DNA from: a virus
Taxonomy: Duplodnaviria; Caudoviricetes
IMG/VR virus record: IMGVR_UViG_3300021399_000159
Location: 2,753 to 66,752 of that record
Strand: one strand, 5' to 3'
Length of the DNA: 64,000 nt
The notes beneath the pieces were generated by a model. That model searched no databases. It was not told where the DNA came from and worked only from the letters and a program-made list of their open reading frames with translations. Below, piece after piece: positions 1 through 64,000 of this stretch (its first letter is position 1; each line of letters begins with the position of its first letter). Both the position numbers and the translations under genes were made by a program.

Positions 1-171
1 GATCTTTGCCCATCCGCCACGCTTTGAGGACATACGATCCAGTTTCAGAAAGTCATCCGCAATGTGTGCGGACATTGTGTAGTAAAGCATCCCATTCAGA
101 ACAAAACCAACGATATAAGCAGTAGCCACGGCGAGGGCGTTGTAGCGGGCGATCATTTCATTGCGAGTCAT
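1..171 (-). CDS. Hypothetical early protein, truncated at window edge
   Basis: ATG at 171 (minus) with AGAAAGGAAGG RBS and TTGACA-17-TATACT promoter (239..211); open to position 1 (MTRNEMIARYNALAV...KLDRMSSKRGGWAKI). Confidence 0.75.
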   Translation of the reverse strand, partial: MTRNEMIARYNALAVATAYIVGFVLNGMLYYTMSAHIADDFLKLDRMSSKRGGWAKI

Positions 172-210
172 TTTATTTCCTTCCTTTCTGTTCCCCCTTG
201 GAACATCTTA

Positions 211-343
211 AGTATATCACTTCCCGGCCCGAATGTCAACCCCTTTGATGAAAAAATTTTCGGCCGGCCAATTTCAATTTCGCCGGCCGAATTTGTATAT
301 ACAAATTTTAATCCTTGACTTATCCCATAATTTCATATATAAT
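211..343. promoter_or_regulatory. Divergent pair of sigma70/sigmaA promoters
   Basis: Minus: TTGACA(239-234)-17-TATACT(216-211). Plus: TTGACT(315-320)-17-TATAAT(338-343). Two GCCGGC boxes and palindrome AATTTGTATATACAAATT lie between. Confidence 0.85.
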
Positions 344-363
344 ATATGTATGAGGTGAGAGAG

Positions 364-507
364 ATGGAGAAACTGGTAATGAAATTTGGTTTTGCAATCT
401 TCCTATTTTGTGCTATGTGCGCCGTATTGATTGGATCCCGTTTCATATGGGGCGCATGCGTTGGCGCAGCTATTACCTTATTCGCATGGTTCTTTGATGA
501 GGACTAA
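364..507 (+). CDS. Small membrane peptide (47 aa)
   Basis: GAGGTGA RBS, ATG 364, TAA 507; two hydrophobic stretches; below ORF-track cut-off. Confidence 0.7.
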   Translation: MEKLVMKFGFAIFLFCAMCAVLIGSRFIWGACVGAAITLFAWFFDED

Positions 508-597
508 ATCTGCCGGCCGCGCGGGATGTTCAATCTGGTCAGAAATTTTCCCAAATAAGTGATTGTTCTGATCCTATAGGTATGATAAAATATCAGT

Positions 598-850
598 GTC
601 AGGTGAGGGAAGGCAAAGCCCGAAACGGGTGTGACCCATGAGAGTCAGTAAGACCATTCCCGATGAACCAACCGCACGCCGAAAGAGCGAGATGGTGCGG
701 TATACAGTGTGGCGAGCACTGGGATCCGAAAGGGTTCAAATGTCGAGGCAGCACCTGCAGGGGACTGAAACAGGCAGGGATTCATCTCGTGAAGACCTCC
801 CCTTCCACCTCTGAAACGCACTTCTGAAGAAAGCGTCCCTCAAGTGGTAA
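598..850 (+). ncRNA. Putative structured non-coding RNA (~250 nt)
   Basis: Own promoter (TTGTTC 563-17-TAAAAT 586) and terminator (851-880); closing stem 601-613/801-810; several stems, some capped by GAAA tetraloops; no RBS-supported ORF. Confidence 0.65.
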
Positions 851-880
851 AAATGCCGCCATGTAGGCGGCATTTCATTT
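851..880 (+). terminator. Intrinsic terminator
   Basis: AAATGCCGCC-ATGTA-GGCGGCATTT followed by T-rich tail. Confidence 0.75.
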
Positions 881-1051
881 TGCTTTCATGTTAGTTCCGT
901 CTAACCGCGCCGGCTAACCCCTCTCCCAAAATCAGCCGGCGCGCCACCACTTGTCTAATTTGGTTTTTAATTTGCCCATAATTCATATAACAAAAGTATT
1001 GACAATTCTTTCCCATTATGGTATCATTTAACCATCGAAGGAGGCGGACTA

Positions 1052-1213
1052 ATGAAACGAGCAGGATACAAGCGTCACGATGAACTGGCCGCATGGGATC
1101 TGAATGCAGGTTGCCGCCGTTGGGTTAATCAAGCTTCCCCTGCTAATCGGCGCTTGAAGAAAAAACTTCGGCGGCAGGCACGGAAAAAACTTGACAGAAC
1201 ACTTTGGAACTGA
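1052..1213 (+). CDS. Small basic protein (53 aa)
   Basis: GGAGG RBS, promoter 999-1027, Arg/Lys-rich C-terminus. Confidence 0.7.
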   Translation: MKRAGYKRHDELAAWDLNAGCRRWVNQASPANRRLKKKLRRQARKKLDRTLWN

Positions 1214-1251
1214 TATAATATACTCGTAAGAAAGAAAGGGAGGATTTCAAG

Positions 1252-1410
1252 ATGGATAAGTACGAATATGAGGATTCTTACTGGGACGAATATGACCAGT
1301 CCATGCCCGATCCTGAGGACGATTACCCCGAGGATGACTACTACGAGGACTGGGACAACCTTGAATGTGGTTTTGACCCTTACATGGGTTGCTACTCGGA
1401 CGATTGCTAA
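1252..1410 (+). CDS. Very acidic peptide (52 aa)
   Basis: GGAGG RBS; MDKYEYEDSYWDEYD...GFDPYMGCYSDDC; about 21 D/E vs 1 K. Confidence 0.75.
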   Translation: MDKYEYEDSYWDEYDQSMPDPEDDYPEDDYYEDWDNLECGFDPYMGCYSDDC

Positions 1411-1588
1411 TCGTCCGTAGTCGCGCCGGCTAATTTCATTTAGGTACCGAATGATTCTAGCCGGCGCCCTGTGCCAGCCGGCGCCGCCTAAAACTTAACA
1501 GAATTGTAACAAAATTATACTTGATTTTGTAACAATCATATGGTATTATATACTTGTCCGAAGGGGACAGGAAAGGAAGGAAAGAAAA

Positions 1589-1864
1589 ATGACAATCCGC
1601 AAGTTCAACGATCATCCCTACGCACAGGCGACTATCATCGAATCTACCGATGGCGCAAAGGCACTGGTAAGCTACCGCACTACAGTGGTCACCGTTGATA
1701 ATGAAGGCTGGCTCCATGTGAACGGGCTGTATAGCATGACTACTATTAGGCACATCGGCTGGTTCATGCGGGAGCTGGGGTTCACCTACCAGCTGGCTAA
1801 ACAGCTGTACAATGATCGCAAGGAAATGAATATTTATACAGGGGAGGTGATTGACTGTGACTAA
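1589..1864 (+). CDS. Hypothetical protein
   Basis: ORF track; AAGGAAGG RBS; own promoter. Confidence 0.8.
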   Translation: MTIRKFNDHPYAQATIIESTDGAKALVSYRTTVVTVDNEGWLHVNGLYSMTTIRHIGWFMRELGFTYQLAKQLYNDRKEMNIYTGEVIDCD

Positions 1865-2093
1865 TGAAAACCGTGTTCGGCATTGGGCCTTCCTGTGGTG
1901 GAACTTCAACCAAACTCCGCCCGTTGATATCCGTATTGAAGTTATGAAGTATATACAAGCACATCCACAGGATTTTAAAGGCGCGGGTCCTCAGTGATTC
2001 GTGCCGGCGCACGTCACAAAATTGTAACAAAATTAATTGTTGACTTATAATAAATTTTATGCTATAATTATTCCAGAAAGTGAGGGATATGAA

Positions 2094-2321
2094 ATGGTAA
2101 AAATCACGAAAGGTATGGCACGGAAACTGTATAACGAGGGCAAGGAAATTATGATCCTTCCTAATAGAATAAAGGCCAATAGCCCGTTGGCAAGTTGGAT
2201 TTCTAAACCTTCTGAGCCTATGTTTATGGATACCTTTGACAAGGTATGTGATGCGGTTTTCTATTACAATTGCTCTCCCGAAACTGGCATGACATTGGCT
2301 TACTACGCGAAGGAAGTCTAA
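2094..2321 (+). CDS. Hypothetical protein (75 aa)
   Basis: Start moved to ATG 2094 behind GAGGG RBS; the upstream part of the tracked ORF overlaps the promoter. Confidence 0.75.
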   Translation: MVKITKGMARKLYNEGKEIMILPNRIKANSPLASWISKPSEPMFMDTFDKVCDAVFYYNCSPETGMTLAYYAKEV

Positions 2322-2673
2322 CTTCCCTCGCACGCAGCCGGCCGCCGATTTAACAAAATTGTAACACTTTCGTTCTTCCTTTGTAATATCTTTATGGTAT
2401 AATAATCATGTCGAAAGGGGAAGGGTGAGCGTAAGCGGACTCGAACGAGAAACAAAAAAAGTTTCAGATACCCCTTGACCGCCACCACAAACTGTGGTAC
2501 AATAACAATGTCGGAAGGGGAAGCCAAGAAGGTCACTAACCACAGTGCTCCCCAACCCCGACAGAAACTTTGAAAAAAGTTTCAAAAAACCCTTGACATT
2601 CTCACAGAAATGTGATAGAATGAATATGAAAAGAGGGGAAGGAAAACCCCACAAACCAGAAAGGGTAACCGCC

Positions 2674-3063
2674 ATGAAGAAAAACACTATCCGCATCCTT
2701 GCCAATGTCCTGTCTACCATGCCTGAAGGTACTATGCTCGATAACCCTCTGTTCGATGGAGCCGCTACCACTCGCAAGCAGATTCCTGCTTCTGAGCTGT
2801 ATGACGAGCTGAACGCTGAGCTGAACAAGGGAGCTGAGGAAAAGGCTCGGAACGCTGAGCTGTACGATGCCGCCAAAGCGGTTGTGATGGACGAGCTCGG
2901 TACCACCGATAAGGCTGTGACCATCGGCGAGCTGTTCGAAGCCATCGAGGACAAGCTGCCCAAGGGCTTCACGAAGGGCAAGCTCCAGTACGCTGTGACT
3001 CGGCTCTGGAAGGACGAAATCGTCCGCACCGAGGGTAAGGTTAACACCTACGCCAAGGCGTAA
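2674..3063 (+). CDS. Winged-helix DNA-binding protein, paralog 1
   Basis: C-terminal TIGELFEAI...TKGKLQYAVTRLWKDEIVRTEGKVNTY wHTH pattern; AAACCAGAAAGG leader; paralog of 7211, 8208, 9532. Confidence 0.75.
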   Translation: MKKNTIRILANVLSTMPEGTMLDNPLFDGAATTRKQIPASELYDELNAELNKGAEEKARNAELYDAAKAVVMDELGTTDKAVTIGELFEAIEDKLPKGFTKGKLQYAVTRLWKDEIVRTEGKVNTYAKA

Positions 3064-3068
3064 TTTGA

Positions 3069-3100
3069 AAAGGGGAAGGGAAACCTTCCCCTTTCCTTTT
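3069..3100 (+). terminator. Intrinsic terminator
   Basis: GGGGAAGG-GAAA-CCTTCCCC + T run. Confidence 0.75.
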
Positions 3101-3234
3101 GCTGTAGAGTTAGTCTCCGCTAACCGCGCCGGCGCGAATTTGTTAATAGAATTGTAACAATTTCACTATTGACTTTTCTTTACAGTATGGTATAATAAGA
3201 TTGTTCCAAGAAGAACGGAAAGGACGGATTGAGA

Positions 3235-3504
3235 ATGAAACTTTATTGTAAAAGAGAATGGGAAGCCGATATATCAGATGAAATGATTATAAAAGCAGTA
3301 GATGAGTATGTACATAAAAATTTTTATCGCAATTACTATTCGTTAATGAATCGCAGAGATGTGCAATGGATTGCAGAATCTATAGTTAAAAAAATGACTG
3401 ATTATGATCAATATCCTAATGAGTTCACGAAACCCTTACGTACACGCATCCGTGAAATTATTACACAGCGCATAAAGGAGATAGAAGAAAATGCAGACGA
3501 TTAA
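3235..3504 (+). CDS. Hypothetical protein
   Basis: ORF track; RBS; own promoter. Confidence 0.75.
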   Translation: MKLYCKREWEADISDEMIIKAVDEYVHKNFYRNYYSLMNRRDVQWIAESIVKKMTDYDQYPNEFTKPLRTRIREIITQRIKEIEENADD

Positions 3505-3745
3505 AAACTGGTTCGGTATTGAAACCCCTTACCACTTTGAATGGAATGACCTTCGATGCGGAATTACTATCCTTAACGTAATTCTAATTATGCTCTTCGG
3601 TTTGCAGGTATCATGGTTCGGACTCGCTATCGCCCTCTTCGGCGTGTGTAAAGACTTCTCTCAGCATCGGCATATCAATGATATTCTGATGCATTTCTCA
3701 AGCGTAGTCCTCAACCTTTACTTCCTTTCCCTCCTCTATAAGTAG
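3491..3745 (+). CDS. Small membrane protein (ends at TAG in standard code)
   Basis: Hydrophobic segments; TAG stop sits in terminator hairpin AAGTAGA-CTTCGG-TCTACTT. Confidence 0.7.
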   Translation: MQTIKNWFGIETPYHFEWNDLRCGITILNVILIMLFGLQVSWFGLAIALFGVCKDFSQHRHINDILMHFSSVVLNLYFLSLLYK

Positions 3746-3854
3746 ACTTCGGTCTACTTTTTCAGCCGGCGTCCCGTAACAGAAACTTAACAATTTTATC
3801 TATTGACAAATCCCAAATCTATGATATAATAATATTGAAAGTGAGGTATGAAGT

Positions 3855-4115
3855 ATGAAAATGAGAAACTTGATCATGGACACAAGCGACCTTTCCTTTG
3901 AAGAACTGGATGCCCTTATCCGCCAGTTGAAGGAAGCACGTGCACGCAAAGGTGAAGCACGAGCATGCCATCAGAACTTCTCCGCAATGATTGAGAACAT
4001 GAGGGAAAAGAATCTTGTGTTCTGTAGCAAGCACACGGGCGAAATTTTAAATCCGAATGATTGGGAAGTATATGATAGTTTGACTCATGCAACATATCCC
4101 GAAAAGGATAAGTAA
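3855..4115 (+). CDS. Hypothetical protein
   Basis: ORF track; GAGGT RBS; own promoter. Confidence 0.75.
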   Translation: MKMRNLIMDTSDLSFEELDALIRQLKEARARKGEARACHQNFSAMIENMREKNLVFCSKHTGEILNPNDWEVYDSLTHATYPEKDK

Positions 4116-4261
4116 TAAGGTAAATTAGCGCAAGCTAACTTCCGCCGGCCAATTTCAGCCGGCCGCCAGATTTAACAGAAATGTAACAATTTTCCCCTTG
4201 ACAATCCCGTAATCCTCGTGTATAATTTAGGTACAGAGAGAGGAAAGGAAGGTACGAAAGA

Positions 4262-4711
4262 ATGAGGACGATTTGGTGGGATATGGATGGCACGATCGCC
4301 AACTTATATGCGGTTGATAACTGGCTTCCGATGCTTCGGGCAGAAGATACCACGCCCTATATAGAAGCTGAAGTGATGTGGAACATGAGCCAACTGGCTC
4401 GACTGATGAATCAGGTACAGAAGCTCGGTTATAAGCTCGGAATCATCAGCTGGACAAGCAAAGGCGGCTCGGCAAGCTACAACGAAGCTGTGAAACAGGC
4501 GAAGCTGGGCTGGCTGAATAAGCACCTCGCAAGCGTCAACTGGGATAACATCTGCGTGGTAAGCTACGGCACTCCGAAAAGCCTTGTAATGCAGGGCGAA
4601 GATGATATTCTATTTGATGATGAAGAACCTAATAGAGATGCTTGGCTCGGTGAAGCTTACGAACCTGAAATGATGATTAAGGTATTGAAAGCACTGCTTG
4701 GAAAGGAATGA
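4262..4711 (+). CDS. HAD-superfamily phosphatase (5'-nucleotidase/NT5C-like)
   Basis: N-terminal DMDGT (DxDGT) motif; ISWTS motif II; LFDD motif IV. Confidence 0.8.
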   Translation: MRTIWWDMDGTIANLYAVDNWLPMLRAEDTTPYIEAEVMWNMSQLARLMNQVQKLGYKLGIISWTSKGGSASYNEAVKQAKLGWLNKHLASVNWDNICVVSYGTPKSLVMQGEDDILFDDEEPNRDAWLGEAYEPEMMIKVLKALLGKE

Positions 4712-4716
4712 TAATT

Positions 4717-4935
4717 ATGAAGTATGTACAGACTTATAAAACCATTTGTATTGATAATCAGACCTTGGAGCAATTGAAAGACGTTAATAAACTTTTAGAC
4801 ACTATTACCTCTGAATTAGAAGAACTTGCAAAAGAAGATAAAAATTATGAAAATATTGCTAATGATGCATGGGACGCAAGCGCCGCACTTGATGACTTTT
4901 TGACTTCTTATCAGTGCGAAGTTACACGCGACTAA
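4717..4935 (+). CDS. Hypothetical protein
   Basis: ORF track; GAAAGGA RBS. Confidence 0.7.
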   Translation: MKYVQTYKTICIDNQTLEQLKDVNKLLDTITSELEELAKEDKNYENIANDAWDASAALDDFLTSYQCEVTRD

Positions 4936-5133
4936 TTTTGCGCCGGCCCGCCAGTTGTACGGACAATTTTGTATACAGTATTCTTATAAAATTTTTATTG
5001 ACAAATTTCAAATTTTATGATATAATATATATGAAAGTTGAGGAGAGGAAGAAAAATTTCCCCTAACCAACCCCTTGACAATCGCCAAATGTTGTGATAT
5101 AATATGTGCGTAAAAGGAAAGGAGAGATGCCAA

Positions 5134-5541
5134 ATGACTAAGGCTCAACTTGAAACCAAACTCCGTAACCGTTTCCTGTCTTTCATCACCCAGACCATTT
5201 CTCAGGAAATGGAAATTGATGCGCTTCCTGTTAGCGCAAGTGAACTTGCTGTCCCTTGCCTTGACGATGAAGGCAATGAAACGTGGGCATTGGTAAAGGT
5301 TTCCATCCCTCGTGGTACTCGGAATGGTGAAGGCGGTTATAATCCCTACAATGGCTATGCGCTTGCAGAAGAATACGCACAGGATTGCGTAGAAAAGGCA
5401 CAGAAGAAAGCCGATGCTGAAGCGAAGAAGCAGAAGAAAATCGCCGCGGACGAAAAGAAACGCGCCGAAAAGAAAGCGCTTGCCGAAGCCAATAAGAACC
5501 TTAAAGAACTCCGCAAAATTAAGGACACGCCTACGGCGTGA
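5134..5541 (+). CDS. Hypothetical protein with Lys/Ala-rich coiled-coil tail
   Basis: RBS AAAGGAG; similar architecture to 10307..10657. Confidence 0.75.
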   Translation: MTKAQLETKLRNRFLSFITQTISQEMEIDALPVSASELAVPCLDDEGNETWALVKVSIPRGTRNGEGGYNPYNGYALAEEYAQDCVEKAQKKADAEAKKQKKIAADEKKRAEKKALAEANKNLKELRKIKDTPTA

Positions 5542-5698
5542 TCCTTTTTTTATTACTATAGTTAGTTATGACTAACCGCGCCGGCCGCCGAGATTTAACA
5601 CTTTTGTAACAATTTTAGTGTTGACATTTTCTCTACATATGGTATAATACCTATGAAAGTTGAAGGAAAACAACACAAACCAGAAAGGGTATTCCACT

Positions 5699-6352
5699 AT
5701 GGCAAAATTTCTCTTCATGGATTCCGAAACAGCAGAAACTAACATTGTCGATGGTCAACTTGATGTAACCAATGGGCAGGTTTATGACCTTGGTCTGATG
5801 GTGATTGACGAGAATGGTAAGATGTATGACCAGATTAGCATGGTAAATGAAGATGTATTTTTTGGTATGCCTGAATCCATGAAGAACGCTTATTATGCGA
5901 ACAAGATTCCACAATATCTTGAGGATATACGGATGGGTAAGCGCAAGATCGTGAATAGTTGGCAGATGTACAAAATCTTTGCGAAAATGTTTCAAAAGTA
6001 TGACATCTCCGCAGTAGTTGCCCACAATGCCTTTTTCGATGTTAAGGTTCTCAACTCTACGATGCGTTATCAGACAAAGAGTTGCGTGCGGTGGTTTTTG
6101 CCTTGGGGTACAGAGATTATTGACACACTGAAACTTGCTCGTAACACTTTTGGAAAAGATCCGAAATATGTTGAATGGTGCAAGGCAAATGGATATATGA
6201 CGAACCATGCAACTCCTCGCCCTCGCTTGACCGCAGAGATTCTTTACAGATATATTACAGGAAATGACGAATTTATTGAGAGCCATACAGGGCTTGAAGA
6301 TGTACAGATCGAAGCAGACATTTTCCTTAAGATGATGAAAATGGGCGAGTAA
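5699..6352 (+). CDS. DEDDh 3'-5' exonuclease
   Basis: Exo I DSET (DxE), Exo II AHNAFFD, Exo III HTGLED; AAACCAGAAAGG leader. Confidence 0.85.
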   Translation: MAKFLFMDSETAETNIVDGQLDVTNGQVYDLGLMVIDENGKMYDQISMVNEDVFFGMPESMKNAYYANKIPQYLEDIRMGKRKIVNSWQMYKIFAKMFQKYDISAVVAHNAFFDVKVLNSTMRYQTKSCVRWFLPWGTEIIDTLKLARNTFGKDPKYVEWCKANGYMTNHATPRPRLTAEILYRYITGNDEFIESHTGLEDVQIEADIFLKMMKMGE

Positions 6353-6472
6353 TCGCCCATTTTTTCCATTCGCGCCGGCCGAAAAAATTAACACTTTTGT
6401 AATAATTTTATAATTGACACCACCCTCTTATTCTGATATAATAAGTATGTAAAAAGGAAAGGGGAATTTGAA

Positions 6473-6958
6473 ATGCGGAACTATGAAGAAAGAGCCAAAG
6501 ATTTTATCCACCAGATTTTCCCGTATCTTGTAGATTGCACGCACCATGAAGATCGCGAATGGGCAGTTACGTCCTTCAATATGGATTACAAGCGGAAGGT
6601 AAAATATGCTCATGGTATTTCCCGCTATGCCCTTATTACTTCTGACTATGTAGTAAAGGTAGACTATGCTACTACTCGTTGGGGCGATAGTGAAGATGAA
6701 ATGGAAGTCTATCAGGAAGCCTTAGCAGATGGATTTGAATATTTATTCGCTAAAATTTCCCGTTATACATATAATGGATGCACATTTTATATTATGCCCC
6801 GTATCTATGGTATCGGAAAGTATATATATGATGCCGATGAATATCTAACTCCCAGTGAAAATGATTGGGTATCTGACCACGTATGCGACTTACATAATGA
6901 AAATTATGGTTGGAAAAATGGCCATGTAGTTATCTTTGATTACGCCGCTCGGCGCTAA
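6473..6958 (+). CDS. Minimal protein-kinase-like protein (161 aa)
   Basis: GISRYA...VVK (Gly loop + catalytic Lys), EDEMEVY (alphaC Glu), DLHNEN (catalytic loop), IFDYA (DFG-like). Confidence 0.65.
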   Translation: MRNYEERAKDFIHQIFPYLVDCTHHEDREWAVTSFNMDYKRKVKYAHGISRYALITSDYVVKVDYATTRWGDSEDEMEVYQEALADGFEYLFAKISRYTYNGCTFYIMPRIYGIGKYIYDADEYLTPSENDWVSDHVCDLHNENYGWKNGHVVIFDYAARR

Positions 6959-7210
6959 CCGATCGGCCGGCCGCCGATTGTATACAGTATTCTTCTAATT
7001 TTATACTTGACACCCTATATAATTTCTGCTATAATATAATTGTTCCGAGGGGAACAGACCTCAAACGAAGGCGCCAAATGTTTGAGGGAGTTCCCCAAGG
7101 AAAAAGTTTGAAAAAAGTTTTGAAAAAGACTTGACAAACATCAAAACCTATGATATACTAATCACGAACAAAGGGAAGGACACCCTATAAACCAGAAAGG
7201 AATGACCACT

Positions 7211-7549
7211 ATGAAGAAAGCCACCATGAACACCATCCTGTCCCTCATCGCTACCATCGACACTCCCGAAGCCGAAGCGGTTCGTGCGGAATTGAACGCC
7301 GAACTGGCTAAGGGTGCGGAAAAAGCGCAGGCTAATCGTGACCTGTACGCTTCCGCCCACGATGCGGTTATCTCGGCTCTGGCAGATGCTTCTGCCCCTG
7401 TGACCATGTCCGAACTGTGGGAAGCAGTTGAGGACAATATGCCCGAAGGCATGACCAAGGGCAAGATGCAGTATGCGGTGACTCGCCTGTGGACTGACGA
7501 GATCGTCAAGACCGAAGGCAAGGTCAATGCCTACTCTCTGAAGGCGTAA
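7211..7549 (+). CDS. Winged-helix DNA-binding protein, paralog 2
   Basis: TMSELWEAV...TKGKMQYAVTRLWTDEIVKTEGKVNAY; shared leader. Confidence 0.75.
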   Translation: MKKATMNTILSLIATIDTPEAEAVRAELNAELAKGAEKAQANRDLYASAHDAVISALADASAPVTMSELWEAVEDNMPEGMTKGKMQYAVTRLWTDEIVKTEGKVNAYSLKA

Positions 7550-8207
7550 GCCTTCAGAGAGCGAGGAAAATCATAGTTGGTAGGTATGGAAAGACCACGC
7601 AACCCCCACTGAACAAACCTCGTTAAAAAATGTACGGGAAGCAATGCGACTAAAAGACTCCAGGGCGCTTCATCGCGCCCCATTTTATTACTATTCCGCT
7701 TTAGCGCTTTAGCGCGTTAAAGCGGCCGGCCATTCCTAAAACTAGCCGGCCGCGAATTGTATACAGTATTCTTGAAAATTAGTGCTTGACTTCAGATAAA
7801 AACTCTGCTATAATATAATTGTTCCAAGAGGAGATGACGACCATTCCGAAGAAATCTTCGGCGGGGCGGTAAAGAAACGCACGCAGATAAGCACCCCAGA
7901 GGGTTGGCTTATAGGAAGAGGACATCAAAAAATTTTTTCAGAAACTTCTGAAAAACCCCTTGACAACAAGCAAATCCTGTGCTATAATAAGGATGTTCCC
8001 AGTAAGGGATGGACTTTCGGAGGTGAGAACTGACGGGTCGCCGTGAAATCTCCTGTAATCCCAAGGGGATGAAGCGGACAGGTTTCTCTCCATCTTCTCC
8101 TGCTAAGAAAAAAGATGGAAAAAAATACTTGACATCTTCCACGAAATGTGGTAAGATATATATGAAACAGAGGAAGGAAAACCTCACAAACCAGAAAGGT
8201 TACTACT

Positions 8208-8534
8208 ATGAAGAAAGCCACTCTGTCCGCCATCTACGATGCTCTGAAAGCCATTGACTTCGATGCTGATATGCTTGCTGAAGTCGAAAAGGATCTGACC
8301 AAGGGTGATGCCGAAAAGGCAAAGAACGCCGAAGTGTATGAGCAGGCGAAGCCTATCGTCCTCGGTGCTCTGTCTGATATCCCTGTGACCCTCGGCGAAC
8401 TCTACGATGAGGTCGTTAACGAACTGCCCGAAGGTTTCACCAAGGGCAAAGTCCAGTATGCCATCACTCGCCTGTGGGCAGATGATGTAACCAAGGTTGA
8501 GGGCAAGGTCAACTCCTACGCCCGCAAGGCGTAA
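8208..8534 (+). CDS. Winged-helix DNA-binding protein, paralog 3
   Basis: TLGELYDEV...TKGKVQYAITRLWADDVTKVEGKVNSY; shared leader. Confidence 0.75.
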   Translation: MKKATLSAIYDALKAIDFDADMLAEVEKDLTKGDAEKAKNAEVYEQAKPIVLGALSDIPVTLGELYDEVVNELPEGFTKGKVQYAITRLWADDVTKVEGKVNSYARKA

Positions 8535-8694
8535 TCTTCCTCAAGGGGTGCGACTTCTCGCACCCCAATTTCATTTCTGCATATTGTATACAGGATACCT
8601 CGTGCCGGCCGATTTAACAATCTTGTAACAATTTAGTAGTTGACTTGTAATATCTATTATGCTATAATAAGAGAGTCGAAGGGAGGAATATAAA

Positions 8695-8832
8695 ATGAAT
8701 GTGTACATCAAGAACTCCGAGGGTCAGCAGACAGTCCGCTACCTTCCACTGTTTAGAGCGATTTATCTGCGGTTGCTTGTGTTCGCAAGATACCGCAAGG
8801 ATGAAAGACCGATAGTAAGATTCGTAATTTGA
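8695..8832 (+). CDS. Small hypothetical protein (45 aa)
   Basis: GGAGG RBS; own promoter. Confidence 0.65.
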   Translation: MNVYIKNSEGQQTVRYLPLFRAIYLRLLVFARYRKDERPIVRFVI

Positions 8833-8846
8833 AAGGAGATTGAAGC

Positions 8847-9053
8847 ATGAAAAACTTTGCAGACTTTATCAAAGAAACTTATGACATTGAAATCCCGAAG
8901 GGCAATATCCCAGGCTCTTGGTTCATTCAGAACCATATTCCTATGGTGGTTCGTTGTTCCTGTTGTGATATGACAATGGCTTCACCTTCCGCATGGATTG
9001 ACGATGAGGGTTACACCTATTGCAGGGACTGCGCCGATATTAAGGAGGAATAA
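8847..9053 (+). CDS. Small Zn-finger-like protein
   Basis: CSCC and CRDC motifs. Confidence 0.7.
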   Translation: MKNFADFIKETYDIEIPKGNIPGSWFIQNHIPMVVRCSCCDMTMASPSAWIDDEGYTYCRDCADIKEE

Positions 9054-9055
9054 TA

Positions 9056-9304
9056 ATGACTATTTATGCAGTAACTGAAATAATCACCGAATCCAAAGAA
9101 CAAAATGCTTGGGGATACTATTCTTCATTAGAAAAAGCACAGCAGGCAATTTTAAAGCGAGTAGCCGAAGAATATACCGAAGAAGAAATGAAAAATTTTC
9201 ACTGGCAGTATGGAGATACTCGATATGTCACGCCTGACACTGATTGGGTTGCAGGATGTACCTATGATATTGAAGAATATGAATTAGATGGGGAGTTAGC
9301 GTAA
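9056..9304 (+). CDS. Acidic hypothetical protein (paralog of 11689..11955)
   Basis: Shared YSS.EKA.QA...R.AEEYT.EE and CTY.I..YELDG motifs. Confidence 0.75.
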   Translation: MTIYAVTEIITESKEQNAWGYYSSLEKAQQAILKRVAEEYTEEEMKNFHWQYGDTRYVTPDTDWVAGCTYDIEEYELDGELA

Positions 9305-9531
9305 GCTAACTCCGCCGGCCGCGAATTGTATACAGTATTCTTCAAAATAAATGCTTGACTTCTGATAAAATTTCTGATATACTATATATGTCAGGTGAGG
9401 GGAAGAGGTTCTCCGAGGGCGAAAAAAACTTTGAAAAAAAGTTTGAAAAACCCTTGACAGCCATCCTAAAATCTGATATAATAAATACGAAAATAGGAAG
9501 GACACCTCACAAACCAGAAAGGGTTACCACT

Positions 9532-9858
9532 ATGAAGAAACTGTCTCTCGTTGCTATCAAGAACGCTCTGGTTGGATTCGGTTATGCGGACGAAGCTATC
9601 CTTGCCGAACTGGACAAGGAAATCACCAAGGGTGAAGCGCAGAAAGCAAAGAACGCCGAAGCCTACGATGCCATCCATGACATCGTAATGGGTGCTCTGA
9701 CTTCCGCTCCTGCGACTGTCGCCGAGATTTGGGATGCGATCGAGGATGAAGTCCCCGAAGGCATCACCAAGGGTAAGGTTCAGTACGCTCTGACCCACCT
9801 CTGGAGCGATGAAATCGTCAAGGTTGAGGGCAAGCCGAATGGCTATCGGAGGGCGTAA
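9532..9858 (+). CDS. Winged-helix DNA-binding protein, paralog 4
   Basis: TVAEIWDAI...TKGKVQYALTHLWSDEIVKVEGKPNGY; shared leader. Confidence 0.75.
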   Translation: MKKLSLVAIKNALVGFGYADEAILAELDKEITKGEAQKAKNAEAYDAIHDIVMGALTSAPATVAEIWDAIEDEVPEGITKGKVQYALTHLWSDEIVKVEGKPNGYRRA

Positions 9859-9986
9859 GCCCTCCACCTCGCAGAAGTCCTTTGGCAGTATGCCCAGTTC
9901 TGCATTATCAAAAGCGAGAAACTGCCCACCACGAGGGTTTCCGAGGGTCTTTCAGTGTGGTTAAACAACATAAGCCCTCTTTTTAT

Positions 9987-10100
9987 GGGAAGCGTCAGTG
10001 GCATCAGGGAAGCCACCGAGGTAAACCCAAAAGGTGATCTCGCAGTGGGACAGTTGCAAAAATGGGGCCCACAGGAGTTCAATTCTCCCGCTTTCCACCA
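9987..10100 (+). ncRNA. tRNA-like RNA (114 nt) with Ala identity elements, non-canonical anticodon arm
   Basis: Acceptor GGGAAGCG/CGCTTTCC (G3.U70), discriminator A, encoded CCA, T-arm GGAG-TTCAATT-CTCC, three internal stems. Confidence 0.65.
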
Positions 10101-10306
10101 ACATTACCTTATATCCTTTCCTTCCTTCCTTCGCCCACCGCTTGCGGTGGGCTTCTCTTTTATTGCACATTGTATACAGGATACGGCGGCCGGCCGCAAA
10201 TTTGTACATACAACAATGTATACAAATAAAATTTAAAATAATGCTTGACAAATCCCAAAACATAGATTATAATATATATGAAATCAGAAAGGAAAGGTGA
10301 TTTAAG

Positions 10307-10657
10307 ATGGCTAAAGTTACTAAGACCCAGAACGATAAGTCCCTTCGTGATCTTGTTTTCTCTGAACTGTTTGAGGGCAATGATACCAAATACGACTTCG
10401 TGCGTATCAATGACCGCCAGTATGGTGTTATCCTTACTGACCTTAATGGGCATCAGCGCTATGTCCGTATCGGTGCTATCGTTGCCGAAGAGCGTGATGA
10501 TATGACTGCTAAGGAACTGATGCAGTCCGAGATTGATACCTACAATCAAAAGCAGGCAGACAAGGCAGAGAAAGCCAAAGCGAAGGAAAAGAAGATCGCC
10601 AAAGACAAGGCTCGGCGCGAAGCCGAAGCCAAAGCAAAGGAAGGTGAACAGGCATGA
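10307..10657 (+). CDS. Hypothetical protein with Lys/Ala-rich tail (related to 5134..5541)
   Basis: ORF track; RBS; own promoter. Confidence 0.75.
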   Translation: MAKVTKTQNDKSLRDLVFSELFEGNDTKYDFVRINDRQYGVILTDLNGHQRYVRIGAIVAEERDDMTAKELMQSEIDTYNQKQADKAEKAKAKEKKIAKDKARREAEAKAKEGEQA

Positions 10658-10911
10658 CACTTGAATGGAATGTTCCTATGGTTGTAGATTATCCCGAGGA
10701 TGATTTAACAGATATTATCAAGTCCGTGCAGGAACACGGGTGGGATGAAGAAAAGGTTATTGCTTACATCAATGACACGGTGTCAGGCTTTGAAGATGGT
10801 ATTTATTATAACTGGGGTCGCGAGCAGACCATGGCAGTGGTAAATGAAATCAAACATCGTATTGGTGGAATCCAGCTTTCGATGTTTGACGAAGAAGTTA
10901 GCGTAAGCTAA
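10654..10911 (+). CDS. Hypothetical protein
   Basis: ATGA overlap with upstream gene. Confidence 0.75.
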   Translation: MTLEWNVPMVVDYPEDDLTDIIKSVQEHGWDEEKVIAYINDTVSGFEDGIYYNWGREQTMAVVNEIKHRIGGIQLSMFDEEVSVS

Positions 10912-11008
10912 CTTCGGCCGGCCGCAAGATTTAATACAATTGTAACAATTTACCCCTTGACTTTCACTACAGATATGATATAATAGTTACGAAAGGAAGG
11001 GATATGAG

Positions 11009-11443
11009 ATGACTAAACTTCAGGCTATTCGTGAGTTCGCAGACTTCCTCGCAGAAGGACACACTATTATTGCCCGTGATCGTTGCGATAATGGAAACTG
11101 GGCGATGGATATAGATGGCACAAGTCCTCGGTTGAAACTGCCAAAAGATTTTGAATATCGGGATGAAGCGGATAAAGCTTTCCGCAAAGATTTTACAGCA
11201 CGTTGCCCCATTGCTAAAGGGTTTGCCGATATAACGCTTACCATTCTTCATGAGTTCGGGCATTGGTATAACCGCAATATCATGAACATTGTGGTTTATG
11301 AAGATTTAGTTAAAAGCGAAGAAAACTATTTCGCTAACCCCTATGAGGTACTTGCTACGCAATGGGCAATTTGTTGGCTTCTGTGCCCCGCAAATCGGCA
11401 GATTGCAAAGGACTTTGAAAAGAAGTATTTCGGGCGCGCCTAA
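11009..11443 (+). CDS. HExxH zinc-metallopeptidase-like protein
   Basis: LHEFGH motif with downstream PYE..A third-ligand Glu. Confidence 0.7.
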   Translation: MTKLQAIREFADFLAEGHTIIARDRCDNGNWAMDIDGTSPRLKLPKDFEYRDEADKAFRKDFTARCPIAKGFADITLTILHEFGHWYNRNIMNIVVYEDLVKSEENYFANPYEVLATQWAICWLLCPANRQIAKDFEKKYFGRA

Positions 11444-11542
11444 GGCGCCGGCCCGCAAATTTAACAGAATCTTAACAATTTTGTAGTTGACTTGTAACAT
11501 AATATCTGATATAATGAGTGTGTTGAAAGGGAGGAAAGAGAA

Positions 11543-11689
11543 ATGGCGAAGCAGAAGAAAGTCAAGACTAACGTTGAAATCTTTATGGGAACTCGGAAAT
11601 CTTGGGGTAATGTAAACCCCGTAACTCGTGTGATTCCAGACAAACGATTTAAGAAACCGAAGTACAAGGGAAAGGAGTTTGATGACTAA
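11543..11689 (+). CDS. Small basic protein (48 aa)
   Basis: GGAGG RBS; own promoter; Lys-rich. Confidence 0.7.
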   Translation: MAKQKKVKTNVEIFMGTRKSWGNVNPVTRVIPDKRFKKPKYKGKEFDD

Positions 11690-11955
11690 TGAAAGTATAT
11701 GAAGTAGTTGAATATATAACCGAGGACTTCAAAGAAGATGGAGTTCACGGCGAGAACGCAAGCGGTATGTATTCCTCTATTGATAAGGCAAGACAGGCAA
11801 CCCTTGACCGTATTGCGGAAGAATATACAAAAGAAGAAATCTCTGCAATGAATATTCCCGATGATTGGGAATATTTAGAAGTCCCAGAAAATGAATGGAC
11901 TGCAAGTTGTACCTATATCATTTATAGTTATGAATTAGATGGGAGGATTGAATAA
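11689..11955 (+). CDS. Acidic hypothetical protein (paralog of 9056..9304)
   Basis: See 9056. Confidence 0.75.
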   Translation: MKVYEVVEYITEDFKEDGVHGENASGMYSSIDKARQATLDRIAEEYTKEEISAMNIPDDWEYLEVPENEWTASCTYIIYSYELDGRIE

Positions 11956-11956
11956 T

Positions 11957-12133
11957 ATGAATACTTGCCCCGATTGCCCCGATTATGAACTTGAAATGTA
12001 CGAACATTATGATGAATATAAGGACGATATTTTGCTCCAAGAACAGCACTTTGAATGTCCTCATTGCCACCGCACCTTCGCCCGCAATGTGTGGTATAAG
12101 ATGGATGGAATCGTATGGCTTGACGAAGAATAA
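11957..12133 (+). CDS. Zn-ribbon small protein
   Basis: CPDC...CPHC; similar to the next gene. Confidence 0.7.
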   Translation: MNTCPDCPDYELEMYEHYDEYKDDILLQEQHFECPHCHRTFARNVWYKMDGIVWLDEE

Positions 12134-12146
12134 GGAGGAATCATAA

Positions 12147-12338
12147 ATGAAATGCCCTAAATGTGGAACGCAACTTATATATGAAGATCTTTTGGACGAA
12201 TACTATGATTCAGAAGTACACGATGAAAAATGGCGTGTATTATGCCCAGCGCAAGGATGCAACTTTGAAGGAAAATTATGGCAAAATTATCGTCTTGAAA
12301 GTGAGGAATTGGTAACCGATGAAGAAAGTGATAATTAA
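12147..12338 (+). CDS. Zn-ribbon small protein
   Basis: CPKC...CPAQGC; GGAGG RBS. Confidence 0.7.
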   Translation: MKCPKCGTQLIYEDLLDEYYDSEVHDEKWRVLCPAQGCNFEGKLWQNYRLESEELVTDEESDN

Positions 12339-12582
12339 ACGTCTTACCTATTACGCACCGCACACGGGCGAGACCATGTACGGGGCGGAAGAATATGATG
12401 CCCACCTGTCCGATGCCAATATCTTAGGCACAATCCATGAGGTAGGCAAAACCATATGGATTGGCGAGACATTGTGGCTTCTGGTAGAAGATGAGCCCAC
12501 TTACCGCATTGATGTAGAACGTTTCTACCAATATACAAAGTCATGGTTTGACTTGCTTATAGATGCAGTTAGGCGTGCCTAA
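12319..12582 (+). CDS. Hypothetical protein
   Basis: ORF track; last gene before inverted element. Confidence 0.7.
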   Translation: MKKVIIKRLTYYAPHTGETMYGAEEYDAHLSDANILGTIHEVGKTIWIGETLWLLVEDEPTYRIDVERFYQYTKSWFDLLIDAVRRA

Positions 12583-12694
12583 CTGCGGCCGGCCATTTTG
12601 GCCGGCTCATTTTTATATCTAGCCGGCCGCCCAACTCCACCTTCTCCCCCAGTATATCATACCACGCCCGAGCGCGCAAGTCAAGCAGGAAATT

Positions 12695-12743
12695 ATTACA
12701 AAATTGTTAAATTTCTATTACATTTCTGTTACATTTCTGTTAC
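12695..12743 (-). repeat. Tandem 11-bp repeats (GTAACAGAAAT-like, 4-5 copies, minus strand)
   Basis: Minus strand reads GTAACAGAAAT GTAACAGAAAT GTAATAGAAAT TTAACAATTTT GTAAT. Confidence 0.8.
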
Positions 12744-12819
12744 GCTACCTGTAATATGTCAGAGCCTTATCCTATAAGCCTTTCCGGCCTGTCAAATATG
12801 TATACAGTATACACCCCTA

Positions 12820-13320
12820 TATAAGCTGCATCTATAAGCTGGATAAGCTGCGCCGGCCCCTTATATTTCAAGGCTCCCACGAGCTGGAAGCTGGGTCTTA
12901 TGCCGGCGAGCTGGATACTGTATACAAGCTGGACGAGCTGGGTTTGTATCCTGTATACAGCGGTAAGCTGCGCGCTAGGAAGCTGCGTTATCGCCCCGAG
13001 ATTTTAATCGAGAATTTTTGGATTGAATAAATATTCGGAAGCTGCTTCCGGAAAATTAACCATACCAATTTTTGGCTTGCGACAAGCTGCGCTATTCGGC
13101 CCACAATCGGAAGCATCGCGAGCTGGCGCAAGCCGTTTCTCCGTCATCGTGGAAAATCGGGAATCCGCTCCAGAAAACCCAAAAAATTTTTTTAAAAAAT
13201 TTTTTTCAAATACTTGACAAGCTGCAAAATTTCGTGTATAATATTAATGTAAGGAGGAGAGAGAGATGAGACGAGCCTACGTTGTGGTTGGCCTTAATCC
13301 AGAAACCAACGAGCTGGAAC
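12820..13320 (+). repeat. Cluster of (A/G)AGCTG hexamers
   Basis: About 14 same-strand copies in ~500 bp of mostly non-coding DNA. Confidence 0.7.
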
Positions 13321-13436
13321 AAATGTTTGGCGCCTGTCATACGATGAACCGCGCCGAGGAAATATGTTTGGAAGCTGAAACTGAAAATCCTGAGCTGATT
13401 TTCTGCTGGTATGAAGTAGTAGAGGAGGATGATTGA
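13266..13436 (+). CDS. Small acidic protein (56 aa)
   Basis: GGAGG RBS; promoter 13215-13243. Confidence 0.7.
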   Translation: MRRAYVVVGLNPETNELEQMFGACHTMNRAEEICLEAETENPELIFCWYEVVEEDD

Positions 13437-13437
13437 T

Positions 13438-13629
13438 ATGGAAACTCGCACCTATTATTTCCCGTCTAACCGCATTGGCCGCTACATTCTCAATTATCTG
13501 ATTGATCGCGTCGGTTGCTCCATCGGCGATATCCACAAGGTCGCCGATACTATCGCTGTCCCGATTACCGTACAGAAGAAGGACGTAGTTAAGGTTGAAC
13601 GCATCCTTCAAATGTATGATTTAATCTAA
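13438..13629 (+). CDS. Hypothetical protein
   Basis: GAGGAGG RBS; ORF track. Confidence 0.7.
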   Translation: METRTYYFPSNRIGRYILNYLIDRVGCSIGDIHKVADTIAVPITVQKKDVVKVERILQMYDLI

Positions 13630-13750
13630 CTAATATTTGACTTTCAGTCAAATTTAGAGTATAATAAAGATGTTCCAAGAGAACAAAAGAAAAATTTTGA
13701 CAGTTAGCGGTCTGTCGTAAATTACAAAACCGTGTGTAAAAGGAGGAAAT

Positions 13751-14236
13751 ATGACGAATTCTGAAATCCTATCCACCATTCTTGCGATGCCCGGTGCCTA
13801 GATGTGCCGCGTCAACAAGACCAATTTTGTTGCCATCCCCACTGAAGATGGCTATGCCAAGGTTGCTATTGGTACTGCCCTGGCAAAAGACACCAAGGCC
13901 CACAAGGCGTTCAACTTTGACGCCGCTACCGCCGAATATAAGGCTTGGGAAGCTGAAGCTGCTCTCCGTGTCGCCGAGCGTGCGAACAAGCCCGTAAAGG
14001 TAAAGGGTCCCAATCCTGAAGCTGAAGCTCGCCGTCAGGCACTCGATGCTCAGGTTGCTAGTCTACCTTCCTTCACTGACTATACCGCCACTGACATTCT
14101 AAATGCGCTGGCTGGTAAGGTCGCAGAGAACGTAACCGTTATGGCAGTTGGTTCCAGCGCGCAGCGTCTAGTTGAGCAGGGTCTACTCACTATGACTCTG
14201 GATGAGAAGAAAAAGAAGCACTATACCAAGGGTTAA
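13751..14236 (+). CDS. Protein with C-terminal winged-helix-like domain (161 aa; TAG=Gln at codon 17)
   Basis: AGGAGG RBS precedes ATG 13751; in frame through TAG 13799 with tracked ORF 13802. Confidence 0.7.
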
Positions 14237-14239
14237 TTA

Positions 14240-14268
14240 GAAGCGGCTATGCCGCTTCTTTTTTTATA
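14240..14268 (+). terminator. Intrinsic terminator
   Basis: AGAAGCGGC-TAT-GCCGCTTCT + T run. Confidence 0.8.
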
Positions 14269-14415
14269 CAACAAAATTGTATACAGGATACAATTATATT
14301 AAATTAAATTTTTAAATAAAAATTTTTTATTTAAATTTAAAAAAATTTTTTTTAAAAAATATTTGACAAAAAATAAATTTTCTGATATAATATTTATAGA
14401 AAGGGGAGAGGAAGA

Positions 14416-14658
14416 ATGAAGTATTGGGCGCTGGATTATGTTAATGGTAGAGATGGTGAATGTGAGCTGGTATATAATGATCAGCTTTACGCAACTGAGG
14501 CAGATGCTGCGGCCGCGCGTGAAGCCACTAAATGTCCTGACCTTTTTGATATTACATGGTACACCACAGCAGACCTGAGAGATACAGTATATTGTCTCGA
14601 AGCTGGCGAAGTTCTAGAAATTGATAAAGACCTTAAAGTACATATAATTCAGATGTAA
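14416..14658 (+). CDS. Hypothetical protein
   Basis: ORF track; RBS; promoter; terminator 14657-14685. Confidence 0.75.
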   Translation: MKYWALDYVNGRDGECELVYNDQLYATEADAAAAREATKCPDLFDITWYTTADLRDTVYCLEAGEVLEIDKDLKVHIIQM

Positions 14659-15019
14659 GGCAGCGCAAGCTGCCTTATTTTTTATTAAAATTGTATACAA
14701 GATACACAAGCTGCACAGCCGGGATTGTATACAGTATACATATACGACTGCGCGCAAGCTGGATACAAAATACAGACGAATTTCAATTTCATTTTCAATC
14801 GCTGCAATTTCATTTTCATCTATAATCTACTAGCCCGAAACCCCTCCCGCAATTTCATTTCCTATAATTCTCCCCCATTTCAGACGCATTTGATAATTTT
14901 TTCAGCCTAATACCTACCCGGGTATTAGCTGCATCGGGCGCAAAAGCCGAACTCTATCTATAATCCGATGAATAAGCCGATGTATCGGTATTGTGCGCAA
15001 AGGGATTTTTCGTGCAATC

Positions 15020-15243
15020 CCCCTTATCAGACGCATTTGTTATATATATATCAAATGCGCTTGAAACGGGGTACTAAAAATTTTTGTAATCGAATTTCAT
15101 ATTGCGCAGCTACGTTGCTATCTATTAAAATAAGCTGTATAAAATATCCTGTAAGTGGATTATCCGCAATATGAAAATTCGTCGTAGCTCCCTTATCGGG
15201 CGCATTTGTTATATATATATCAAACGCGTTCAAAAAGGGGGAC
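15020..15243 (+). repeat. Two ~50-bp imperfect direct repeats in non-coding region
   Basis: CCCTTATC..CGCATTTGTTATATATATATCAAA.GCG...GGG at ~15020 and ~15190; partial third copy at ~14874. Confidence 0.8.
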
Positions 15244-15564
15244 AAACATTATTTTTAATGATTTTTTTGAATAAGTTAAATATTTGACAAGTTATAATCC
15301 TATGTGATAAAATAGAAAAAAAGAGAAATTCATTAAGGAAAATACTTGACAAGCCGTAGAAATTGGCGCACGCCCATAAAATAGCCTCCAATTTTATTTT
15401 GATGGCACAAAATTATCCCCAGTATACTATATACCCCTCCCATCTTTAACCCCTACATTTTAATTTTATTTTCATTCCTATCTTTTTTCTATAGTTAGAA
15501 GTATAAGGTATGAAATCCCTTTACTACGAAATACCATCTTAGTACACCGAAGGAGGTGGAATTA

Positions 15565-15774
15565 ATGGATGTTATAAAAGCATTACAATATTTTACATCT
15601 GAAGATGGGCCGCATATTCCTATTAAAACTATTAGTATATATTGTGGTATAAATTATAATACAATGAAGGATTATATTAGAGAACGGTATAAACCACCAG
15701 AACATACACGTAAGCAAATAGAATAGGGACTTACAGAAATGATATAGGAGATGCATACTGAATGGCCTATATAA
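15565..15774 (+). CDS. Small HTH-like DNA-binding protein (69 aa; 2 TAG=Gln)
   Basis: AGGAGG RBS; IKTISIYCGINYNTMKDYIRE helix-turn-helix pattern; absent from track because of TAGs. Confidence 0.6.
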
Positions 15775-15998
15775 TTGATACGTATAATAAATGGGATAAA
15801 TGGGATCGTACCCATTCTGTTTATAAATTTACAATTAATGATAATTGGTATGCAATTAAGGAAGTTGAGCTAGAATGGGGTAAACCCATTTTGCCGCTAT
15901 CCGTTGAAAGAGACACATACACTGACTCATATTTTATTTTCGACTCATAGGAAAGCGCTATGGACTTTGTACGTAAGATGAAATCCCTTAACAGATAA
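15762..15998 (+). CDS. Hypothetical protein (78 aa; 1 TAG=Gln)
   Basis: Tracked ORF extends through TAG 15948 to TAA 15998. Confidence 0.65.
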
Positions 15999-16462
15999 CT
16001 CGAGAGAGCCGGAGCCGAAGGCGACGGCTCGAACGAAACGAAATTTGAGGGACGGACCCGCGCACGCGGGGCCGTGCCGAATAATTTCGTAACCCCTGTT
16101 TTATTTGTAAAGTTTCGGACTATAGGAAGAAGTAAGGCGGTTGCGCCCGATACCGCTAATTTCATTTTCATTTAAAATTATGCGGCCGAACCCGCATATC
16201 AACCTTCCAAGTCCCGAAACTTTCTATCTTTCAACTTTCGTACATGGACTGGGCGCACCTTCAAATTTTCATACACTATATCTATGGCAACTAAATTTTT
16301 TGTTACCATATATATTGTAGTTTCATTTTCATTCTCCATAATGGTATCGCTACAGTGATACTTTTGCGGCAATCCCACAACTAAATATTTGACACCTATA
16401 AAAAATTATGGTATATTTTTATTATAAAGAAATATACCTTATTTTTGTATGGAGGTATGCCT

Positions 16463-16675
16463 ATGACATTCTTGACTAACGAGCAACAGAAACATTATGA
16501 AGTGACACGTAAGCAACTCATTGAAGTAATCGCGCAATTTCATTTTCAAACGCAACAGACTGAGTTACGAAAGATAATAGAGCAAGCGCTAGCAAAACCA
16601 TCCCCTCCATATCAACTCACTCCGAGAGGATGCGGGCTATTGGAGGATAGATTATGCGAGAACACGAACAAGTAA
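16463..16675 (+). CDS. Hypothetical protein
   Basis: GGAGG RBS; promoter 16388-16415. Confidence 0.7.
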   Translation: MTFLTNEQQKHYEVTRKQLIEVIAQFHFQTQQTELRKIIEQALAKPSPPYQLTPRGCGLLEDRLCENTNK

Positions 16676-18306
16676 AAGAGTTTGCCGTTGAAGATATTAT
16701 TCGCTTGGTAAGAGAAACCGATTTATCGGATTTAAATACATTCCTAGTGCTAAATGGCGGCACTGGCGTTGGTAAAACTACCGCTATTATGAATAATGTT
16801 TTGGAAGAATTGGACCATAAGTTTGGACATCTTCAAACAATGTTAGTAGTGGAAAGCCGCAGTATTACAGTTGACCAGCTGCGCCATAAGTATGGCGAAG
16901 CAGACGTATGCCAGCGCCTAGGCTTTGCAAATATGATACGCAAAGGCACAATCGACTACGATTGGGTAGTTATTGATGAATGTCATGGCCTCTTTAGCGA
17001 AGCCTCTTTCGCTGAAGACACAACAATCATTGGAGATTGGATTAAGAACTCGCGCGGCAATACTCATATCATTTTCATTACTGCCAATGATGAATATTTT
17101 GAAGAGCTATCGACGCAATTCTTTTCCGAAGAGTGTAATTTCATTTATTTGTTTCCTGATTTCACTAAATATGTAAGCAATACATATGTAAAGGAAATAC
17201 AATTTATAAAAACCCGAAACACCAATATGACACTCGATTACTTTTTGGCGCAACAAGAAGGCAAGCGCGGAATTGTATTCCTTAAAAGCGCGAGTAAAGT
17301 TAAAGATTGGTACTTCAAGCTACTTGACCAGAAAAAAGGTGTTGCAATGCTCGTTTCTCGCGCAAATCAAACCTCACTTTCCCTTGATATAACACAAGCG
17401 AAAACAGCCGCACAAAACCTTATGCTTGAATTAAGCGATGGCCATAGCGGCCTTACCCTTGCTGACCTCCAAGATATGGCTGATAAACAACGTGTTGCAG
17501 ATGGCAAGGAATCGTTGTTTGAGGCGCTACGTAACGAGCATTTACCAGACGATATTTCAATTTTAATTGTAACTGACACACTTCAAGAAGGTATGTCTCT
17601 TACCTTTCCCAAAATTGATTATATGATTATTGATGGATATGGGGAAGTGGAGATTAGACAGAAAGTTGGGCGCTTTCGCGGCAACCTCGACCAGCTTTTC
17701 ATTATATTCAATCCCTCAAATGCTCGCCGCGACTTCCAAATCCAATCAGATATGTTCGCGCATTTCCGCCAGCTACAAGCCGAAGGCAATCAAGTTGAAT
17801 TGGCAAAACAATATGGCATTTTAAAGGGTGCTCAATTTAAGATTCGATATATAAACGAGCGCAAGCACGATGATGGCTCCAAATCCTACGAAGTAAACGA
17901 GCAAGCCTATCTCCATCTCATCAAAGACCATAAGGATTATTTGCACTTAATGGGTAATACGGAAGAGGCCGTGCGCGAAATGTATTCATACTTGGGCGCA
18001 GTTCCTAAACTCATAGACCCCAACTTAATTCGAATTTCAAATCAAAAGGAATTGATTGTGGAGATTGCAGAACGCTGGCGTGGTATTCCCTTAAAGGGCC
18101 CCGCCCAAGAAGCACTCCTACAAGATTTTGCCGCAATGGGCATCAAGGATAAATCGCGCCACTCTATTAATTCATTGCGCGGATGCACTACGCTATTCAC
18201 AGACGCAGGAATTACCGTTGCTGAAAAACAAGCAACATTAAAAGACTTAGAGCAATGGCCGCAATACCTTACTAAAGTGCGTGAAAAATTCCGAGTTATT
18301 ACTTGA
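16654..18306 (+). CDS. Superfamily 2 helicase-like protein
   Basis: Walker A GGTGVGKT, Walker B VIDECH, motif III ITA, QEGMS and QKVGRFR motifs V/VI. Confidence 0.85.
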   Translation: MREHEQVKEFAVEDIIRLVRETDLSDLNTFLVLNGGTGVGKTTAIMNNVLEELDHKFGHLQTMLVVESRSITVDQLRHKYGEADVCQRLGFANMIRKGTIDYDWVVIDECHGLFSEASFAEDTTIIGDWIKNSRGNTHIIFITANDEYFEELSTQFFSEECNFIYLFPDFTKYVSNTYVKEIQFIKTRNTNMTLDYFLAQQEGKRGIVFLKSASKVKDWYFKLLDQKKGVAMLVSRANQTSLSLDITQAKTAAQNLMLELSDGHSGLTLADLQDMADKQRVADGKESLFEALRNEHLPDDISILIVTDTLQEGMSLTFPKIDYMIIDGYGEVEIRQKVGRFRGNLDQLFIIFNPSNARRDFQIQSDMFAHFRQLQAEGNQVELAKQYGILKGAQFKIRYINERKHDDGSKSYEVNEQAYLHLIKDHKDYLHLMGNTEEAVREMYSYLGAVPKLIDPNLIRISNQKELIVEIAERWRGIPLKGPAQEALLQDFAAMGIKDKSRHSINSLRGCTTLFTDAGITVAEKQATLKDLEQWPQYLTKVREKFRVIT

Positions 18307-18361
18307 CTTTTTACTTAATTTAAATTATAATATAAGTAAGAAATAGGGAGGAATTTGATTT

Positions 18362-18895
18362 ATGAATAAATATTCTGTATGGTACATGCCCTATAATAAG
18401 CGCTATCTTATAACTCACCCTTGGAAATGGTTCGGTTGCGCCTGGCGCAATATCAGAGATGCATGGCGCCGCTCTGTATATGGATGGACTTATGGAGATG
18501 TCTGGGATTGGTATAATTGGTTTCTTCATACTACGCCAGATATGCTGCGTTATATGGCAGACCACGGCATGGCTTTTCCTGGCCATGAACCATTTGATAC
18601 TCCAGAGAAATGGCATGATTGGCTTCATGAAATGGCCGACTTGCTTGACACTGGGCGCGAAGATTGGCAGGAAGAACATAACGAATACTATGAAGAATAT
18701 ATGAGCAAGTTAGTGGATAAATGGCAACCGTGGGAACCTGATGAAAATGGTATGTATCATACGCCCGCACCAAAGCGTACAGAGCTTGATGATAAATACT
18801 TTGCTCGCATGGCAGAGCTTGATAAACAGGGCGAAGCAAATGTACGTCGTGCAATGGCTCTACTTGGAGAGCATCTCTATTCTATATGGGATTAA
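18362..18895 (+). CDS. Hypothetical protein (Trp-rich)
   Basis: ORF track; GGGAGG RBS; promoter. Confidence 0.8.
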   Translation: MNKYSVWYMPYNKRYLITHPWKWFGCAWRNIRDAWRRSVYGWTYGDVWDWYNWFLHTTPDMLRYMADHGMAFPGHEPFDTPEKWHDWLHEMADLLDTGREDWQEEHNEYYEEYMSKLVDKWQPWEPDENGMYHTPAPKRTELDDKYFARMAELDKQGEANVRRAMALLGEHLYSIWD

Positions 18896-18904
18896 GGTGA
18901 TTCA

Positions 18905-19111
18905 ATGACTAGCAAAATAATTGAAAAGCATAATGATTATTACTGCTCCAATTGCATGATGCGGCAATAGCGCGTTCGTGCAAGTTGTTGGTGGTGTGGC
19001 AATTTATTTTCTAACTATGAAGAAATACTTATTAAAGATTATAATGAGCGTGTTAAAAATCTAGCGGATGGAGGAATAAAAGATGAAGATAACCTTTATG
19101 GAAGAGATTGA
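18905..19111 (+). CDS. Small Zn-finger protein (1 TAG=Gln)
   Basis: CSNC...CWWC spanning an in-frame TAG. Confidence 0.6.
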
Positions 19112-19307
19112 AGCACGGCGTGCCTGGCGTGAATGCATGGCTTGCCCGCGATGTGATGAACTTAAATTTAATATTCATCATCAAACATCTCCACAAACTT
19201 ATAATGATTGGTGGGTAAGCTGTCCTAATTGTGATTTTACAGCTGATGCCGCGCCAACTCGTAAACTTGCTTTGCAGAACTGGAAAAATACGGGTAGGTG
19301 GAAGTAA
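19083..19307 (+). CDS. Lar-like (restriction-alleviation family) Zn-ribbon protein
   Basis: CPRC...WVSCPNC...ALQNW pattern. Confidence 0.55.
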   Translation: MKITFMEEIEARRAWRECMACPRCDELKFNIHHQTSPQTYNDWWVSCPNCDFTADAAPTRKLALQNWKNTGRWK

Positions 19308-19552
19308 TGTTGACTGCGCGTGAAGCTGCTGCGATAGCTTATCTTTTAACTCCATAGGATTTCTCTTTACATAAACACATTGAGGTTAGAATTTGGGATA
19401 GTATTTAGCATGGAGGAAAGCATATTATTTATGCTGGAGAAATCACTACAAATGTAATTGATGCATTACGTGCATTAGGGTATACAGTAACTATTCTTTA
19501 GTATGAAGGACAAGATACAATGTTAAGAATTAGTTGGGAGGATATTAAATAA
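19307..19552 (+). CDS. Hypothetical protein (81 aa; 3 TAG=Gln)
   Basis: Fills the gap exactly between TAATG overlaps at both ends. Confidence 0.7.
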
Positions 19553-19752
19553 TGCCAAAAACACTAGAAGAACTTGCTCAAATGATTGCTGACCGGGATG
19601 GTATTAGTTATAATGAAGGGCTTGCCGCTGTGCGCGATTGTGCCGCAGAACTGGAATATGCCTTTTATAATGGCTCTTTGGATGAAGCAGAAGATATTTT
19701 GAGAACTTCACTTGGTTTGGAATTGGATTATTTAGATTTATTCATCTTTTAA
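19552..19752 (+). CDS. Small acidic protein
   Basis: ORF track. Confidence 0.75.
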   Translation: MPKTLEELAQMIADRDGISYNEGLAAVRDCAAELEYAFYNGSLDEAEDILRTSLGLELDYLDLFIF

Positions 19753-19845
19753 TACTTGACAAATTAAAATTGAATATGATATAATATAATTAGAAAGTGT
19801 ATATTGAATAATATACACTTATTTTATTATAAGGAGGGATGACTT

Positions 19846-21225
19846 ATCGCACAGTTAAAGGATAGCGTAGTATAGGGTAGTTTACGCATCACAGACACGG
19901 TTTATACAACAGATTTAAATTTAAGTAGTTCAACCGCGTCATAGATAGTTAAAACAGATACAAATAAAAATTTAATTACTGGAGCGCTTGTGGCATCAGA
20001 AATACCGACTCTAAGTATTACAGATAAAACAAGTGGGACATTAACAGTAGCACGCGGTGGTACTGGTGCGGAGTCATTTACAGCTAATAGTGTTATTATG
20101 TCTGGTAGTAGTACTACTGGCGCTTTCACTACACGAGCGATTACAAATAATACATCTGCAACCGCAGTTACTGCTTCAACTAATTTAATTACTGCTAATA
20201 CGTTATATTATCATAAAGGTAATTCGAATATTACTACTGTTGGAACAATTACAAGTGGTACATGGCAAGGAACTAAAATTGGCGCATCATATTTACCCAC
20301 TGCTTCAACTACTGCGGCAGGTATTATTCAAATTGGAACTGGTTCTGGCAATGCTATGGCTGGCAATACTACAGTTACAAATGTAGCATTCACAGCCGCG
20401 ACAGATAATGCAGAATATCCAATTTTAATTAAAAATAGTACTGGTTCTACAACAACCGCAGCGAGCGCTAAATTCGCTAATACTACTAATAAATTAACAA
20501 CCATAAATCCAAGTACTGGTACTATTACTGCTCCGGCATTTAAAGGAGCATTAACAGGCAATGTTACTGGTAATGTTAGCGGAACTGCTTCTAATGTAAC
20601 TGGCACTGTTGCAATAGCGAATGGTGGCACTGGTACTGCAACTACTGATGCCCACGAAGTTTTAATTGGTCCTTCTTCTGGTAGTGCAGCCGCACCAAGT
20701 TGGCGCATATTAGCCGCCGCGGATTTACCTACTGCAACTACTAGTGCATTAGGTATAATGAAGGTTGGAACAGGATTAGGTGTTAGTAGTGGCGTAGTAA
20801 GTGTATCTTATGGAACCACATCAAATACAGCTTTACAAGGTAATCAACCTTTACTTAATTTAAATGGTTCTGCTGCGACAGCAGCATCGCCAGCAACATT
20901 CTATGCGCCAACAGCAGCGGGTACATCAGGACAAGTTCTAGTATCTAGTGGCACTGGAGCTCCTGTTTGGACAGATAATACTGGCGGAGGAAAGATTTTT
21001 ATATTAGAAGCAAAATCTATTTTAGGAGAAGGTGATTCTTAGACTTGGAGTGATTCTCGTATTACTACAGACTGTTATTTATTAAGATGGAATTTTTCGG
21101 CTTCTCCAGAAAACAATCCCCCGGTAATGTTAAGTTGGGCTACAACTACTGGGCAGCTTACTGTTACTAATAATGGTGGGACGACTGATGAAACTATTAT
21201 GCCTATCTTATGTATACCTGAATAA
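19846..21225 (+). CDS. Tail-fibre-like protein (~459 aa; TAG=Gln; apparent ATC start)
   Basis: T/A/G/S-rich, GGTG repeats; frame open from 19846 behind GGAGGG RBS to TAA 21225 across 3 TAGs. Confidence 0.7.
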
Positions 21226-21237
21226 TGGAGGGATTTT

Positions 21238-21522
21238 ATGAACAACGTTTATTTTCTACATCAAATATATCATGATAAATCTAATAATACTTGGAACAAG
21301 GGCATCGTTATAAAAGATGCGGCCGATACTAATAACTGGGACGCAGTGCGCTAGGGCTATTATTCCTACCTAGGCGCCTATGGCTATGGAAAAAATCCAA
21401 ATATTGATTTTGTATAGTGTGAAATAACAGACTTAAATGGCATAAGATTAGCTTTTGCAACTTGGCGCGATGATATTGTCGAAGAAGTAATACCGGATGA
21501 ACCGGGAGAAAGTGATGAATAA
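21238..21522 (+). CDS. Small fibre-associated protein (94 aa; 2 TAG=Gln)
   Basis: GGAGG RBS; related to both halves of 23245..23694 and loosely to 49767 and 50157. Confidence 0.7.
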
Positions 21523-21875
21523 TGGCAAGTGGATATAGTACATCAGGATATTTTCCTACAGTAGTATATACAGGAACTATTTCTTCAATTGCAACTCACG
21601 CTAGTAAAGGTGGGACAATTACAAGTTCTAAAGTCTCTATTTCAGGAGATACTGCAGTAGCATGGAGTAATGTAAGCGATATTCTTGCTAATTATGTCGT
21701 AGTTACGAGAAATGTTAATTCTGGGAATTAGCACTGTCTTATCAGTGGTTTTAGCCCTAGTCGTGATAGCGGCTATATCCTTTCTGTATGGAACTAGGAT
21801 GACAGTACGATGTCTCCCAGCTATACAATTGCAGGACTACTAATTCCAAAAGACTTATGTACAGAATTAACTTGA
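21522..21875 (+). CDS. MASG protein 1 (117 aa; 2 TAG=Gln)
   Basis: Extends tracked ORF to TGA 21875; beta-rich composition. Confidence 0.7.
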
Positions 21876-21884
21876 GGTGATTTT

Positions 21885-22190
21885 ATGGCAAGTGGATGCG
21901 TTAAACCTCGTTTTTTATATAAACAATTTACGTATAGCGGCGGCAGCTTAGCCAGTGGTAGCAGTAGAACAATTACTGCTACTAACTTTAACTATGCTGT
22001 ACCAGATGGATATGTTGCTGTAGGAGTTATGGATGCACGCTCTGGTCATAATAGTTTAACTCTTCGCGCGGTTGATTTAAGGTCATCCAATATGATGATG
22101 GTATATAATTATTCTGGTAGTAGTGTATCAAGCCATACAGCCGCCATCAAAGTATTATTTACTTTAGATACGAATGAAACTACAGTTTAA
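21885..22190 (+). CDS. MASG protein 2
   Basis: ORF track; GAGGTGA RBS. Confidence 0.75.
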   Translation: MASGCVKPRFLYKQFTYSGGSLASGSSRTITATNFNYAVPDGYVAVGVMDARSGHNSLTLRAVDLRSSNMMMVYNYSGSSVSSHTAAIKVLFTLDTNETTV

Positions 22191-22201
22191 GGGTGATTAT
22201 C

Positions 22202-22510
22202 ATGGCAAGTGGAACAGATGGATTATTTCCTTTTAAATACAAAACTGCTACTCATGCATATTCTTTGGGTCAATGGTCTGCTGGCGTGCAAAGTAGAACA
22301 AATTTTGGCATTACTAATCCCACTACTCCTACTAACTATTTAGCATTTTCTCTAATGGGCTTTAATACTGGTAATAATAGTAGTATGGTTTCTTATGTTA
22401 CACCAGCCAATAGCAATGTTTTAAGATTATATAACAGGGCTTCTAGTACTATTAGTCCTACTGCGACATTAAGGTTAATGTTTGTCCCATCTTCACTAAT
22501 TGTTGGTTAA
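22202..22510 (+). CDS. MASG protein 3
   Basis: ATGGCAAGTGGA start identical to the two preceding genes. Confidence 0.75.
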   Translation: MASGTDGLFPFKYKTATHAYSLGQWSAGVQSRTNFGITNPTTPTNYLAFSLMGFNTGNNSSMVSYVTPANSNVLRLYNRASSTISPTATLRLMFVPSSLIVG

Positions 22511-22524
22511 GGGAGTTGATGTAT

Positions 22525-23229
22525 ATGACCTTATTAGAAAAATTTTTATAGAAAATTCAAGTCATTAAAGTACTTAAACCTAAATATAGATAGCCCGGTG
22601 ATGGCTCAGATGGTACTTGTGATTGCGTCGGTTTAATTATCGGCGCATTTCGTCGTGCTGGGATAAAATGGTCTGGTATTCATGGTAGCAATTGGTTCGC
22701 GCGCAAAGAAACTACTGGCTTAAAACGTATTGAAAGTCAATCTGAACTTAAACTTGGTGACGTTGTATATCAAGCCTACGAACCTGGCGAAAAAGGTTAT
22801 GCACTCCCAGGCAGATATAGAAAGGGCGGGAAATATTATAATGGCGATGTGCGCGATTACATGCATATTGGAGTTGTAACAAGTGTAAATCCATTTAATA
22901 TTACTCATATGGGTTTACCTACTGTTAAAGTAGATAAATCCATAGGAAGATATTGGAAGTATAAGGGATGGCTTACCAAACTTGGAAAAGAGCCATCTGA
23001 AGAATTGCCGCCACAAACACCAGTAGCACAATGTAAGGCGCGAGTAACCGCAAAATCTGGTAGATATGTTAAAATGCGTAAAGAACCTTCTACTAAATGT
23101 AGGTTATATGAAGAGATACCAATTGGCGCGATAATTACCATTGAAGAGCCAGGTGACGAATGGGCAAAAGTTAGCTATGGTAGATATACAAATTATTACA
23201 TGATGGCGCAATTTTTAGAAATTATATAA
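22525..23229 (+). CDS. NlpC/P60-like cell-wall hydrolase with SH3b domain (234 aa; 2 TAG=Gln)
   Basis: GTCDCVGLI catalytic Cys, MHIG His, C-terminal VKMRKEPS...WAKVSY SH3b; both TAGs lie before the catalytic Cys. Confidence 0.8.
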
Positions 23230-23244
23230 TGGAGGTAATCTATT

Positions 23245-23694
23245 ATGGAAGATAAATTCTTTTTACATCGTATTCGTAAGGATGGCGGCAATTATACCAC
23301 AGGTATTGAAGTTCATAATTCATTAGATGCCGCGATTCAATCTTTTCATTCACAAATGAAAATGGCTTATAACAATCCATCATATCCAAATACTACTTAT
23401 GTCTCTTGTATGGTAACTGATGAAGGGGATAAGGTAGTATAGGGATATAATGAAACTTGGAATAAAGAAAATGTAAATGATTTTTTTGTTCATTATATTC
23501 GTCATGATGGAGAAACTTATACAAAAGGAATTGATGTGCAGTCTGATTTTGGCGCGGCCTGCCGTGCCTATCATACTTATATGGAATTTGGATATGGTAA
23601 TTCAAAGTTTCCAAATATTTCATTTGTAGCTAGTAAAATTACTAGTAACAGCGGCTTAGTGCATAAAAGCGAAGCGTGGACTAGGTAGGAATAA
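23245..23694 (+). CDS. Tandem-duplicated domain protein (149 aa; 2 TAG=Gln)
   Basis: FFLHRIRKDG..YT.GI repeated as FFVHYIRHDG..YTKGI on either side of a TAG. Confidence 0.75.
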
Positions 23695-23700
23695 TAAAAT

Positions 23701-23730
23701 TTGGCGGCAGAAATGCCGCCTTATTTTTTG
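23701..23730 (+). terminator. Intrinsic terminator
   Basis: GGCGGCA-GAAA-TGCCGCC + T run. Confidence 0.8.
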
Positions 23731-23784
23731 TTTGACTTTTTTCAAAAATTATAATATAATGTATGTAGAAGAGAGGAGAAGATT

Positions 23785-23898
23785 ATGTGTTTATTTAGAA
23801 AAAAGTGTCGGCATCATTGGATTGTCCTATACAGAGGACAACTTCAAGTACTACGAAGGTGCGTCAGATGCGGAGAGGAGCGATGGTTTAAGATATGA
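23785..23898 (+). CDS. Small Cys/His peptide (37 aa)
   Basis: GAGGAG RBS; CRHHW...CVRC. Confidence 0.55.
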   Translation: MCLFRKKCRHHWIVLYRGQLQVLRRCVRCGEERWFKI

Positions 23899-24086
23899 CG
23901 GATGATAGAATTATAGATATATTGATATTATTTCTTATTGCAGCGGTTATTATACTAAAATGTATTGGCGTAATTAAGATAGCTTGGATATGGTTTCTAA
24001 GTCCAATTTGGATATCATTGGGTTTGGGTTTTATATTGTTAGTAATCTTATTAATCATATTATTAGTAAGTTATCTTACTAAATAA
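23895..24086 (+). CDS. Small membrane protein
   Basis: Two hydrophobic helices. Confidence 0.7.
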   Translation: MTDDRIIDILILFLIAAVIILKCIGVIKIAWIWFLSPIWISLGLGFILLVILLIILLVSYLTK

Positions 24087-24096
24087 GGAGTATCAA

Positions 24097-24528
24097 ATGG
24101 GACTGTTTCGGCAGAAAAAGCAAAAAGAAGAAGAAGTACCTATAATAGAAAATAAAACATCTTGTGAAATATTTGGCCATTTATGGCAAGACTTTCCATG
24201 GATTATAGAAGATGAATATGACGGGAATCGTTCCCATATTCGAATATCTGAAATATATGTATGTCATATTTGCGGTGAAGAAAAGAAAGTAGTACTATTT
24301 AATGAATTTGAAAAGCTTTCACGCAAGGCGCACGATGAAAAAGTTAATACTTTAAAAACACAATTTAAAACTCATATTAAGCCTATGCCAATTGTTTATG
24401 ATATGATAAATGATATGAAGCTTCTTGATAAAGAACGCCTCGCGGCGTGGAATCAACTTCATAATCCCGCTGCTGAAAAACCTCCTTTTTAGTTAAAAGT
24501 TGGGAAAGAAATATTTGACATAAAATAA
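24097..24528 (+). CDS. Hypothetical protein (ends 24492 if TAG is a stop)
   Basis: CEIFGHLW...CHIC motif; AAGGAG RBS. Confidence 0.7.
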
Positions 24529-24565
24529 AATTTATATTATAATATTAGTATAGAAAGGAGATAAT

Positions 24566-24745
24566 ATGAGAAAGATTAAAATTAGATGGCGTTGTGATGA
24601 AACAGCGGAAGTTTATGAGCAGGTATTTGAAGTAGACGAAGATTGTACCGAATACGATATTGATGATTTGGTATATGATGAAGTAATGGAGCATATTTCT
24701 TGGGGTTGGGAGGAAGTAAAGAATGACAACGATTGTAAGATTTAA
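24566..24745 (+). CDS. Small acidic protein (59 aa)
   Basis: AAAGGAG RBS; promoter 24515-24543. Confidence 0.65.
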   Translation: MRKIKIRWRCDETAEVYEQVFEVDEDCTEYDIDDLVYDEVMEHISWGWEEVKNDNDCKI

Positions 24746-24911
24746 TGAAGATGATTTGCGTAAGCTCGTTGCGCGCGAACTTCAAGTGCCCGAAGAAATT
24801 CTTACTTCAGTTTATACTGAAGAAATGTGTGGTTATGGCCCAGGAGAACACACTACACCAATATTTTATATTGAATATGAAAAAAGGGAGAATAAAAATG
24901 AACGGAATTAA
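24723..24911 (+). CDS. Hypothetical protein
   Basis: ORF track; GGAGG RBS. Confidence 0.65.
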   Translation: MTTIVRFNEDDLRKLVARELQVPEEILTSVYTEEMCGYGPGEHTTPIFYIEYEKRENKNERN

Positions 24912-25335
24912 AATGTCTGATTGCAAGTTTTATGTTAATGAGCAGGCCAGAACAGTTGTTTGTGCCATTCCTAATACTCAGGGTATGTTGCGCGATTTTA
25001 TTTATCAGCATTTTCAGTTTAAAGACATAGATATTTGGGAAGCTACGAACTGGAGTATGATGGATAAAATTACAATGCCATATTCATTTATGGGCAAAGC
25101 AGTTTGTGCGCCGGAAGATGAGTGGAATGAAGAAGTTGGACGTATGATAGCGTTTGCGCGCGCGAAAGACAAGTGTTATAAGAGTTTCTTTAGGCGCGCG
25201 AATATGCTTATTCAGGCTATTGACAAGCGGCTTAACGATATGATTACAACATTTAATGATTTTGGAATGCGGCTAGAAGCAAAGCATGAAGCTTTGCAGA
25301 CTCAAATCAACGAAAAAATTGGTAAAGAAGAATAA
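24898..25335 (+). CDS. Hypothetical protein
   Basis: GGGAG RBS before ATG 24898; G.A.C.P.D.W....G...A..RA pattern common in phage proteins. Confidence 0.75.
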   Translation: MNGIKMSDCKFYVNEQARTVVCAIPNTQGMLRDFIYQHFQFKDIDIWEATNWSMMDKITMPYSFMGKAVCAPEDEWNEEVGRMIAFARAKDKCYKSFFRRANMLIQAIDKRLNDMITTFNDFGMRLEAKHEALQTQINEKIGKEE

Positions 25336-25340
25336 AAAAA

Positions 25341-25372
25341 GAGGGAGGCACTTAAAGTGCCTCCCCAATTTC
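25341..25372. terminator. Bidirectional terminator between convergent genes
   Basis: GGGAGGCACTT-AAAGTGCCTCCC hairpin flanked by A and T runs. Confidence 0.7.
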
Positions 25373-26014
25373 TTTTAATGCAAGTTCTACTCTAACTTTA
25401 ATTTCTTCCATAACTTTTCTATAATAATCTTCACCTTCGGGTGTCAATTGTATTTGCTTTAAAGTTGTATAAGGATAATAGAAACTAAGTATTTCCCTAT
25501 ACCCCACTCCATGCTCTCCAGCATATTTTGCACCAGCTTGACTAAGACCAATACCATGTCCATTTCGTGCGACTTTGGACGCTTGTGTCCATTCATCTTT
25601 GCGCGCGACTAGATATGGTTTCTTTTGGTTCCATACTTCTTCGCAGGCATAGGTTCTGCCGCCATTAGAATGAGAGAAATAGGTTGTACAATAGCGGCCA
25701 CCATACATCAATACTTGGCCTTCAGTTTCTTTCGTGGCCTAATTACATACATCGTAATAATCTCTTGCGGCGATATATGCTTGTGCTTTTCCTGCATCAT
25801 CACTAATAGGCTTACCATCTAATACTCCACGAGAACAAGCAAAGGTGCGACAAGCAACTGCTTGCGCTTTACACGCCTCTAATGAAGCTTTACCAATTTC
25901 AGATGCGACAACACACCTTACATAATCTTCTAATTCTACTTCAACAATAGTACCACTCGCGCATTTAAAATATTTCATATTGCTTGGAGTGGTGACTTTG
26001 ACCTTGATTTTCAT
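25352..26014 (-). CDS. spoIID: SpoIID/LytB-family lytic transglycosylase (220 aa; 1 TAG=Gln)
   Basis: LEDYVRCVVASE...KAQAVACRTFA and GHGIGLSQAGA...ILSFYYP signatures on either side of in-frame TAG 25741-25739. Confidence 0.85.
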
Positions 26015-26089
26015 ACAAATCACCTCAAAGTTTAAGTATTTGACAAATATAAAAATTATGATATAATTTTATTATAGAAGGAGGATTTT

Positions 26090-26509
26090 ATGAAGGAAAG
26101 ATACTTTAAGTTTGCGCGAGAAGCCTCGATGAATGCGACTTATACTGGCTCTCATAGGTTCTCACCAATGATAGGTGGAGTCGCAGAATACAAAGGCTCA
26201 ATTATAGCAAGCGCGTGGAATACCAATAAGACCTCTCCATTACAAGCAAAATATAATGTATATCGTTTCAATGCAGACACTCCGAATAAAATGCATTGTG
26301 AAACAAGTCTTATTCAGAAGATTCGTTGGAAGTTCGGGGATAGCTTAGACTGGACGAAAGTTCATGTATACCTCTATAGGGAATATAAAGATGGCAGACT
26401 TGGACCTTCACGCCCTTGTTCCTCTTGTATGGCACTTTTGCGCGAACTCGGAATTAAAAAAATCTATTATACTACCGAAGATGGATATGTGGAGGAAAAG
26501 TTTAAATGA
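26090..26509 (+). CDS. Cytidine/dCMP deaminase-fold protein
   Basis: HCE...SRPCSSC zinc-binding HxE/PCxxC motifs. Confidence 0.8.
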   Translation: MKERYFKFAREASMNATYTGSHRFSPMIGGVAEYKGSIIASAWNTNKTSPLQAKYNVYRFNADTPNKMHCETSLIQKIRWKFGDSLDWTKVHVYLYREYKDGRLGPSRPCSSCMALLRELGIKKIYYTTEDGYVEEKFK

Positions 26510-26694
26510 AAATACCCAATGATAAACTATATGAAGTAGAAGGACAAGAGGAATCTAACAATAATCAAATTATCATAGAACATATAACGTTTCTTACTTG
26601 GGCTACAAATATTAAAGAAGCGTGTGAATTTGCAGAAAATTATTTTGGTCTTGGGCCACGACTAGTCATAACTAAATGTAAACAAGTCAATTAA
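26506..26694 (+). CDS. Hypothetical protein
   Basis: ORF track; ATGA overlap. Confidence 0.65.
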   Translation: MKIPNDKLYEVEGQEESNNNQIIIEHITFLTWATNIKEACEFAENYFGLGPRLVITKCKQVN

Positions 26695-26831
26695 ATAATT
26701 GCGGCGAAAGCCGTAATTTTTTTATTTAAAGAAAACTAAAACAATTATTATCTTACTCTCGTAATACAAAATAGTTAGAAAGAAGTTTATACTTCTTAAT
26801 CTAAAATTTGAGAAAAAGGAGGTAAAAACGC

Positions 26832-29800
26832 ATGGCTGAATATAACCAACATGTTTGGGAAGCAGGAGAAGCGATAACTCCAGAAAAAGTTAATAATATG
26901 GAGCGAGGAATTGCTGGAGCATATCGTCTAGCGAATGATGCTACCACTGCTGCAGAAGGATTAAATTCACGAATTAATACATTATCTAATGATATACAAA
27001 ATACTAATGATAAAATTGGCGGAGAATATGATGCTTCTAATACTGTTGCAAACAATATCAGGCAAATAGTAGATAGTATAAGCCAAATTACTGTATCATA
27101 GGAACATGGTGAATTAGCATGGGCAGAGTTAGTTGACGCGGGCGTGGCATATGATACTAGCACGCAAAGAGTTACTCGAAAGCTAAAAGAAATATTTTAG
27201 GATTACGCTAAAGTTGTAGATTTAAACTCTGCAGTGGATGATATACTACAAAGATTCTAGCAAGCATATACTACTCCATCACCGAATGATACGGTATTAG
27301 TTAATGGCGCAACACAACGAGTTTCTTCTTTAGCGCAACGTATTTAGCATATCTATAATACAATTACTGCCGTAGATAATAAATTTGGTAGCGATTTTAC
27401 AAGTGATGCTACAGTTTCTGCTAGAGTGCAAGAACTCAATGACTAGTTATAGCTTTTAAGTGACAGTTTAGGCAGCATTTCCGGTGTTAATTTAAGTGAG
27501 CGCATTAGTGCTTTAGACGGCGGTAATATTACTTCTAGAGATGACTTACCAACTAGAAACATTAAGTCATTAATTACAGAAATTAATGCAGCGCATGAGT
27601 CTACTGCTTTTACTAGCGGTGGCGCTGCGGCTACATATGATAACTTAGATGCACGTTTTGAAGACGATGAAACTCGTATCTTAGGTATTAATTCAGAAAT
27701 TAACGCCGCTCATAAAAACTATGCTTCAACTTTAGAAGAACGCTTTAAGGCGATTGACGGAGATAGCAAGCCTTCTCGTACATTACCAAATGTTATTGCG
27801 GAATTAGAAACTGCACGTAATGGGGCAGATAATCTAAATACTCGTTTGAATGCCTTAGATAATACACAGGCAAATGATAGTTTAATTAGCCGCGTTTCTA
27901 CATTAGAAACTGGAAAAATTGATAAAACGAATATTGAAAATGGACTAACTGTTCAGCCTGAAGTTTCAGGTAAAGTATTAGATGCCCGTCAAGGTAAAGT
28001 TTTAAAAGAGTTAATTGATGGTGTAAATACTGACTTAGGCGGCCGTATAACCGCAACAGAAAATGCATTAACTACTTTAAATGGTGGAGCTTCTACTGAA
28101 GGTTCTGTATTAAATACAGTTAATACTCGAATTGCAGAAGTGGTAGCTGATGCGCCAGCGGCTTTTGACACATTAAAAGAAATTGCGGATTGGATTGGTG
28201 ACCATAACAGTGATGCATTAGAAATGCAGCAGAATATTATTACCTTGCAAAACACTGTAAATGACCCTAATTCTGGACTTGCTGCGACAAAAGCTATCGC
28301 TGATGCAGCCGCGGTAAAAACAGAAGTTGATGCTTCTTTAAATGGTTTAGATGCTCGTTTAGACGCAATTGATGGCGGTGAAACATTAACTGGTGCATCT
28401 ACATTAGCAGAGCGAGTGGGCGCAGCGGAAACGGCTATTACAAATCTATAGAAAGAACCCAAGTCTGCGACAAAAATCGTTGCAGTTTTACCCGCTACCG
28501 GTGATTCTAGTAAAGATTATTTAGTCGGACCAAATGAAGAAGGCCAGTATTTTTATTACAAATGGATTAATAACGATTGGCATTTAATTAGCGGCGGAAA
28601 TAATGGAGAGGCCGGAAACAGCAACTCCGAAGTATATGCTGATTATACCGCATTTTAGAGTGCAGATCCAGAGGAAAATAAAGACTATTATGTTTTTAAT
28701 ACACAAGATAATATTTATCATCATTATAGATATATTCCTACAGGGAATCCACAAGAGCCATTTGAACTAATTAAAATTGGGCAAACCATTAGTACCGATA
28801 ACATTAAACGGTATAATCTAACATCTTCTGTAGAAGGAGAAAATGATAATCAAAAAAATTATCTTGATTTATATGAGTTTGATTATGGTACTGATAATAC
28901 TGAATTCTCTGAAGGCAGACGTGTTGCTCATATTAAATTAGTAGGCGGCAGCGGTGGTGGTACTATTTCTAGCCGTAAATTTACTAGAATTACAGCAAAA
29001 TCTATCAATATTGCAAAAGGTTCTAGCGATCCTCTACCACTAAGATTCTTCTATACAACAGGAATTGCAAATGAAAGTGATAATTATACTTTAACTCAAT
29101 CTAGCCGTTCTATTGCAGAGCATGTCATAGATGAAGGAACACTTAATAGCGGCAATCCCGCTGATGCATCTACCACTTGGCCTGATACAGTAACTACAGG
29201 ATTCTATGGGTTAGATATTTCTTAGTATTGCAAAAATGCAGATGCGGAAGTATAGACATTTATATTAAAAGCATACGACCCAGATAATCCAGATATCTAT
29301 ACAACAATCAGTTGGAATGTTAATATTATTAATTTAAGTATTGGTTCTAACTTTACTTAGAGTTCTGTTTCAGCATTAAATCAAACAGTACGTTTTTCTT
29401 ATATTCCTACAGGAAATGTTGAAAAGACTGCTGTATTTGAATTAGATAATACAGTAATAGGCTCTGTATCTTTAAGCGCGAGAACTATTAGTGAACAGAC
29501 TTATGATATTAGTATGCCAACAACCGGAGAGGGAGTCTATCAATTAAAAGCTTATTTAACCGCAACTCTTAGCGGGACTACTATTACTAGTGACCCCGTA
29601 TATCGCGATTTAATTTGGCGTGATAGCTCTAGTACTAATATTATTCTAGGTTCGCCGTACAGAGGCAGAAATATTCCAGTGACCCAATATGACACAATAT
29701 CAATTCCATATAGTGTTTCTGGTAATTTAAGCTCCTATCACGTATAGCTCTTTGTAGATAATATGGATACTCCTATTAATGAAACTACTTTAATGAACAG

Positions 29801-32800
29801 TAATGGTGGAACTTGGAGTTATAAGCCATTAGTCGTTGGAAATCATCCAGTAAAGATTCAGGTAGAGGATGTATCTCTAACCTTTACTCTAGTAGTATCA
29901 GAAATTAATGTTGACATTAAGCCTGTAGAAACTGATTTAGTTTTAGATTTTAATCCACAAGGATTGAATAATAATTCTAATGCAGCTCGCAATTGGACTA
30001 ATGGCACCTATCATTTAACTACTTCTGATAATTTCGACTGGTATAATGGTGGTTATGGTCAAGATGCAGATGGTGAATACTTCCTAGTTAAGTCTGGTAC
30101 TCGCGCGTATATTGACTATAAAATGTTTAAAGCGGGAACAGAATCTACAACTGACGGAAATACTACTATTACAACTACTACTAGTTCAGTCTATAGCACT
30201 GGTCAAGAAATGAAAGTTATTTTCAAAACTAGCGCAGTACGTTCTATTGACGCAGTATGGTTTAGTAATACAGGCCGTTATGATACTAGCGTAGATAAAG
30301 AAGTAGGAATACAGTTAAGTACTCACTCCGGATGGTTAAAGACAGATAATGCAGGCGTAGTTGTGGATGATAATGAAGCAATTACTAATACATACTTGTA
30401 TTTCCCCTATTCTGAAGATGATAGAATTGAATTAGACATAAATATCAACAAAGAAGACCAAGCTACAAAGAGCGGCAGCTTTATTATGTCTTATGAAGAT
30501 GGTGTACCAAGTAAAGCGTACGCTTATACTCATGGACAAAAACTATATCATGCTGAAAATAATGAAGCAATTATTACAATTGGTTCTGATGATTGTGATA
30601 CATATATTTATAGATTGCGCGTTTATAATAATGAGTTAAGTGCCGCCCAAGTATTACGTAACTTTATTGCTGATGGTAAAGATATAGATGAATGTATTGC
30701 TCGGTATGACCGCAACTGTATTTATTATGATTCTACTAATCAAGAATACAGTCCTTATGCTGATGATAATTTTGTATTAGACCCTGAAGCACTGGCCTCT
30801 CGTATTCCAGATGTTAAGGTGCTAATGTTAGATGCTCCAACATTTACATTAAATAAAAAGAGCTTCATTCAAGATTCTTCATTAAGATGCATTCATGCCG
30901 CAGGCGGTAAAGTATATCCAAGCCGCGGCGCGGCAGATAACTGGAAATTTGAACATGGTTATCATGCTGGTCAGGGCACTACCTCTGATAAATACGGTGA
31001 TGCAGGACGTAACTTAGACTTTATCTTTAACTGTGATGGAACACATAAACCTACAGATAAAGTTAAGCCAATTGCTGGATATGTATCATAGGTAACTACT
31101 GGTTATGGTACTCCCGATGCTCAGGTTTCTACAGTTACCGGATGGATGGAAGACGGCGGAAAAGTCTCACTAACAAAGACTTCTGTACCTAATAACTTCT
31201 TTAACTTTAAAGTAAATATTGCGTCTTCTGAAAATGTCAATAATGCGCTATTACAGAAACGATATAACGATTTCTTACCTTATGTTTCTCCAGCAAGCGT
31301 TAATCAAAAGGCAAAACATACTGGCTATAGCGCTGACGTTGAAATTAAAAATGATATGGAATTTGTTCCTGCGGTATTATTTGTAAAAGAAAGTAATCCA
31401 TCTATTGCTTCTCATAGTGAATTTAAAGACAATGATTGGCACTTCTATGCTTTAGGTAATTTAGGAGACTCTAAGAAAACTGACTATACCAGAGCATATG
31501 ATCCAGATGATCCTTATGAATTTACTATTGAAATTTCTGATAATAATACCAATAACTCACAATTCCAGACTGGTGTATATAAACTAAATGGGCAAGAACA
31601 ATTAGAGGAATTTACCGTTGATTAGGATATGAAAGATGGTGAGCCAATTCCAGGATCTTACACTGCACATGGTACTTCTGGCGCAATTGATCCATACAAT
31701 TATGTATATCCAATTACTTCAGAGCAATGGAATGAATGGGATACAGAAAATAATAGATATAAGAATAAAGCTCACTGGTCATTAGTAAATGAGCCTTATG
31801 ATGGCGACCATTCATTTGAAATGCGTTATGCTTATTTAGGCAACTACCGTGACGGCAAAATTGTAAACGGTGATACCAATACTGCTAATAGCATATTAGA
31901 GAAAAATAGTAAGATTTGGCAAGCTTTCTACAGCTGGGTAGTAACTGCTGATAATGAGACATTCGTTCGTGATCTAGATCAGTGGTGCGTTCGCAGCGCA
32001 GTAGAATTCTGGTATGCCTTTACTCACTATTATACAATGATGGATAGCCGCGCGAAAAACACTTTCTGGCATTTTGCTAAGACTGGTATTCATAGGGCAG
32101 TAATTAATCCTATTCCTGAAATGCTACATGTATATGATGAAGAAACCGAAGAAGGCTCTGGAATATTTGAAAGAACTAGTGATACAGTCATTGATCCTCA
32201 AAAGACATATTATACAGAATATGCATTTGATATGTGGGATTATGATAATGATACTGCCTTAGGTATTAATAATAATGGTGAGTTAATTTTCCCATATGGA
32301 AAAGAAGATAGCGACTTTACTGTTGATGGAGATCCTGCCTCTGGACGTGTATTTAACGGCGCGGGTTCTGTTTTCTGGCGTCGTCTGCGTGACTTATGCA
32401 CACGTGAAATTAGTGATATATTTACTACTGTTAATGAACAGTTCTTTAGCGCCAATAGTCTAATTGAACAGTTTGACAAATTCCAAGAATGTTATCCTGA
32501 AGCCTTATGGCAAGTGGACATTCAGCGTAAATATATTCGTCCATTTACAGGTGAATCATTAGACAATTCCATTGAACGCACTAATACAGCTTTCTTAAAG
32601 AGTATGATGCAAGGCCGCAAGAAATATCAACGCCGTCAATGGATTAAAGATCAATATTATTATTTTGGTAGTAAATATAAGCTTAGTAATATTATGAATG
32701 ACCGTTTCCTTATGGACTGCTATACTGGACCTGATGATGCATTAATTGCCGATTTAATCGCGCAAGGAAAAACTGAAGAAGCAAGTCAATATGTAGCATC

Positions 32801-35800
32801 TAATTGGAATATTACTATTACTCCATATTAGAATATGTATTTAAATGCAGACTTTGGTGAAACTAGTAGCACTCCTATTCGTGCAATTGCGGGTAAACCT
32901 TATGAATTTGTTGGTATATTCCCTTCAATGAGTAATAGCCGCATTTATATTTATGGCGCTTCTCGTTTACAGGCATTAGAAGGAAAAGCAAAGAGAGAAG
33001 ACCCTGATGATCCAGAAAAGATTACTGGAGCAGAAGGCTTAGCTTCTTTATACATCGGACGTAATGAATTCTAGAGAACGGATAAATTACGTAAATTAAA
33101 TCTAGGCTCTGATAAACCTACTTATCGTAATACAAACTTCGCTTCTCTGAATCTATCAGTTAATAGCCCAGTCTTAGAAGAATTGAATATAAAGAATTGT
33201 GGCAGTTTAACTGGTGAATAGAATTTGTCCGGATGTAATAATTTACGTATCTTAGAAGCAGAGGGCACAACCTTAACTAATATTATTTTACCATCTTCTT
33301 CTTAGATTACAACATTACATTTACCATCTACAATTACTAGCTTAACTCTACGTTCTGCGCGTTTGCTTAATGATTTATCTGTTAAGAATAAAGCAACGGG
33401 CTTACAAGACTATAGTAATATTCACGAGATGCTAATTGATAATAGCGATTATAGCGCTAATATTAATTGGTTAACTATTTCAAGTGGTATATTAGATAAC
33501 TTAAATTATTTATACTTATTGAACTTAAATAATTCATCAGTAGTTAATATTAATGAATTAGAAGTCTTTAAAGAGAAACGTGATAGCTTATCTAACTCTA
33601 ACTTGTTACAGTTAAGTGGTACAATTCATGTATTAGGAAATTGGAGTCAGGTTGAAAAAGATTCTTATGGCGGCTTACCAACCAGTATTTGGCCAGACTT
33701 AAATATTGACACTACCAGTGGAACTGAATAGATTAAATGTAAAGTTATTTACATGGAAAGTGAATATTAGGGTATACCCGCAAGAGAGATAGAAACTAGA
33801 TATATCTCTTCAAATGGCACAGACGCTGAACGCGTAATTCCAGATATTTATCCTGGTTACGCAACAAACGGCTTCTACTCACGTCCTTCAAGTATCTCAA
33901 CAGTATATCAATTTGGTAGTATTGTGCAAGATAGTTATGAGATGTACTCTGGCTGGTCATTATCTCAAGGAAGCAATGCTACTCCTCTAAGTGATACATA
34001 TAGCGCGTTTAATCCTTATCGTGCTAACGCATTTGTATCTGAAATAACTCTATATACTTATTACAATACTACTCCTCATATTTATGCTGTAAAATGGTAT
34101 TTAGATGATACAGTAGTAAAGACAGTAAACAATCAATCTTATGGAGATGGATATAATCTAGAAGCTCCAACCGCAAAAGAATTAAGAAGCGCCGGTTATG
34201 AAATCGCGAAAGTTGATTTCAATACCAATGGCACTGTTACTTATAGAATTTTTGATGGTTGGCAGAAACTTCCTACTAATATCGCTCCAAGTACTGAAGA
34301 AGCTTAGACAAGTATTTATAGAATTGATGCAAAGTGGCATGAAGCAACCGTACCTCTTACTGGTAGCAATGGATTATTTAGCAATGTAAGTTCACCTAGC
34401 TTAGAGCAATTATTCGTACTTTCTCGTATGGATACAAATTTACGCGCTACAGTGCCTGATAGCCAAAATATTGTACCTACTATGAAGTATGAATATAATA
34501 TGGGTTTTGAAGGTACTAAAGATACAGGCATCAATATACTAAATACTACAAGTGCCCGTCGTTTCCCAGATAGCAATAATGTTTCTGGCGACCAAACCAA
34601 TGGAATACAGCCATTCAGTACTAATGATGGCTTCACATTAGTATTAGATTATCAATTTGATAGCACACAGACTATTCGTGGTACTGCAAATGTATTAGTT
34701 GGATGCTATGGAAAGAATAGTGGTAATGTAACTGGTTTCGCTTTATATAACTATAGAAATACCAATAGCCTTACTAATGAAATCAGAATAGGTTATGGTG
34801 ATATGTTTAATGATAGCAGCAAATCAGTAGTCCTACATAATCCAAATCAACGTAATATCGTTGTATTACGTCATCCAAAAGGCTCAGCTCAATTATGGAT
34901 ATATTCTAGTGCCGGCGCCGGTAATGTTACTAGCGCTTCACTTACAATTCCTACTCCAATTAATACTACAACATAGGTAACAACTGATGCGATAATTTGT
35001 CTCGGTAATTTACGTAGTGATTTAGCTTCAACAAGTGGTTACACTTGGGAAGCAAATAACTTAAGTAACGCACAAGGCACTATTTATTGGGCTAGATACT
35101 GGAATGAGGACTTAGGTGCGGGCGAATGTAAACAGCTTGCCGCATGGCCGCATGAACGCATGACCGCTATCATTGCCGCGATTAACAATGATAAGACCAA
35201 TGATACTGCAACTCGTCCTAGTATTTATTTAACCAATTTAACCGCTTCTAGTCATGCCTTTGTACTCCCAACAAAATTTGGTCAAGCGTTGGGTACAGTT
35301 GAAGGTTATGGCAATTCAGATGCAAAAACCATATGCGATTCAAGGTTATTCCCTGGATTACCAGTCAGACTATAGGCGATATTAGGTCATCCTAATATTG
35401 GTTATATGAATTATGTAACACGGGCTGATGAATTTGGTGCTGTTACTTATCAACTTAGTCAAGGCACAGAGAGTACAGATGCATTTGTATACGCGCCATC
35501 TGTTAGTAGTTTACGTTATAACGCTACTCAATATCAAGGAGAATCAATGTTAGAAAGAACTGGAAATGCACAAAATGAAAGTAGTGATATTACACCATAT
35601 GCTTGGATTGGAGATACGTCTTCAATGTAGGTAAGGATATATGACACTAGCGTTGAAGGAAATTGGAGAACTGGTGATAGTAATGCTAATTATTATAATA
35701 TTAGATTCGCCAATAAACCTTATACATGGTCAGGCTCTAATAATATGAGAATATTCTATATACCTTCCAATACTCTAGCCAATACAAGTATTTATACAGC

Positions 35801-36125
35801 AATTGGTTCTGCTAATATTCAGGCAAATGATATCGTAATTATTGAGAATGATGCGGCTTATATTTATATCACACCTTCTGAATATAATACTTATGGTATA
35901 TTTACAGAAGTACAAGGTGACACAAATTCTCTATTTAATACTAATAAACAAGGTGGATGGCTTAAAGCATCTGCATATACAACTCGTTCAGTATCTTATG
36001 GAACTACAAATAGCAACTTTATTTATATTAATCGAAGCGGTACTATAGTTGTTCCTGAAACTACTGGATAGCAGCCAGCAAACGCAGTTGGCGTATTAGG
36101 TATAGACTTTGCATTTACAATTTAA
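26832..36125 (+). CDS. Giant (~3,097 aa) probable virion protein with CotH-kinase-like and LRR regions (>=25 TAG=Gln)
   Basis: Twelve tracked plus-strand ORFs are all in one frame, separated by TAG; AAGGAGG RBS; TAA at 36125 followed by terminator. Confidence 0.8.
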
Positions 36126-36132
36126 TCGGGGA

Positions 36133-36165
36133 CGGAGACGGAAGTAATTCCGTCTCCTCCTTTTT
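36133..36165 (+). terminator. Intrinsic terminator
   Basis: GGAGACGGAA-GTAA-TTCCGTCTCC + T run. Confidence 0.75.
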
Positions 36166-36178
36166 GGAGGAATAAAAG

Positions 36179-36928
36179 ATGAAATATTTTAAAATATTAG
36201 TAAATAATGTAATTATTGGCGTGGTTACATCTAATGAATTTATGCGTTATTTGCCAATAACCGATTGCTTTGTACGTGCAACAGAATAGAATGGAGAATA
36301 TGTCACTTATAAAGGAAAGTTCTATAGAGCAACTTGGATGACTCCAATGACATAGCAAGTCGATTATATTGACGCATTAATTATAGATATTACTAAAGAA
36401 GAATATGATGTTCTTAAAGCGGCAATTGATAATAATGAGCAGATACCGCCACAAGATGATGATGACGAGCAGGAAGAAGAGACGCCAACTCCGATTCCAT
36501 ATGTTGATCCTATTGATGCAGAAACATTAGAATTTGTTCGTACTTCTAAAATCAATGAAATGTCCTAGAAATGCCGTAAAACAATTGAACAAGGCTTTGA
36601 TATTATTATACGAGATAAGACGTCTCACTTTTCTCTTACCACTGAAGATTAGCTTAACCTTGTTAATTTAAATGAAATGGCTAAAACTTAGGATTTAATT
36701 CCCTATCATGCAGATGGAGAATCAGTAGTATTTTATACCAAAGAAGAATTTAATTCCATTATTTCCGCGGCAAATTCATTAAAAATCTATCAGACAACTT
36801 ATTATAATGCTTTAAAAGATTATATTAATTCTTTAGAAACAATTGAAGAAATTGCCGCAATTTATTATGGAATTGAAATCCCACAAGAATTTAAAACTGA
36901 AGTTTTGAAGGTACTTGAATACAATTAA
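36179..36928 (+). CDS. DUF4376-like tail-associated protein (249 aa; TAG=Gln)
   Basis: C-terminal KINEMS..C...I..GF...HFSLT.EDQ.N...YHADG pattern; completely missed in standard code. Confidence 0.7.
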
Positions 36929-36945
36929 TATAGGAGGCAATAGTC

Positions 36946-37254
36946 ATGAAAATTATTAAATGCCTATGTGAAGATATTGAAAATACATTAGATGCGGCAG
37001 AACATGATATTAAAGAGGCCCTAATGTATAAAGAAGAGTATCCAATTGCGGCAAAATCTTTCTATGCAAAGTCAGTTGCATTAATGGATACTATTAAATT
37101 ATAGCATGATGCAGTGGTAGCCTTAATTGATTAGGTAAGAAAAGAGAAAGGAGAACCACCGGCACCAATGATGGCAATTTATGACTATATGCATGAGCGT
37201 CAGATTAATAAGGCCGCCGCAATACGTGCACTACAAGATATGTATTCTAAATAA
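36946..37254 (+). CDS. Helical/ferritin-like hypothetical protein (102 aa; 2 TAG=Gln)
   Basis: AGGAGG RBS; MKIIKCLCEDIE...LQH...YDYMHE. Confidence 0.7.
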
Positions 37255-37276
37255 TAATTAATGGAGGGGATGCCAT

Positions 37277-37669
37277 ATGAAAAACAAAGCGAAAAAAGTA
37301 GCCAAGGCCGCGTTACAGTATAGTAAATGGATGAGTAGATTTATCTGTTGGGTTTGGGCAGCTTACCGATTTTCTGCCTTAATTGCCGCAACGATTACAC
37401 CTCAGGCCGCGGAAGCATTGGCATCCACTCTCTACAATTTGGACTGGATTATGTTAGTTAATGAGGGTACTTACTTAATTAATAGCCTAGGAGAAAAGTA
37501 TATATATAGCGATAGGTTTATATTTAAATGGCTAGAAACTGGCGGATTTAAACAATTAATGAATCGAGTAAGTACCCTCAATACTTCACGCAATGAAGAA
37601 TTTAATGAAGAAGTTCGAGAGGAAATAGAAGAGGAGGCGACTGATGATGGCTCTGATTCATGCGGCTGA
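37277..37669 (+). CDS. Membrane protein in lysis cassette (holin/antiholin-like)
   Basis: N-terminal hydrophobic helices, acidic tail, directly upstream of the endolysin. Confidence 0.55.
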   Translation: MKNKAKKVAKAALQYSKWMSRFICWVWAAYRFSALIAATITPQAAEALASTLYNLDWIMLVNEGTYLINSLGEKYIYSDRFIFKWLETGGFKQLMNRVSTLNTSRNEEFNEEVREEIEEEATDDGSDSCG

Positions 37670-38339
37670 CTTAATAGATAAGTTTAAATATGCTTATGAT
37701 AGTAAATGGGGTTATATCATTAATACAGCTGGTATTTTATGGACTCAAGAAAAATAGAATACGGTAACTGATGCTATGGCTAAAGAGTATGGAAGCAAAT
37801 GGATAGGCCGCTATGTCGCAGACTGTTCTGGTCTATTTACATGGGCTTTCAAGAAATTAGGAGGATATATGTATCACGGTTCTAATACTATGTGGAATAA
37901 ATATTGTGCTGCTCAGGGGAAACTCCGCGATGGAATAAGAACTGATGGACAAAAGTTATTGCCTGGAACTGCGGTTTTTACGCTGCGCAATGGTAACGAT
38001 AGGTATCATGTTGGCCTTTATATAGGCAACGGAGAAGTAATTGAAGCTAGCGGAACAAGAGTTGGCGTTATAAAAAGTAAGATTACAAATAGTAAATGGG
38101 CAGAATGGGGCGAACTTAAAGGAGTAGATTATTCTACTAATACTGATAATACTCCTAATGTTGGTAGCGCAGTGGTCAATGATGTTCGAGTAGCATTACG
38201 CACTGGTCCATCTACAAAGGATGACGTAATTTTACGCGTTGATAAAGGTGAACGTGTACAGGTGCTAGGTGAAAGTTGGACAAAAGTTTCTTACTAGGGA
38301 AGAACTGGATATATGATGACTAAGTTTTTAAATACTTGA
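37644..38339 (+). CDS. Endolysin: NlpC/P60 + SH3b (231 aa; 2 TAG=Gln)
   Basis: ADCSGLF catalytic Cys, YHVGLY His; SH3b ends WTKVSY-Q(TAG)-GRTGYMM. Confidence 0.85.
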
Positions 38340-38365
38340 CAACTTAATATAAAATATGATATAAT
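38336..38365 (+). promoter_or_regulatory. sigmaA-type promoter directly upstream of holin
   Basis: TTGACA-18-TATAAT with TG extension. Confidence 0.75.
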
Positions 38366-38388
38366 AAAAGAAAAAGGAGGTAATATTT

Positions 38389-38715
38389 ATGAATATTACT
38401 CAAATTTTACTTGGCTTAATTCTTATTCTTGGTGGAGTTTTTACATTAGTAGTATGGCCTTATATTAAGGCGCATGTATCTACTGAACAGCTTTCTATGT
38501 TAGCGGGAATCGCTTAGACAGTAGTTTTTGCGGCAGAAAAGATTTTCGGCGCAAAAATGGGCGAAGATAAGCTTAAATATGCTTTAAGTCTAGCAAAGCG
38601 GCTCCTAGAAAAGAAAGGCTTAACCTTTGATGAAGAAACTATTCGTGCAGCAATTGAAGCGCAGGTAGAACAGTTAGACCTTGACCAGAAGGCCGTGGAA
38701 GGTGCAGCTGAATGA
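38389..38715 (+). CDS. Phage holin, LL-H family-like (108 aa; TAG=Gln at codon 43)
   Basis: One N-terminal TM helix then VFAAE...G.DKL.YA...IRAAIEAQV pattern. Confidence 0.8.
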
Positions 38716-38990
38716 TAGTATATGTTAAAACTCAGAATGGCGGCACATTAAATTTGCGCCGTGACGCCTCTACCTCTAGCGCAGTTTTAGCATAGATTAA
38801 GAATGGTACTCAATTAGAGGTAGAACGTATAAATGACACTTGGTCTAAAACTACATTTCTTGAGAAAACAGGATATGTTATGAATAAATTCCTAAAAGAA
38901 AAGACCGAAAATTAGGATAAAGAAAATTTACAAAAAATCTATAATAGCTTAAAGGAAACTTTGGCTTTAATTGAACAAGCATTAAAGTGA
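38712..38990 (+). CDS. Stand-alone SH3b-domain protein (92 aa; 2 TAG=Gln)
   Basis: GGTLNLRRDASTSSAVLAQI.NGT...W...TGYVMNKFL. Confidence 0.75.
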
Positions 38991-38997
38991 GGTAATT

Positions 38998-39177
38998 ATG
39001 GAAGAATTTGGATGCTTTTATTGTTGGGATGCCAAACGCAAAAAAGAAAAAGAATACTTATACTTCTTTGACGCTGCGAATAATTTAAGACAATGTGATT
39101 ATTGTCCTAAATGCGGCCGCAAATATGGGGAGGAACCAATAAATGAATAGTTGGAATCAACCACAGCAGCAGAATAA
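38998..39177 (+). CDS. Small Zn-finger protein
   Basis: CFYC...CPKCG; ends 39150 if TAG is a stop. Confidence 0.6.
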
Positions 39178-39577
39178 TAATAATATAATGGGCCAAGCCC
39201 AATTTAATCCATATAGCTCATGGAATTTTCCAAATGCATAGCCAAGGACATTTAATCAACCATTACCAATTTATCACGCAGAACCAATTCATGGAGAAAA
39301 TGCTGCTTGGCAATTTCCTATGGGGCCTAATAGTGATATTTGGCTTCCAGATGCTGATGAGGATTTAATTTGGTGGATTAGAACAGATGCAAATGGTAAT
39401 AAAAATGTATAGCCATTTGATGTAAATCCACATAAAAAACCAGAGCAAGTAGATATGAATGATATTTTGACGCGATTAGGCGCACTGGAGGAATGGGTAA
39501 ATGGCAAGTAGAATAAGTCAAATGCGAAACGGAACGCCGCTGCCACAGCCACAGCAACTGAACCCGCAGGTAATTGA
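39143..39577 (+). CDS. Gln/Asn/Pro-rich hypothetical protein (144 aa; TAG=Gln)
   Basis: GGAGG RBS; open across 3 TAGs. Confidence 0.7.
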
Positions 39578-39779
39578 AGATACTAAGAGAATGATGGCGG
39601 CAATTTCTAATGCACAAAATCCATAGGTGGCTTTAGCTCAAATGATACAAAATAATCCAAATTCCGCGGCATTAGCAAATATGCTTAAGGGTAATGGAAG
39701 TTTAGAATCAATAGCGCGTCAAATGGCGCGAGAAAGAAACATTGATATAATTAGTTTAATTAACTCGTTAATGCGATAA
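39501..39779 (+). CDS. Gln/Met-rich small protein (92 aa; 1 TAG=Gln)
   Basis: GGAGG RBS; followed by terminator 39785-39815. Confidence 0.65.
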
Positions 39780-39940
39780 CAATATAAGTGCGATGAAAAT
39801 CGCACTTATTTTTTTTGTCCTTTTGAAAAAAATTACATGATTTTTTGCGGCTATACGTACATAATCTATGTTAGGAGAATTTAATAGCCATATAAAGCTA
39901 TTATTCTTATCTAATAATAATATAAAACGGAGTGGTCACA

Positions 39941-40576
39941 ATGGGCGAAAATGGTTTAAGTGCTTCTGATGTTGCTTTAATGAGCCGTGACGGCGAAGGC
40001 TATGGCGGCTGGGGCGGAATGATTTGGTTATTTGCTATTTTAGCTATGATGGGTGGCGGATTTGGCTTCGGCGGTGGCCGTGGTTACGAACAATATGCTA
40101 CTCGCGACCAGGTACAGAATGGTTTTGATACCCAGAATCTACAGGCTCAGACTCGTGATATTTTAACTGCCGTTAATAATGCTTCTATGGCTGGTATTCA
40201 GACTACTAATCAAGTTTATCATGATGTAGTAAGTTATGTTGGAGAAAAATATGATGAACTACAGCGCGATGTTGCCGGTTTAGCGGTTGGACAGGCTAAT
40301 CTTCTAGCGAAAGAGAACGAATGCTGCTGCTCTATCCTAAGGGCAATTGATGGTGTTAATTACAATGCAGCTATGAATACTGCATCTATTAATGCTAACA
40401 CTACAGCAGTCGGTCAAAAGATTCTTGATGCTATCATGGGCAACAAGATGGAAGCTATGCAGAATCGTATCAACCAGTTAGAACTCCAGAATCAACTTCA
40501 GGGCGTTGTTCGCTATCCAAATGGATGGACCTATAATGCCGGAAATTCTCCATTCTGCGGAGGATGCAATATGTAA
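39941..40576 (+). CDS. Gly-rich/CCC coiled-coil protein (spore-coat/PEP-C-like family)
   Basis: GWGGMIWLFAIL...ECCCSILRAI...RINQLELQ architecture. Confidence 0.65.
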   Translation: MGENGLSASDVALMSRDGEGYGGWGGMIWLFAILAMMGGGFGFGGGRGYEQYATRDQVQNGFDTQNLQAQTRDILTAVNNASMAGIQTTNQVYHDVVSYVGEKYDELQRDVAGLAVGQANLLAKENECCCSILRAIDGVNYNAAMNTASINANTTAVGQKILDAIMGNKMEAMQNRINQLELQNQLQGVVRYPNGWTYNAGNSPFCGGCNM

Positions 40577-40658
40577 TTGAGAGTGTAGTAAGTACACCTA
40601 GCATATTTGGGACGTACTTAGTACGTCCCTCTTTTTTTATTATAGGGAGGTAATTGAT

Positions 40659-41072
40659 ATGCTACAAGTTTATTCTTCTAATCTAGCTGTCGAAGCTAAT
40701 GCCGCGTTCCCTTTTAATAATATTGTTGTTGATAAAGGTTGTGGTGAAACTTTAAGCGCACCTTCTACTATTCAGTTAAATAAACGTGGAATTTATCTTG
40801 TAGAAATGGATGGTTTTGCAACACCAGACGCCGCCACTGATGTGAGCGTGTAGTTAATGGTAAACGGAGTCGCGCAACCTCAAGCCATTTCTAGTTTTAC
40901 TCCTGCGTCAATAACTGATACTCGCACTTTTGGTTTTAAAACCCTTGTACGTGTACTTGAAAATAATTGCAATTGCAACTGCCTAACTAGTCCAACTACT
41001 CTTCAATTTATGAATGGCGCAACTGCAATTAGTGATGCTCATATTAATGTAGTTATTACTAAGATTTGTTAA
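40659..41072 (+). CDS. Beta-rich hypothetical protein (137 aa; 1 TAG=Gln)
   Basis: Two tracked ORFs join through TAG 40851; terminators on both sides. Confidence 0.75.
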
Positions 41073-41121
41073 TTAAATACGGGGCGGACTTGCGTCCGCC
41101 CCTTTTTGAGGAGTTGGTAGT

Positions 41122-41676
41122 ATGACAATTGAAGAAATTTTTAATAAGGTAGGCTCCCATATGATGGATGGCATTTGCTATCACGATAATTTAGTAAAGG
41201 CTTATTAGTTTTTAGGGCTGCGGGGCTATGCTAAATGTTAGGAATATCATTATTACGAAGAAACATAGAATTATAGGCATTTTGAATATTACTATACTTC
41301 TCATTATTTTAAGTTACTTTAGATAGAAAAAGAGGAAAGAAAAGAAGTATTTCCTGCTTCTTGGTATAAATATAGCGCGCAGGCCGTTGATGTTGGAACA
41401 AAACGTTCTAGCGTAAAAGATTTAATCGCAAAATGGATTGAATGGGAAAAAGAAACAAAAAAATTATATGAGGAAATGTATTTAGAACTTACTAATCTTA
41501 GAGAGATTGCGGCGGCAATTGAATTACAAAAATATATTAAGGATGTTGATAAGGAATTAAGTTGGGCGCAAAAGGAACAACTTAATTTAGAAGCAATTGG
41601 ATATAATTTGGATGTAATTATAGATTGGCAAGCCGATATTAAGAAAGAATATAAAGGGAAAATTAAATCCCTATAA
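41122..41676 (+). CDS. Ferritin-like fold protein (184 aa; 4 TAG=Gln)
   Basis: H...EE...H and WEKETK..YEE...DVDKEL helical metal-ligand pattern. Confidence 0.6.
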
Positions 41677-41690
41677 GGCGGTGATGACAG

Positions 41691-42059
41691 ATGATTAGAC
41701 TGGCACAACGGCGTTTGATAATCCCGCGCGGCGATACCGGTTCTTTCTCTGTTCCAGCACTAATAGATGAAATTCCAGATGCTAATATAATAGCGGTTTT
41801 CTCTATTTTTAATGAACAAAAGAGAATATGGACGCATGAGTATCCTGTTAGCGGCGGAATGGTTAATATTTCATTTGAACATGAGGATACGAAAGATTTA
41901 CCAATAGGGCAATATTATTGGGATATTAAAATATATGTAAATCCACGTTATGATGAGAGTGGATTATTAATAGATGGAGATGAAGTGCATTCATACTATG
42001 CTGGTTTTAAATTGCCAGAATGTGTAATTGCGCTAACTCCATATCATGGAAGAGGGTGA
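41691..42059 (+). CDS. BppU-like baseplate/fibre N-terminal domain protein
   Basis: IPRGDT...L..G.Y.WDIK motif; paralog of N-terminus of 42064. Confidence 0.65.
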   Translation: MIRLAQRRLIIPRGDTGSFSVPALIDEIPDANIIAVFSIFNEQKRIWTHEYPVSGGMVNISFEHEDTKDLPIGQYYWDIKIYVNPRYDESGLLIDGDEVHSYYAGFKLPECVIALTPYHGRG

Positions 42060-42063
42060 TTAA

Positions 42064-45000
42064 ATGATTAGATTAATTTAGAGACGCTTAATTGTCCCTC
42101 GCGGAGATACTGGAACTTTTTCTATTCCTGTACTAGCAGGTAAAGATACAGGCGATGTTTCTATTTTCACTGTATTTGACCCACTAATGCATAGGAAGAT
42201 ATTTGAGAAAGTTATGACATTATCTGGCGAGACATTAACAATGGAGCTTACTCATGGCGATACTGTCAATTTGCCAGTCGGTTAGTATGTATGGGACATT
42301 AAATTTTATACTGACCCAATCTTTGCCGAAGAAAAGTTAATAGGTGGAACCGAAGTTGATTCGTATTATGCGGCGTTTACTCTGCCCATATGTGAAATTA
42401 GAGAAACTGGTGATAACCTATTAATGTCAGATGATGCTCCTACTGGTGCATTAAAGCCAGGTCAGATTGATTTTGTCACTGCTTCCATTAATGAAATGAC
42501 TAGTTTGAAGAATACTACTACTATTCGCGCGGCTGAGGCTGATACGAGCGCGCAAAATGCGGCAAATTCAGCACAAGATGCACTCGTGTCATAGCAAGCC
42601 GCACAGACTGCTGCTTCAAATGCAGAGGCAAGTGCAGAATTGGCTGCACAGAAAGCCGCGGAAATTGCGGCAGATTTGAGTGGTAAGGCTGATAAGAGTG
42701 AGATTCCTACTAAAGTTTCTGAATTAGCAAATGACGCAGGTTATATTACTGGATACACTGAGATTGACCCCACTGTCCCCGCATGGGCGAAAGCGGCTGC
42801 TAAGCCTGCATATACTGCGGCTGAAGTTGGCGCGCCAACAGTATAGGAAATGAATAGCGCGATTAGCACAGCTATTGGCAATGTTAATTCCTTTGATATG
42901 GTTGTTGTTTAGACATTACCAACACAAGATATCAATACTCATACTATATACTTAGTACCTAAAACAGGCGAAACTAATGATGTATATAATGAGTATATTT
43001 ATATAAATAATGCGTGGGAAATGATTGGAAACACGCAGATTGATTTGAGCAATTATGCTACTAAAAATGAGGTTACAGCATTAATTGACGATACTGCTAG
43101 TGTCGGAGATACTGATGTTACATTTAGTGCTGATAAACTTACTGCAATGGACAGTGCGCTAAAGAACGCAATTGAACGCAAGTTTGGTGTCAGTAACTTA
43201 AAAGCGGACGGCGGCTTGCAAGTGGAAACAGACATAGAAACGGGCAAAAATTATCTGGTTACCGAAGTCTATGGTGACACCATTGCTCCGAGTTATTTCG
43301 ATTTGACATTTCCTGTCAAGTAGGGGCAATATTGTTACTTTGGTAGGAATCTTTGGATAGCCAATACGGAAATTGCTTCGCAAGAATACTTTAATCGACA
43401 CCACTGGACACAGGTTGATGTCGGGACAAGTCTTGATGCCAAAGAGGATAAGCCGGATCTAACTTTAACCTTTAATTTGTCATACGACTACGAATTATCT
43501 GTTTGGGCAGTTACTACTGATAAGACGCCGACAGAAGTAAAACAGATAATTGATTCTGGAAAGAAAGTAAAAGCGATTGTAAAAGTAAATACTGGAACTT
43601 CGAGTAGTCCTATTATCAGCATAGTCGAAGGGACGCCGTTTCTAAAAGCATCGAGAACAACATCAAATGTCGTGCTCAGTGTTACGTTGTTTGTTTCTGG
43701 GACGTATACCATTTATATACAGGGGCTGATCGCTTCTGATAAATGGTTTGCTAATGTTAAAATTATTATAGAAACAGATAATTACAGCGATTATGTGCCC
43801 ATGAATCGCAAGCGCGTTACTTCTGTTGCTTCTCCAGTCGATGATACTGATGCCACCAACAAACAGTATGTCGACACTTTGGTCGCAAATAAAATTGATA
43901 TTTCTCAGAAAGGTGCCGCAAATGGCGTTGCTGAACTTGATTCCGCGGGCAAAGTCCCGGCTGCTCAACTTCCGTCTTACGTTGATGACGTTCAGACATA
44001 TGAAACACGTTCCGCCTTCCCACAGACCGGCGAAGACGGAATTATTTATGTTGCCAAAGATACGAATACCACATACCGCTGGGGAGGATCTGACTATGTG
44101 GCTATTGGTTCAGATCTGGCGCTTGGTGAAACCGCTTCAACAGCTTACCGTGGAGACAGGGGCAAGATCGCTTATGAACATGCAACAGCTAAAGGTTCAG
44201 CGTTCGCAAGCGGACTGTATAAAATTGCAACAAATGCCGAAGGGCACGTAACCGGAGCAACGCCTGTTACAAAAAAAGATATTATAGATATGGGTATTCC
44301 TGGCGCCGTTGCGGACGTGATCGATGACACCGCGGCATCCACCAGCAAAACGTTTAGCTCCAGCAAACTCGAGACGCAGCGTGAAGAGTTATTGAGCGCA
44401 ATTAACGAGAAGTTCGGTCGTGAAAACATCGGGGACGGTCTGGATGTCGAATATGATGAAACCGGGGAAGCGACTGTTATTGCGGATGTTCAGCGGAGCG
44501 ATATTACCAACCTTCAGCAGAACAAGGCAGACATAATCATCACTAACGCCTCCGGCTCCATCGCCGCCATTACAGACGGAGCAGATGATCTGCCAATTGA
44601 AGACATGACCGTGCAGATTGAGCCTGTGCAGGATCTGCATGGGCAGAGCAATCCGTATCCCGGTGGGGGTGGGAAGAATTTAATCACCATTACAGAATAT
44701 TATGGCGGGTACAACAAAACGGCTAATACAAACTTAAAAACTCCAAGTACAGCAGTGGTCACAGAAAATGCCAATGTTATAACAATCACTTCAACTGGTA
44801 GTTGGCAAGGTAGACTGTTTGCGACATCAATGTTGCCCGCTGGCACATACACCGTTCACGTTGAGTTTTCTGACGCAGATGCTAGAGCGGCTACTTACAC
44901 AACGGATTCTGAACTAATAGTTATTACAAATGAAGGAAATAGTACATCCACTATAGCAGAAAAAATAATTACTATTACAGAACCAAGAAGAATAGCGATA

Positions 45001-46950
45001 ACATTAGTCAACTCAGCCGCCAAAACAAATACGTATACTAATTTGCAAGTAGAAAGTGGTCAATCATATACCTCATGGACTTCCTACTCCAACATCTGCC
45101 CCATCTCCGGGTGGACGGGGTGCAAGGTCACAAGGACGGGGAAGAATCTGTTTGACGGAGTGATAGAACCCGGTTATATGTACACGGACACAGGAACAAA
45201 TGTTTCATCAAATACCGCTTATCGGAGCAAAAACTATATTCCGATCAAACCGGGGGAATCTTATTATTTAAAGTTAGATTCCCATGCACTACAAGCGGGG
45301 AAGACAAGCCGGGTCTTTTTCTACGGGATTGACAAGCAGTTCATTTCAACTCCCGGAGCAAGCGCATCAAGCAGAATAGTATCAGCACCAAACAATGCGT
45401 ATTTTATGCGATTCTTTGTGGTTGATCCTATCGAAAATGCCAGCGGTGATATTAGTGTTAACTACCCGTCTACCGATACGGATTATCATGCCTACCAAGG
45501 CTCCACCTACCCCATCACATTCCCATCTGAAGCCGGAACGGTGTACGGGGGAACGCTGAACCCCGTGACGGGGGAACTGGTGGTGGACAGGATGATGGTT
45601 CAGATAAGAGCTGCGCAGAACAGAAGCGTTGATGCGAATAACAACTACTTCTGGTATTCCACATCCATAACGCTCGGCATTCCGAATATAAAAGAATTAA
45701 ATGCAAAACTCATATCTAACCGGATGACCAAATATTCCAACGTAACGAACGTAAGCCCGGAAGGCAATATAACATATTATGCCAATGGAATAATAAGGTG
45801 GAAGGAACAAGGGACGCTTACTCTCTCCGAGTATAACAGTTATCTGTCAGAGAATCCATTGGAAATCTGTTATGAGATCGCTAACCCGACCACCTACACC
45901 CTCACCCCCACCGAAATCCGCACGTTGCTTGGAACCAACAACATTTGGGCAGACACGGGGGATGTATCTGTGGATTACAGGGCAGATACCAAGCTGTACG
46001 TGGAGAGGATGAGCGGTTCCGGTGCGGTCAGCGATGTAAAAGTCAATGGCAGTTCGGTGGTTCAAAATGGAATTGCGAATGTGCCGTTGGCAAGCACTTC
46101 TGCACCGGGTGTGGCAAAGGTTAGCTCAAATTTCGGAACAAATATGTACAACGGCATCATGTTCCTTGCAAAAGCAACAGACGCCGAAATAAAAGCAGGG
46201 ACTAAAGATTACAAGCCCATTGTTTCTTATAATCAGCATCTTGCCGCTTTCTATGGTCTTGCTAAAGCCGCTGGGGATTCTACACAAGCAGCTAGTGATA
46301 ATGTAGTAGGAATATATACTTCAGAAGCAAAAGGTTCTATATAGAAAATGCTTGGCATCACTGACCTCATTGCGACCGCAGAAAACAACTTAGTAGCTTC
46401 TAAGGCTTACAAAGTTGGTGACGTATTTACTGCTAATGGTAAGCTTTATAAGACTACCGCAGCAATCGCGGCAGATGCGGCGATAATACCTGTAGTTGAG
46501 GGTGAGGAGATTACAGGAGCAAATTGTGTCGAGACTAGTGTGGGGGAGGGATTCCCACATGACGTGTAGGTCAACGGGGAGAGTGTTGTAAATAATGGCG
46601 TAGCGAATATTCCATACGCTAATATATCACAGGCTGGCGTAATTAAACTTACTTTCGATTACGGACTTACTCGTGTTTATAAACACGAGTCTGGCTCAGA
46701 TGTTGCTACATTTGAGGCAGGAATTAATGCAGCGGATTCAGCTCTAATTAAAGAAGGAGCTCATGTATTTCGGCCGATTGTGCCAAAGAGGTAGCATGAA
46801 GCGGTGTTTTATGGATTGGCGAAGGCAGCAGGAGATGCTACCCAAAGTGCTTCAAGCAATGCCGTTGGAACGTATACAGAAGAAGCAAAAACAGCAATTA
46901 AGTAGATGTTAGGTGTACAAGATGGATTAAAGGTGGTGAGGTTGATATGA
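42064..46950 (+). CDS. Large mosaic tail fibre (~1,628 aa; TAG=Gln)
   Basis: Tracked ORFs 42640, 43021, 43477 and 46348 are in one frame separated by TAG; BppU-like N-terminus, Ala-rich SAQNAA segment, repeated modules; TGA 46950. Confidence 0.8.
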
Positions 46951-47324
46951 TTTATTTAGGAAAGAATCCAGTAGGATTATTAGCAATCTTACCAGAATGG
47001 GCAAAATTATCTTCTACTAAATTAGAATTCAATACATATCAAACATTTGATACCGCAACATTATTTTTTGATAATGCGTATGTAAGTTCAATCGTTTCAC
47101 AATTATCAAAAGGAAATTATAAAATTGTTTTTGAGAACAATACTAATAATACTCGTGCGGGATAGTGGATTACTTTTACTAAAGGTAATAGCTTATCAAA
47201 TATAACAGTAATGAGAGTAGGAATGAATTCTCCTACTTCTTCTGCAAGTTATGGAGTAGATGTATATCCAGATGCTACAGGAATTATTTATATATCAAGT
47301 AAAGAGGTGATATCTAATGTCTGA
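46947..47324 (+). CDS. Tail-associated hypothetical protein (125 aa; 1 TAG=Gln)
   Basis: ATGA overlap; extends to TGA 47324. Confidence 0.7.
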
Positions 47325-48075
47325 ATACGCAAAGAATATTGTTTATTTATCTGCACCTTAGTATGCAGAATTGATTGCAAATAATACAATAACTGTTGAT
47401 GATGTTACTGTTACCTATAATGACAACGACATTTATGTCACCCCATAGGCGGAGCCTATTACGGATGTGCAGATTGACGGGACGAGCATTGTTTCATCTG
47501 GGGTGGCGAATGTGCCGTTTGCCACAGCATCAGAGCCGGGAGTTGCTAAATTTAATTCAACATATGGAATCGCAATGAATAACTCTGGTGGAGCATACAT
47601 CCGTCAGGCAGATGACGGGTACGTTAGGCAAGGTGTGCGAGGATACAATCCAATCTGCCCTTCGAATCAGCATAAAGCCGTTTTTTACGGTCTTGCAAAG
47701 GTTGCAGGAGCCGACATGGCATCTTTGTCCTCTGTTCCTGTCGGCACATACCCGGAAGCGCAAAAATCCGCCATCAGCGAAATGCTGAACGGAGCTGTCA
47801 GCGTTTCCGGAACTACCCCGACAATCACTGCTAAACCCGGAGTGCGCTACATCTGCGGACAGGTAGACACCCTGACGATTGTTGCTCCTTCCTCTGGTTG
47901 TATTGATGTCACATTTGAATCCGGCAGTACGCCAACTGTTCTGACCGTTACGCCGCCGTCCGGGATGATGATGAAATGGGCGAACGGATTCGATCCAACA
48001 GCATTAGAAGCAAATACCACCTATGAAATCAATATTCTGGATGGTTGCCTGGGGGTGGCGGGATCGTGGACGTGA
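47317..48075 (+). CDS. Tail-fibre-related protein (252 aa; 2 TAG=Gln)
   Basis: GAGGTGA RBS; carries third copy of DVQ.NG...FYGLAK module. Confidence 0.75.
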
Positions 48076-49211
48076 TGGCGTTACGGAGAAACATAATACT
48101 GTCTACCAAGAAACTGGAAACATATGAAACGATATTGTCCGACGTCAGAAAAGGTAAAAGCATTCCGAGTGGAACGGAATTTACAGTTCCACATGACGAA
48201 TTTGGAGACATTATATTTGTTACAAGAAGACAGAATGTCGATAAATTGTCCACGAATCCAAATGCACCGACTTTGACAATTCAGTCCAAATATCTTTTGC
48301 AGACGAACAGTGCCGGAGCTTGCTTGAAATTACAGTTTGACGGAAAAGAAGCAATGTTTGAAGCTTTATCGAACGATATACCGAATGGGACAACTTTGCA
48401 ATTTACGTCAATTGCTTACAATTCATGGACAGCCGGAACATGGCATTTTACAACTAATACAGTATTGCCTGTTGGCACTCTACTATGTTTAAGCGGTAGA
48501 AGTACAAGTGCGTTGACTTCATTAAATGTTGAGGCATATTCAAGTCCTATTGCAGTGTCACCTTTTGCGACCATGCCTTTATTATCTGGAGATGGAGATG
48601 CAAGTATAAATTTGGGAACCTGGGGCACAACCGGTAATCATCCGCATCGAATTTCAGATGGCTCCAATAATTTATTTGAATCTAATATTTTTCAATGGAT
48701 GAATACGTTAAGCAATGGACAAAGCATGGGACAAAAGTTTGTGCAAAAAACAAAATACGATATGCTTAGTCCAAATTATACAAACAGAATTGGATTCTTA
48801 GATGGGTTTCCAGTCAAGTTTAGAAAATGTTTAGGTCTAGCAACAATACATAACATTACAAATATTATATATGAATCTAATGATTCAGAATATATTGTAA
48901 ATTCGGAGTGTAATGGTACTGGGTATTTTTGGCTGATATCACGTAAAGAACTGTACGGAACAAATGAGAATGAAAATGAGGCTTCTGAACAACAGTTCGA
49001 ATATTACTCAACGCAAGCAACAACAGACACATCAAAAATTGGTTATACTAAAGATTCATCTACAAAATATACGTACTGGTTAAGGACTCCATATCGTAAA
49101 TTTGCCGGGCAATCAAGAATTTCAAATAGTGATCTGAACGGAGCTCTCTATAATACCGAATCAAATCTAAACAATGGATGTGGCATAAGTCCTATCGCAA
49201 TTTTAGCATAA
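48075..49211 (+). CDS. DUF6273-like (WLRS/T-motif) receptor-binding candidate
   Basis: C-terminal FWLISRKELYG...FEYY...YWLRTPY...GISP pattern. Confidence 0.6.
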   Translation: MALRRNIILSTKKLETYETILSDVRKGKSIPSGTEFTVPHDEFGDIIFVTRRQNVDKLSTNPNAPTLTIQSKYLLQTNSAGACLKLQFDGKEAMFEALSNDIPNGTTLQFTSIAYNSWTAGTWHFTTNTVLPVGTLLCLSGRSTSALTSLNVEAYSSPIAVSPFATMPLLSGDGDASINLGTWGTTGNHPHRISDGSNNLFESNIFQWMNTLSNGQSMGQKFVQKTKYDMLSPNYTNRIGFLDGFPVKFRKCLGLATIHNITNIIYESNDSEYIVNSECNGTGYFWLISRKELYGTNENENEASEQQFEYYSTQATTDTSKIGYTKDSSTKYTYWLRTPYRKFAGQSRISNSDLNGALYNTESNLNNGCGISPIAILA

Positions 49212-49330
49212 TGACATAGAGGAATCAAAAATGGGTGATGCTATGAAGACGACTTGCGTTTCTCCTCAGTAGCATCGCCTCGTTTGGGGCATGGCCATTA
49301 ATATTTAACTAAATTTATGGAGGTGGTTTT

Positions 49331-49747
49331 ATGCCGGTAACACTGCAGGTTGCTGGTATGAAGTACAAAGACGGCAATGTGTACAAGTCCGTCGACTGTC
49401 TTAAAGGCGATTCTGCGGATATTAGCATTTTTGCACCAGACTACGCGGATCTTTCCTTCCCCGTAGCAGCCGGAAAATTATGTACGCATGATGACGGATT
49501 GTACAGAGCAAATCAGGCAATCGCGGCATCGGAATCCTGGACAGCAGCTCATTGGACGGCGACAACCGTTGAAAACGCGATAAATCAGAAGCTTGGCTTG
49601 CAGAATATCGGTAGTGGACTGAATGCCACTACGGACGCTATAACCGGAAAAACCACGGTGAATACGGATGTTCAACGGAGCGACAACACAGTAATCGGAA
49701 CATTCTACACCAATGCCGGAACAGGCGAATTCATTATTCCAGAATAA
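49331..49747 (+). CDS. Tail-fibre module protein
   Basis: GGAGG RBS; shares DVQRSD and AP.Y.DL.FPV...HW segments with the 42064 gene. Confidence 0.7.
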   Translation: MPVTLQVAGMKYKDGNVYKSVDCLKGDSADISIFAPDYADLSFPVAAGKLCTHDDGLYRANQAIAASESWTAAHWTATTVENAINQKLGLQNIGSGLNATTDAITGKTTVNTDVQRSDNTVIGTFYTNAGTGEFIIPE

Positions 49748-49766
49748 GAAAGGACGGTAATCCACA

Positions 49767-50117
49767 ATGCGAAACATCTACATCGTCAATGCAACACAGG
49801 TAGTCACATCTGACAGCCACCCGGAGGGAAGCTACAGCATCGTCAGCGGCTACCCGAAAACCTTCGACAGCAGGAACTACGAAGTGACTGAGAAGAACCC
49901 GAATGGCTCCGAAGAGAAGGCTCTTTCCGCCGCCAAGAGTGAGTATTTTTTCCGTCTGTCTACTAATTACACCGGATCGGATACTCGTGTTATGTGGGCT
50001 GTTACATTGACGAGGGCAGACGGACGGATGATCATGGCAGAGAGTTGGGGAGCGTTCCCGGACATGACACCGCCACAGCCGGAACCGGAAGAACCGGAGC
50101 AGATTGAGGAACAGTAA
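49767..50117 (+). CDS. Small fibre-associated protein
   Basis: GYPKTFDSRNY motif; paralog of next gene; Pro/Glu tail. Confidence 0.75.
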   Translation: MRNIYIVNATQVVTSDSHPEGSYSIVSGYPKTFDSRNYEVTEKNPNGSEEKALSAAKSEYFFRLSTNYTGSDTRVMWAVTLTRADGRMIMAESWGAFPDMTPPQPEPEEPEQIEEQ

Positions 50118-50156
50118 CTGCCGTGTATTGGACACATTAAAAGGAGGTAACTCACT

Positions 50157-50483
50157 ATGGCAAGAAATATTTTTACAGTAGATGCTTGGATTATTGATTC
50201 CAACGGTACATACAACAAATTAACTGGTTATCCAAAAAACTTTGATAGCCGTACATACGATGGAGATACAGAAAAGGCGCTAAAACGTGCAATGGGCGAT
50301 TTCTCTGAAGTCTATGGTGCATACTGCAAGCGCGATGATCGTTTAATGCAAACCGTAGTAGTCTATCAAGCCAATGGTCAACTAATTGACCGCAAGTCTT
50401 TAGGTACTTCTATGGAACCAGCTCCAGTAGAACCAGAACCAGAGGAAGAACCAGCAGAAGAAGAACCAGTAGAAGGTGAATAA
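50157..50483 (+). CDS. Small fibre-associated protein
   Basis: GYPKNFDSRTY motif; AGGAGG RBS. Confidence 0.75.
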   Translation: MARNIFTVDAWIIDSNGTYNKLTGYPKNFDSRTYDGDTEKALKRAMGDFSEVYGAYCKRDDRLMQTVVVYQANGQLIDRKSLGTSMEPAPVEPEPEEEPAEEEPVEGE

Positions 50484-50485
50484 CT

Positions 50486-50986
50486 ATGAATCAACAGAGG
50501 AGTCTTGATTGGAATTACACTCGGCGCTCAACGCGCGACCTCCTCTTAGAATATGATTCAGTAATCATGCCTCCCCGCCCAAGGGCGGCGGGGCTGGCTA
50601 TGATTTATCCTTGGCTCAATAGTAATGGCGAAGACCAAGGATGGGTTGGTATTCCACCAATCCCAGACTCTCCGGAATTTAAGGTTATCTATCCTTGGGA
50701 GTCTGTTGGCCTTAATATTCTAGGGGATTAGATTTACTTACTTGCGTCTCGTAGCGGCTACCTTGGTACTCGTGAAGAGTTCCACCGCTATTTCGGCTCA
50801 TACTTAGAACGCAACAAATGGGAAATTGTATTTGATAATTTTGATAATTTCCCAGCAGAAGGCCAAATTGATAAATTATATTTTGATTTGACTGAAAATA
50901 TTTTATATTATTGGGCCGACGGTTAGTACTTACCAGTGAACGCAATGTTGATTACAAATACAATATTAGACGGTGGTGATGCCTAA
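50486..50986 (+). CDS. Hypothetical tail protein (166 aa; 2 TAG=Gln)
   Basis: Extends to TAA 50986 overlapping next ATG; FP.EG..DKLYFD repeat type. Confidence 0.7.
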
Positions 50987-51687
50987 TGGCAACCAATTCA
51001 GTAAAGGTTACCCTGCAAATACGCCATGATACTGCTGAAAATTGGACTACACGAAATCCAGTTTTAGCGCAAGGTGAATATGGCTTAGAAGCCAATACAT
51101 TCCTTATTAAAGTTGGCGATGGCGTACGCGATTGGGCACATCTACCTTACTTAAATAAATTAGATGCATCTTATTTTAAAGAAGAAACAGATGGCACGAT
51201 TACATTTAGCGACAGTTTCATGGATACCATCCATGCACTTGAAGCCGCCGCAGGATAGGCAATTACACAACTAACAATAACCGATCCTCCAGTAAATGAT
51301 ACTGATGTGCCTAATAAAAAGTATGTAGATGATGCTATCGCGCAAGCGGGCCATTTAAAGCGTGCAATTGTTGAAACATTACCAAATGCAGAGGATGCGG
51401 ACCCAGATACATTATATATGATGCTAGCAACCTCCGGAGACCATTATGAAGAATATATGGTCATAAATGGTCAATGGGATATGGTTGGCAGCACTGGTGA
51501 TGGCGGTAGCGGCGGATTCATACTTGAAGTTGCTACAAATGCACGTCTTGGTGGTGTTAAATCATCAACAGATCCAGATCATATTGCGGTTGATCAAGAT
51601 GGATTTATGACTTTAAATAAAGTTTCAACCTCCTTATTATATGTACCAACTGGTGATACATTAATTATTCACGGAGGAACGGCATAA
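50986..51687 (+). CDS. Tail fibre protein with Mtd-N/hyaluronidase-type N-terminal repeat (233 aa)
   Basis: QIRHDTAENWTTRNPVLAQGEYGLE...KVGDG; joined through TAG 51256. Confidence 0.75.
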
Positions 51688-51703
51688 TAGGAGGTGAAAA
51701 ACA

Positions 51704-53461
51704 ATGGCGGGAAATGTGCTTGAAACACGAATACAACTACGGTATGGTACATATAGTCAATGGATGAATAGTAATACTATTTTAATGCTTGGTGAAGCCG
51801 CCATATGTTCTTTTCCAGAAGATAGAACTATTGATTCTCTATCTAATAGTACTCCCTCACATACTCCTCCAGCAATTGGCATAAAGATTGGTGATGGACA
51901 TAGTTATTTCTATGAACTACCTTGGGTGCAAGCCGTTGCCGCGGATGTATATAATTGGGCAAAAACTTCTACAAAGCCGCAATATAGCGCAGCAGAAATT
52001 ACCGGACTGCAAAGTTTTATTGAAGAAAATTTTCATATTAGTGGAGATATTACCATTGCTCCACGTATCTACCAAATCGCGCAAGGTACGGGAGAAAATA
52101 GCAATGTCTATTATCTACGTTATAAAGAAAATAATGAAGATTCTCCTTGGGTTGTTGATACAAATCATCCTATTGATTTAACAGCATATGCAAAACTTGC
52201 CGCGTGGGTTGGCACTATGGTAGATAGGTTCCCAACATTAGGAACCTTTACTTCATCATAGACTAATAGTATCATAGGACAATTAAATTATACTGATACC
52301 GCGCGTGATAAATAGTTTGTTACCGCAGTAAATGAATCTGCTGGTATTATCTCAGTTGAGCGGGCTTAGCCAACCTTTAGCGATATTTAGGGTGTACTCC
52401 CTGTAGAATAGGGCGGTACCGGCCGCAACGAGCTTACTGAAGAACACGTATTAGTTGGGAACGGCACAAATACAGTATAGTTGCGTCCAATAGCCGAGTC
52501 TATTACCAACAATAATCACCTAGTTCCTAGTAATGTAGTTAAAGCTTATATTGATAAAGCGGTTGAAGGCTTAGTCGGGGCAATGCATTTTGTGGGAGAC
52601 GCAACAGTAGTTATTAATGAAAACTCTAGCATTGACCCACGTATTAATGGGTATGATTTCTCAAAGGCGCAACCCGGCGATGTTATCTTATATGAAGCAA
52701 AAGAATTCGTATGGACTGGCGGCAACTGGCGCTTACTCGGAGATGAAAGCAGCTATGCTATAAAAGGTAGCATTCGTGATGCAGACATTGACGAGAATGC
52801 TGAAATTTCTTAGAGCAAAATTGCTGGCTTAGATACATCATTTAATACAAAAGTAGATAAGGTTGAAGGAAAAACCCTAACCTCCAATGATTTTACTGAT
52901 GAATTAAAAGATAAATTAATGAATATCGAAGCGGGCGCATAGCAAAATGTAATTGAACATATTCTAGTTAATGATATTGAAGTTAAGCCCGTCGTAGTTG
53001 AAAGTCTTCCTAATGCAGTAAACCTATAGATATAGGAATTCGATGAGAACTCGCAGAATAAATTAGCTAGTATCGCAAATGGTGCGGAAGTAAATAAAAT
53101 AGAAAAAATCTTATATGACGGAGTAGAAGTTACACCAGATGACAATCGAGTAGTAAACATCTTATCCGACCCTCATTCGGCGCATGAAAATAAAATTGAA
53201 CAAATTTTTATCAATGGCGTTGAATGGTTACCTAATGCTGACAAACAAGTTAAAATCATCATTGATTAGGCCGCCTTAAATTTAAACGTTCTTGAAGGAG
53301 CAATTGTTCCTAATGGCGCGGGCGGAGTCGATGAAGTAAATTAGGTAGGCAAAAAATTAGAATTAGAACGTATTGCTGTGACAGGGGACGTAAAAGATTT
53401 ACGTTAGCTCACAGACAGTTATATTATATTAAACTGCGGAAGCAGTACAGAGGTTATTTGA
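51704..53461 (+). CDS. Tail fibre protein (585 aa; multiple TAG=Gln)
   Basis: IQLRYGT..W...GE...KIGDG N-terminus; frame open to TGA 53461. Confidence 0.75.
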
Positions 53462-53494
53462 ACTTGGCTGGAATGATGCCAAGGAGGTGTTTTT

Positions 53495-54040
53495 ATGGCA
53501 ACTGCAAATAATACCATAAAGACGAGAATTCAGTTGAAAAGTGATACTGAAGCTAACTGGAGTAAAGCGGGCCCTAAGGATGGGTCTAATGGCTTCGTGC
53601 CACTTTTGGGTGAGTTGATCGTCTATACTGCGGACGCAACTCACCCCTTTTCTCGTTTAAAGGTAGGAGATGGTAGTACTAATGTGGTTAATTTACCATT
53701 TATAGACTCAGGAACTATAAATGGTGAAGAGGTTGAAATTGCTAAATATGCATAGAAAATAGATTTTCCCTCTCCTGGCTCTCCAGATAAGCTATATATA
53801 GATTTAGAAACTAGCAAAATATATCATTATGAAACAGGTAATGGTTATTCCTAGCTCTCTAACTTTACATATACACCAGTAAAAACTACTATTAAAAATA
53901 TTACATATTGGGGTCCTGGGCGAGCAACAACGTTAGAAGTTAAACAAAGCGTTCTAGAAGTAGTTAATGGCTTAGTACCATAGTTATTAACAAGTAATCT
54001 AGATGTTATAACAGATATATAGAAGGAGGGAGTTGAATGA
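53495..54040 (+). CDS. Tail fibre protein with Mtd-N-type repeat (181 aa)
   Basis: IQLKSDTEANW...GEL...KVGDG; open across 4 TAGs to TGA 54040. Confidence 0.75.
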
Positions 54041-55650
54041 GTGGATATATTGGTAAGGTAAAAATAGGAAGCGACTTAGCCTTAATAGGCTCAACTCTTT
54101 ATGGTATTTGTAATAGTGCCGCTGATGCCGCGGTAAAAACTGTAACCACTGTTGATAATAATAGTGGAAAATTTATAAATAATAATTTTGACGAGCCAAT
54201 ACAAGGTACTACTATCCATGTTAAATTTGTAAATGGTAATACTGTAGAAAGTGGACTATCATTGGCTGTAGGAAGCGTTATTGCTAAAGATATTGTTGGC
54301 GCATGTAAATGTAGCGCTGGCGCGATTATTAGTTTCACTTTGGATGAAAATGAGCACTGGGTAGTAAATGATAGTACTGAGTTTGTATTTAAAACTCCAT
54401 ATAATCCAACAACAAATAGAATACTAACTGAAAGCGATATCGGCCCGGCCGCGCTAAAGGACGTAGATACAGCTATTACATTAAATAGTAATAGTTAGAA
54501 TTTACCAACAACTGCTGCGGTAGCTACGTTTGTTTAGGAGCAAACAGGTGGCTTATCTGGATTAACTGGAGCAATGCACTTCCGCGGAGAAGTTGCTAGT
54601 GAGCCTACAAATGACGCAGCTAGTTTTGCTGATTATATTAGCGGCGATGTCGTATTATACGGTGCGAAAGAATATGTTTATGTTAAAGGTAACACAGCCG
54701 CAGATTCTCAATGGATTGAGTTAGGTGACGAAGGGTCTTGGGCCTTAGATAACGCTGTAATTCACAATAGCTTATTAACCGCTAAAGGCGATATGATTTT
54801 TGGCGCTGAAAGCGGTTCAAATATAATTCCTGCACGATTACCAATAGGTACAGGAAATAATAAGTTTCTAACTGTTAGCGGCGGAATTCCTGCTTGGGGA
54901 GCTATCAGTAAATCCGACGTTGACTTGGATAATGTTACAAATGAGGCGCAAATTCCTAAATCAGTAGGTACTGCCGCTGGTGATATTATCTATTATAATG
55001 GTAGTACATTTGTTAAACTAGGTATTGGTACATCAGGACAGGTTCTAAAAGTTAATGGTACTGGTAATGCGCCATACTGGACCGCTGATGATAATAGTGA
55101 TACTAAAGTTGCTTAGACAGGCATTACAACCGCAGGCGAGTACTCCATTCTATTAAAGAATACTACTAGTGTTGATGATGAAACTAATGGAGTTAATTTT
55201 GGTAAAACAACTGGAAAATTGGTAACTATTAATCCTTCTACTGGTATCATTACCGCCGCAGGATTCAGTGGTGATGGTAGTAGTTTAACAAATGTAGTAG
55301 CAAGTTCAGTAGAATGGGCAAACGTTACTAATAAAGTTACGGCTGCATTAAATACATTAGGTATTGTTAAAACAACTTCTACTGTATCAGATGCAACAGA
55401 TTATACCGCATCTCCAATTATAGACGGAGTAGTTTATTATTAGGACACTGATACTCATTATAAATCCACTGGTTCTGCTAATGCAGTAACTAGTATTAAT
55501 TTAACATATACAACAACCACTGCATAGAGTGATACAATTTCTGCCACCGCAACAGCAATAGGTATGGTAGACCATGGAATTTTATATATTAAATCTATTT
55601 CTTAGAGTACTACTGCAGTAAGCACTGGAGTAAGCATTGATAATACATAA
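54037..55650 (+). CDS. Tail fibre protein (537 aa; TAG=Gln)
   Basis: Three tracked ORFs in frame; shares TINPSTG.IT segment with the 19846 gene. Confidence 0.75.
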
Positions 55651-55666
55651 TAGGCAGGTGAATTAA

Positions 55667-56092
55667 ATGAGTTATATTGATAGAATAAATACAGGTGAAG
55701 GAACTCATTTAATTGAGCCTACTCTATTTGCAGTAACTAGCGGAACTGCATCAGCATTAACCGCAACTATTACTAATTTTGAATTAGTAGCCGGCGTTAC
55801 TATTACCTTATAGATGCACACTAATAATAGTGACGCCGCATCTTTATCTATTAACAATAGTGAATCAAAGCCAATATATTATCGTGGCGCAGCGGTTACT
55901 GCAAATATTTTAAAACAGAATAACATATATAACTTGGTTTATGATGGCAGTACATGGCATATAATTGGGGAAAAATTAGCTAATAATGAAATGGTATTGC
56001 CACATAAATTAACTTTTGGAGCCGGTGGCGTATATGAATATGATGGCTCTGCAGACGTTACAGTTCCAGTTTATACCGGTGGAATAATTTAA
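55667..56092 (+). CDS. Tail-associated protein (141 aa; 1 TAG=Gln)
   Basis: AGGTG RBS; joins tracked ORF 55814. Confidence 0.7.
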
Positions 56093-56106
56093 TAAGAGGT
56101 GAGATT

Positions 56107-57744
56107 ATGCCAAATAATGTATGGGAAAGAGATACTGAACTTGATAGTGAAGGTAGATTTAAATTTACTTACACCGCAGATCAAGCAAATTCACCTACTA
56201 ATTGGATGATATTATAGACACAAAATAAATTTGTAGATAAGAATATTTTTGTTCAAGCAATTGTACCACAAGGACAGCTTTCCAGCGGAAATACAACCAT
56301 TTCGGCAAATACTAATGTTAATTCTTTATTAACAGAAGTAAGTGATACTCCATCTAGTGGGCCATATATGACAGTAACTAGTTCTGGTAGTGTTACGGTT
56401 ACTACTGCAGGTTGGATTTCTAGTGGAGCATCTTCTGCTTCAACAACAAAAATTTATAAAATTACTGCAGGAGCATATTCTGCAGATACTGATACTACAG
56501 CCCAAATTAATGGTGCTGTCACTCCATCAATTGGTTTAAATAATAATGCAAATAATTATGGATTTACGCAAACAAAACCATCTGGCACTAATGGAACAAA
56601 TTATTTAACTATTGATCCCGGTGCTTCAGTAGATTAGAATTGGAGCGTTACTCCCAAAGCAATCATTACTACGGCAGGTTATCTAGCAACTGGTAATAAA
56701 AATGGTACTGCTGTATCCGGCGCACCAACCATAAATAATGGTGCAAATTATTATATTCCAATAGTTACCCCTACAGTTGGCGGCGGCGAATTATCTCCTA
56801 CTAATTTTACTAAAAATGATTTAACAGTTACTTTAGCTGCTGGCACTACTGCGGCTAACCGAAACATGAGTAACTACTAGGTTGGAGCAAAGAATACCAC
56901 AACATACCCATACTTTTTTGAAATTGTCGGATCTACTCCAGCAGTTGAAGGAACTACTAAAGTTACTCGTGCGGCTATTACTTTAACTAATGATGCTGGT
57001 GCTATAATTGAGCATGCAAGTACTACAGAAATAGCAGGGACTTCCTCTTCTCCAACTGTTAATGTTAATGCAGCCAGTGGGAGTACATATTTTAGTTTAA
57101 AGGCTGCGGCCGCTACAGTTACTACTACAACAGCTGCACCAACAATTAAAAAAGTAACTAAAGCTGTTAGTGGAAAAACATAGATTTTAAACACAGTAGA
57201 TTTAGCTACTGCTACGACTAATATTAGTACATATTATATCGCAGTATAGGGATTCTCTGGAGCAGTAACAAATACTAAATCTTCAACTTTTACTGCTGGT
57301 TATTTTGCTGGTACTGGTCAGATTACAACAAGCAATATTGCTGCTGAAAATAAAAATGCTATTTATTATTTACCAGTTCCGTCAGCTACATTTACTAAGT
57401 CAGGCGCGACTGTTACTTGCTCATAGGGAGGATATGTTCCTGCCGGAGCACTGCCATAGAATGGTACAATTAGTAATGGTACTATATAGGCTGTAACTGC
57501 CGATCCAGGTACTGGATATACTGAAATTAAAAATAATGTAAGCATTTCTTCTGGTGGTTGGCTACAAATTGGTGCAGGATATTATGCTAATTCGAAAATT
57601 AGCTTAGCTACATTAATTGCAGACAATGCTACTGCAGGATTAGCCGCAGGATATATTTTGAATGGCTATAAAGCATATGATAATACTGGCGCACTAATTA
57701 CAGGTAGTATTTTAACATATGAAGGTGCTTTTAGCGTTGAATAA
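56107..57744 (+). CDS. Thr/Ser/Gly-rich beta-structured tail protein (545 aa; TAG=Gln)
   Basis: Frame read manually open from ATG 56107 to TAA 57744. Confidence 0.75.
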
Positions 57745-57758
57745 TAGGCGGTGATATT

Positions 57759-58007
57759 GTGGAAGGTACACTAACTGATAATACTGGCACTTTAGATTTA
57801 TATAAACAGAATAATATTATTACATTATTAACTAATCAAAGACGATATGTTAATAGTGATATAGTTTTAACTACAAAAGTACATAAAGCAGTATTAACAA
57901 CTAATACTGCTTCAAATACTTTTGATATACAAATTCCAAATGGAAATTCAACCGATGTCACACTTACTTTTACAGTAGACAATAACGGGAATGTGCTAGT
58001 CACTTAA
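57759..58007 (+). CDS. Hypothetical tail protein
   Basis: ORF track; GTG start. Confidence 0.65.
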   Translation: MEGTLTDNTGTLDLYKQNNIITLLTNQRRYVNSDIVLTTKVHKAVLTTNTASNTFDIQIPNGNSTDVTLTFTVDNNGNVLVT

Positions 58008-58011
58008 TTAT

Positions 58012-58041
58012 TTGACAAAATATTAGCGCATATGATATAAT
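58012..58041 (+). promoter_or_regulatory. Internal sigmaA-type promoter in tail region
   Basis: TTGACA-18-TATAAT with TG extension. Confidence 0.7.
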
Positions 58042-58060
58042 ACAAATAGGTGGTGATAAT

Positions 58061-58912
58061 ATGGCACATTCCGGAAAATCAATAACATTCGCGATGGATA
58101 TATTTCCTAACGAAGATGGAATATATAAATTAGGTGATACAAATAAAAAATGGTTAATTTATGGTACGATGACTGGTAATGCTGATACCGCCACAACACT
58201 TGCTACTGCTAGAAATATTTGGGGTCAATCTTTTAATGGTTCAGCAGATATTACTGGAAATATAATTAATGCTGGAGATCAATTTAAACTTATATAGAAT
58301 AAAACCGAAGTACAATTTTTAACGTCTACTGGAGGCGCAGCGAATGGTAAATTTGGTAAATTAGGTTTAAATTCATCATATGCTGGTATTGATTTTACTA
58401 ATTATACTCTAGATGTTAATGGTAAAACACGGCTCGCCGGGCAGGTATTTATTAATTATACAACTGCCGCGAATGCAAATACCAAGAGCGGATAGCTATT
58501 AGTTACCAGTGGAACTGGTTCAAATGATGTGGCTATTGAATTATTTAGAAATTCTTCTGCGTCATGGCAAATTATTAATAATAGTGGAACATTAAGATTT
58601 AGAAATAATTATGTTTCATCTGCCGCTTCAACATATAATAAAGAAGCATTATCAATTGCTTATAATACTGGTAATGCTACTTTTGCTGGTACTGTAACAT
58701 CTACTGGTTTTGTCGGTCCATTAACAGGTACTGCAAGCGGTAATGTGGCAAATACCGGCGCGACTGGTGACTTATTATATTGGTCTAATACCAATACTCC
58801 TTCACGTTTAATTATTGGAACCGAAGGGAAAGTATTAAAATCTAATGGAACTGCCCCTGAATGGGCAAATGAATATAATGTTACAATAATAGATTTAACC
58901 TCTATTACATAA
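58061..58912 (+). CDS. Tail fibre protein (283 aa; 2 TAG=Gln)
   Basis: GNADTATTLATARNI.GQSFNGSADIT fibre repeat; joins tracked ORF 58529. Confidence 0.75.
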
Positions 58913-58922
58913 GGAGGATTAT

Positions 58923-60920
58923 ATGGCAATTTATTATAAAGGAAATAAAGTTTCTCCAGTAAGAAATACAGTTATAGAAAAAGTTGTTACCTATGAAGCT
59001 GGTTCAACTGAACCAACTATTTCATATAATTTTCCTACTGAAGGTACTGAAGCATTTGAAGATCCAGATAATTTAACTTCAGATGGCCCAGAAATTACAG
59101 AATGGTCTAGACCTAGTGGATGGCCTAATTTAGATAATCTTCCAGTATTAGATGAAGGAGTATATCTTACTTATGATAACACTTCCGCCGCAGATTGTAA
59201 ATATGCTTGTTTTTATTGTGATGTTCAAAGTAGCGGACAGATTACAATTGCACGCGGTCATATAGATGGAAATAATTTTGTTCAAGAAACAACTGAAAAT
59301 GTAAATACCGCTACTTATAAAGAAATAGATTATAGTGGGTCTAATTCTAATTATGTAATTTTTAAAATTACGCCAACAACCGCAACAAAACATATGACTT
59401 CTATGTATTTTGGTAGAATTACTACAGCAACAACAGGAACGGTAGTAAATCGTCCATAGTATGATTAGTATTGTTTAGAAAGAAAAGGATGGCTACCATA
59501 TTTATCAAGTACTGCTGGTTCCGGTGATAATTTAAGATATTGTACAGAATGGATGTAGCATGATAATGTTCAATGGGGAAACTCTGTTACAAATCTAGCT
59601 GCAGCTTGGTATCGCGGCAGAAGTCTTAAAAAGATAGAATTTGGTAATTGGACCGGTGAAAATTGCAATATTACTAGTCTAGACAGTACCTTTAGCACTT
59701 GCAATAATATAGAAAAAATTGATTTAACATCATGGAAAACAGAAAATTGGCATGTTATAAGTATTAATAATATGTTTAACAATTGCTATAATATGCAAAT
59801 ATGTATTGTTCCATTTACAACGACAAATTGGGGTAACGGCACTGGAAAAACATTTACAATGGCTGATACTTGGTATAACTGTTTTTCTCTTAATTCTTTA
59901 GATTTAAGTTCCTGGGACATGAGTAATTTAAATGTTACTGCTATCCATGAATGTTGGTTTTGTTGTATACATTTAAAATCATTAAATGTAAAAAATTGGG
60001 ATACAACTAAATGGACTATCACAGGAACATATGGATTATATAGAGTGTGGGGACAATGTCGCACTCTTGTAGATATAGATTTATCTAATTGGAATACAAC
60101 GAATTGGCAGCCAGTAAGAGCAGATTAGATATTCTATTATAATCATAAACGTAGACATTTTAATGATATTAAAAATTGGAACACTACAAATTGGAAAATC
60201 GTTCAATTTGCTGATGCATTTAATGGATGCCATAAAATACAAGAATTAGATTTAAGAAATTGGAATACAACTAACTGGAAAGTAAATTCTCTTTCTGCGA
60301 CATTTGGATAGTGCTATAATTTATAGCACGTGCGCATTGGCACATGGAATACTTCTGGATGGAATGTAACTAATATAAATTATACATTCTATTATGATTA
60401 TAATTTAGAAGATATTGATATATGGAATTGGGATGTACATAACTGGCCTGTTACAAACGGGCTATATCAAACTTTTTATCAATGTTACAGATTAAAGGCC
60501 ATTGATTTTTCCAAATGGGTAACAACTAATTGGGATTTTGGCGCGGATGGTAAATGTGACTTACGTTATTTTGCTGGATATTGTTATAGTGTAGAAAAAA
60601 TTGATTTATCACCATTTAATATAAATGCTGTTAATAGTTTAACTTATTATTCTCAAAGTGCAGCAGGAAGTAGAAGCTATTCACCATTTTATCTATGTTA
60701 TAATTTAAAAGAACTAATTCTTCCTTAGCATTATAAAGGACATATAGATTTATCCGAAGCTTTTAAACTTTCACATGATAAAATTTTAGCAGTATTTAAT
60801 GCATTAGAAACTCCAATAGCAAATACGGCAAAAGTTTGGATTATATCTACGAAATATAAATTAACAACCGCTGATATAGCAATTGCAACAAACAAAGGTT
60901 ATACAGTAGTTCAAAGTTAA
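58923..60920 (+). CDS. BspA/DUF285-type leucine-rich repeat protein (665 aa; TAG=Gln)
   Basis: About 10 repeats of LDLS.W.T.NW.V.....F..C..L across TAGs. Confidence 0.8.
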
Positions 60921-60931
60921 GGAGGGAGAAA

Positions 60932-61102
60932 ATGAAAATTATTCAAGATTTAATGACTATATTAGAAGCTGATGAGGGCCATTATATCACAGATGGATAG
61001 GGTAATTATGGTCATATAATTTATCTAGGTAAATATGATTCTCCTTCTAATTGGTATGAAGTAAGTGAAGAGGAGGTGCCAGAAGATGAGCGTGTTAAAT
61101 GA
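60932..61102 (+). CDS. Small tail-associated protein (56 aa; 1 TAG=Gln)
   Basis: GGAGGG RBS; LEADEG..ITDG...YLG..DS..NW.E pattern. Confidence 0.65.
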
Positions 61103-63320
61103 TATTGTTTATTTACGACAAGATTAGTATGATGTATTAGCCGCGGATGGCACTGTAGGCTCACTTACTGGACTGCAAGATGATAAAATATATTTTGTAA
61201 CTGATAGCACTATTACAGCTAATGACTTAGATTAGGATCTGGTTATTCCAGTATCACATGGTGGGACTGGAAAAACTTCATTTACCGCGGGTTCAGTTTT
61301 AATTGGAAATGGTTCTTCTCCATTAACAGAATTATCTGCAACTAACATTAATACTGCAAATACAATAGTTAAACGTGATGCAGATGGAGATTTTAATGCT
61401 GGAAAGGCAACTTTGACTAGTGCCACTATTGCAAGTATTAATATAACTACTAAAAAATTAGAACCAGTTAATTAGATTAATTCCGATAGTGGTAATATGA
61501 TTTTAGCATATAAGCCATCTTCTGGAACAGGAGTTACTAGTAGTCAATGGTGTGTTGGGACTATAGACATTTAGGGTGTAATTCGTAGTAATAATACAGA
61601 TTTAATTCATACACGAGCAGGAACAAATTCTATAATATTAGATACTGGTAATTGGATTAGTAATATAAAATATTTACCTTTATACGAAACACGTAGTACC
61701 ACAACTACTTTGAATAAAACGGCAAATTATGTAACTTCTGGTGCAGTGTTCCATCTCATTGCTTCCTCTTCTACTTCTACTACTGACAATGGAAAGCCCC
61801 CAATGGGTGATGCCAACATTCTTTAGATGAATTGGGATAATAGTGGTGGTTATGACGCATAGTTAGCTATTTCTACCGCAGAAAATCGTATGGAATTTAG
61901 AGATTAGCCCTCAACTAAGAAAGCATGGCGTGAAGTGGTCACTTCTACTCCTGGAACTGCTGCTGGTGGTACTACACAACCTGTATATATAGATACAAAT
62001 GGAGTAGCCACCGCTCTTTCTTATACAATTGAGAAATCCGTACCTTCAAATGCAGTATTTACAGACCATTATGCTTGGGGAGATATTACAGGAAAACCAA
62101 CTAAAATTACTTTAACTGGAGCTGTTACTGGTAATGTAAGCTTAGGATCTGGAGATTTAAGTTTATCAACAACAGTAAATCATAATCATGATGATCTTTA
62201 TAAAATTGCATCCGGTGTAATTACATTAGGTTCTAATACAATTACTCCAATTACAAGTATTGCTGAATTAACTGGTAGTACTATTACTGCAGCAAATCTT
62301 CGCACAAACTTAGGATTATCTGCAGCATTGCGTTTTATTGGTAAGGCAACTACCGATATGAGTGAAAGTACTACTATTGCACCAACTGTAACAGGAGTAA
62401 CTAATTATATTCCAGAAGTTGGAGACGTCGTATTAGATAAAAATAGTGATGCTGAATATGTATGCATTGCTAAAAGTGGTTCAACATATACTTGGGAGTT
62501 ATTAGGACAGAGTGGTTCATGGGCAACAAACACTCACACACATGGTAATATTAGTAACAGTGGAACTATTGGTCAAACTTCGAATTGGACATTAGCTAAT
62601 GGCGACGGCCTTGTGGTATTTGATTCTAGTAATTCTAATAAATTAGAGCGTACTGGAATTACTTTTGACGGAAGCACTAAAACTAAAGCTTTAACTCCTG
62701 CGGGAACATGGGAAACTTTTTTAACTTCTCATCAAACATATACCGCAGTATCAAATAAAAAGCCTACTGCTAACCAAACTCCTGGATTTGGCGCTACTTT
62801 TGATATAGAATAGGTTAGTCAAGATGCGAGTGGACAAGTTAGCGTAACAGAAAGAACTGTTACAATTCCTGCTACTATTGCTACAAATGCAGTGGTAGGC
62901 TTAGTAAAACCTTGGTACTCACATTCTGTAGCTAGCACTGGCCCTACTACTGGCTCTAATGCAACTGCGATTACTGTTAATGCGATTCAAACTACTGCAA
63001 ATCGTTATTATGCAATAGAATCTGACAGTAATGGTAGATTATTTGTTAATGTACCTTGGACTAACGTTAATAGTAGTTACTTAACTGCGCATAATAATTT
63101 AGTTAAGCAAACCTTAAAATCAGATAATACAAAATATAATCTTCTTGCCAGCGCTCAGGCTGCTCCCACAAGTGGAACCGCATATGAAGCAATTTACAAT
63201 ACTGACGTATTTATAAATCCTTCCCTTAGCGCAGTCGGCGCGAAAGCATATATGGTAAACGAAAAAGTAACTCTTCAATGGAACTCTACCGATAGTTCTC
63301 TTGATTTCGTATTTGCATAA
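61086..63320 (+). CDS. Tail fibre protein (744 aa; TAG=Gln)
   Basis: GAGGAGG RBS; VSHGGTG repeat; open to TAA 63320. Confidence 0.75.
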
Positions 63321-63337
63321 AAGGACGGTGGTATGTA

Positions 63338-63586
63338 ATGTATAAACTCGTGCTTGCTGATGGTACAGAACTTAATAATATTCACCGTCTTAATCCTAGT
63401 ACATTTGAGATTGAAAGCAATAATTCTCAAATGTACTGGATACTTTCATAGGATAATTTGGCCTTTGCTACTCTTTATAAAGATGAAGAGTTAGAGGATG
63501 CATTTATAGATTGCGCGCGTACTTCATATTCTATGCAGAATGGTATAATTCATTTTAGAATTACACCATTGAGTGAGGTGAAGTAA
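63338..63586 (+). CDS. Hypothetical protein (82 aa; 1 TAG=Gln)
   Basis: Fills gap; TAA abuts next ATG. Confidence 0.65.
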
Positions 63587-64000
63587 ATGGCGCTTCGTGT
63601 TTGGCTACCATTATTAGGAAATGTTAATTAGTAGGGAGCATCAGAAGTCATTGCTACTGTATCTGGAGCCTCAGTAAATACTGCTGGGAAAATCGGTTCT
63701 TGTTATTCTTTTGATGGCTCGGACGATTTTATTTCTTTATCTGGTACTACTTTATATAATATATTTAAAGGTGGTTCATAGCAATTTTCAATATGTTTTT
63801 GGGTATATCATAATGATGCTACTCGCGCGATTATATTTGGTGACTATGGTTTAAGTGGGACAATTGGATTTAATGTAGAATTAACTGCTTCGCATGGGGT
63901 AAGATTTTATTGGAATGGTAGTCCAGATAAAAATTTTAATTCTACCTCTTATGTTACAGCATAGGGCTGGACTCATATCGTAATTACTTATAATGGTTCA
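63587..64000 (+). CDS. LamG/concanavalin-A-like lectin domain protein, truncated at window edge
   Basis: GKIGSCYSFDG.DD.I...FSICFWV...WTHIVITY; reads through consecutive TAG TAG. Confidence 0.75.

Follow-up and report, generated by a model that had tools for sequence, protein, structure and literature searches.

Early modules of a TAG-recoded gut phage meet at GCCGGC boxes and carry a predicted DtxR-family operator

Organization of the early region

The window (the whole stretch of DNA analyzed, 64,000 nucleotides) is part of a 66.7-kb contig from a virus record that is 36% complete; two relatives, each 179 kb, are 100% complete. The late genes of the contig read TAG as a sense codon, and its sequence suggests a virulent, TAG-recoded phage of ~180 kb from the ruminant gut, with a host of the ruminant-gut Firmicutes type. 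The array at 261-12630 is the early (host-takeover) region of this phage, made up of about 19 self-contained transcription modules. Each unit begins with GCCGGC, followed by an AT-rich upstream operator (TAACA direct repeats or a TGTATACA palindrome), a consensus sigma-70-type promoter, one to five small genes or an RNA and, in most units, a terminator. This grammar recurs in 13 related early regions, and it upholds the repeated order of hairpin, GCCGGC, operator, promoter and gene in the original prediction, with 19 units counted in this window against the ~20 claimed. Every cassette has its own promoter; 22 plus-strand promoters match at least 11 of 12 consensus positions in 13.5 kb, 12 of them perfectly. 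Six exact copies of the palindrome GTTAG-N6-CTAAC lie at unit boundaries.

All units are on the plus strand. Unit 1 (263-507) has GCCGGC at 282, a promoter (315-343) and a small membrane-like gene (364-507), and its box at 263 serves a divergent minus-strand promoter (239-211). Unit 2 (512-880) consists of GCCGGC 512, a weak promoter (~563-591), a structured RNA or 58-aa ORF (598-850) and a terminator (851-875), past which the first palindrome (890-905) stands 3 nt before GCCGGC 909. That box and the one at 935, both in unit 3 (909-1417), can pair as a 10-bp stem and are followed by a promoter (999-1027), a gene (1052-1213), an internal promoter (1191-1219) and a further gene (1252-1410). Unit 4 (1425-1997) has three boxes (1425, 1460, 1477), a TAACA-repeat operator, a promoter (1521-1549) and two genes (1589-1864, 1851-1997); unit 5 (2003-2326) has GCCGGC 2003, an operator, a promoter (2040-2068) and one gene (2094-2321). 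In unit 6 (2337-3100), GCCGGC 2337, an operator and a promoter (~2374-2402) are followed by promoters at 2475 and 2593 for short leader RNAs, a winged-helix (wHTH) paralog (2674-3063) and a terminator (3069-3094); the second palindrome (3109-3124) lies past that terminator and 3 nt before GCCGGC 3128. Unit 7 (3128-3763) continues with an operator, a promoter (3169-3196), two genes (3235-3504, 3491-3745) and a terminator, and unit 8 (3765-4115) with GCCGGC 3765, a promoter (3803-3830) and a gene (3855-4115).

A degenerate palindrome with one mismatch (4124-4139) precedes GCCGGC 4144 by 4 nt. This box opens unit 9 (4144-4935), which has a second box (4158), an operator, a promoter (4198-4226), a deoxynucleotidase-like gene (4262-4711) and another gene (4717-4935). 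Of the two near-matches originally proposed, the one at 4124 thus stands, and that at 4921 carries two mismatches. Unit 10 (4942-5555) comprises GCCGGC 4942, a TGTATACA-type operator, promoters at 4998 and 5075, a gene (5134-5541) and a terminator (5526-5550). The third palindrome (5561-5576), the sole window copy that exactly matches the bacterial 16-mer consensus described below, leads to unit 11 (5580-6366), with GCCGGC 5580, an operator, a promoter (5621-5648), a DnaQ-like exonuclease gene (5699-6352) and a terminator. Unit 12 (6374-6958) has GCCGGC 6374, an operator, a promoter (6414-6442) and a gene (6473-6958). Two wHTH paralogs follow: unit 13 (6966-7690) holds GCCGGC 6966, a TGTATACA operator, a promoter at 7007, a short RNA, a promoter at 7131, the paralog (7211-7549) and a non-coding tail with a terminator (7663-7680), and unit 14 (7725-8576) holds boxes at 7725 and 7745, promoters at 7786, 7960 and 8129 with short RNAs, the paralog (8208-8534) and a terminator (8545-8566), its stretch 7806-8002 being 96% identical in relative G004.

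Unit 15 (8604-9304) has GCCGGC 8604, an operator, a promoter (8640-8668) and three genes (8695-8832, 8847-9053, 9056-9304). The fourth palindrome (9295-9310) overlaps the last stop codon; its stem is extendable to 9 bp and no U-tract follows it. Unit 16 (9314-10162) contains GCCGGC 9314, a TGTATACA operator, promoters at 9355 and 9454, a wHTH paralog (9532-9858), a tRNA-like RNA (9987-10100) and a terminator (10133-10152). Unit 17 (10189-10911), with GCCGGC 10189, a promoter (10245-10273) and genes at 10307-10657 and 10654-10911, ends in the fifth palindrome (10897-10912), which overlaps the 10654-10911 stop codon and has the same spacer as the fourth. Unit 18 (10917-11443) has GCCGGC 10917, an operator, a promoter (10957-10984) and a gene (11009-11443), and unit 19 (11447-12582) has GCCGGC 11447, an operator, a promoter (11487-11515) and five small genes (11543-12582), the last of which (12319-12582) has its stop codon within the sixth palindrome (12568-12583). 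The array ends at 12586-12627 with boxes at 12588, 12601 and 12622, the first two forming a 9-bp hairpin before a T-run (terminator-like), and the next ~600 nt are without a promoter. Scattered paralogs had also been proposed: the four wHTH proteins share 45-53% identity and the 9056/11689 pair 46%, but BLASTP at E<=1e-3 found no paralogy between 5134 and 10307.

GCCGGC as a probable joint between modules

The window contains 32 copies of GCCGGC (6.9 expected), 30 of them within 263-12907 and two in the other 51 kb, in line with the ~30 copies, and hardly any elsewhere, of the original prediction. Across the contig, 38 of 40 copies fall in the first 15.7 kb (3.2 expected there, a 12-fold over-representation of an exact palindrome), where 38 of the 48 CCGG tetramers are part of GCCGGC. 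The distance from the box to the -35 hexamer peaks at 19, 29, 40 and 51 nt, a period of ~11 (Rayleigh p ~1e-10, 177 promoters), as would be expected of a protein-binding site in phase with the promoter. Operator repeats of 11 bp between the box and -35 could also produce an ~11-nt periodicity.

Aligning relatives for breakpoints at these sites, a check that had been suggested, gave a consistent position: in the promoter-gene modules of 13 related early regions, homology starts at GCCGGC. Ahead of orthologous genes, alignment extends from the ATG back to GCCGGC and stops there (gene 5699, 14 sequences; gene 4262, 11); to the left of the box stands one of three elements, the GTTAG-N6-CTAAC palindrome, a CTAAAGCG element or a TGTATAC palindrome. 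Pairs sharing the right gene but not the left gene have identities of 0.25-0.31 left of the box (background 0.25) and 0.46-0.56 right of it (background 0.30-0.35). The 3' end of gene 5134 retains its terminator and palindrome, yet adjoins five different right-hand modules among the relatives. Whole units also move: in L050 the 11447-12582 unit is flanked by the homologs of 3855 and 4262, in G002 it lies early, and G004 and G005 have the units of 4262 and 5134 in exchanged positions. Since module homology begins at GCCGGC and the left neighbors there vary, the array evolves by modular exchange, and by sequence comparison GCCGGC is the joint between modules. Gene neighbors are kept in 18% of cases inside operons and 17% at boundaries, so exchange is not confined to the joint. 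The route would most likely be short-homology or illegitimate recombination, filtered by selection.

The palindrome as a predicted host-repressor site

All six GTTAG-N6-CTAAC boundaries reported earlier (890, 3109, 5561, 9295, 10897 and 12568) were found, against 0.09 expected from shuffles. As claimed, the palindrome abuts the box (3-4 nt at all six sites; 2 to 7 nt in a wider set) and its 6-nt spacer varies (five different spacers among the six sites). It marks six to eight of the 19 boundaries, between a unit end and the next GCCGGC and without overlapping a promoter. Phage contigs carry 7 to 57 copies; in complete relatives these are limited to the early block, except for one copy at 76.5 kb in G007, and relative G008 has a tandem array of ~15 copies away from gene ends.

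The 16-mer GTTAGTYATRACTAAC, strictly matched by only two of the seven palindromes of the contig, is present in at least 120 bacterial loci, mostly of gut and rumen Firmicutes. Among the 78 ORFs that begin no more than 220 nt downstream, the recurrent families are DUF3793 (nine), ABC exporter (six), FeoA (five), FeoB (four), short DtxR-type repressor (four), ZIP (three) and NRAMP (two). With the arms only (AGTTAG-N6-CTAACT), 61 genomes of one bacterial family contain 117 sites versus 10 control matches; the central bases vary there too, and eight of ten downstream proteins tested are FeoA, FeoB, ZIP or DtxR-type, one more being an ABC ATPase. The bacterial palindrome overlaps the -10/+1 region of promoters, GCCGGC stands beside none of the 122 sites checked, and the linked repressors are short (127-172 aa) and have two domains. 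Because the same site precedes Feo, ZIP, NRAMP and short DtxR-family repressor genes, it is probably the operator of a short DtxR-family repressor. No DtxR-family protein encoded by these phages was found. On the phage, the most likely roles of the palindrome are docking or titration of the host repressor, or a metal-dependent roadblock; its position clear of the promoter makes these likelier than repression of the next promoter.

Alternative explanations

We consider it fairly probable that the early modules are joined and exchanged at GCCGGC and that GTTAG-N6-CTAAC is a separate, host-repressor-type site. It is possible, though rather doubtful, that GCCGGC is purely regulatory, bound by a phage or host protein on a fixed helix face that activates the early class or later shuts it down. 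Homology could then stop at the box merely because functional constraint stops, and the match to module junctions would show only where that constraint starts. The quantized spacing agrees with this: with a start 7 nt after the -10 hexamer, box centers fall near -51.5, -61.5, -72.5 and -83.5, positions typical of class I activators. Additionally, GC-rich and roughly symmetric sequence flanks the box, minus-strand promoters (L046 2062, 2464) are likewise preceded by it, and consensus promoters of the TAG-containing region are without it. However, the quantization can stem from the 11-bp TAACA repeats, many units have two or three boxes, and boxes occur without promoters at a convergent junction (L046 1637/1651), at the array end (12588-12627) and at 12852 and 12902. 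Moreover, the contexts on the left belong to distinct element types and did not diverge from a single one; replacement, and not mere drift, therefore produced them. A nuclease that cuts GCCGGC, with double-strand breaks driving break-induced exchange at the joints, might be restriction-like or homing-like because the hexamer is the NaeI/NgoMIV site. While the over-represented, exactly palindromic hexamer is confined to joints and the junctions map to it, 38 cleavable copies in the first-entering DNA would be costly for the phage and no inverted cassettes were seen within the array, and we regard such an enzyme as very improbable.

The idea that a tyrosine recombinase swaps cassettes at GTTAG-N6-CTAAC, in an integron-like or Xer/dif-like manner, is largely refuted and retains almost no credibility. 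Fixed arms around a variable 6-nt center, placement at cassette ends and cassettes that differ in position between relatives had made it attractive. Like integron attC sites, the palindrome closes small gene cassettes on their 3' side and has GTT/AAC triplets in its arms, and GTTAG/CTAAC agree with the integron core consensus (GTTRRRY / RYYYAAC) at five of seven positions. However, the arm order (GTT...AAC) is opposite to that of attC, the site is 16 bp and attC sites are 57-141 bp, and the cassettes here all have promoters of their own, which integron cassettes lack. Classical tyrosine recombinases require identical spacers in partner sites, and here there are five among six; most boundaries have no palindrome, and neighbor turnover is equal inside operons, where the motif is absent. 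The recombinase search that had been suggested returned no tyrosine recombinase, serine recombinase or Y1 transposase (PF00589, PF00239, PF01797) in the two complete relatives or this contig, although control genomes score; the earlier observation that the window has no recombinase therefore extends to the whole contig. The palindrome also matches an apparent bacterial metal-regulon operator. Of the earlier proposal of a shuffle-able array, self-contained units that are gained, lost and moved among relatives survive, and the integron-like mechanism and the tyrosine-recombinase site do not, given the same site ahead of metal-uptake genes in gut bacteria and the differing spacers. It is also improbable that the palindrome acts on the phage not as a protein operator but by folding into a hairpin, either in single-strand DNA or in mRNA as a signal for 3' ends or processing. 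Of 231 phage copies, 156 have pairing bases at positions 6 and 11 (89 +/- 6 in shuffles), centers such as GTAA, GCAA and TTCG form stable tetraloops, and in three cases in the window the palindrome overlaps the stop codon of a unit without a canonical terminator, with a stem that extends to 9 bp. Against this, the half-sites of bacterial operators vary symmetrically in the same way (AGTTAGT, AGTTAGC, AGTTAGA), so that no hairpin is needed to explain the covariation. In relatives, most copies lie past the terminator T-tract and are thus largely untranscribed, and the G008 array is away from gene ends. The three stop-codon copies may nevertheless have an additional RNA or DNA hairpin role.

Comparison with known systems

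With GCCGGC as the joint, the evolution of the array resembles that of the promoter-early stem-loop (PeSL) cassettes of T4-type phages (Arbiol et al. 2010, PMC2839356; Comeau et al. 2014, PMC4122927). In both, a composite motif recurs that combines an early promoter of the sigma-70 consensus type with AT-rich sequence upstream and a GC-rich stem-loop or terminator. Its copies cluster where the genome is plastic and holds small genes of unassigned function, and in both the motif bounds insertions, deletions, replacements and moves between relatives. However, the present phage belongs to another lineage, TAG-recoded, from the ruminant gut and with Gram-positive-type signals; its joint is an invariant 6-bp palindrome where PeSLs have a variable polyG/polyC hairpin, and putative host-regulator sites lie at the joints. 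Its repeated modules are 60-75% alike, with a longest exact stretch of ~29 nt in aligned copies, which makes ordinary homologous recombination less obviously the mechanism.

Operators of the DtxR/IdeR/MntR family include one carried by a phage, the tox operator of corynephage beta, to which the host's DtxR binds. The palindrome is similar in that it has GTTAG/CTAAC arms and precedes bacterial metal-uptake genes and the repressor's own gene, and, as in corynephage beta, a (here predicted) host-repressor site is carried on a phage genome. In contrast to the classical 19-bp iron box, whose arms are 1 nt apart, the arms here are 6 nt apart; the associated repressors are of the short, two-domain type, and the phage sites are numerous, between units, off promoters and in one case in tandem. 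The phi29 and Nf genomes reportedly carry host Spo0A boxes, and these too are virulent phages of Gram-positive hosts with multiple host-transcription-factor sites (predicted here) in or near the early region. The regulator and signal differ (metal status here, sporulation there), and the sites of the present phage do not overlap promoters. By analogy with the Spo0A boxes, host-factor sites near the early region may make the development of the phage depend on the condition of its host.

Genome context and early region

The contig is a single virus record of 66,752 bp, of which the window covers bases 2753-66752. CheckV estimates its completeness at 36%, and two relatives (179,585 and 179,225 bp) are 100% complete. 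Nearly all genes of the contig are carried on the plus strand, and the stretch is contained in gut metagenome runs (ruminant or animal). The first 13 kb, where G+C content is 42-47% compared to ~36% beyond, is a typical early or host-takeover region of small genes, most of them without a known family, the exceptions being the deoxynucleotidase-like and DnaQ-like exonuclease genes. Up to 13.6 kb, every called gene is complete under the standard code. From ~13.7 kb on (window 13751-64000), long frames are obtained only if TAG is not counted as a stop; two such frames span 3097 aa (26832-36125, with 25 TAGs) and 1628 aa (42064-46950, with 10 TAGs), and TAG is therefore a sense codon in the later genes of this phage. 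ARAGORN identified no tRNA, suppressor tRNA included, in this 36% complete contig.

Neither megablast of 1-13000 nor tblastn of a 550-aa protein matched any GenBank phage, and an Rfam search of 1-16000 gave matches at chance level only. No close relative was found in IMG/VR with the exonuclease protein encoded at 5699; a metagenome scan returned 16. Searching PDB sequences with a profile built from the four wHTH paralogs gave no informative match, and the Pfam matches of these proteins, to DUF6958, were sub-threshold.

Distribution of the two motifs

The original prediction described ~20 gene cassettes, ~30 intergenic GCCGGC boxes in the first ~13 kb, six exact copies of the palindrome GTTAG-N6-CTAAC (the H box) and a near-match at 4124, and each of these counts was reproduced. 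The six H copies (890, 3109, 5561, 9295, 10897 and 12568) compare with 0.09 expected, the site at 4124 is a copy with one mismatch, 30 of the 32 GCCGGC in the window fall in 263-12907, and 19 GCCGGC-led units were counted. The first 15.7 kb of the contig contains 38 GCCGGC (3.2 expected), which account for 38 of its 48 CCGG. A general enrichment of CCGG or other GC palindromes was dropped as an explanation, since GCCGGC alone is enriched, along with the overlapping CGGCCG. The motif pattern is genuine and far from random. Each unit carries a promoter match of its own, ranging from 9/12 to 12/12 with the weaker ones leading units 2, 4, 6 and 16, and 22 plus-strand matches of at least 11/12 occur in 13.5 kb. 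Many units end in canonical terminators. Paired GCCGGC copies can form hairpins, and the hairpin at 12587-12607 scores as a terminator; a lone GCCGGC cannot fold. GCCGGC lies preferentially 19, 29, 40 or 51 nt from the -35 box (Rayleigh p ~1e-10, period 10.5-11.5 nt, n = 177 de-duplicated promoters), and these 11-nt steps may come from 11-bp TAACA repeats. GCCGGC is also found upstream of minus-strand promoters, and some copies have no downstream promoter.

GCCGGC follows each of the six window H boxes at 3-4 nt, and the composite is shared by a whole lineage: with a 3-nt gap it was found at 39 IMG/VR loci, where the order is nearly always a terminator T-tract, then the motif, then an AT-rich element, with a consensus promoter last. 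Among 38 sites in a sample fetched via protein rather than motif, GCCGGC lies 2-7 nt downstream of H in 33 and upstream in none, and a fixed spacing between the two was dropped on the basis of this range. In complete relatives H is limited to a 15-19-kb early block, save for one copy at 76.5 kb in the relative G007. Another related phage, G008, carries 57 H in 73 kb and has a tandem array (L045 630-1300, equivalent to G008:C1:35430-36100) of ~15 copies of AGTTAGTTATGACTAACTAACTA with a ~49 bp period and unrelated spacers, adjoining divergent early-type promoters.

GCCGGC is a joint between modules

The comparative data show clearly that GCCGGC is a joint between modules. Upstream regions of orthologs of the exonuclease gene at 5699 (14 sequences) and the deoxynucleotidase-like gene at 4262 (11 sequences) can be aligned from GCCGGC to the ATG and cannot be aligned left of GCCGGC, where the element present is H, a TGTATAC palindrome or a CTAAAGCG element. 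At the 3' end of the 5134 gene (unit 10), the terminator and H are kept and the right-hand module is one of five different ones. When pairs sharing the right gene and differing in the left gene are anchored on GCCGGC, identity steps up at the box, being 0.25-0.31 to its left and 0.46-0.56 to its right. Entire units have also moved: the unit at 11447-12582 is flanked by the homologs of 3855 and 4262 in the related locus L050 and sits early in the relative G002, and the 4262 and 5134 units have traded places in the relatives G004 and G005. The cassette shuffling originally proposed is thus supported by unit moves and replacements among relatives, with GCCGGC as the joint.

Across genome pairs, which are not independent of one another, the right-hand neighbour is kept at 17% of boundaries compared to 18% of positions inside operons; where both genes are present, adjacency survives at 30% of boundaries compared to 69% of internal positions, again among non-independent pairs. 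Exchange is not confined to GCCGGC, and genes are replaced inside operons too, away from the motif. Boundary modules span 80-116 nt and share 60-75% similarity, and the longest exact stretch in aligned copies is ~29 nt, which points to modules probably being exchanged by short-homology or illegitimate recombination followed by selection. The same combination has been proposed for exchange at the promoter-early stem-loops (PeSLs) of T4-type phages (PMC2839356; PMC4122927).

H matches a probable host metal-repressor operator

The consensus 16-mer GTTAGTYATRACTAAC occurs at 120 or more bacterial loci, mostly in gut and rumen Firmicutes. The first 80 of these loci contain 78 ORFs whose starts fall no more than 220 nt downstream of the site, and the recurrent families among them are DUF3793 (9), ABC exporter (6), FeoA (5), FeoB (4), short DtxR-type repressor (4), ZIP (3) and NRAMP (2). 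Of ten neighbouring proteins tested at sites of the arms-only pattern described below, eight were FeoA, FeoB, ZIP or DtxR-type and one more was an ABC ATPase. Proteins of 127-172 aa with Fe_dep_repress and Fe_dep_repr_C domains lie downstream of the site at three Pfam-confirmed loci (L070, L096 and L195), and two further loci, L091 and L095, belong to the same BLAST cluster, their assignment coming from the cluster alone. The bacterial site usually lies over the promoter -10/+1 region in the extended form A-GTTAG...CTAAC-T. Across 61 genomes of one family, the arms-only pattern AGTTAG-N6-CTAACT gave 117 sites compared to 10 for the control, with variable centres and half-sites AGTTAGT, AGTTAGC or AGTTAGA. 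The phage TGTATAC palindrome, GTATACWGTATAC, served as the negative-control palindrome for H enrichment; as a host operator it was rejected, with 4 sites compared to ~19 in the control (143 genomes of one candidate host family).

As is characteristic of DtxR operators, the bacterial site recurs above chance before metal-uptake genes and adjoins a repressor gene of that family (autoregulation). H matches what is probably a host DtxR-family operator, and binding of the repressor to the phage copies is predicted. The classical iron box is a 19-bp site, TTAGGTTAG-S-CTAACCTAA, whose arms are 1 nt apart, whereas the arms of H are 6 nt apart, a difference that marks H as the site of a distinct subfamily; nothing specific on this operator in Clostridia was found in the literature. 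A variable 6-nt centre is normal in these operators, which explains the feature that had suggested a recombination core. Positions 6 and 11 of H covary (156 of 231 paired, compared to 89 +/- 6 expected) because of symmetric half-site variants, and this accounts for the apparent hairpin signal.

A PF01325 search of the phages identified no DtxR-family protein, and the binder of H would therefore be the host's; the sub-threshold PF01325 matches were rejected as generic 122-124-aa wHTH proteins with no metal-binding domain. On the phage, H lies behind terminators or, at 9295, 10897 and 12568, across stop codons, and the next -35 box is 60-95 nt further downstream, too far for H to occlude that promoter. 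It is likely that the phage copies dock or titrate the repressor, or act as a metal-dependent roadblock. GCCGGC was found within 20 nt of none of 122 bacterial H sites; on this count its membership in the host operator was dropped, and it is therefore the phage's own element.

Comparison with recombination sites, integrons and PeSLs

The original prediction took H, with fixed arms and a variable 6-bp core, for a tyrosine-recombinase site in a possibly integron-like array, and this was not borne out. At tyrosine-recombinase sites (dif/Xer, lox, att), strand exchange requires both partner sites to have the same central region. The six H boxes have five different spacers, with one common only to 9295 and 10897. 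Integron attC sites are 57-141-bp imperfect palindromes with RYYYAAC at the 5' end and GTTRRRY at the 3' end, whereas H is 16 bp long and has the opposite arm order, GTTAG first and CTAAC last. In addition, integron cassettes are mostly promoterless and share a common promoter, whereas every unit here has its own, with no IntI-type recombinase alongside the array, and only 6-8 of the 19 unit boundaries carry H. Searches for tyrosine recombinases (PF00589; control genomes 14/14 matched), serine recombinases (PF00239) and Y1 transposases (PF01797; control genomes positive for both) found no match in the contig or the two complete relatives. The lack of a recombinase that the original prediction noted in the window extends to the phage-encoded enzymes of these genomes; host XerCD could still be a cognate recombinase. 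Taken together, these differences rule out integron and dif/Xer membership as far as can be judged from sequence.

The array is closer to the PeSLs, with which it shares a sigma-70-type early promoter with AT-rich upstream sequence, many repeats, and indels, replacements and moves between relatives that are bounded by the motif; its repeat families span operator and promoter. The GC-rich stem-loop of PeSLs acts as a terminator or attenuator; here, canonical terminators end many of the units and pairs of GCCGGC can fold. Excised minicircles from exchange between adjacent motifs are another PeSL feature. A combined reading, in which GCCGGC is the crossover site of an unrecognised dedicated exchange system and the host-repressor boxes beside the joints form a sponge, is improbable. 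Such a system would rely either on a nuclease or recombinase outside the known families or on a host enzyme that the phage recruits. If true, this pairing would mean integron-like reshuffling of promoter-bearing early-gene cassettes, with host iron and zinc uptake derepressed by the sponge during infection.

Additional elements

A ~114 nt tRNA-like RNA (9987-10100) lies behind the fourth wHTH gene. Its 7-bp acceptor stem includes G3-U70, its T-arm reads GGAG-TTCAATT-CTCC, and A73 is followed by CCA; ARAGORN and Rfam make no call on it. Ahead of wHTH genes, several promoters give short non-coding transcripts (598-850, 2400-2640, 7040-7120 and 7815-8120), and 7806-8002 is 96% identical in G004 compared to 65-85% for neighbouring genes. 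The four wHTH genes and the exonuclease gene share a conserved leader, GGAAGGA-N-CACAAACCAGAAAGG (2631-2666, 5655-5690, 7167-7200, 8166-8201 and 9489-9524), which is invariant in 14 orthologous exonuclease-gene leaders. Short GC-rich hairpins, e.g., GGCG-TAA-GCC, enclose the TAA stop of a gene in their loop at 1399-1415, 2312-2326, 7538-7557, 9848-9865 and 11432-11454.

TTAACA-N5-GTAACA lies directly upstream of the -35 box at eleven promoters (1495-11482); its reverse strand, TGTTAC-N5-TGTTAA, presumably fits the WalR/PhoP-type direct-repeat consensus TGTWAH-N5-TGTWAH. Behind the array, 12690-13230 holds TGTTAC-type repeats, three TGTATACA palindromes and ~15 AAGCTG/GAGCTGG, with the next promoter at 13214; these repeats may serve as an origin or as a further array of protein-binding sites. 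GCTGG repeats also occur beside the palindrome array of G008. In the first 2900 bases of the contig (L046), the heptad direct repeats AGTCAAA-GAA-AGTCAAA and GGTCAAA-GTC-AGTCAAA (240-300 and 305-415), which we take to fit the CtsR operator consensus, each stand 3 nt upstream of a GCCGGC and are followed by three CTTTAGCACGCTAAAG palindromes; a similar element at 7700-7722 lies ahead of the GCCGGC at 7725. The commonest neighbour of AGTTAG-N6-CTAACT in gut Firmicutes, DUF3793 (L065, L085, L110 and six other loci), is an uncharacterised family, and its position suggests that it belongs to a metal-starvation regulon.

Implications

The PeSL idea of regulatory cassettes that double as gene-shuffling connectors reaches beyond T4-type phages, and the same logic is seen in a widespread group of large, uncultured, TAG-recoded phages of the ruminant gut, with GCCGGC as a very simple marker of module boundaries. 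In addition, a host metal-repressor site, identified by sequence match, is present many times within the early-gene DNA of a lytic-type phage, which suggests that phages may be able to read the iron and zinc status of the host or deliberately disturb its metal control. The AGTTAG-N6-CTAACT site found before feo, ZIP and dtxR-like genes in gut Firmicutes may represent a regulon motif not yet described, and it could help to narrow the host of the phage.

Follow-up and report, generated by a model that had tools for sequence, protein, structure and literature searches.

A short GC-rich stretch of phage DNA, bracketed by a promoter and a terminator and holding no obvious gene for a protein, raises a simple question: what is encoded there, and what might it do for the phage? 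The stretch lies close to the left end of the window analyzed here, that is, 64,000 nucleotides of DNA from a virus of the Caudoviricetes, corresponding to bases 2753–66752 of a 66.7-kb IMG/VR virus record (IMGVR_UViG_3300021399_000159) with an estimated completeness of 36%. The original prediction, a stand-alone structured RNA of unrecognized family with its own promoter and terminator, is supported by covariation, by unconserved open reading frames (ORFs) and by the absence of a match in Rfam. Most large ORFs of the window have no Pfam or PHROG match, which marks the phage as very novel. Among them, a 550-aa DEAD/helicase-like ORF is found at 16654–18306, and two ORFs of 442 and 400 aa within 29763–32831 match different parts of one 2494-position PHROG with no assigned function and are perhaps parts of a single giant protein family.

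The transcription unit and its coding potential

A scan of the window places positions 598–880 within a run of short promoter–gene–terminator cassettes. With its extended −10 promoter and its intrinsic terminator, this stretch is a self-contained, non-coding transcription unit, GC-rich as first described (56.5% G+C at 601–800, against 36–46% in the flanks). The promoter (563–591, forward strand), which was read from the sequence, combines a weak −35 box (563–568), a spacer of 17 nt and a −10 hexamer (586–591) preceded by a TG at 583–584; as its −35 box matches the consensus at three of six positions only, it is absent from the list returned by the consensus scan. Transcription would thus start near 597–600. 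In relatives, consensus −35 and −10 boxes stand at the same distance from the RNA. At the other end, the terminator scan recovers the predicted terminator (851–880, forward strand), a hairpin at 851–875 with a 10-bp stem and a 5-nt loop followed by a T-run, and a separate consensus promoter, at 999–1027, serves the next gene. A promoter of its own, an intrinsic terminator of its own and no conserved ORF are what defines a stand-alone small RNA gene, and all three are found here. Positions 170–345 of the window form a divergent promoter region, to the left of which genes run leftwards and to the right rightwards; within the rightward early arm the RNA comes second, a short way from this switch point.

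The first 15 nt of the unit had been reported to recur at 9390, at the start of another short transcript. A repeat of 16 nt with two mismatches is indeed present at 9390–9405 (14 of 16 identical; two of 100 shuffles match as well), but it does not announce a second copy of the RNA: the covariance model described below gives no match at 9390, and no core of the type found in the first domain follows the repeat (window 9355–9460). The repeat represents either an initial transcribed sequence that both transcripts share or what is left of a cassette.

Regarding protein coding, two ORFs lie inside the unit on the forward strand (638–814 and 663–827) and two on the other strand, none of them with a ribosome-binding site (RBS), as had been claimed. 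That one of the two forward ORFs, 54–58 codons long, gives a real product would fit the fact that neither is interrupted in the window or in the nearest relatives. Of the 15 closest relatives, however, between four and six have them broken, frameshifted or deprived of a start: the 54-codon ORF from 663, singled out beforehand as the protein whose conservation could overturn the RNA reading, is not conserved and bears stops or frameshifts in five of the 15, and the ORF from 638 starts with ACG in four of the 15 and carries stops or frameshifts in others. In the same relatives, variable columns distribute as 21/19/23 over the three codon positions, with no excess at the third, and sequence changes are compensatory in helices. 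Moreover, the exact ORF products are absent from a collection of 15 billion proteins in which the products of the flanking small genes are present. By this test of ORF conservation, a protein-coding reading is already refuted, and we leave it practically no chance.

Evidence at the RNA level comes from four RNA libraries, two of which were size-fractionated; they belong to four studies of bovine-gut and gut metatranscriptomes, and their contigs cover 602–860. One contig of 157 nt, obtained by size fractionation, has the same sequence as the window throughout 648–802. Two of the contigs also contain promoter DNA of relatives, upstream of the start, so that DNA carry-over or read-through is possible, and we take the contigs as a hint, not a proof, that the RNA is made. 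As they stem from relatives with differing flanks, the fact that they leave 300–571 and 878–1300 uncovered says nothing on the expression of the flanks.

Relatives and the fold they support

Covariance-model searches agree with the statement that the RNA is not a known Rfam family. Indeed, against Rfam 15, no match reached the gathering scores in the 64-kb window, none was found for 400–1100 at E ≤ 10, and none fell on the RNA in 20 further members at E ≤ 5. Likewise, blastn against 50,697 GenBank phages returned no match and a search for related loci with the nearby exonuclease returned no relatives. The 16-mer at the 5′ end, used as a pattern among viral contigs, led to 15 loci in unrelated phages, all chance or coding matches, and was dropped. 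Full-text literature searches gave no description of the RNA, an unnamed entry in the supplements of a 2023 survey of viral structured RNAs being possible.

Entry to the relatives was provided by the 53-aa gene just downstream (1052–1213), a member of a 34-member cluster whose alignment led to two viral loci. A short block equal to window 627–664 recurs behind promoters in both loci and in the 2.7 kb preceding the window, and its 16-nt heart identified 12 true members among 31 viral contigs. The pattern of a 23-nt invariant core (633–655) was then found in at least 120 metagenome stretches and in more than 40 viral contigs. In one genome each of 185,579 prokaryote species, the same pattern matched five contigs only, all from metagenome-assembled genomes (MAGs), four being labeled Clostridia, Bacillota or Candidatus Fimisoma and one Treponema; the public runs that hold most of the DNA of this RNA are gut, sheep-gut and similar metagenomes. 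A covariance model built on the first 113 nt of the RNA (R1) detected 112 copies spread over 100 loci, among them that of the window, which scores 85.8 bits (E 2e-18), and 32 more copies in 77 other viral loci that had been fetched with a second motif, from the D2 region described below. These searches show that the RNA, as delimited by its motifs and model, belongs to a large uncatalogued family of well over 100 distinct copies, seemingly carried by big phages of ruminant-gut Bacillota/Clostridia.

Covariation among homologues, proposed at the outset as the check on the prediction, is strong in three separate pair counts. Over the first 113 nt, 103 distinct sequences are paired in 93.2% of cells and 13 of 20 pairs change on both sides (none of 500 shuffles does as well, and sliding leaves 31–50% paired), in an alignment that was fitted to the model and hence leans towards it. 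The full model of the window subtype, with both of its pseudoknots, was applied to 15 sequences in a plain MAFFT alignment; it gives 98.6% of cells paired and two-sided changes at 18 of its 52 pairs, with again no shuffle out of 500 as good and 32–48% paired when slid. The third count concerns a second subtype (B), whose sequences are quite different; 93.4% of cells are paired, 13 of 26 pairs change on both sides, and subtype B keeps the same predicted topology as the subtype of the window. The single sequence of the window has a minimum-free-energy z-score of −1.87 only, a modest value because nested folding cannot see pseudoknots.

The first domain, D1 (602–669; this and all elements below are on the forward strand), consists of a helix, P1, which contains a kink-turn and closes a three-way junction, as supported by covariation. 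P1 comprises an NC stem (602–604/667–669), two G.A pairs (605–606/665–666), a 3-nt bulge (662–664) and a C stem (607–611/657–661) prolonged by 612–613/654–655, and all its sub-helices contain pairs that change on both sides. The long-range closing helix between 601–613 and 801–810 that had been proposed did not survive this comparison: it is paired in 66% of cells, no better than shuffled or slid controls, and its 5′ strand pairs locally, 602–613 with 654–669. The window has all the parts of a canonical kink-turn, namely a C stem (607–609/659–661), the 3-nt bulge, the tandem G.A pairs and the NC stem. Of 110 distinct copies, 74 carry the kink-turn consensus, whereas shuffling the 3′ strand leaves it in about 18 of 110, and the C and NC stems covary; the remaining third or so have another asymmetric loop, A-rich, instead. 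No L7Ae gene was found in five phage genomes, so that a kink-turn-binding protein, if any, would have to come from the host; with the kink-turn itself replaced in about a third of the copies, such a protein is probably not essential.

Within the junction, hairpin P2 (618–630, pairing 618–621 with 627–630) corresponds to the GCCC/GGGT stem originally noticed; all four of its pairs change on both sides, and it varies in the family from 3 bp up to branched inserts of more than 40 nt. It is followed by the invariant 23-nt core (633–655), composed of a short helix, P3 (633–635/644–646), its 8-nt loop and the junction strand 647–653. The columns of the core are invariant in the A2 alignment and its 23 nt persist while every helix drifts, the exceptions being pair 634–645, which passes from A-U to G-C in three divergent copies, and pair 613–654, which is A-U in one. 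The last four bases of the P3 loop (640–643) form a GNRA-type tetrad, which reads GAGA, with GUGA in a few copies (641 being A or U). Of the TGAC/GTCA stem claimed at this place, the inner three pairs stand as P3 and the outermost pair finds no support. A second register of P3, with a 2-bp hairpin on the GNRA tetrad plus pairs 634–649 and 635–648, was rejected, since 645 covaries with 634 and not with 638. A search of the window for antisense targets of the invariant loop gave three weak sites, with 3.2 expected by chance.

Downstream of D1 lies the D2 hairpin (672–700), with a covarying 6-bp stem (672–677/695–700) and a 17-position loop (678–694) whose 3′ part, 688–694, is one strand of a pseudoknot, PK1, the partner being 783–789. 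The stem shows a change from A-U to G-C in 20 sequences and accounts for the core, CCGCAC/GTGCGG, of the ACCGCAC/GTGCGGT stem first read there, and PK1 exists in about 30 distinct sequence variants across the family. A conserved A/U-rich joiner follows (701–743). In the subtype of the window it is split into 701–704 and 738–743 by two inserted hairpins, P5 (705–709/717–721) and P6 (722–727/732–737, with a GAAA loop), both with changes on both sides and equivalent to the CAGTG/CACTG and GATCC/GGGTT stems already seen; in the other subtypes the joiner is uninterrupted. The RNA then closes with a 3′ H-type pseudoknot (754–803) made of stems S1 (754–758/774–778) and S2 (759–764/798–803), its last loop bearing the 783–789 strand of PK1. 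The CCTGC/GCAGG pairing of the original prediction is a strand pair of one of the pseudoknots and fits the covariation-supported model. In the window subtype, five of the six S2 pairs and three of the seven PK1 pairs change on both sides and S1 is invariant; in subtype B, where the strand order of the knot recurs with other sequences, all six S2 pairs change on both sides.

Beyond the knot, an accessory hairpin (805–848, with helices 805–808/845–848 and 816–819/833–836) is present in some relatives and absent in others, which pass straight to the terminator or to the next promoter; swapped pairs in both of its helices were seen in three loci (L130, L043 and L098), as judged by eye and with no count. 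Because this hairpin is optional, we take the conserved RNA to be 602–803, a core of about 205 bases, and the primary transcript would extend from about 598 to 880, about 280 bases with the tail. The kink-turn, the two pseudoknots and the optional nature of 805–848 go beyond what had been noticed earlier. Altogether, comparison across relatives shows a gene for a folded non-coding RNA, in which covariation predicts D1 plus a knotted part.

Copies and their genomic setting

Phage genomes carry one or two copies of the RNA, located 3–17 kb from a contig end (in records of 95–149 kb), and each copy has its own strong promoter. A terminator ends most copies; some continue up to the following promoter, and a few run straight into a tRNA gene. 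In four of 60 loci the RNA directly abuts tRNA genes (L042:975–1290, L098:2417–2760, L107:2715–3280 and L138:7943–8190; Lys, Glu, and within an array of 11 tRNAs), and tRNA processing would define the 3′ or 5′ ends of these copies. A number of copies have an additional 5′ hairpin or are preceded by other RNA. Many phages have a second, more divergent paralogue in tandem; a second paralogue type (L069:498–760, L019:3023–3200) is characterized by a G-C pair in P3, a GUGA tetrad and an extra base before the junction strand.

The RNA is not always complete: 12 of 107 distinct copies are D1 alone, and five of these form the 5′ leaders of different, unrelated small ORFs, with an exposed RBS located 20–45 nt beyond P1. 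One D1-only copy belongs to the same phage as the window, about 400–500 bases to its left and on the other strand (L002:1452–1548 (−), identical with G000:C1:2265–2392 (−)). It has its own promoter and leads a 64-aa ORF, a homologue of the gene of about 63 aa that comes after the long RNA in 21 other loci. In another locus (L075:4900–5200), a promoter precedes a longer RNA-like stretch whose end is a D1-only element, and the next promoter drives a long RNA with a hairpin inserted in D1 between the tetrad and the junction strand, as if a member of the family had been split or rearranged.

No fixed partner gene was found, the commonest neighbors having neither a fixed position nor an RNA-related domain. 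The first of them, a HAD/5′-nucleotidase-like protein of about 150 aa with a weak match to PF06941, is present in 48 of 120 loci, often just upstream of the RNA (for example L115:126–572 (−)), and the second, a 118-aa protein, in 47 loci. The tRNA-like RNA of the phage (9987–10100) was not found in the loci, of about ±7 kb, around other copies.

Possible roles and comparison with known RNAs

Taken as a whole, the explanation that we favor has, in our estimate, somewhat less than an even chance of being right: a knotted non-coding RNA gene whose product would be a stable, early, trans-acting particle, with the D1 core docking on a conserved host component. The host RNA polymerase would transcribe the RNA as soon as infection begins, using the early promoter of the unit and stopping at its terminator, and the knot would provide rigidity and nuclease resistance. 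The docking partner of the invariant D1 core would be a conserved macromolecule of the host, be it an RNA (tRNA, for example) or a protein that serves translation or RNA decay, and a putative host protein of the L7Ae type may sit on the kink-turn. Action in trans is suggested by the ends of the RNA, set by its own terminator or by tRNA processing, by the separate promoter of the next gene and by a body more elaborate than known leaders. Regarding the docking, a D1 core that stays invariant while helices drift points to contact with a partner that does not co-evolve, such as a conserved host RNA or protein. The location within a promoter-rich cassette region near a genome end counts for an early timing. 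The fact that D1 alone leads five different small ORFs counts against a purely trans reading, and such reuse in cis, in the leaders of some early mRNAs, suggests that recognition or protection is the task of D1 and that the knot is an extra.

The same leaders feed the idea that D1 and the knot act together on their own transcript as a cis-acting 5′ module, either as a 5′-terminal knot that blocks 5′-to-3′ decay of the RNase J type or by antitermination past the cassette terminators. D1 does begin within a few nt of the inferred start in most copies, the mRNAs that D1 alone leads encode unrelated small proteins behind an exposed RBS, and an early region built as a chain of promoter–gene–terminator cassettes is one where read-through would matter. 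The put sites of phage HK022 (putL/putR), which are likewise structured RNAs at the start of phage early transcripts, offer a model for the second variant, notably for the D1-only copies that lead early mRNAs, and the exonuclease-resistant RNAs (xrRNAs) of flaviviruses and plant viruses, compact three-way junctions of 70–90 nt with invariant junction nucleotides, placed to meet a 5′-to-3′ exonuclease, for the first. Still, most long copies run at once into a strong terminator and then a fresh promoter, copies with an extra 5′ hairpin or behind other RNA are not at a 5′ end, and a triple-knotted body of 200 nt far exceeds both a 5′ cap and put, which consists of two plain hairpins acting in cis only; as for the xrRNAs, they are not homologous, D1 shows no counterpart of their ring-forming pseudoknot through the 5′ end, and resistance to RNase J is hypothetical. 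We therefore consider a cis-acting module unlikely, if worth keeping in mind. Some of its arguments would also suit a riboswitch, in which D1 or the whole core would bind a small ligand or tRNA as an aptamer and thereby gate the terminator (851–880) or translation behind the D1-only leaders: the size, the junction with invariant unpaired nucleotides, the 5′-leader position and the terminator behind the long form are all of this kind. Kink-turns occur in several Bacillota riboswitches; indeed, the stem I of T-boxes and the SAM-I and c-di-GMP-II riboswitches likewise have a canonical kink-turn at the base of their closing helix. But the downstream gene has its own promoter, downstream genes are unrelated, several relatives are devoid of any terminator, and the RBS is not sequestered in the D1-only leaders. 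No competition was seen between a 3′ part of the aptamer and an expression platform for a downstream gene, the only candidate for an alternative pairing of core and terminator, 601–613/801–810, not being conserved. A riboswitch is consequently improbable.

Catalysis deserves about as little credit. In a ribozyme, the D1 junction, held by the knot, would be the catalytic core, for self-cleavage or for action on, for example, tRNA or the tRNA-like RNA that the phage itself encodes. Such a role would be in keeping with the many pseudoknots, with about 35 invariant nucleotides concentrated in junctions, with a phage setting shared with other ribozyme-rich regions and with the tRNA genes lying directly beside the RNA in the four loci described above; against it, there is no match to any ribozyme family of Rfam 15, no core of the hammerhead, twister, pistol or hatchet type can be read in the junction, and the RNA-library contigs have no common internal end, although contigs show ends poorly. 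More improbable still is a structural or assembly RNA, with PK1 intermolecular, in a ring like that formed on the packaging motor by the phi29 packaging RNA (pRNA, RF00044) or an RNA-only cage like those of ROOL (RF03087) and GOLLD (RF01998). The pRNA loop–loop pairing was shown to be intermolecular, and before that the pRNA looked alike: it shares with the present RNA an early promoter near a genome end, a three-way junction, a covarying loop–loop pairing and a fold kept at little sequence identity, and two paralogous copies stand in tandem in many of the phages. Nevertheless, the models of pRNA, ROOL and GOLLD give no match, the host phages (100–180 kb) are five to nine times larger than phi29 and not phi29-like, and nothing links the RNA to packaging; the phi29 gp16 ATPase (PF05894) was not matched in five genomes, in a search that was silent on control genomes too, and a weak terminase-nuclease match was obtained in one phage genome.

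A more daring version of the docking idea, which we judge rather unlikely, is that the D1 junction is a new RNA-docking or catalytic module that would grip or process a host RNA within minutes of infection. Here tRNA would be the prime suspect, on account of T-loop-like pentads in the core, of the occasional fusion to tRNA genes and of an anticodon-less alanine tRNA mimic in the same early region. The known docks for the tRNA elbow (T-box apex, RNase P J11/12–J12/13, L1 stalk) use a double T-loop module with six invariant core residues in the pattern AGNNA ... UGNNA (PMC3664808). In the RNA, the adjacent pentads 639–643 and 647–651 share with this pattern the invariant G at the second and A at the fifth position, four of the six core residues, and differ at their first residues, C or U in one and any base in the other, instead of A and U. 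The platform pair predicted by such a dock is not found either: 641 (A/U) shows no covariation with 645 (U/C), which pairs with 634, and 649 would face 637 as U with C. A double T-loop dock was thus only half recovered and is, at most, a lead. Moreover, neither T-box nor RNase P models match, and the kink-turn lies much too close to the core for a ruler of the T-box kind.

Returning to the trans-acting particle, its closest counterparts in character are ROOL, GOLLD, raiA and OLE, the orphan ornate RNAs of 200–800 nt of Bacillota and their (pro)phages, and in setting the phi29 pRNA; the present RNA is a member of none of these. Like it, the ornate RNAs are heavily pseudoknotted and conserved, have their own promoters, are often phage-borne and are sometimes located beside tRNA genes. 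In contrast to them, the RNA described here has a smaller core of about 205 nt, with a kink-turn helix, a three-way junction and an H-type knot, matches none of them by sequence or model, and is restricted to phage DNA, if one considers the five MAG contigs among 185,579 species genomes.

New classes of large natural RNAs with an intricate fold seldom come to light, and past ones turned out to be ribozymes, riboswitches or scaffolds of ribonucleoproteins. The family would add a new entry to the catalogue of RNAs as well as a hard, triple-knotted test case for the prediction of RNA structure. It is abundant, with well over 100 distinct copies, is expressed from early promoters and appears confined to phages of ruminant-gut Clostridia. 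The RNA is also modular, as D1 occurs alone as an mRNA leader, and, at about 205 nt, is small enough for probing, crystallography and cryo-EM. Above all, 23 invariant nucleotides amid drifting helices point to a conserved host target, whose identity could reveal a new route by which phages take over their host or defend themselves. Should the D1 junction prove to grip or process a host RNA, the family would represent a new functional class of viral RNA, be it an RNA-only counter-measure against tRNA- or translation-directed defense or a new ribozyme.

Follow-up and report, generated by a model that had tools for sequence, protein, structure and literature searches.

A conserved tRNA-like RNA gene with alanine acceptor identity in TAG-recoded ruminant-gut phages

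Organization of the locus

The window, i.e. the whole 64,000-nucleotide stretch of DNA analysed here, represents 64 kb of a 66.7-kb phage fragment with an estimated completeness of 36%. Its first 14 kb contain small early cassettes that need no TAG read-through, and when TAG is read as sense a frame of ~3,100 codons opens and the late genes are restored from about 20 kb on. A 114-nt tRNA-like RNA is encoded at positions 9987-10100 (plus strand), and its cassette has the following features, all on the plus strand.

9454-9482 (+): putative sigma-70-type promoter of the cassette, TTGACA-17-TATAAT with TG; 12 of 12 consensus matches
9532-9858 (+): gene of ~108 aa, DUF6958-like, with a winged-helix C-terminal half (Pfam DUF6958, 20.9 bits, sub-threshold)
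9848-9865 (+): hairpin GGAGGGC-GTAA-GCCCTCC, whose loop contains the TAA stop of the upstream gene
9928-9986 (+): 5' leader with a hairpin GAGGG...CCCTC, a U run, and UAU adjoining the mature 5' end
9987-9994 (+): 5' strand of the acceptor stem, 8 nt, beginning G1 G2 G3; GGGAAGCG
9998-10016 (+): D arm, 5-bp GUGGC/GCCAC stem and 9-nt loop AUCAGGGAA with a G18-G19-like GG; from fold and covariation
10017-10042 (+): arm 2, in the place of the anticodon arm; 6-bp stem, UAA/GA internal loop, 3-bp stem and capping loop
10045-10072 (+): arm 3, in the place of a long variable arm; GUGGG/CCCAC stem around a tip with UGCAAA; from fold and covariation
10074-10088 (+): T arm, 4-bp GGAG/CUCC stem and T loop UUCAAUU; from sequence, fold and covariation
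10089-10100 (+): 3' strand of the acceptor stem (U70 = 10094), A73 and encoded CCA
10101-10162 (+): CU-rich 3' trailer and predicted intrinsic terminator, with a stem at 10133-10152 followed by a U tract

There is no further consensus promoter between the one at 9454-9482 and the element, and the precursor would run in the order promoter, small gene, leader, RNA and terminator. An AF2 model of the 108-aa upstream protein has a helical N-terminal part and a winged helix (pLDDT 87.8), and its fold matches are to generic winged-helix proteins only (E > 0.06). Contigs from four RNA libraries spanned the neighbouring gene and the leader, and not the element; we infer from the sequence of the locus that the element is expressed.

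Sequence and fold of the element

The features listed in the original prediction, namely the acceptor, the A-CCA end, the T arm and the internal stems, are all present at their predicted positions. The acceptor strand at 9987-9994 pairs with CGCTTTCC (10089-10096), the third pair being G3.U70, and A73 (10097) and a CCA encoded in the DNA (10098-10100) complete the 3' end. The interior of the molecule forms the stems GTGGC/GCCAC, CGAGGT/ATCTCG (enclosing an inner ACC-CAAAA-GGT) and GTGGG/CCCAC. The minimum free energy (MFE) fold is exactly this cloverleaf, at -42.6 kcal/mol (z = -2.9), with none of 200 shuffled sequences as stable, and the cloverleaf is kept when the element is folded within a 326-nt precursor. 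Both elbow features are present, i.e. the GG of the D loop and a T loop of the form UUCRAnn.

The element had been predicted to have no proper anticodon loop and no tag reading frame, and both expectations hold in the window copy. There is no 5-bp anticodon stem that stacks on the D stem and bears a 7-nt loop, and the MFE fold is not that of a canonical tRNA with a normal anticodon. ARAGORN calls neither a tRNA nor a tmRNA anywhere in the 64-kb window. No tag reading frame is seen by ARAGORN or in the sequence; the frames from the element's GCA onward have no stop before the 3' end. A search of Rfam with the element gives nothing at gathering score, and both the tRNA model (RF00005, 29 bits needed) and the tmRNA model (RF00023, 47 bits needed) are missed. 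With relaxed thresholds the top sub-threshold match is tRNA-Sec (RF01852), and identity with tRNA-Sec was rejected, since the match reaches 18 bits against a cut-off of 47 and a UCA anticodon is required.

Homologues and covariation

Copies of the element were sought by pattern scans of IMG/VR and of JGI/ENA metagenomes, with two covariance models (R1 and R2), and in the full records of related phages reached through a 550-aa protein. Fourteen distinct copies were found, scoring 87-132 bits, all on phage or ruminant-gut metagenome contigs and with one copy per genome. When 185,579 prokaryotic species genomes were scanned with the same pattern and then with model R2, no copy was obtained, BLAST against 50,697 phage records returned only a chance match to the T arm, and the literature searched contained no description of this RNA family. 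The copies fall into two subtypes: the type present in the window is 105-114 nt long with a single arm 3, and in the second (112-119 nt; L265, L266, L285, L286 and L288) the arm-3 region consists of two hairpins.

The element is a conserved structured RNA gene, with structure far beyond chance. In the 14-row alignment 96.8% of structure cells are paired and 14 of the 31 pairs show compensatory changes on both sides; none of 500 shuffles matches the pairing and covariation values of the alignment, and a control in which the partners are slid by 1 to 3 columns gives 42-55% pairing. Loss of the acceptor and T-arm pairing among homologues, which would have spoken against the original prediction, is thus not observed. 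The D stem is 100% paired with covariation in four of its five pairs, and the GG of the D loop and a UUCAAnU T loop are kept across the copies, so that a tRNA elbow should form. A 1-nt indel in a hairpin loop (CAAAA versus GAAA) distinguishes close relatives, which excludes the overlapping mechanical open reading frames.

Within the helices conservation is uneven in an informative manner, as the acceptor stem shows. G2:C71 and G3:U70 are invariant in all 14 copies, G1:C72 is present in 13, and A73 with an encoded CCA is present in all; acceptor pairs 4, 5 and 7 covary, unlike the invariant pairs 2 and 3. As read from the alignment, the complete acceptor-stem identity set for alanyl-tRNA synthetase (AlaRS) is invariant while its neighbours change, in line with the original view of the element as a tRNA mimic of alanine identity. 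The G8:C pair is likewise found in 14 of 14 copies; this eighth pair never varies and is hence without covariation support. The division of the acceptor and T stems into 8 and 4 bp is preferred because the alternative 7/5 reading would require A.C or U.C as the fifth pair of the T stem.

Conservation of arms 2 and 3

Arm 2 adjoins the D stem without a linker, as an anticodon stem does, and arm 3 does not. The UAA/GA internal loop of arm 2 is invariant, and we take it to resemble the UAA/GAN motif. The arm-2 string GGUAAAYC...GRUGAU is nearly invariant, and the arm is capped by a GNRA loop (GAAA or GCAA) in 12 of the 14 copies and by CAAAA in the window and its nearest relative. Pair 40:48 changes from C:G to U:A in five copies, and the arm-2 helix is therefore real. 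In the tip of arm 3 the motif UGCAAA is present in every copy, preceded by a variable base. The reading that best suits most copies is a GCAA (GNRA) tetraloop closed by a U:A pair; L265 and L266 also permit the motif to be drawn as UUGCAAA, a 7-nt loop that presumably matches the anticodon loop of E. coli tRNA-Cys. Most copies, including that in the window, have no 7-nt anticodon loop. As judged from the alignment, the sequences of both arms are conserved beyond the needs of pairing.

Several further explanations of these arms were discarded. The arm-2 sequence AGGUGAUC is complementary to the 3' end of 16S rRNA and serves as a ribosome-binding site in this phage, and a role as a Shine-Dalgarno mimic was rejected because five copies change the pair to AUC/GAU, whereby the match is lost and the helix kept. 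A target for the A-rich loop is not indicated either, its complement TTTTTGCA occurring 5 times in the window against 6.5 expected. A tRNA hidden under arm 2 was rejected, since once the arm is deleted in silico ARAGORN still calls nothing at its default settings, and at relaxed settings its calls disagree. An intron was also dismissed, the insert being far too short for group I and arm 2, on inspection, forming no bulge-helix-bulge.

The phages that carry the element

The carriers of the element are a group of TAG-recoded ruminant-gut phages, and the region occurs in sequencing runs from bovine, sheep, rumen and other animal gut metagenomes. G001 has 23 tRNA genes, including an 89-nt tRNA(CUA) and a tRNA-Ala(UGC), and the complete, TAG-recoded 182.7-kb genome G002 has 24, again including tRNA(CUA) and tRNA-Ala(UGC), with the element in the middle of the array between tRNA-Thr and tRNA-Tyr. 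Neither G001 nor G002 encodes a tRNA-Cys. Bona fide tmRNAs (Rfam scores of 86 and 103 bits) lie 0.3-1.5 kb from the element in L179 and L190, and the Rfam tmRNA model finds none in G002. Since relatives have a separate tRNA(CUA), tRNA-Ala(UGC) and tmRNA, the element is not a suppressor tRNA, not the tRNA-Ala and not the tmRNA of these phages.

G006, a TAG-recoded relative that is 98% complete, has no copy of the element; recoding is thus independent of the element, and the element is dispensable. Together with the separate tRNA(CUA) genes this leaves the specific link to recoding that had been suggested for it unsupported. When the gene content of G002 and G007, which have the element, was compared with that of the single element-less genome G006, a short list of genes was obtained that includes a TrmB-like methyltransferase and a GNAT-like open reading frame; a comparison with one negative genome is too narrow to support a conclusion. 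No phage smpB gene was found in G000-G003, no phage AlaRS, AlaX or tRNA_SAD gene was found, and the four to five genomes searched for FemAB and Acetyltransf_6 genes gave none; no phage SmpB, AlaRS, AlaX or FemAB gene therefore points to a pathway.

Genomic context of the copies

As far as its sequence surroundings tell, the element is placed and flanked like a tRNA gene. The leader is nearly identical in L001, L186, L148 and one RNA-library contig in spite of differing flanks. Immediately 5' of the element, at -3 to -1, 12 of the 14 copies have UAU and L285 and L286 have CAU, such that U at -1 is conserved. Terminators equivalent to that in the window lie downstream of the element in L001, L186, L041, L265, L285, L286 and L288.

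In eight of the 14 copies the element lies 13-128 nt downstream of a gene of the DUF6958-like family, and in L041, L265, L285, L286 and L288 the same stop-codon hairpin is positioned 5-7 nt upstream of the element. A ninth copy, L285, is preceded by an open reading frame that is cut by the contig end, and L186 has no such gene upstream. The remaining four copies (L033/G002, L159, L179 and L190) reside in phage tRNA arrays; a TTGAAT...TATAAT promoter precedes two of these copies, and in L033 and L159 the element is 1-8 nt from the next tRNA. In the complete genome G002 the DUF6958-like gene is 55 kb from the element. Given this separation and the copies in tRNA arrays, the link to the upstream gene is frequent and not obligatory.

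Relationship to known RNAs

The element would function most like the tRNA-like domain of tmRNA or a G3:U70 allo-tRNA and is a member of neither class. Like the element, the 8/4 allo-tRNAs have a 12-bp acceptor branch divided 8/4 and a long extra arm, and resemble tRNA-Sec weakly. Phage tRNA clusters and rumen Clostridia are among their sources; those with G3:U70 are charged with alanine in E. coli, where EF-Tu and the ribosome accept them, and some 8/4 tRNAs have five-stem junctions and are non-translating (PMC5389517). They differ from the element in having an anticodon stem-loop and a long D stem with a tetraloop (PMC5389517), whereas in the element the anticodon arm is replaced by a GNRA-capped hairpin that a UAA/GA internal loop interrupts, the D stem has 5 bp and a 9-nt GG loop, and the discriminator is A73.

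The tRNA-like domain of tmRNA (RF00023) has the same alanine identity and T arm, and enters translation without an anticodon. In contrast to tmRNA, the element has no mRNA-like domain and no pseudoknots, has a D stem, and fails the Rfam model; the D loops of the phage tmRNAs in L179 and L190 are GGAUUCGAC and GGUUUCGAC, a motif that is missing from the element. With the 8/4 allo-tRNAs, the closest known case is the gene of mycobacteriophage DS6A for a tmRNA reduced to its tRNA-like domain (TLD-only; PMC4131195; JN698994, 28478-28560), which is phage-encoded, with a G3:U70 acceptor, a T arm and a closed central hairpin, and with neither anticodon nor tag. However, the DS6A RNA has a 7/5 stack, no D stem, a single central hairpin, a length of ~83 nt and no encoded CCA, and model R2 gives it 20 bits. 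Phage T4 likewise has, within its tRNA cluster, the genes rnaC and rnaD (species 1 and 2), whose products are small, stable RNAs without an assigned function, and rnaC has a tRNA-type T arm and paired ends; they differ in having no sequence or model similarity to the element (14 bits), no G3:U70 and no encoded CCA. Homology is not supported by either score, and by these sequence comparisons the DS6A RNA and T4 rnaC are analogues and not demonstrable relatives.

A proposed non-decoding tRNA mimic

AlaRS recognizes G3:U70 together with A73 and disregards the anticodon. Alanine is on this account the easiest tRNA identity to hijack, and charging of the element by AlaRS can be expected from the determinants that it keeps. 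We favor, at somewhat better than even odds (about 0.55), an interpretation in which the locus is the gene of a stable, tRNA-shaped small RNA that would be processed by RNase P, chargeable by AlaRS, and would mimic a tRNA without decoding. RNase P would cut the leader after the conserved UAU, i.e. after U-1, and the host AlaRS would then charge the element with alanine via G3:U70 and A73. By analogy with the 8/4 allo-tRNAs, EF-Tu probably binds the 12-bp acceptor/T helix, and the two GNRA-capped hairpins may provide a second specific contact. The element can probably carry alanine without decoding, and with no decoding loop it must act in a codon-independent manner.

What such a molecule might do is more tentative. 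We rank its candidate functions in the order competitor or decoy, mini-tmRNA, GCA missense tRNA, alanine carrier, and cis-acting mRNA 3' module. The first of these, to which we would assign about one chance in three by analogy with known systems, is that of a competitor or decoy acting in trans, without decoding, on a factor that recognizes the upper half of tRNA-Ala or tmRNA, and ribosome rescue and quality control appear to be the leading candidate pathway for it. As a precedent, the DS6A TLD-only RNA and a similar molecule are reported to 'strongly inhibit tmRNA, perhaps by titrating SmpB' (PMC4131195). The coexistence of the element with the phages' own tmRNAs in L179 and L190 makes it a poor fit for an inhibitor of trans-translation. 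In tmRNA-SmpB structures SmpB occupies the position of the D stem on tmRNA, and the D stem that the element has at this place argues against it being an SmpB sponge. A decoy for anticodon nucleases, which had also been considered, is unlikely because there is no anticodon loop available for cutting.

A reading that would join rescue with translation is doubtful. It holds that the element is a protein-free analogue of tmRNA-SmpB, or else a variant that reads UGY as alanine through the invariant UGCAAA. As such an analogue, the alanine-charged RNA would be delivered by EF-Tu to empty or stalled A sites, for example at in-frame UAG codons in the recoded late genes, with the rigid, invariant arm 2 replacing SmpB or the codon-anticodon helix, and alanine would be donated without codon reading.

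If the RNA is charged and yet does not decode, these phages have evolved a use of the alanine system outside normal translation. The family would provide a compact, testable object for the study of phage tampering with ribosome rescue, and also bears on tampering with tRNA-directed immunity and on tRNA-dependent aminoacyl transfer. It is furthermore a conserved class of phage RNA, present within tRNA arrays, that is missed by standard tRNA and tmRNA finders and by Rfam.

Alternative explanations

The alternative that survives best, and is itself improbable, is that the element is a true tmRNA derivative: a tag-less mini-tmRNA of the DS6A kind that binds SmpB and either blocks host trans-translation or adds a single alanine to stalled chains. 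An alanine acceptor with a T arm, no anticodon and no tag is the definition of the tRNA-like domain of tmRNA, and DS6A provides the precedent of a TLD-only gene, with inhibition of tmRNA by a TLD-like RNA (PMC4131195). Model R2 does score the DS6A element at 20 bits, but this match comes mostly from the acceptor and T arm. Membership of the tmRNA family, as proposed in the original prediction, is contradicted by the covarying 5-bp D stem and tRNA-type D loop in place of the tmRNA D-loop motif, by an 8/4 stack where DS6A has 7/5, and by the failure to match the Rfam tmRNA model; moreover, complete phage tmRNAs accompany the element in L179 and L190, and G000-G003 supply no phage SmpB gene.

It is also unlikely, and ranks after the mini-tmRNA, that the element is a working decoding tRNA, in which the anticodon arm, with U33-GCA-A37-A38, would be provided by arm 3 (by arm 3a in the subtype of 118-119 nt), and arm 2 would be an additional arm between it and the D arm. 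Such a molecule would either act as a natural missense tRNA, with alanine placed at UGY (Cys) codons, or make up for the tRNA-Cys that the phage lacks. An invariant UGCAAA behind a variable base is what U33, an anticodon and A37-A38 would be expected to produce, and in L265 and L266 the 7-nt loop UUGCAAA sits on a 4-6-bp stem and is followed by a GNRA hairpin in the position of a variable arm. However, nine of the 14 copies, including that in the window, have no pair to close a 7-nt loop, and in these the motif lies in a loop of 10-18 nt or in a UU-GCAA-AA tetraloop hairpin. With arm 2 removed in silico, relaxed ARAGORN reports a tRNA-Cys(GCA) over the full length of L266, whereas the default program finds nothing even then and the relaxed calls are inconsistent among copies (Thr, Pro, Cys and a 4-nt anticodon). 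The absence of tRNA-Cys from G001 and the complete G002 would fit a decoding role, as does the existence of missense-decoding allo-tRNAs (PMC5389517), but it is arm 2 and not arm 3 that continues the D stem without a linker, and A73 instead of U73 speaks against CysRS (general knowledge and PMC5389517). Decoding is placed among the rivals and not taken as the main interpretation because most copies have no pair closing a 7-nt loop and, after removal of arm 2, the tRNA-Cys call is obtained only with relaxed ARAGORN and only in some copies.

There is still less to recommend an alanine carrier for non-ribosomal transfer, in which a host or phage transferase of the Fem, MprF or Mom (GNAT) type would use the charged RNA and loss of the anticodon would keep it off the ribosome. 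Strict conservation of the charging determinants with loss of decoding ability fits this explanation, and there is precedent in phage Mom, which takes Gly-tRNA as aminoacyl donor for DNA modification (PMC13219725). Near the locus, G002, G007 and L286 have a small GNAT-like gene that is missing from G006, the genome without the element; however, this gene scores below the Pfam cut-offs, it was found neither in the window nor in the examined stretches of G001, the four to five genomes searched have no FemAB or Acetyltransf_6 gene, and the conserved arms 2 and 3 are left unexplained.

RNase P cleavage is known to define the 3' end of an RNA in the MALAT1/mascRNA system. A module acting only in cis could similarly process or stabilize the 3' end of the mRNA of the upstream winged-helix gene, with RNase P cleavage setting that end and the released RNA having no function of its own. 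This would account for the eight copies that lie 13-128 nt behind the same gene family, and for the ninth (L285) behind an open reading frame cut by the contig end, as well as for the shared transcription unit with a stop codon in a hairpin loop just upstream of the element. It is nevertheless scarcely probable, ranking after the alanine carrier: tRNA arrays contain four of the copies, 55 kb separate the gene from the element in the complete G002, and neither G3:U70 and A73 nor the invariant sequences of arms 2 and 3 are necessary for recognition by RNase P.

Finally, the rejection of the element by standard tRNA detectors might suggest a functionless remnant, i.e. a decaying tRNA pseudogene or attachment site, but this is very improbable and is contradicted by the covariation, with 14 compensatory pairs, 96.8% pairing and invariant loops among copies that differ at many positions, and the element is present as a single copy per genome with its own terminator.

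Variation among copies and the 3′ trailer

The copy of the element in the window's nearest relative (L186, 2842-2955, + strand) has U1.C72 in place of G1:C72, the sole deviation within the first three acceptor pairs, which may be either a true variant or an assembly error. A metatranscriptome contig from an RNA library (run X16, record 7), matching window 9928-9992, contains the conserved leader followed by another variant of the element with the D stem ACCAC/GUGGU; the diversity of the element therefore exceeds the 14 aligned copies. Downstream of the element lies:

Window 10101-10162: CU-rich 3′ trailer (CCUUUCCUUCCUUCCUUC) and terminator

This segment bears a weak likeness to the mmgR/suhB sRNA family (15.6 bits; cut-off 41), and the trailer could be a 3′-spacer-derived sRNA with an anti-Shine-Dalgarno-like motif. 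The copies in L186 and in a second related locus, L001, are likewise trailed by a similar CU-rich stretch.

tmRNAs, suppressor tRNAs and TAG recoding

Several RNA genes were identified in related phages:

L179 1449-1815, - strand: bona fide phage tmRNA (Rfam, 86 bits)
L190 1102-1441, - strand: bona fide phage tmRNA (Rfam, 103 bits)
G002 64854-64925: tRNA with an undetermined two-base 'anticodon' (ARAGORN)
L014 3076-3164 (G001 23076-23164): amber suppressor tRNA(CUA)
G002 55157-55242: amber suppressor tRNA(CUA)

Both tmRNAs are located within tRNA arrays, the L190 tmRNA encoding the tag AANKRNDNYDYLPAVA, and no phage smpB was found in the related genomes. The tRNA at G002 64854-64925, in the same array as the element of that genome, is possibly another non-canonical tRNA-like gene.

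The two amber suppressors are class II tRNAs of 86-89 nt whose variable arm is long, and TAG may therefore not mean glutamine in the G001 and G002 phages. The element-less relative G006 (IMGVR_UViG_3300028833_000067; 98% complete) is clearly TAG-recoded, with a 5,240-codon frame that is open only if TAG is read through, yet ARAGORN identifies just 13 tRNAs and no tRNA(CUA) in the whole record; its suppressor is thus either absent from the contig or non-canonical.

Protein-coding genes

The following genes were noted in the window and its relatives:

L247 5726-6139 (G002), - strand: GNAT-like
L266 302-715 (G007), + strand: GNAT-like
L286 9229-9633, - strand: GNAT-like
L250 9766-10557 (G002 69766-70557), + strand: SAM methyltransferase
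Window 7202-7549 and 9532-9858: two DUF6958-like winged-helix paralogues, early region

The small GNAT-like genes (products of ~138 aa, sub-threshold in Pfam) have either the element or the DUF6958-like gene as a neighbour at a distance of 0.8-1.4 kb; they are absent from G006, and none was found in the window. The methyltransferase, a borderline match to the TrmB (tRNA m7G46) family, is encoded directly beyond the G002 tRNA array, and the gene is common to G002 and G007 and absent in G006. Only the second DUF6958-like paralogue is followed by the RNA element.
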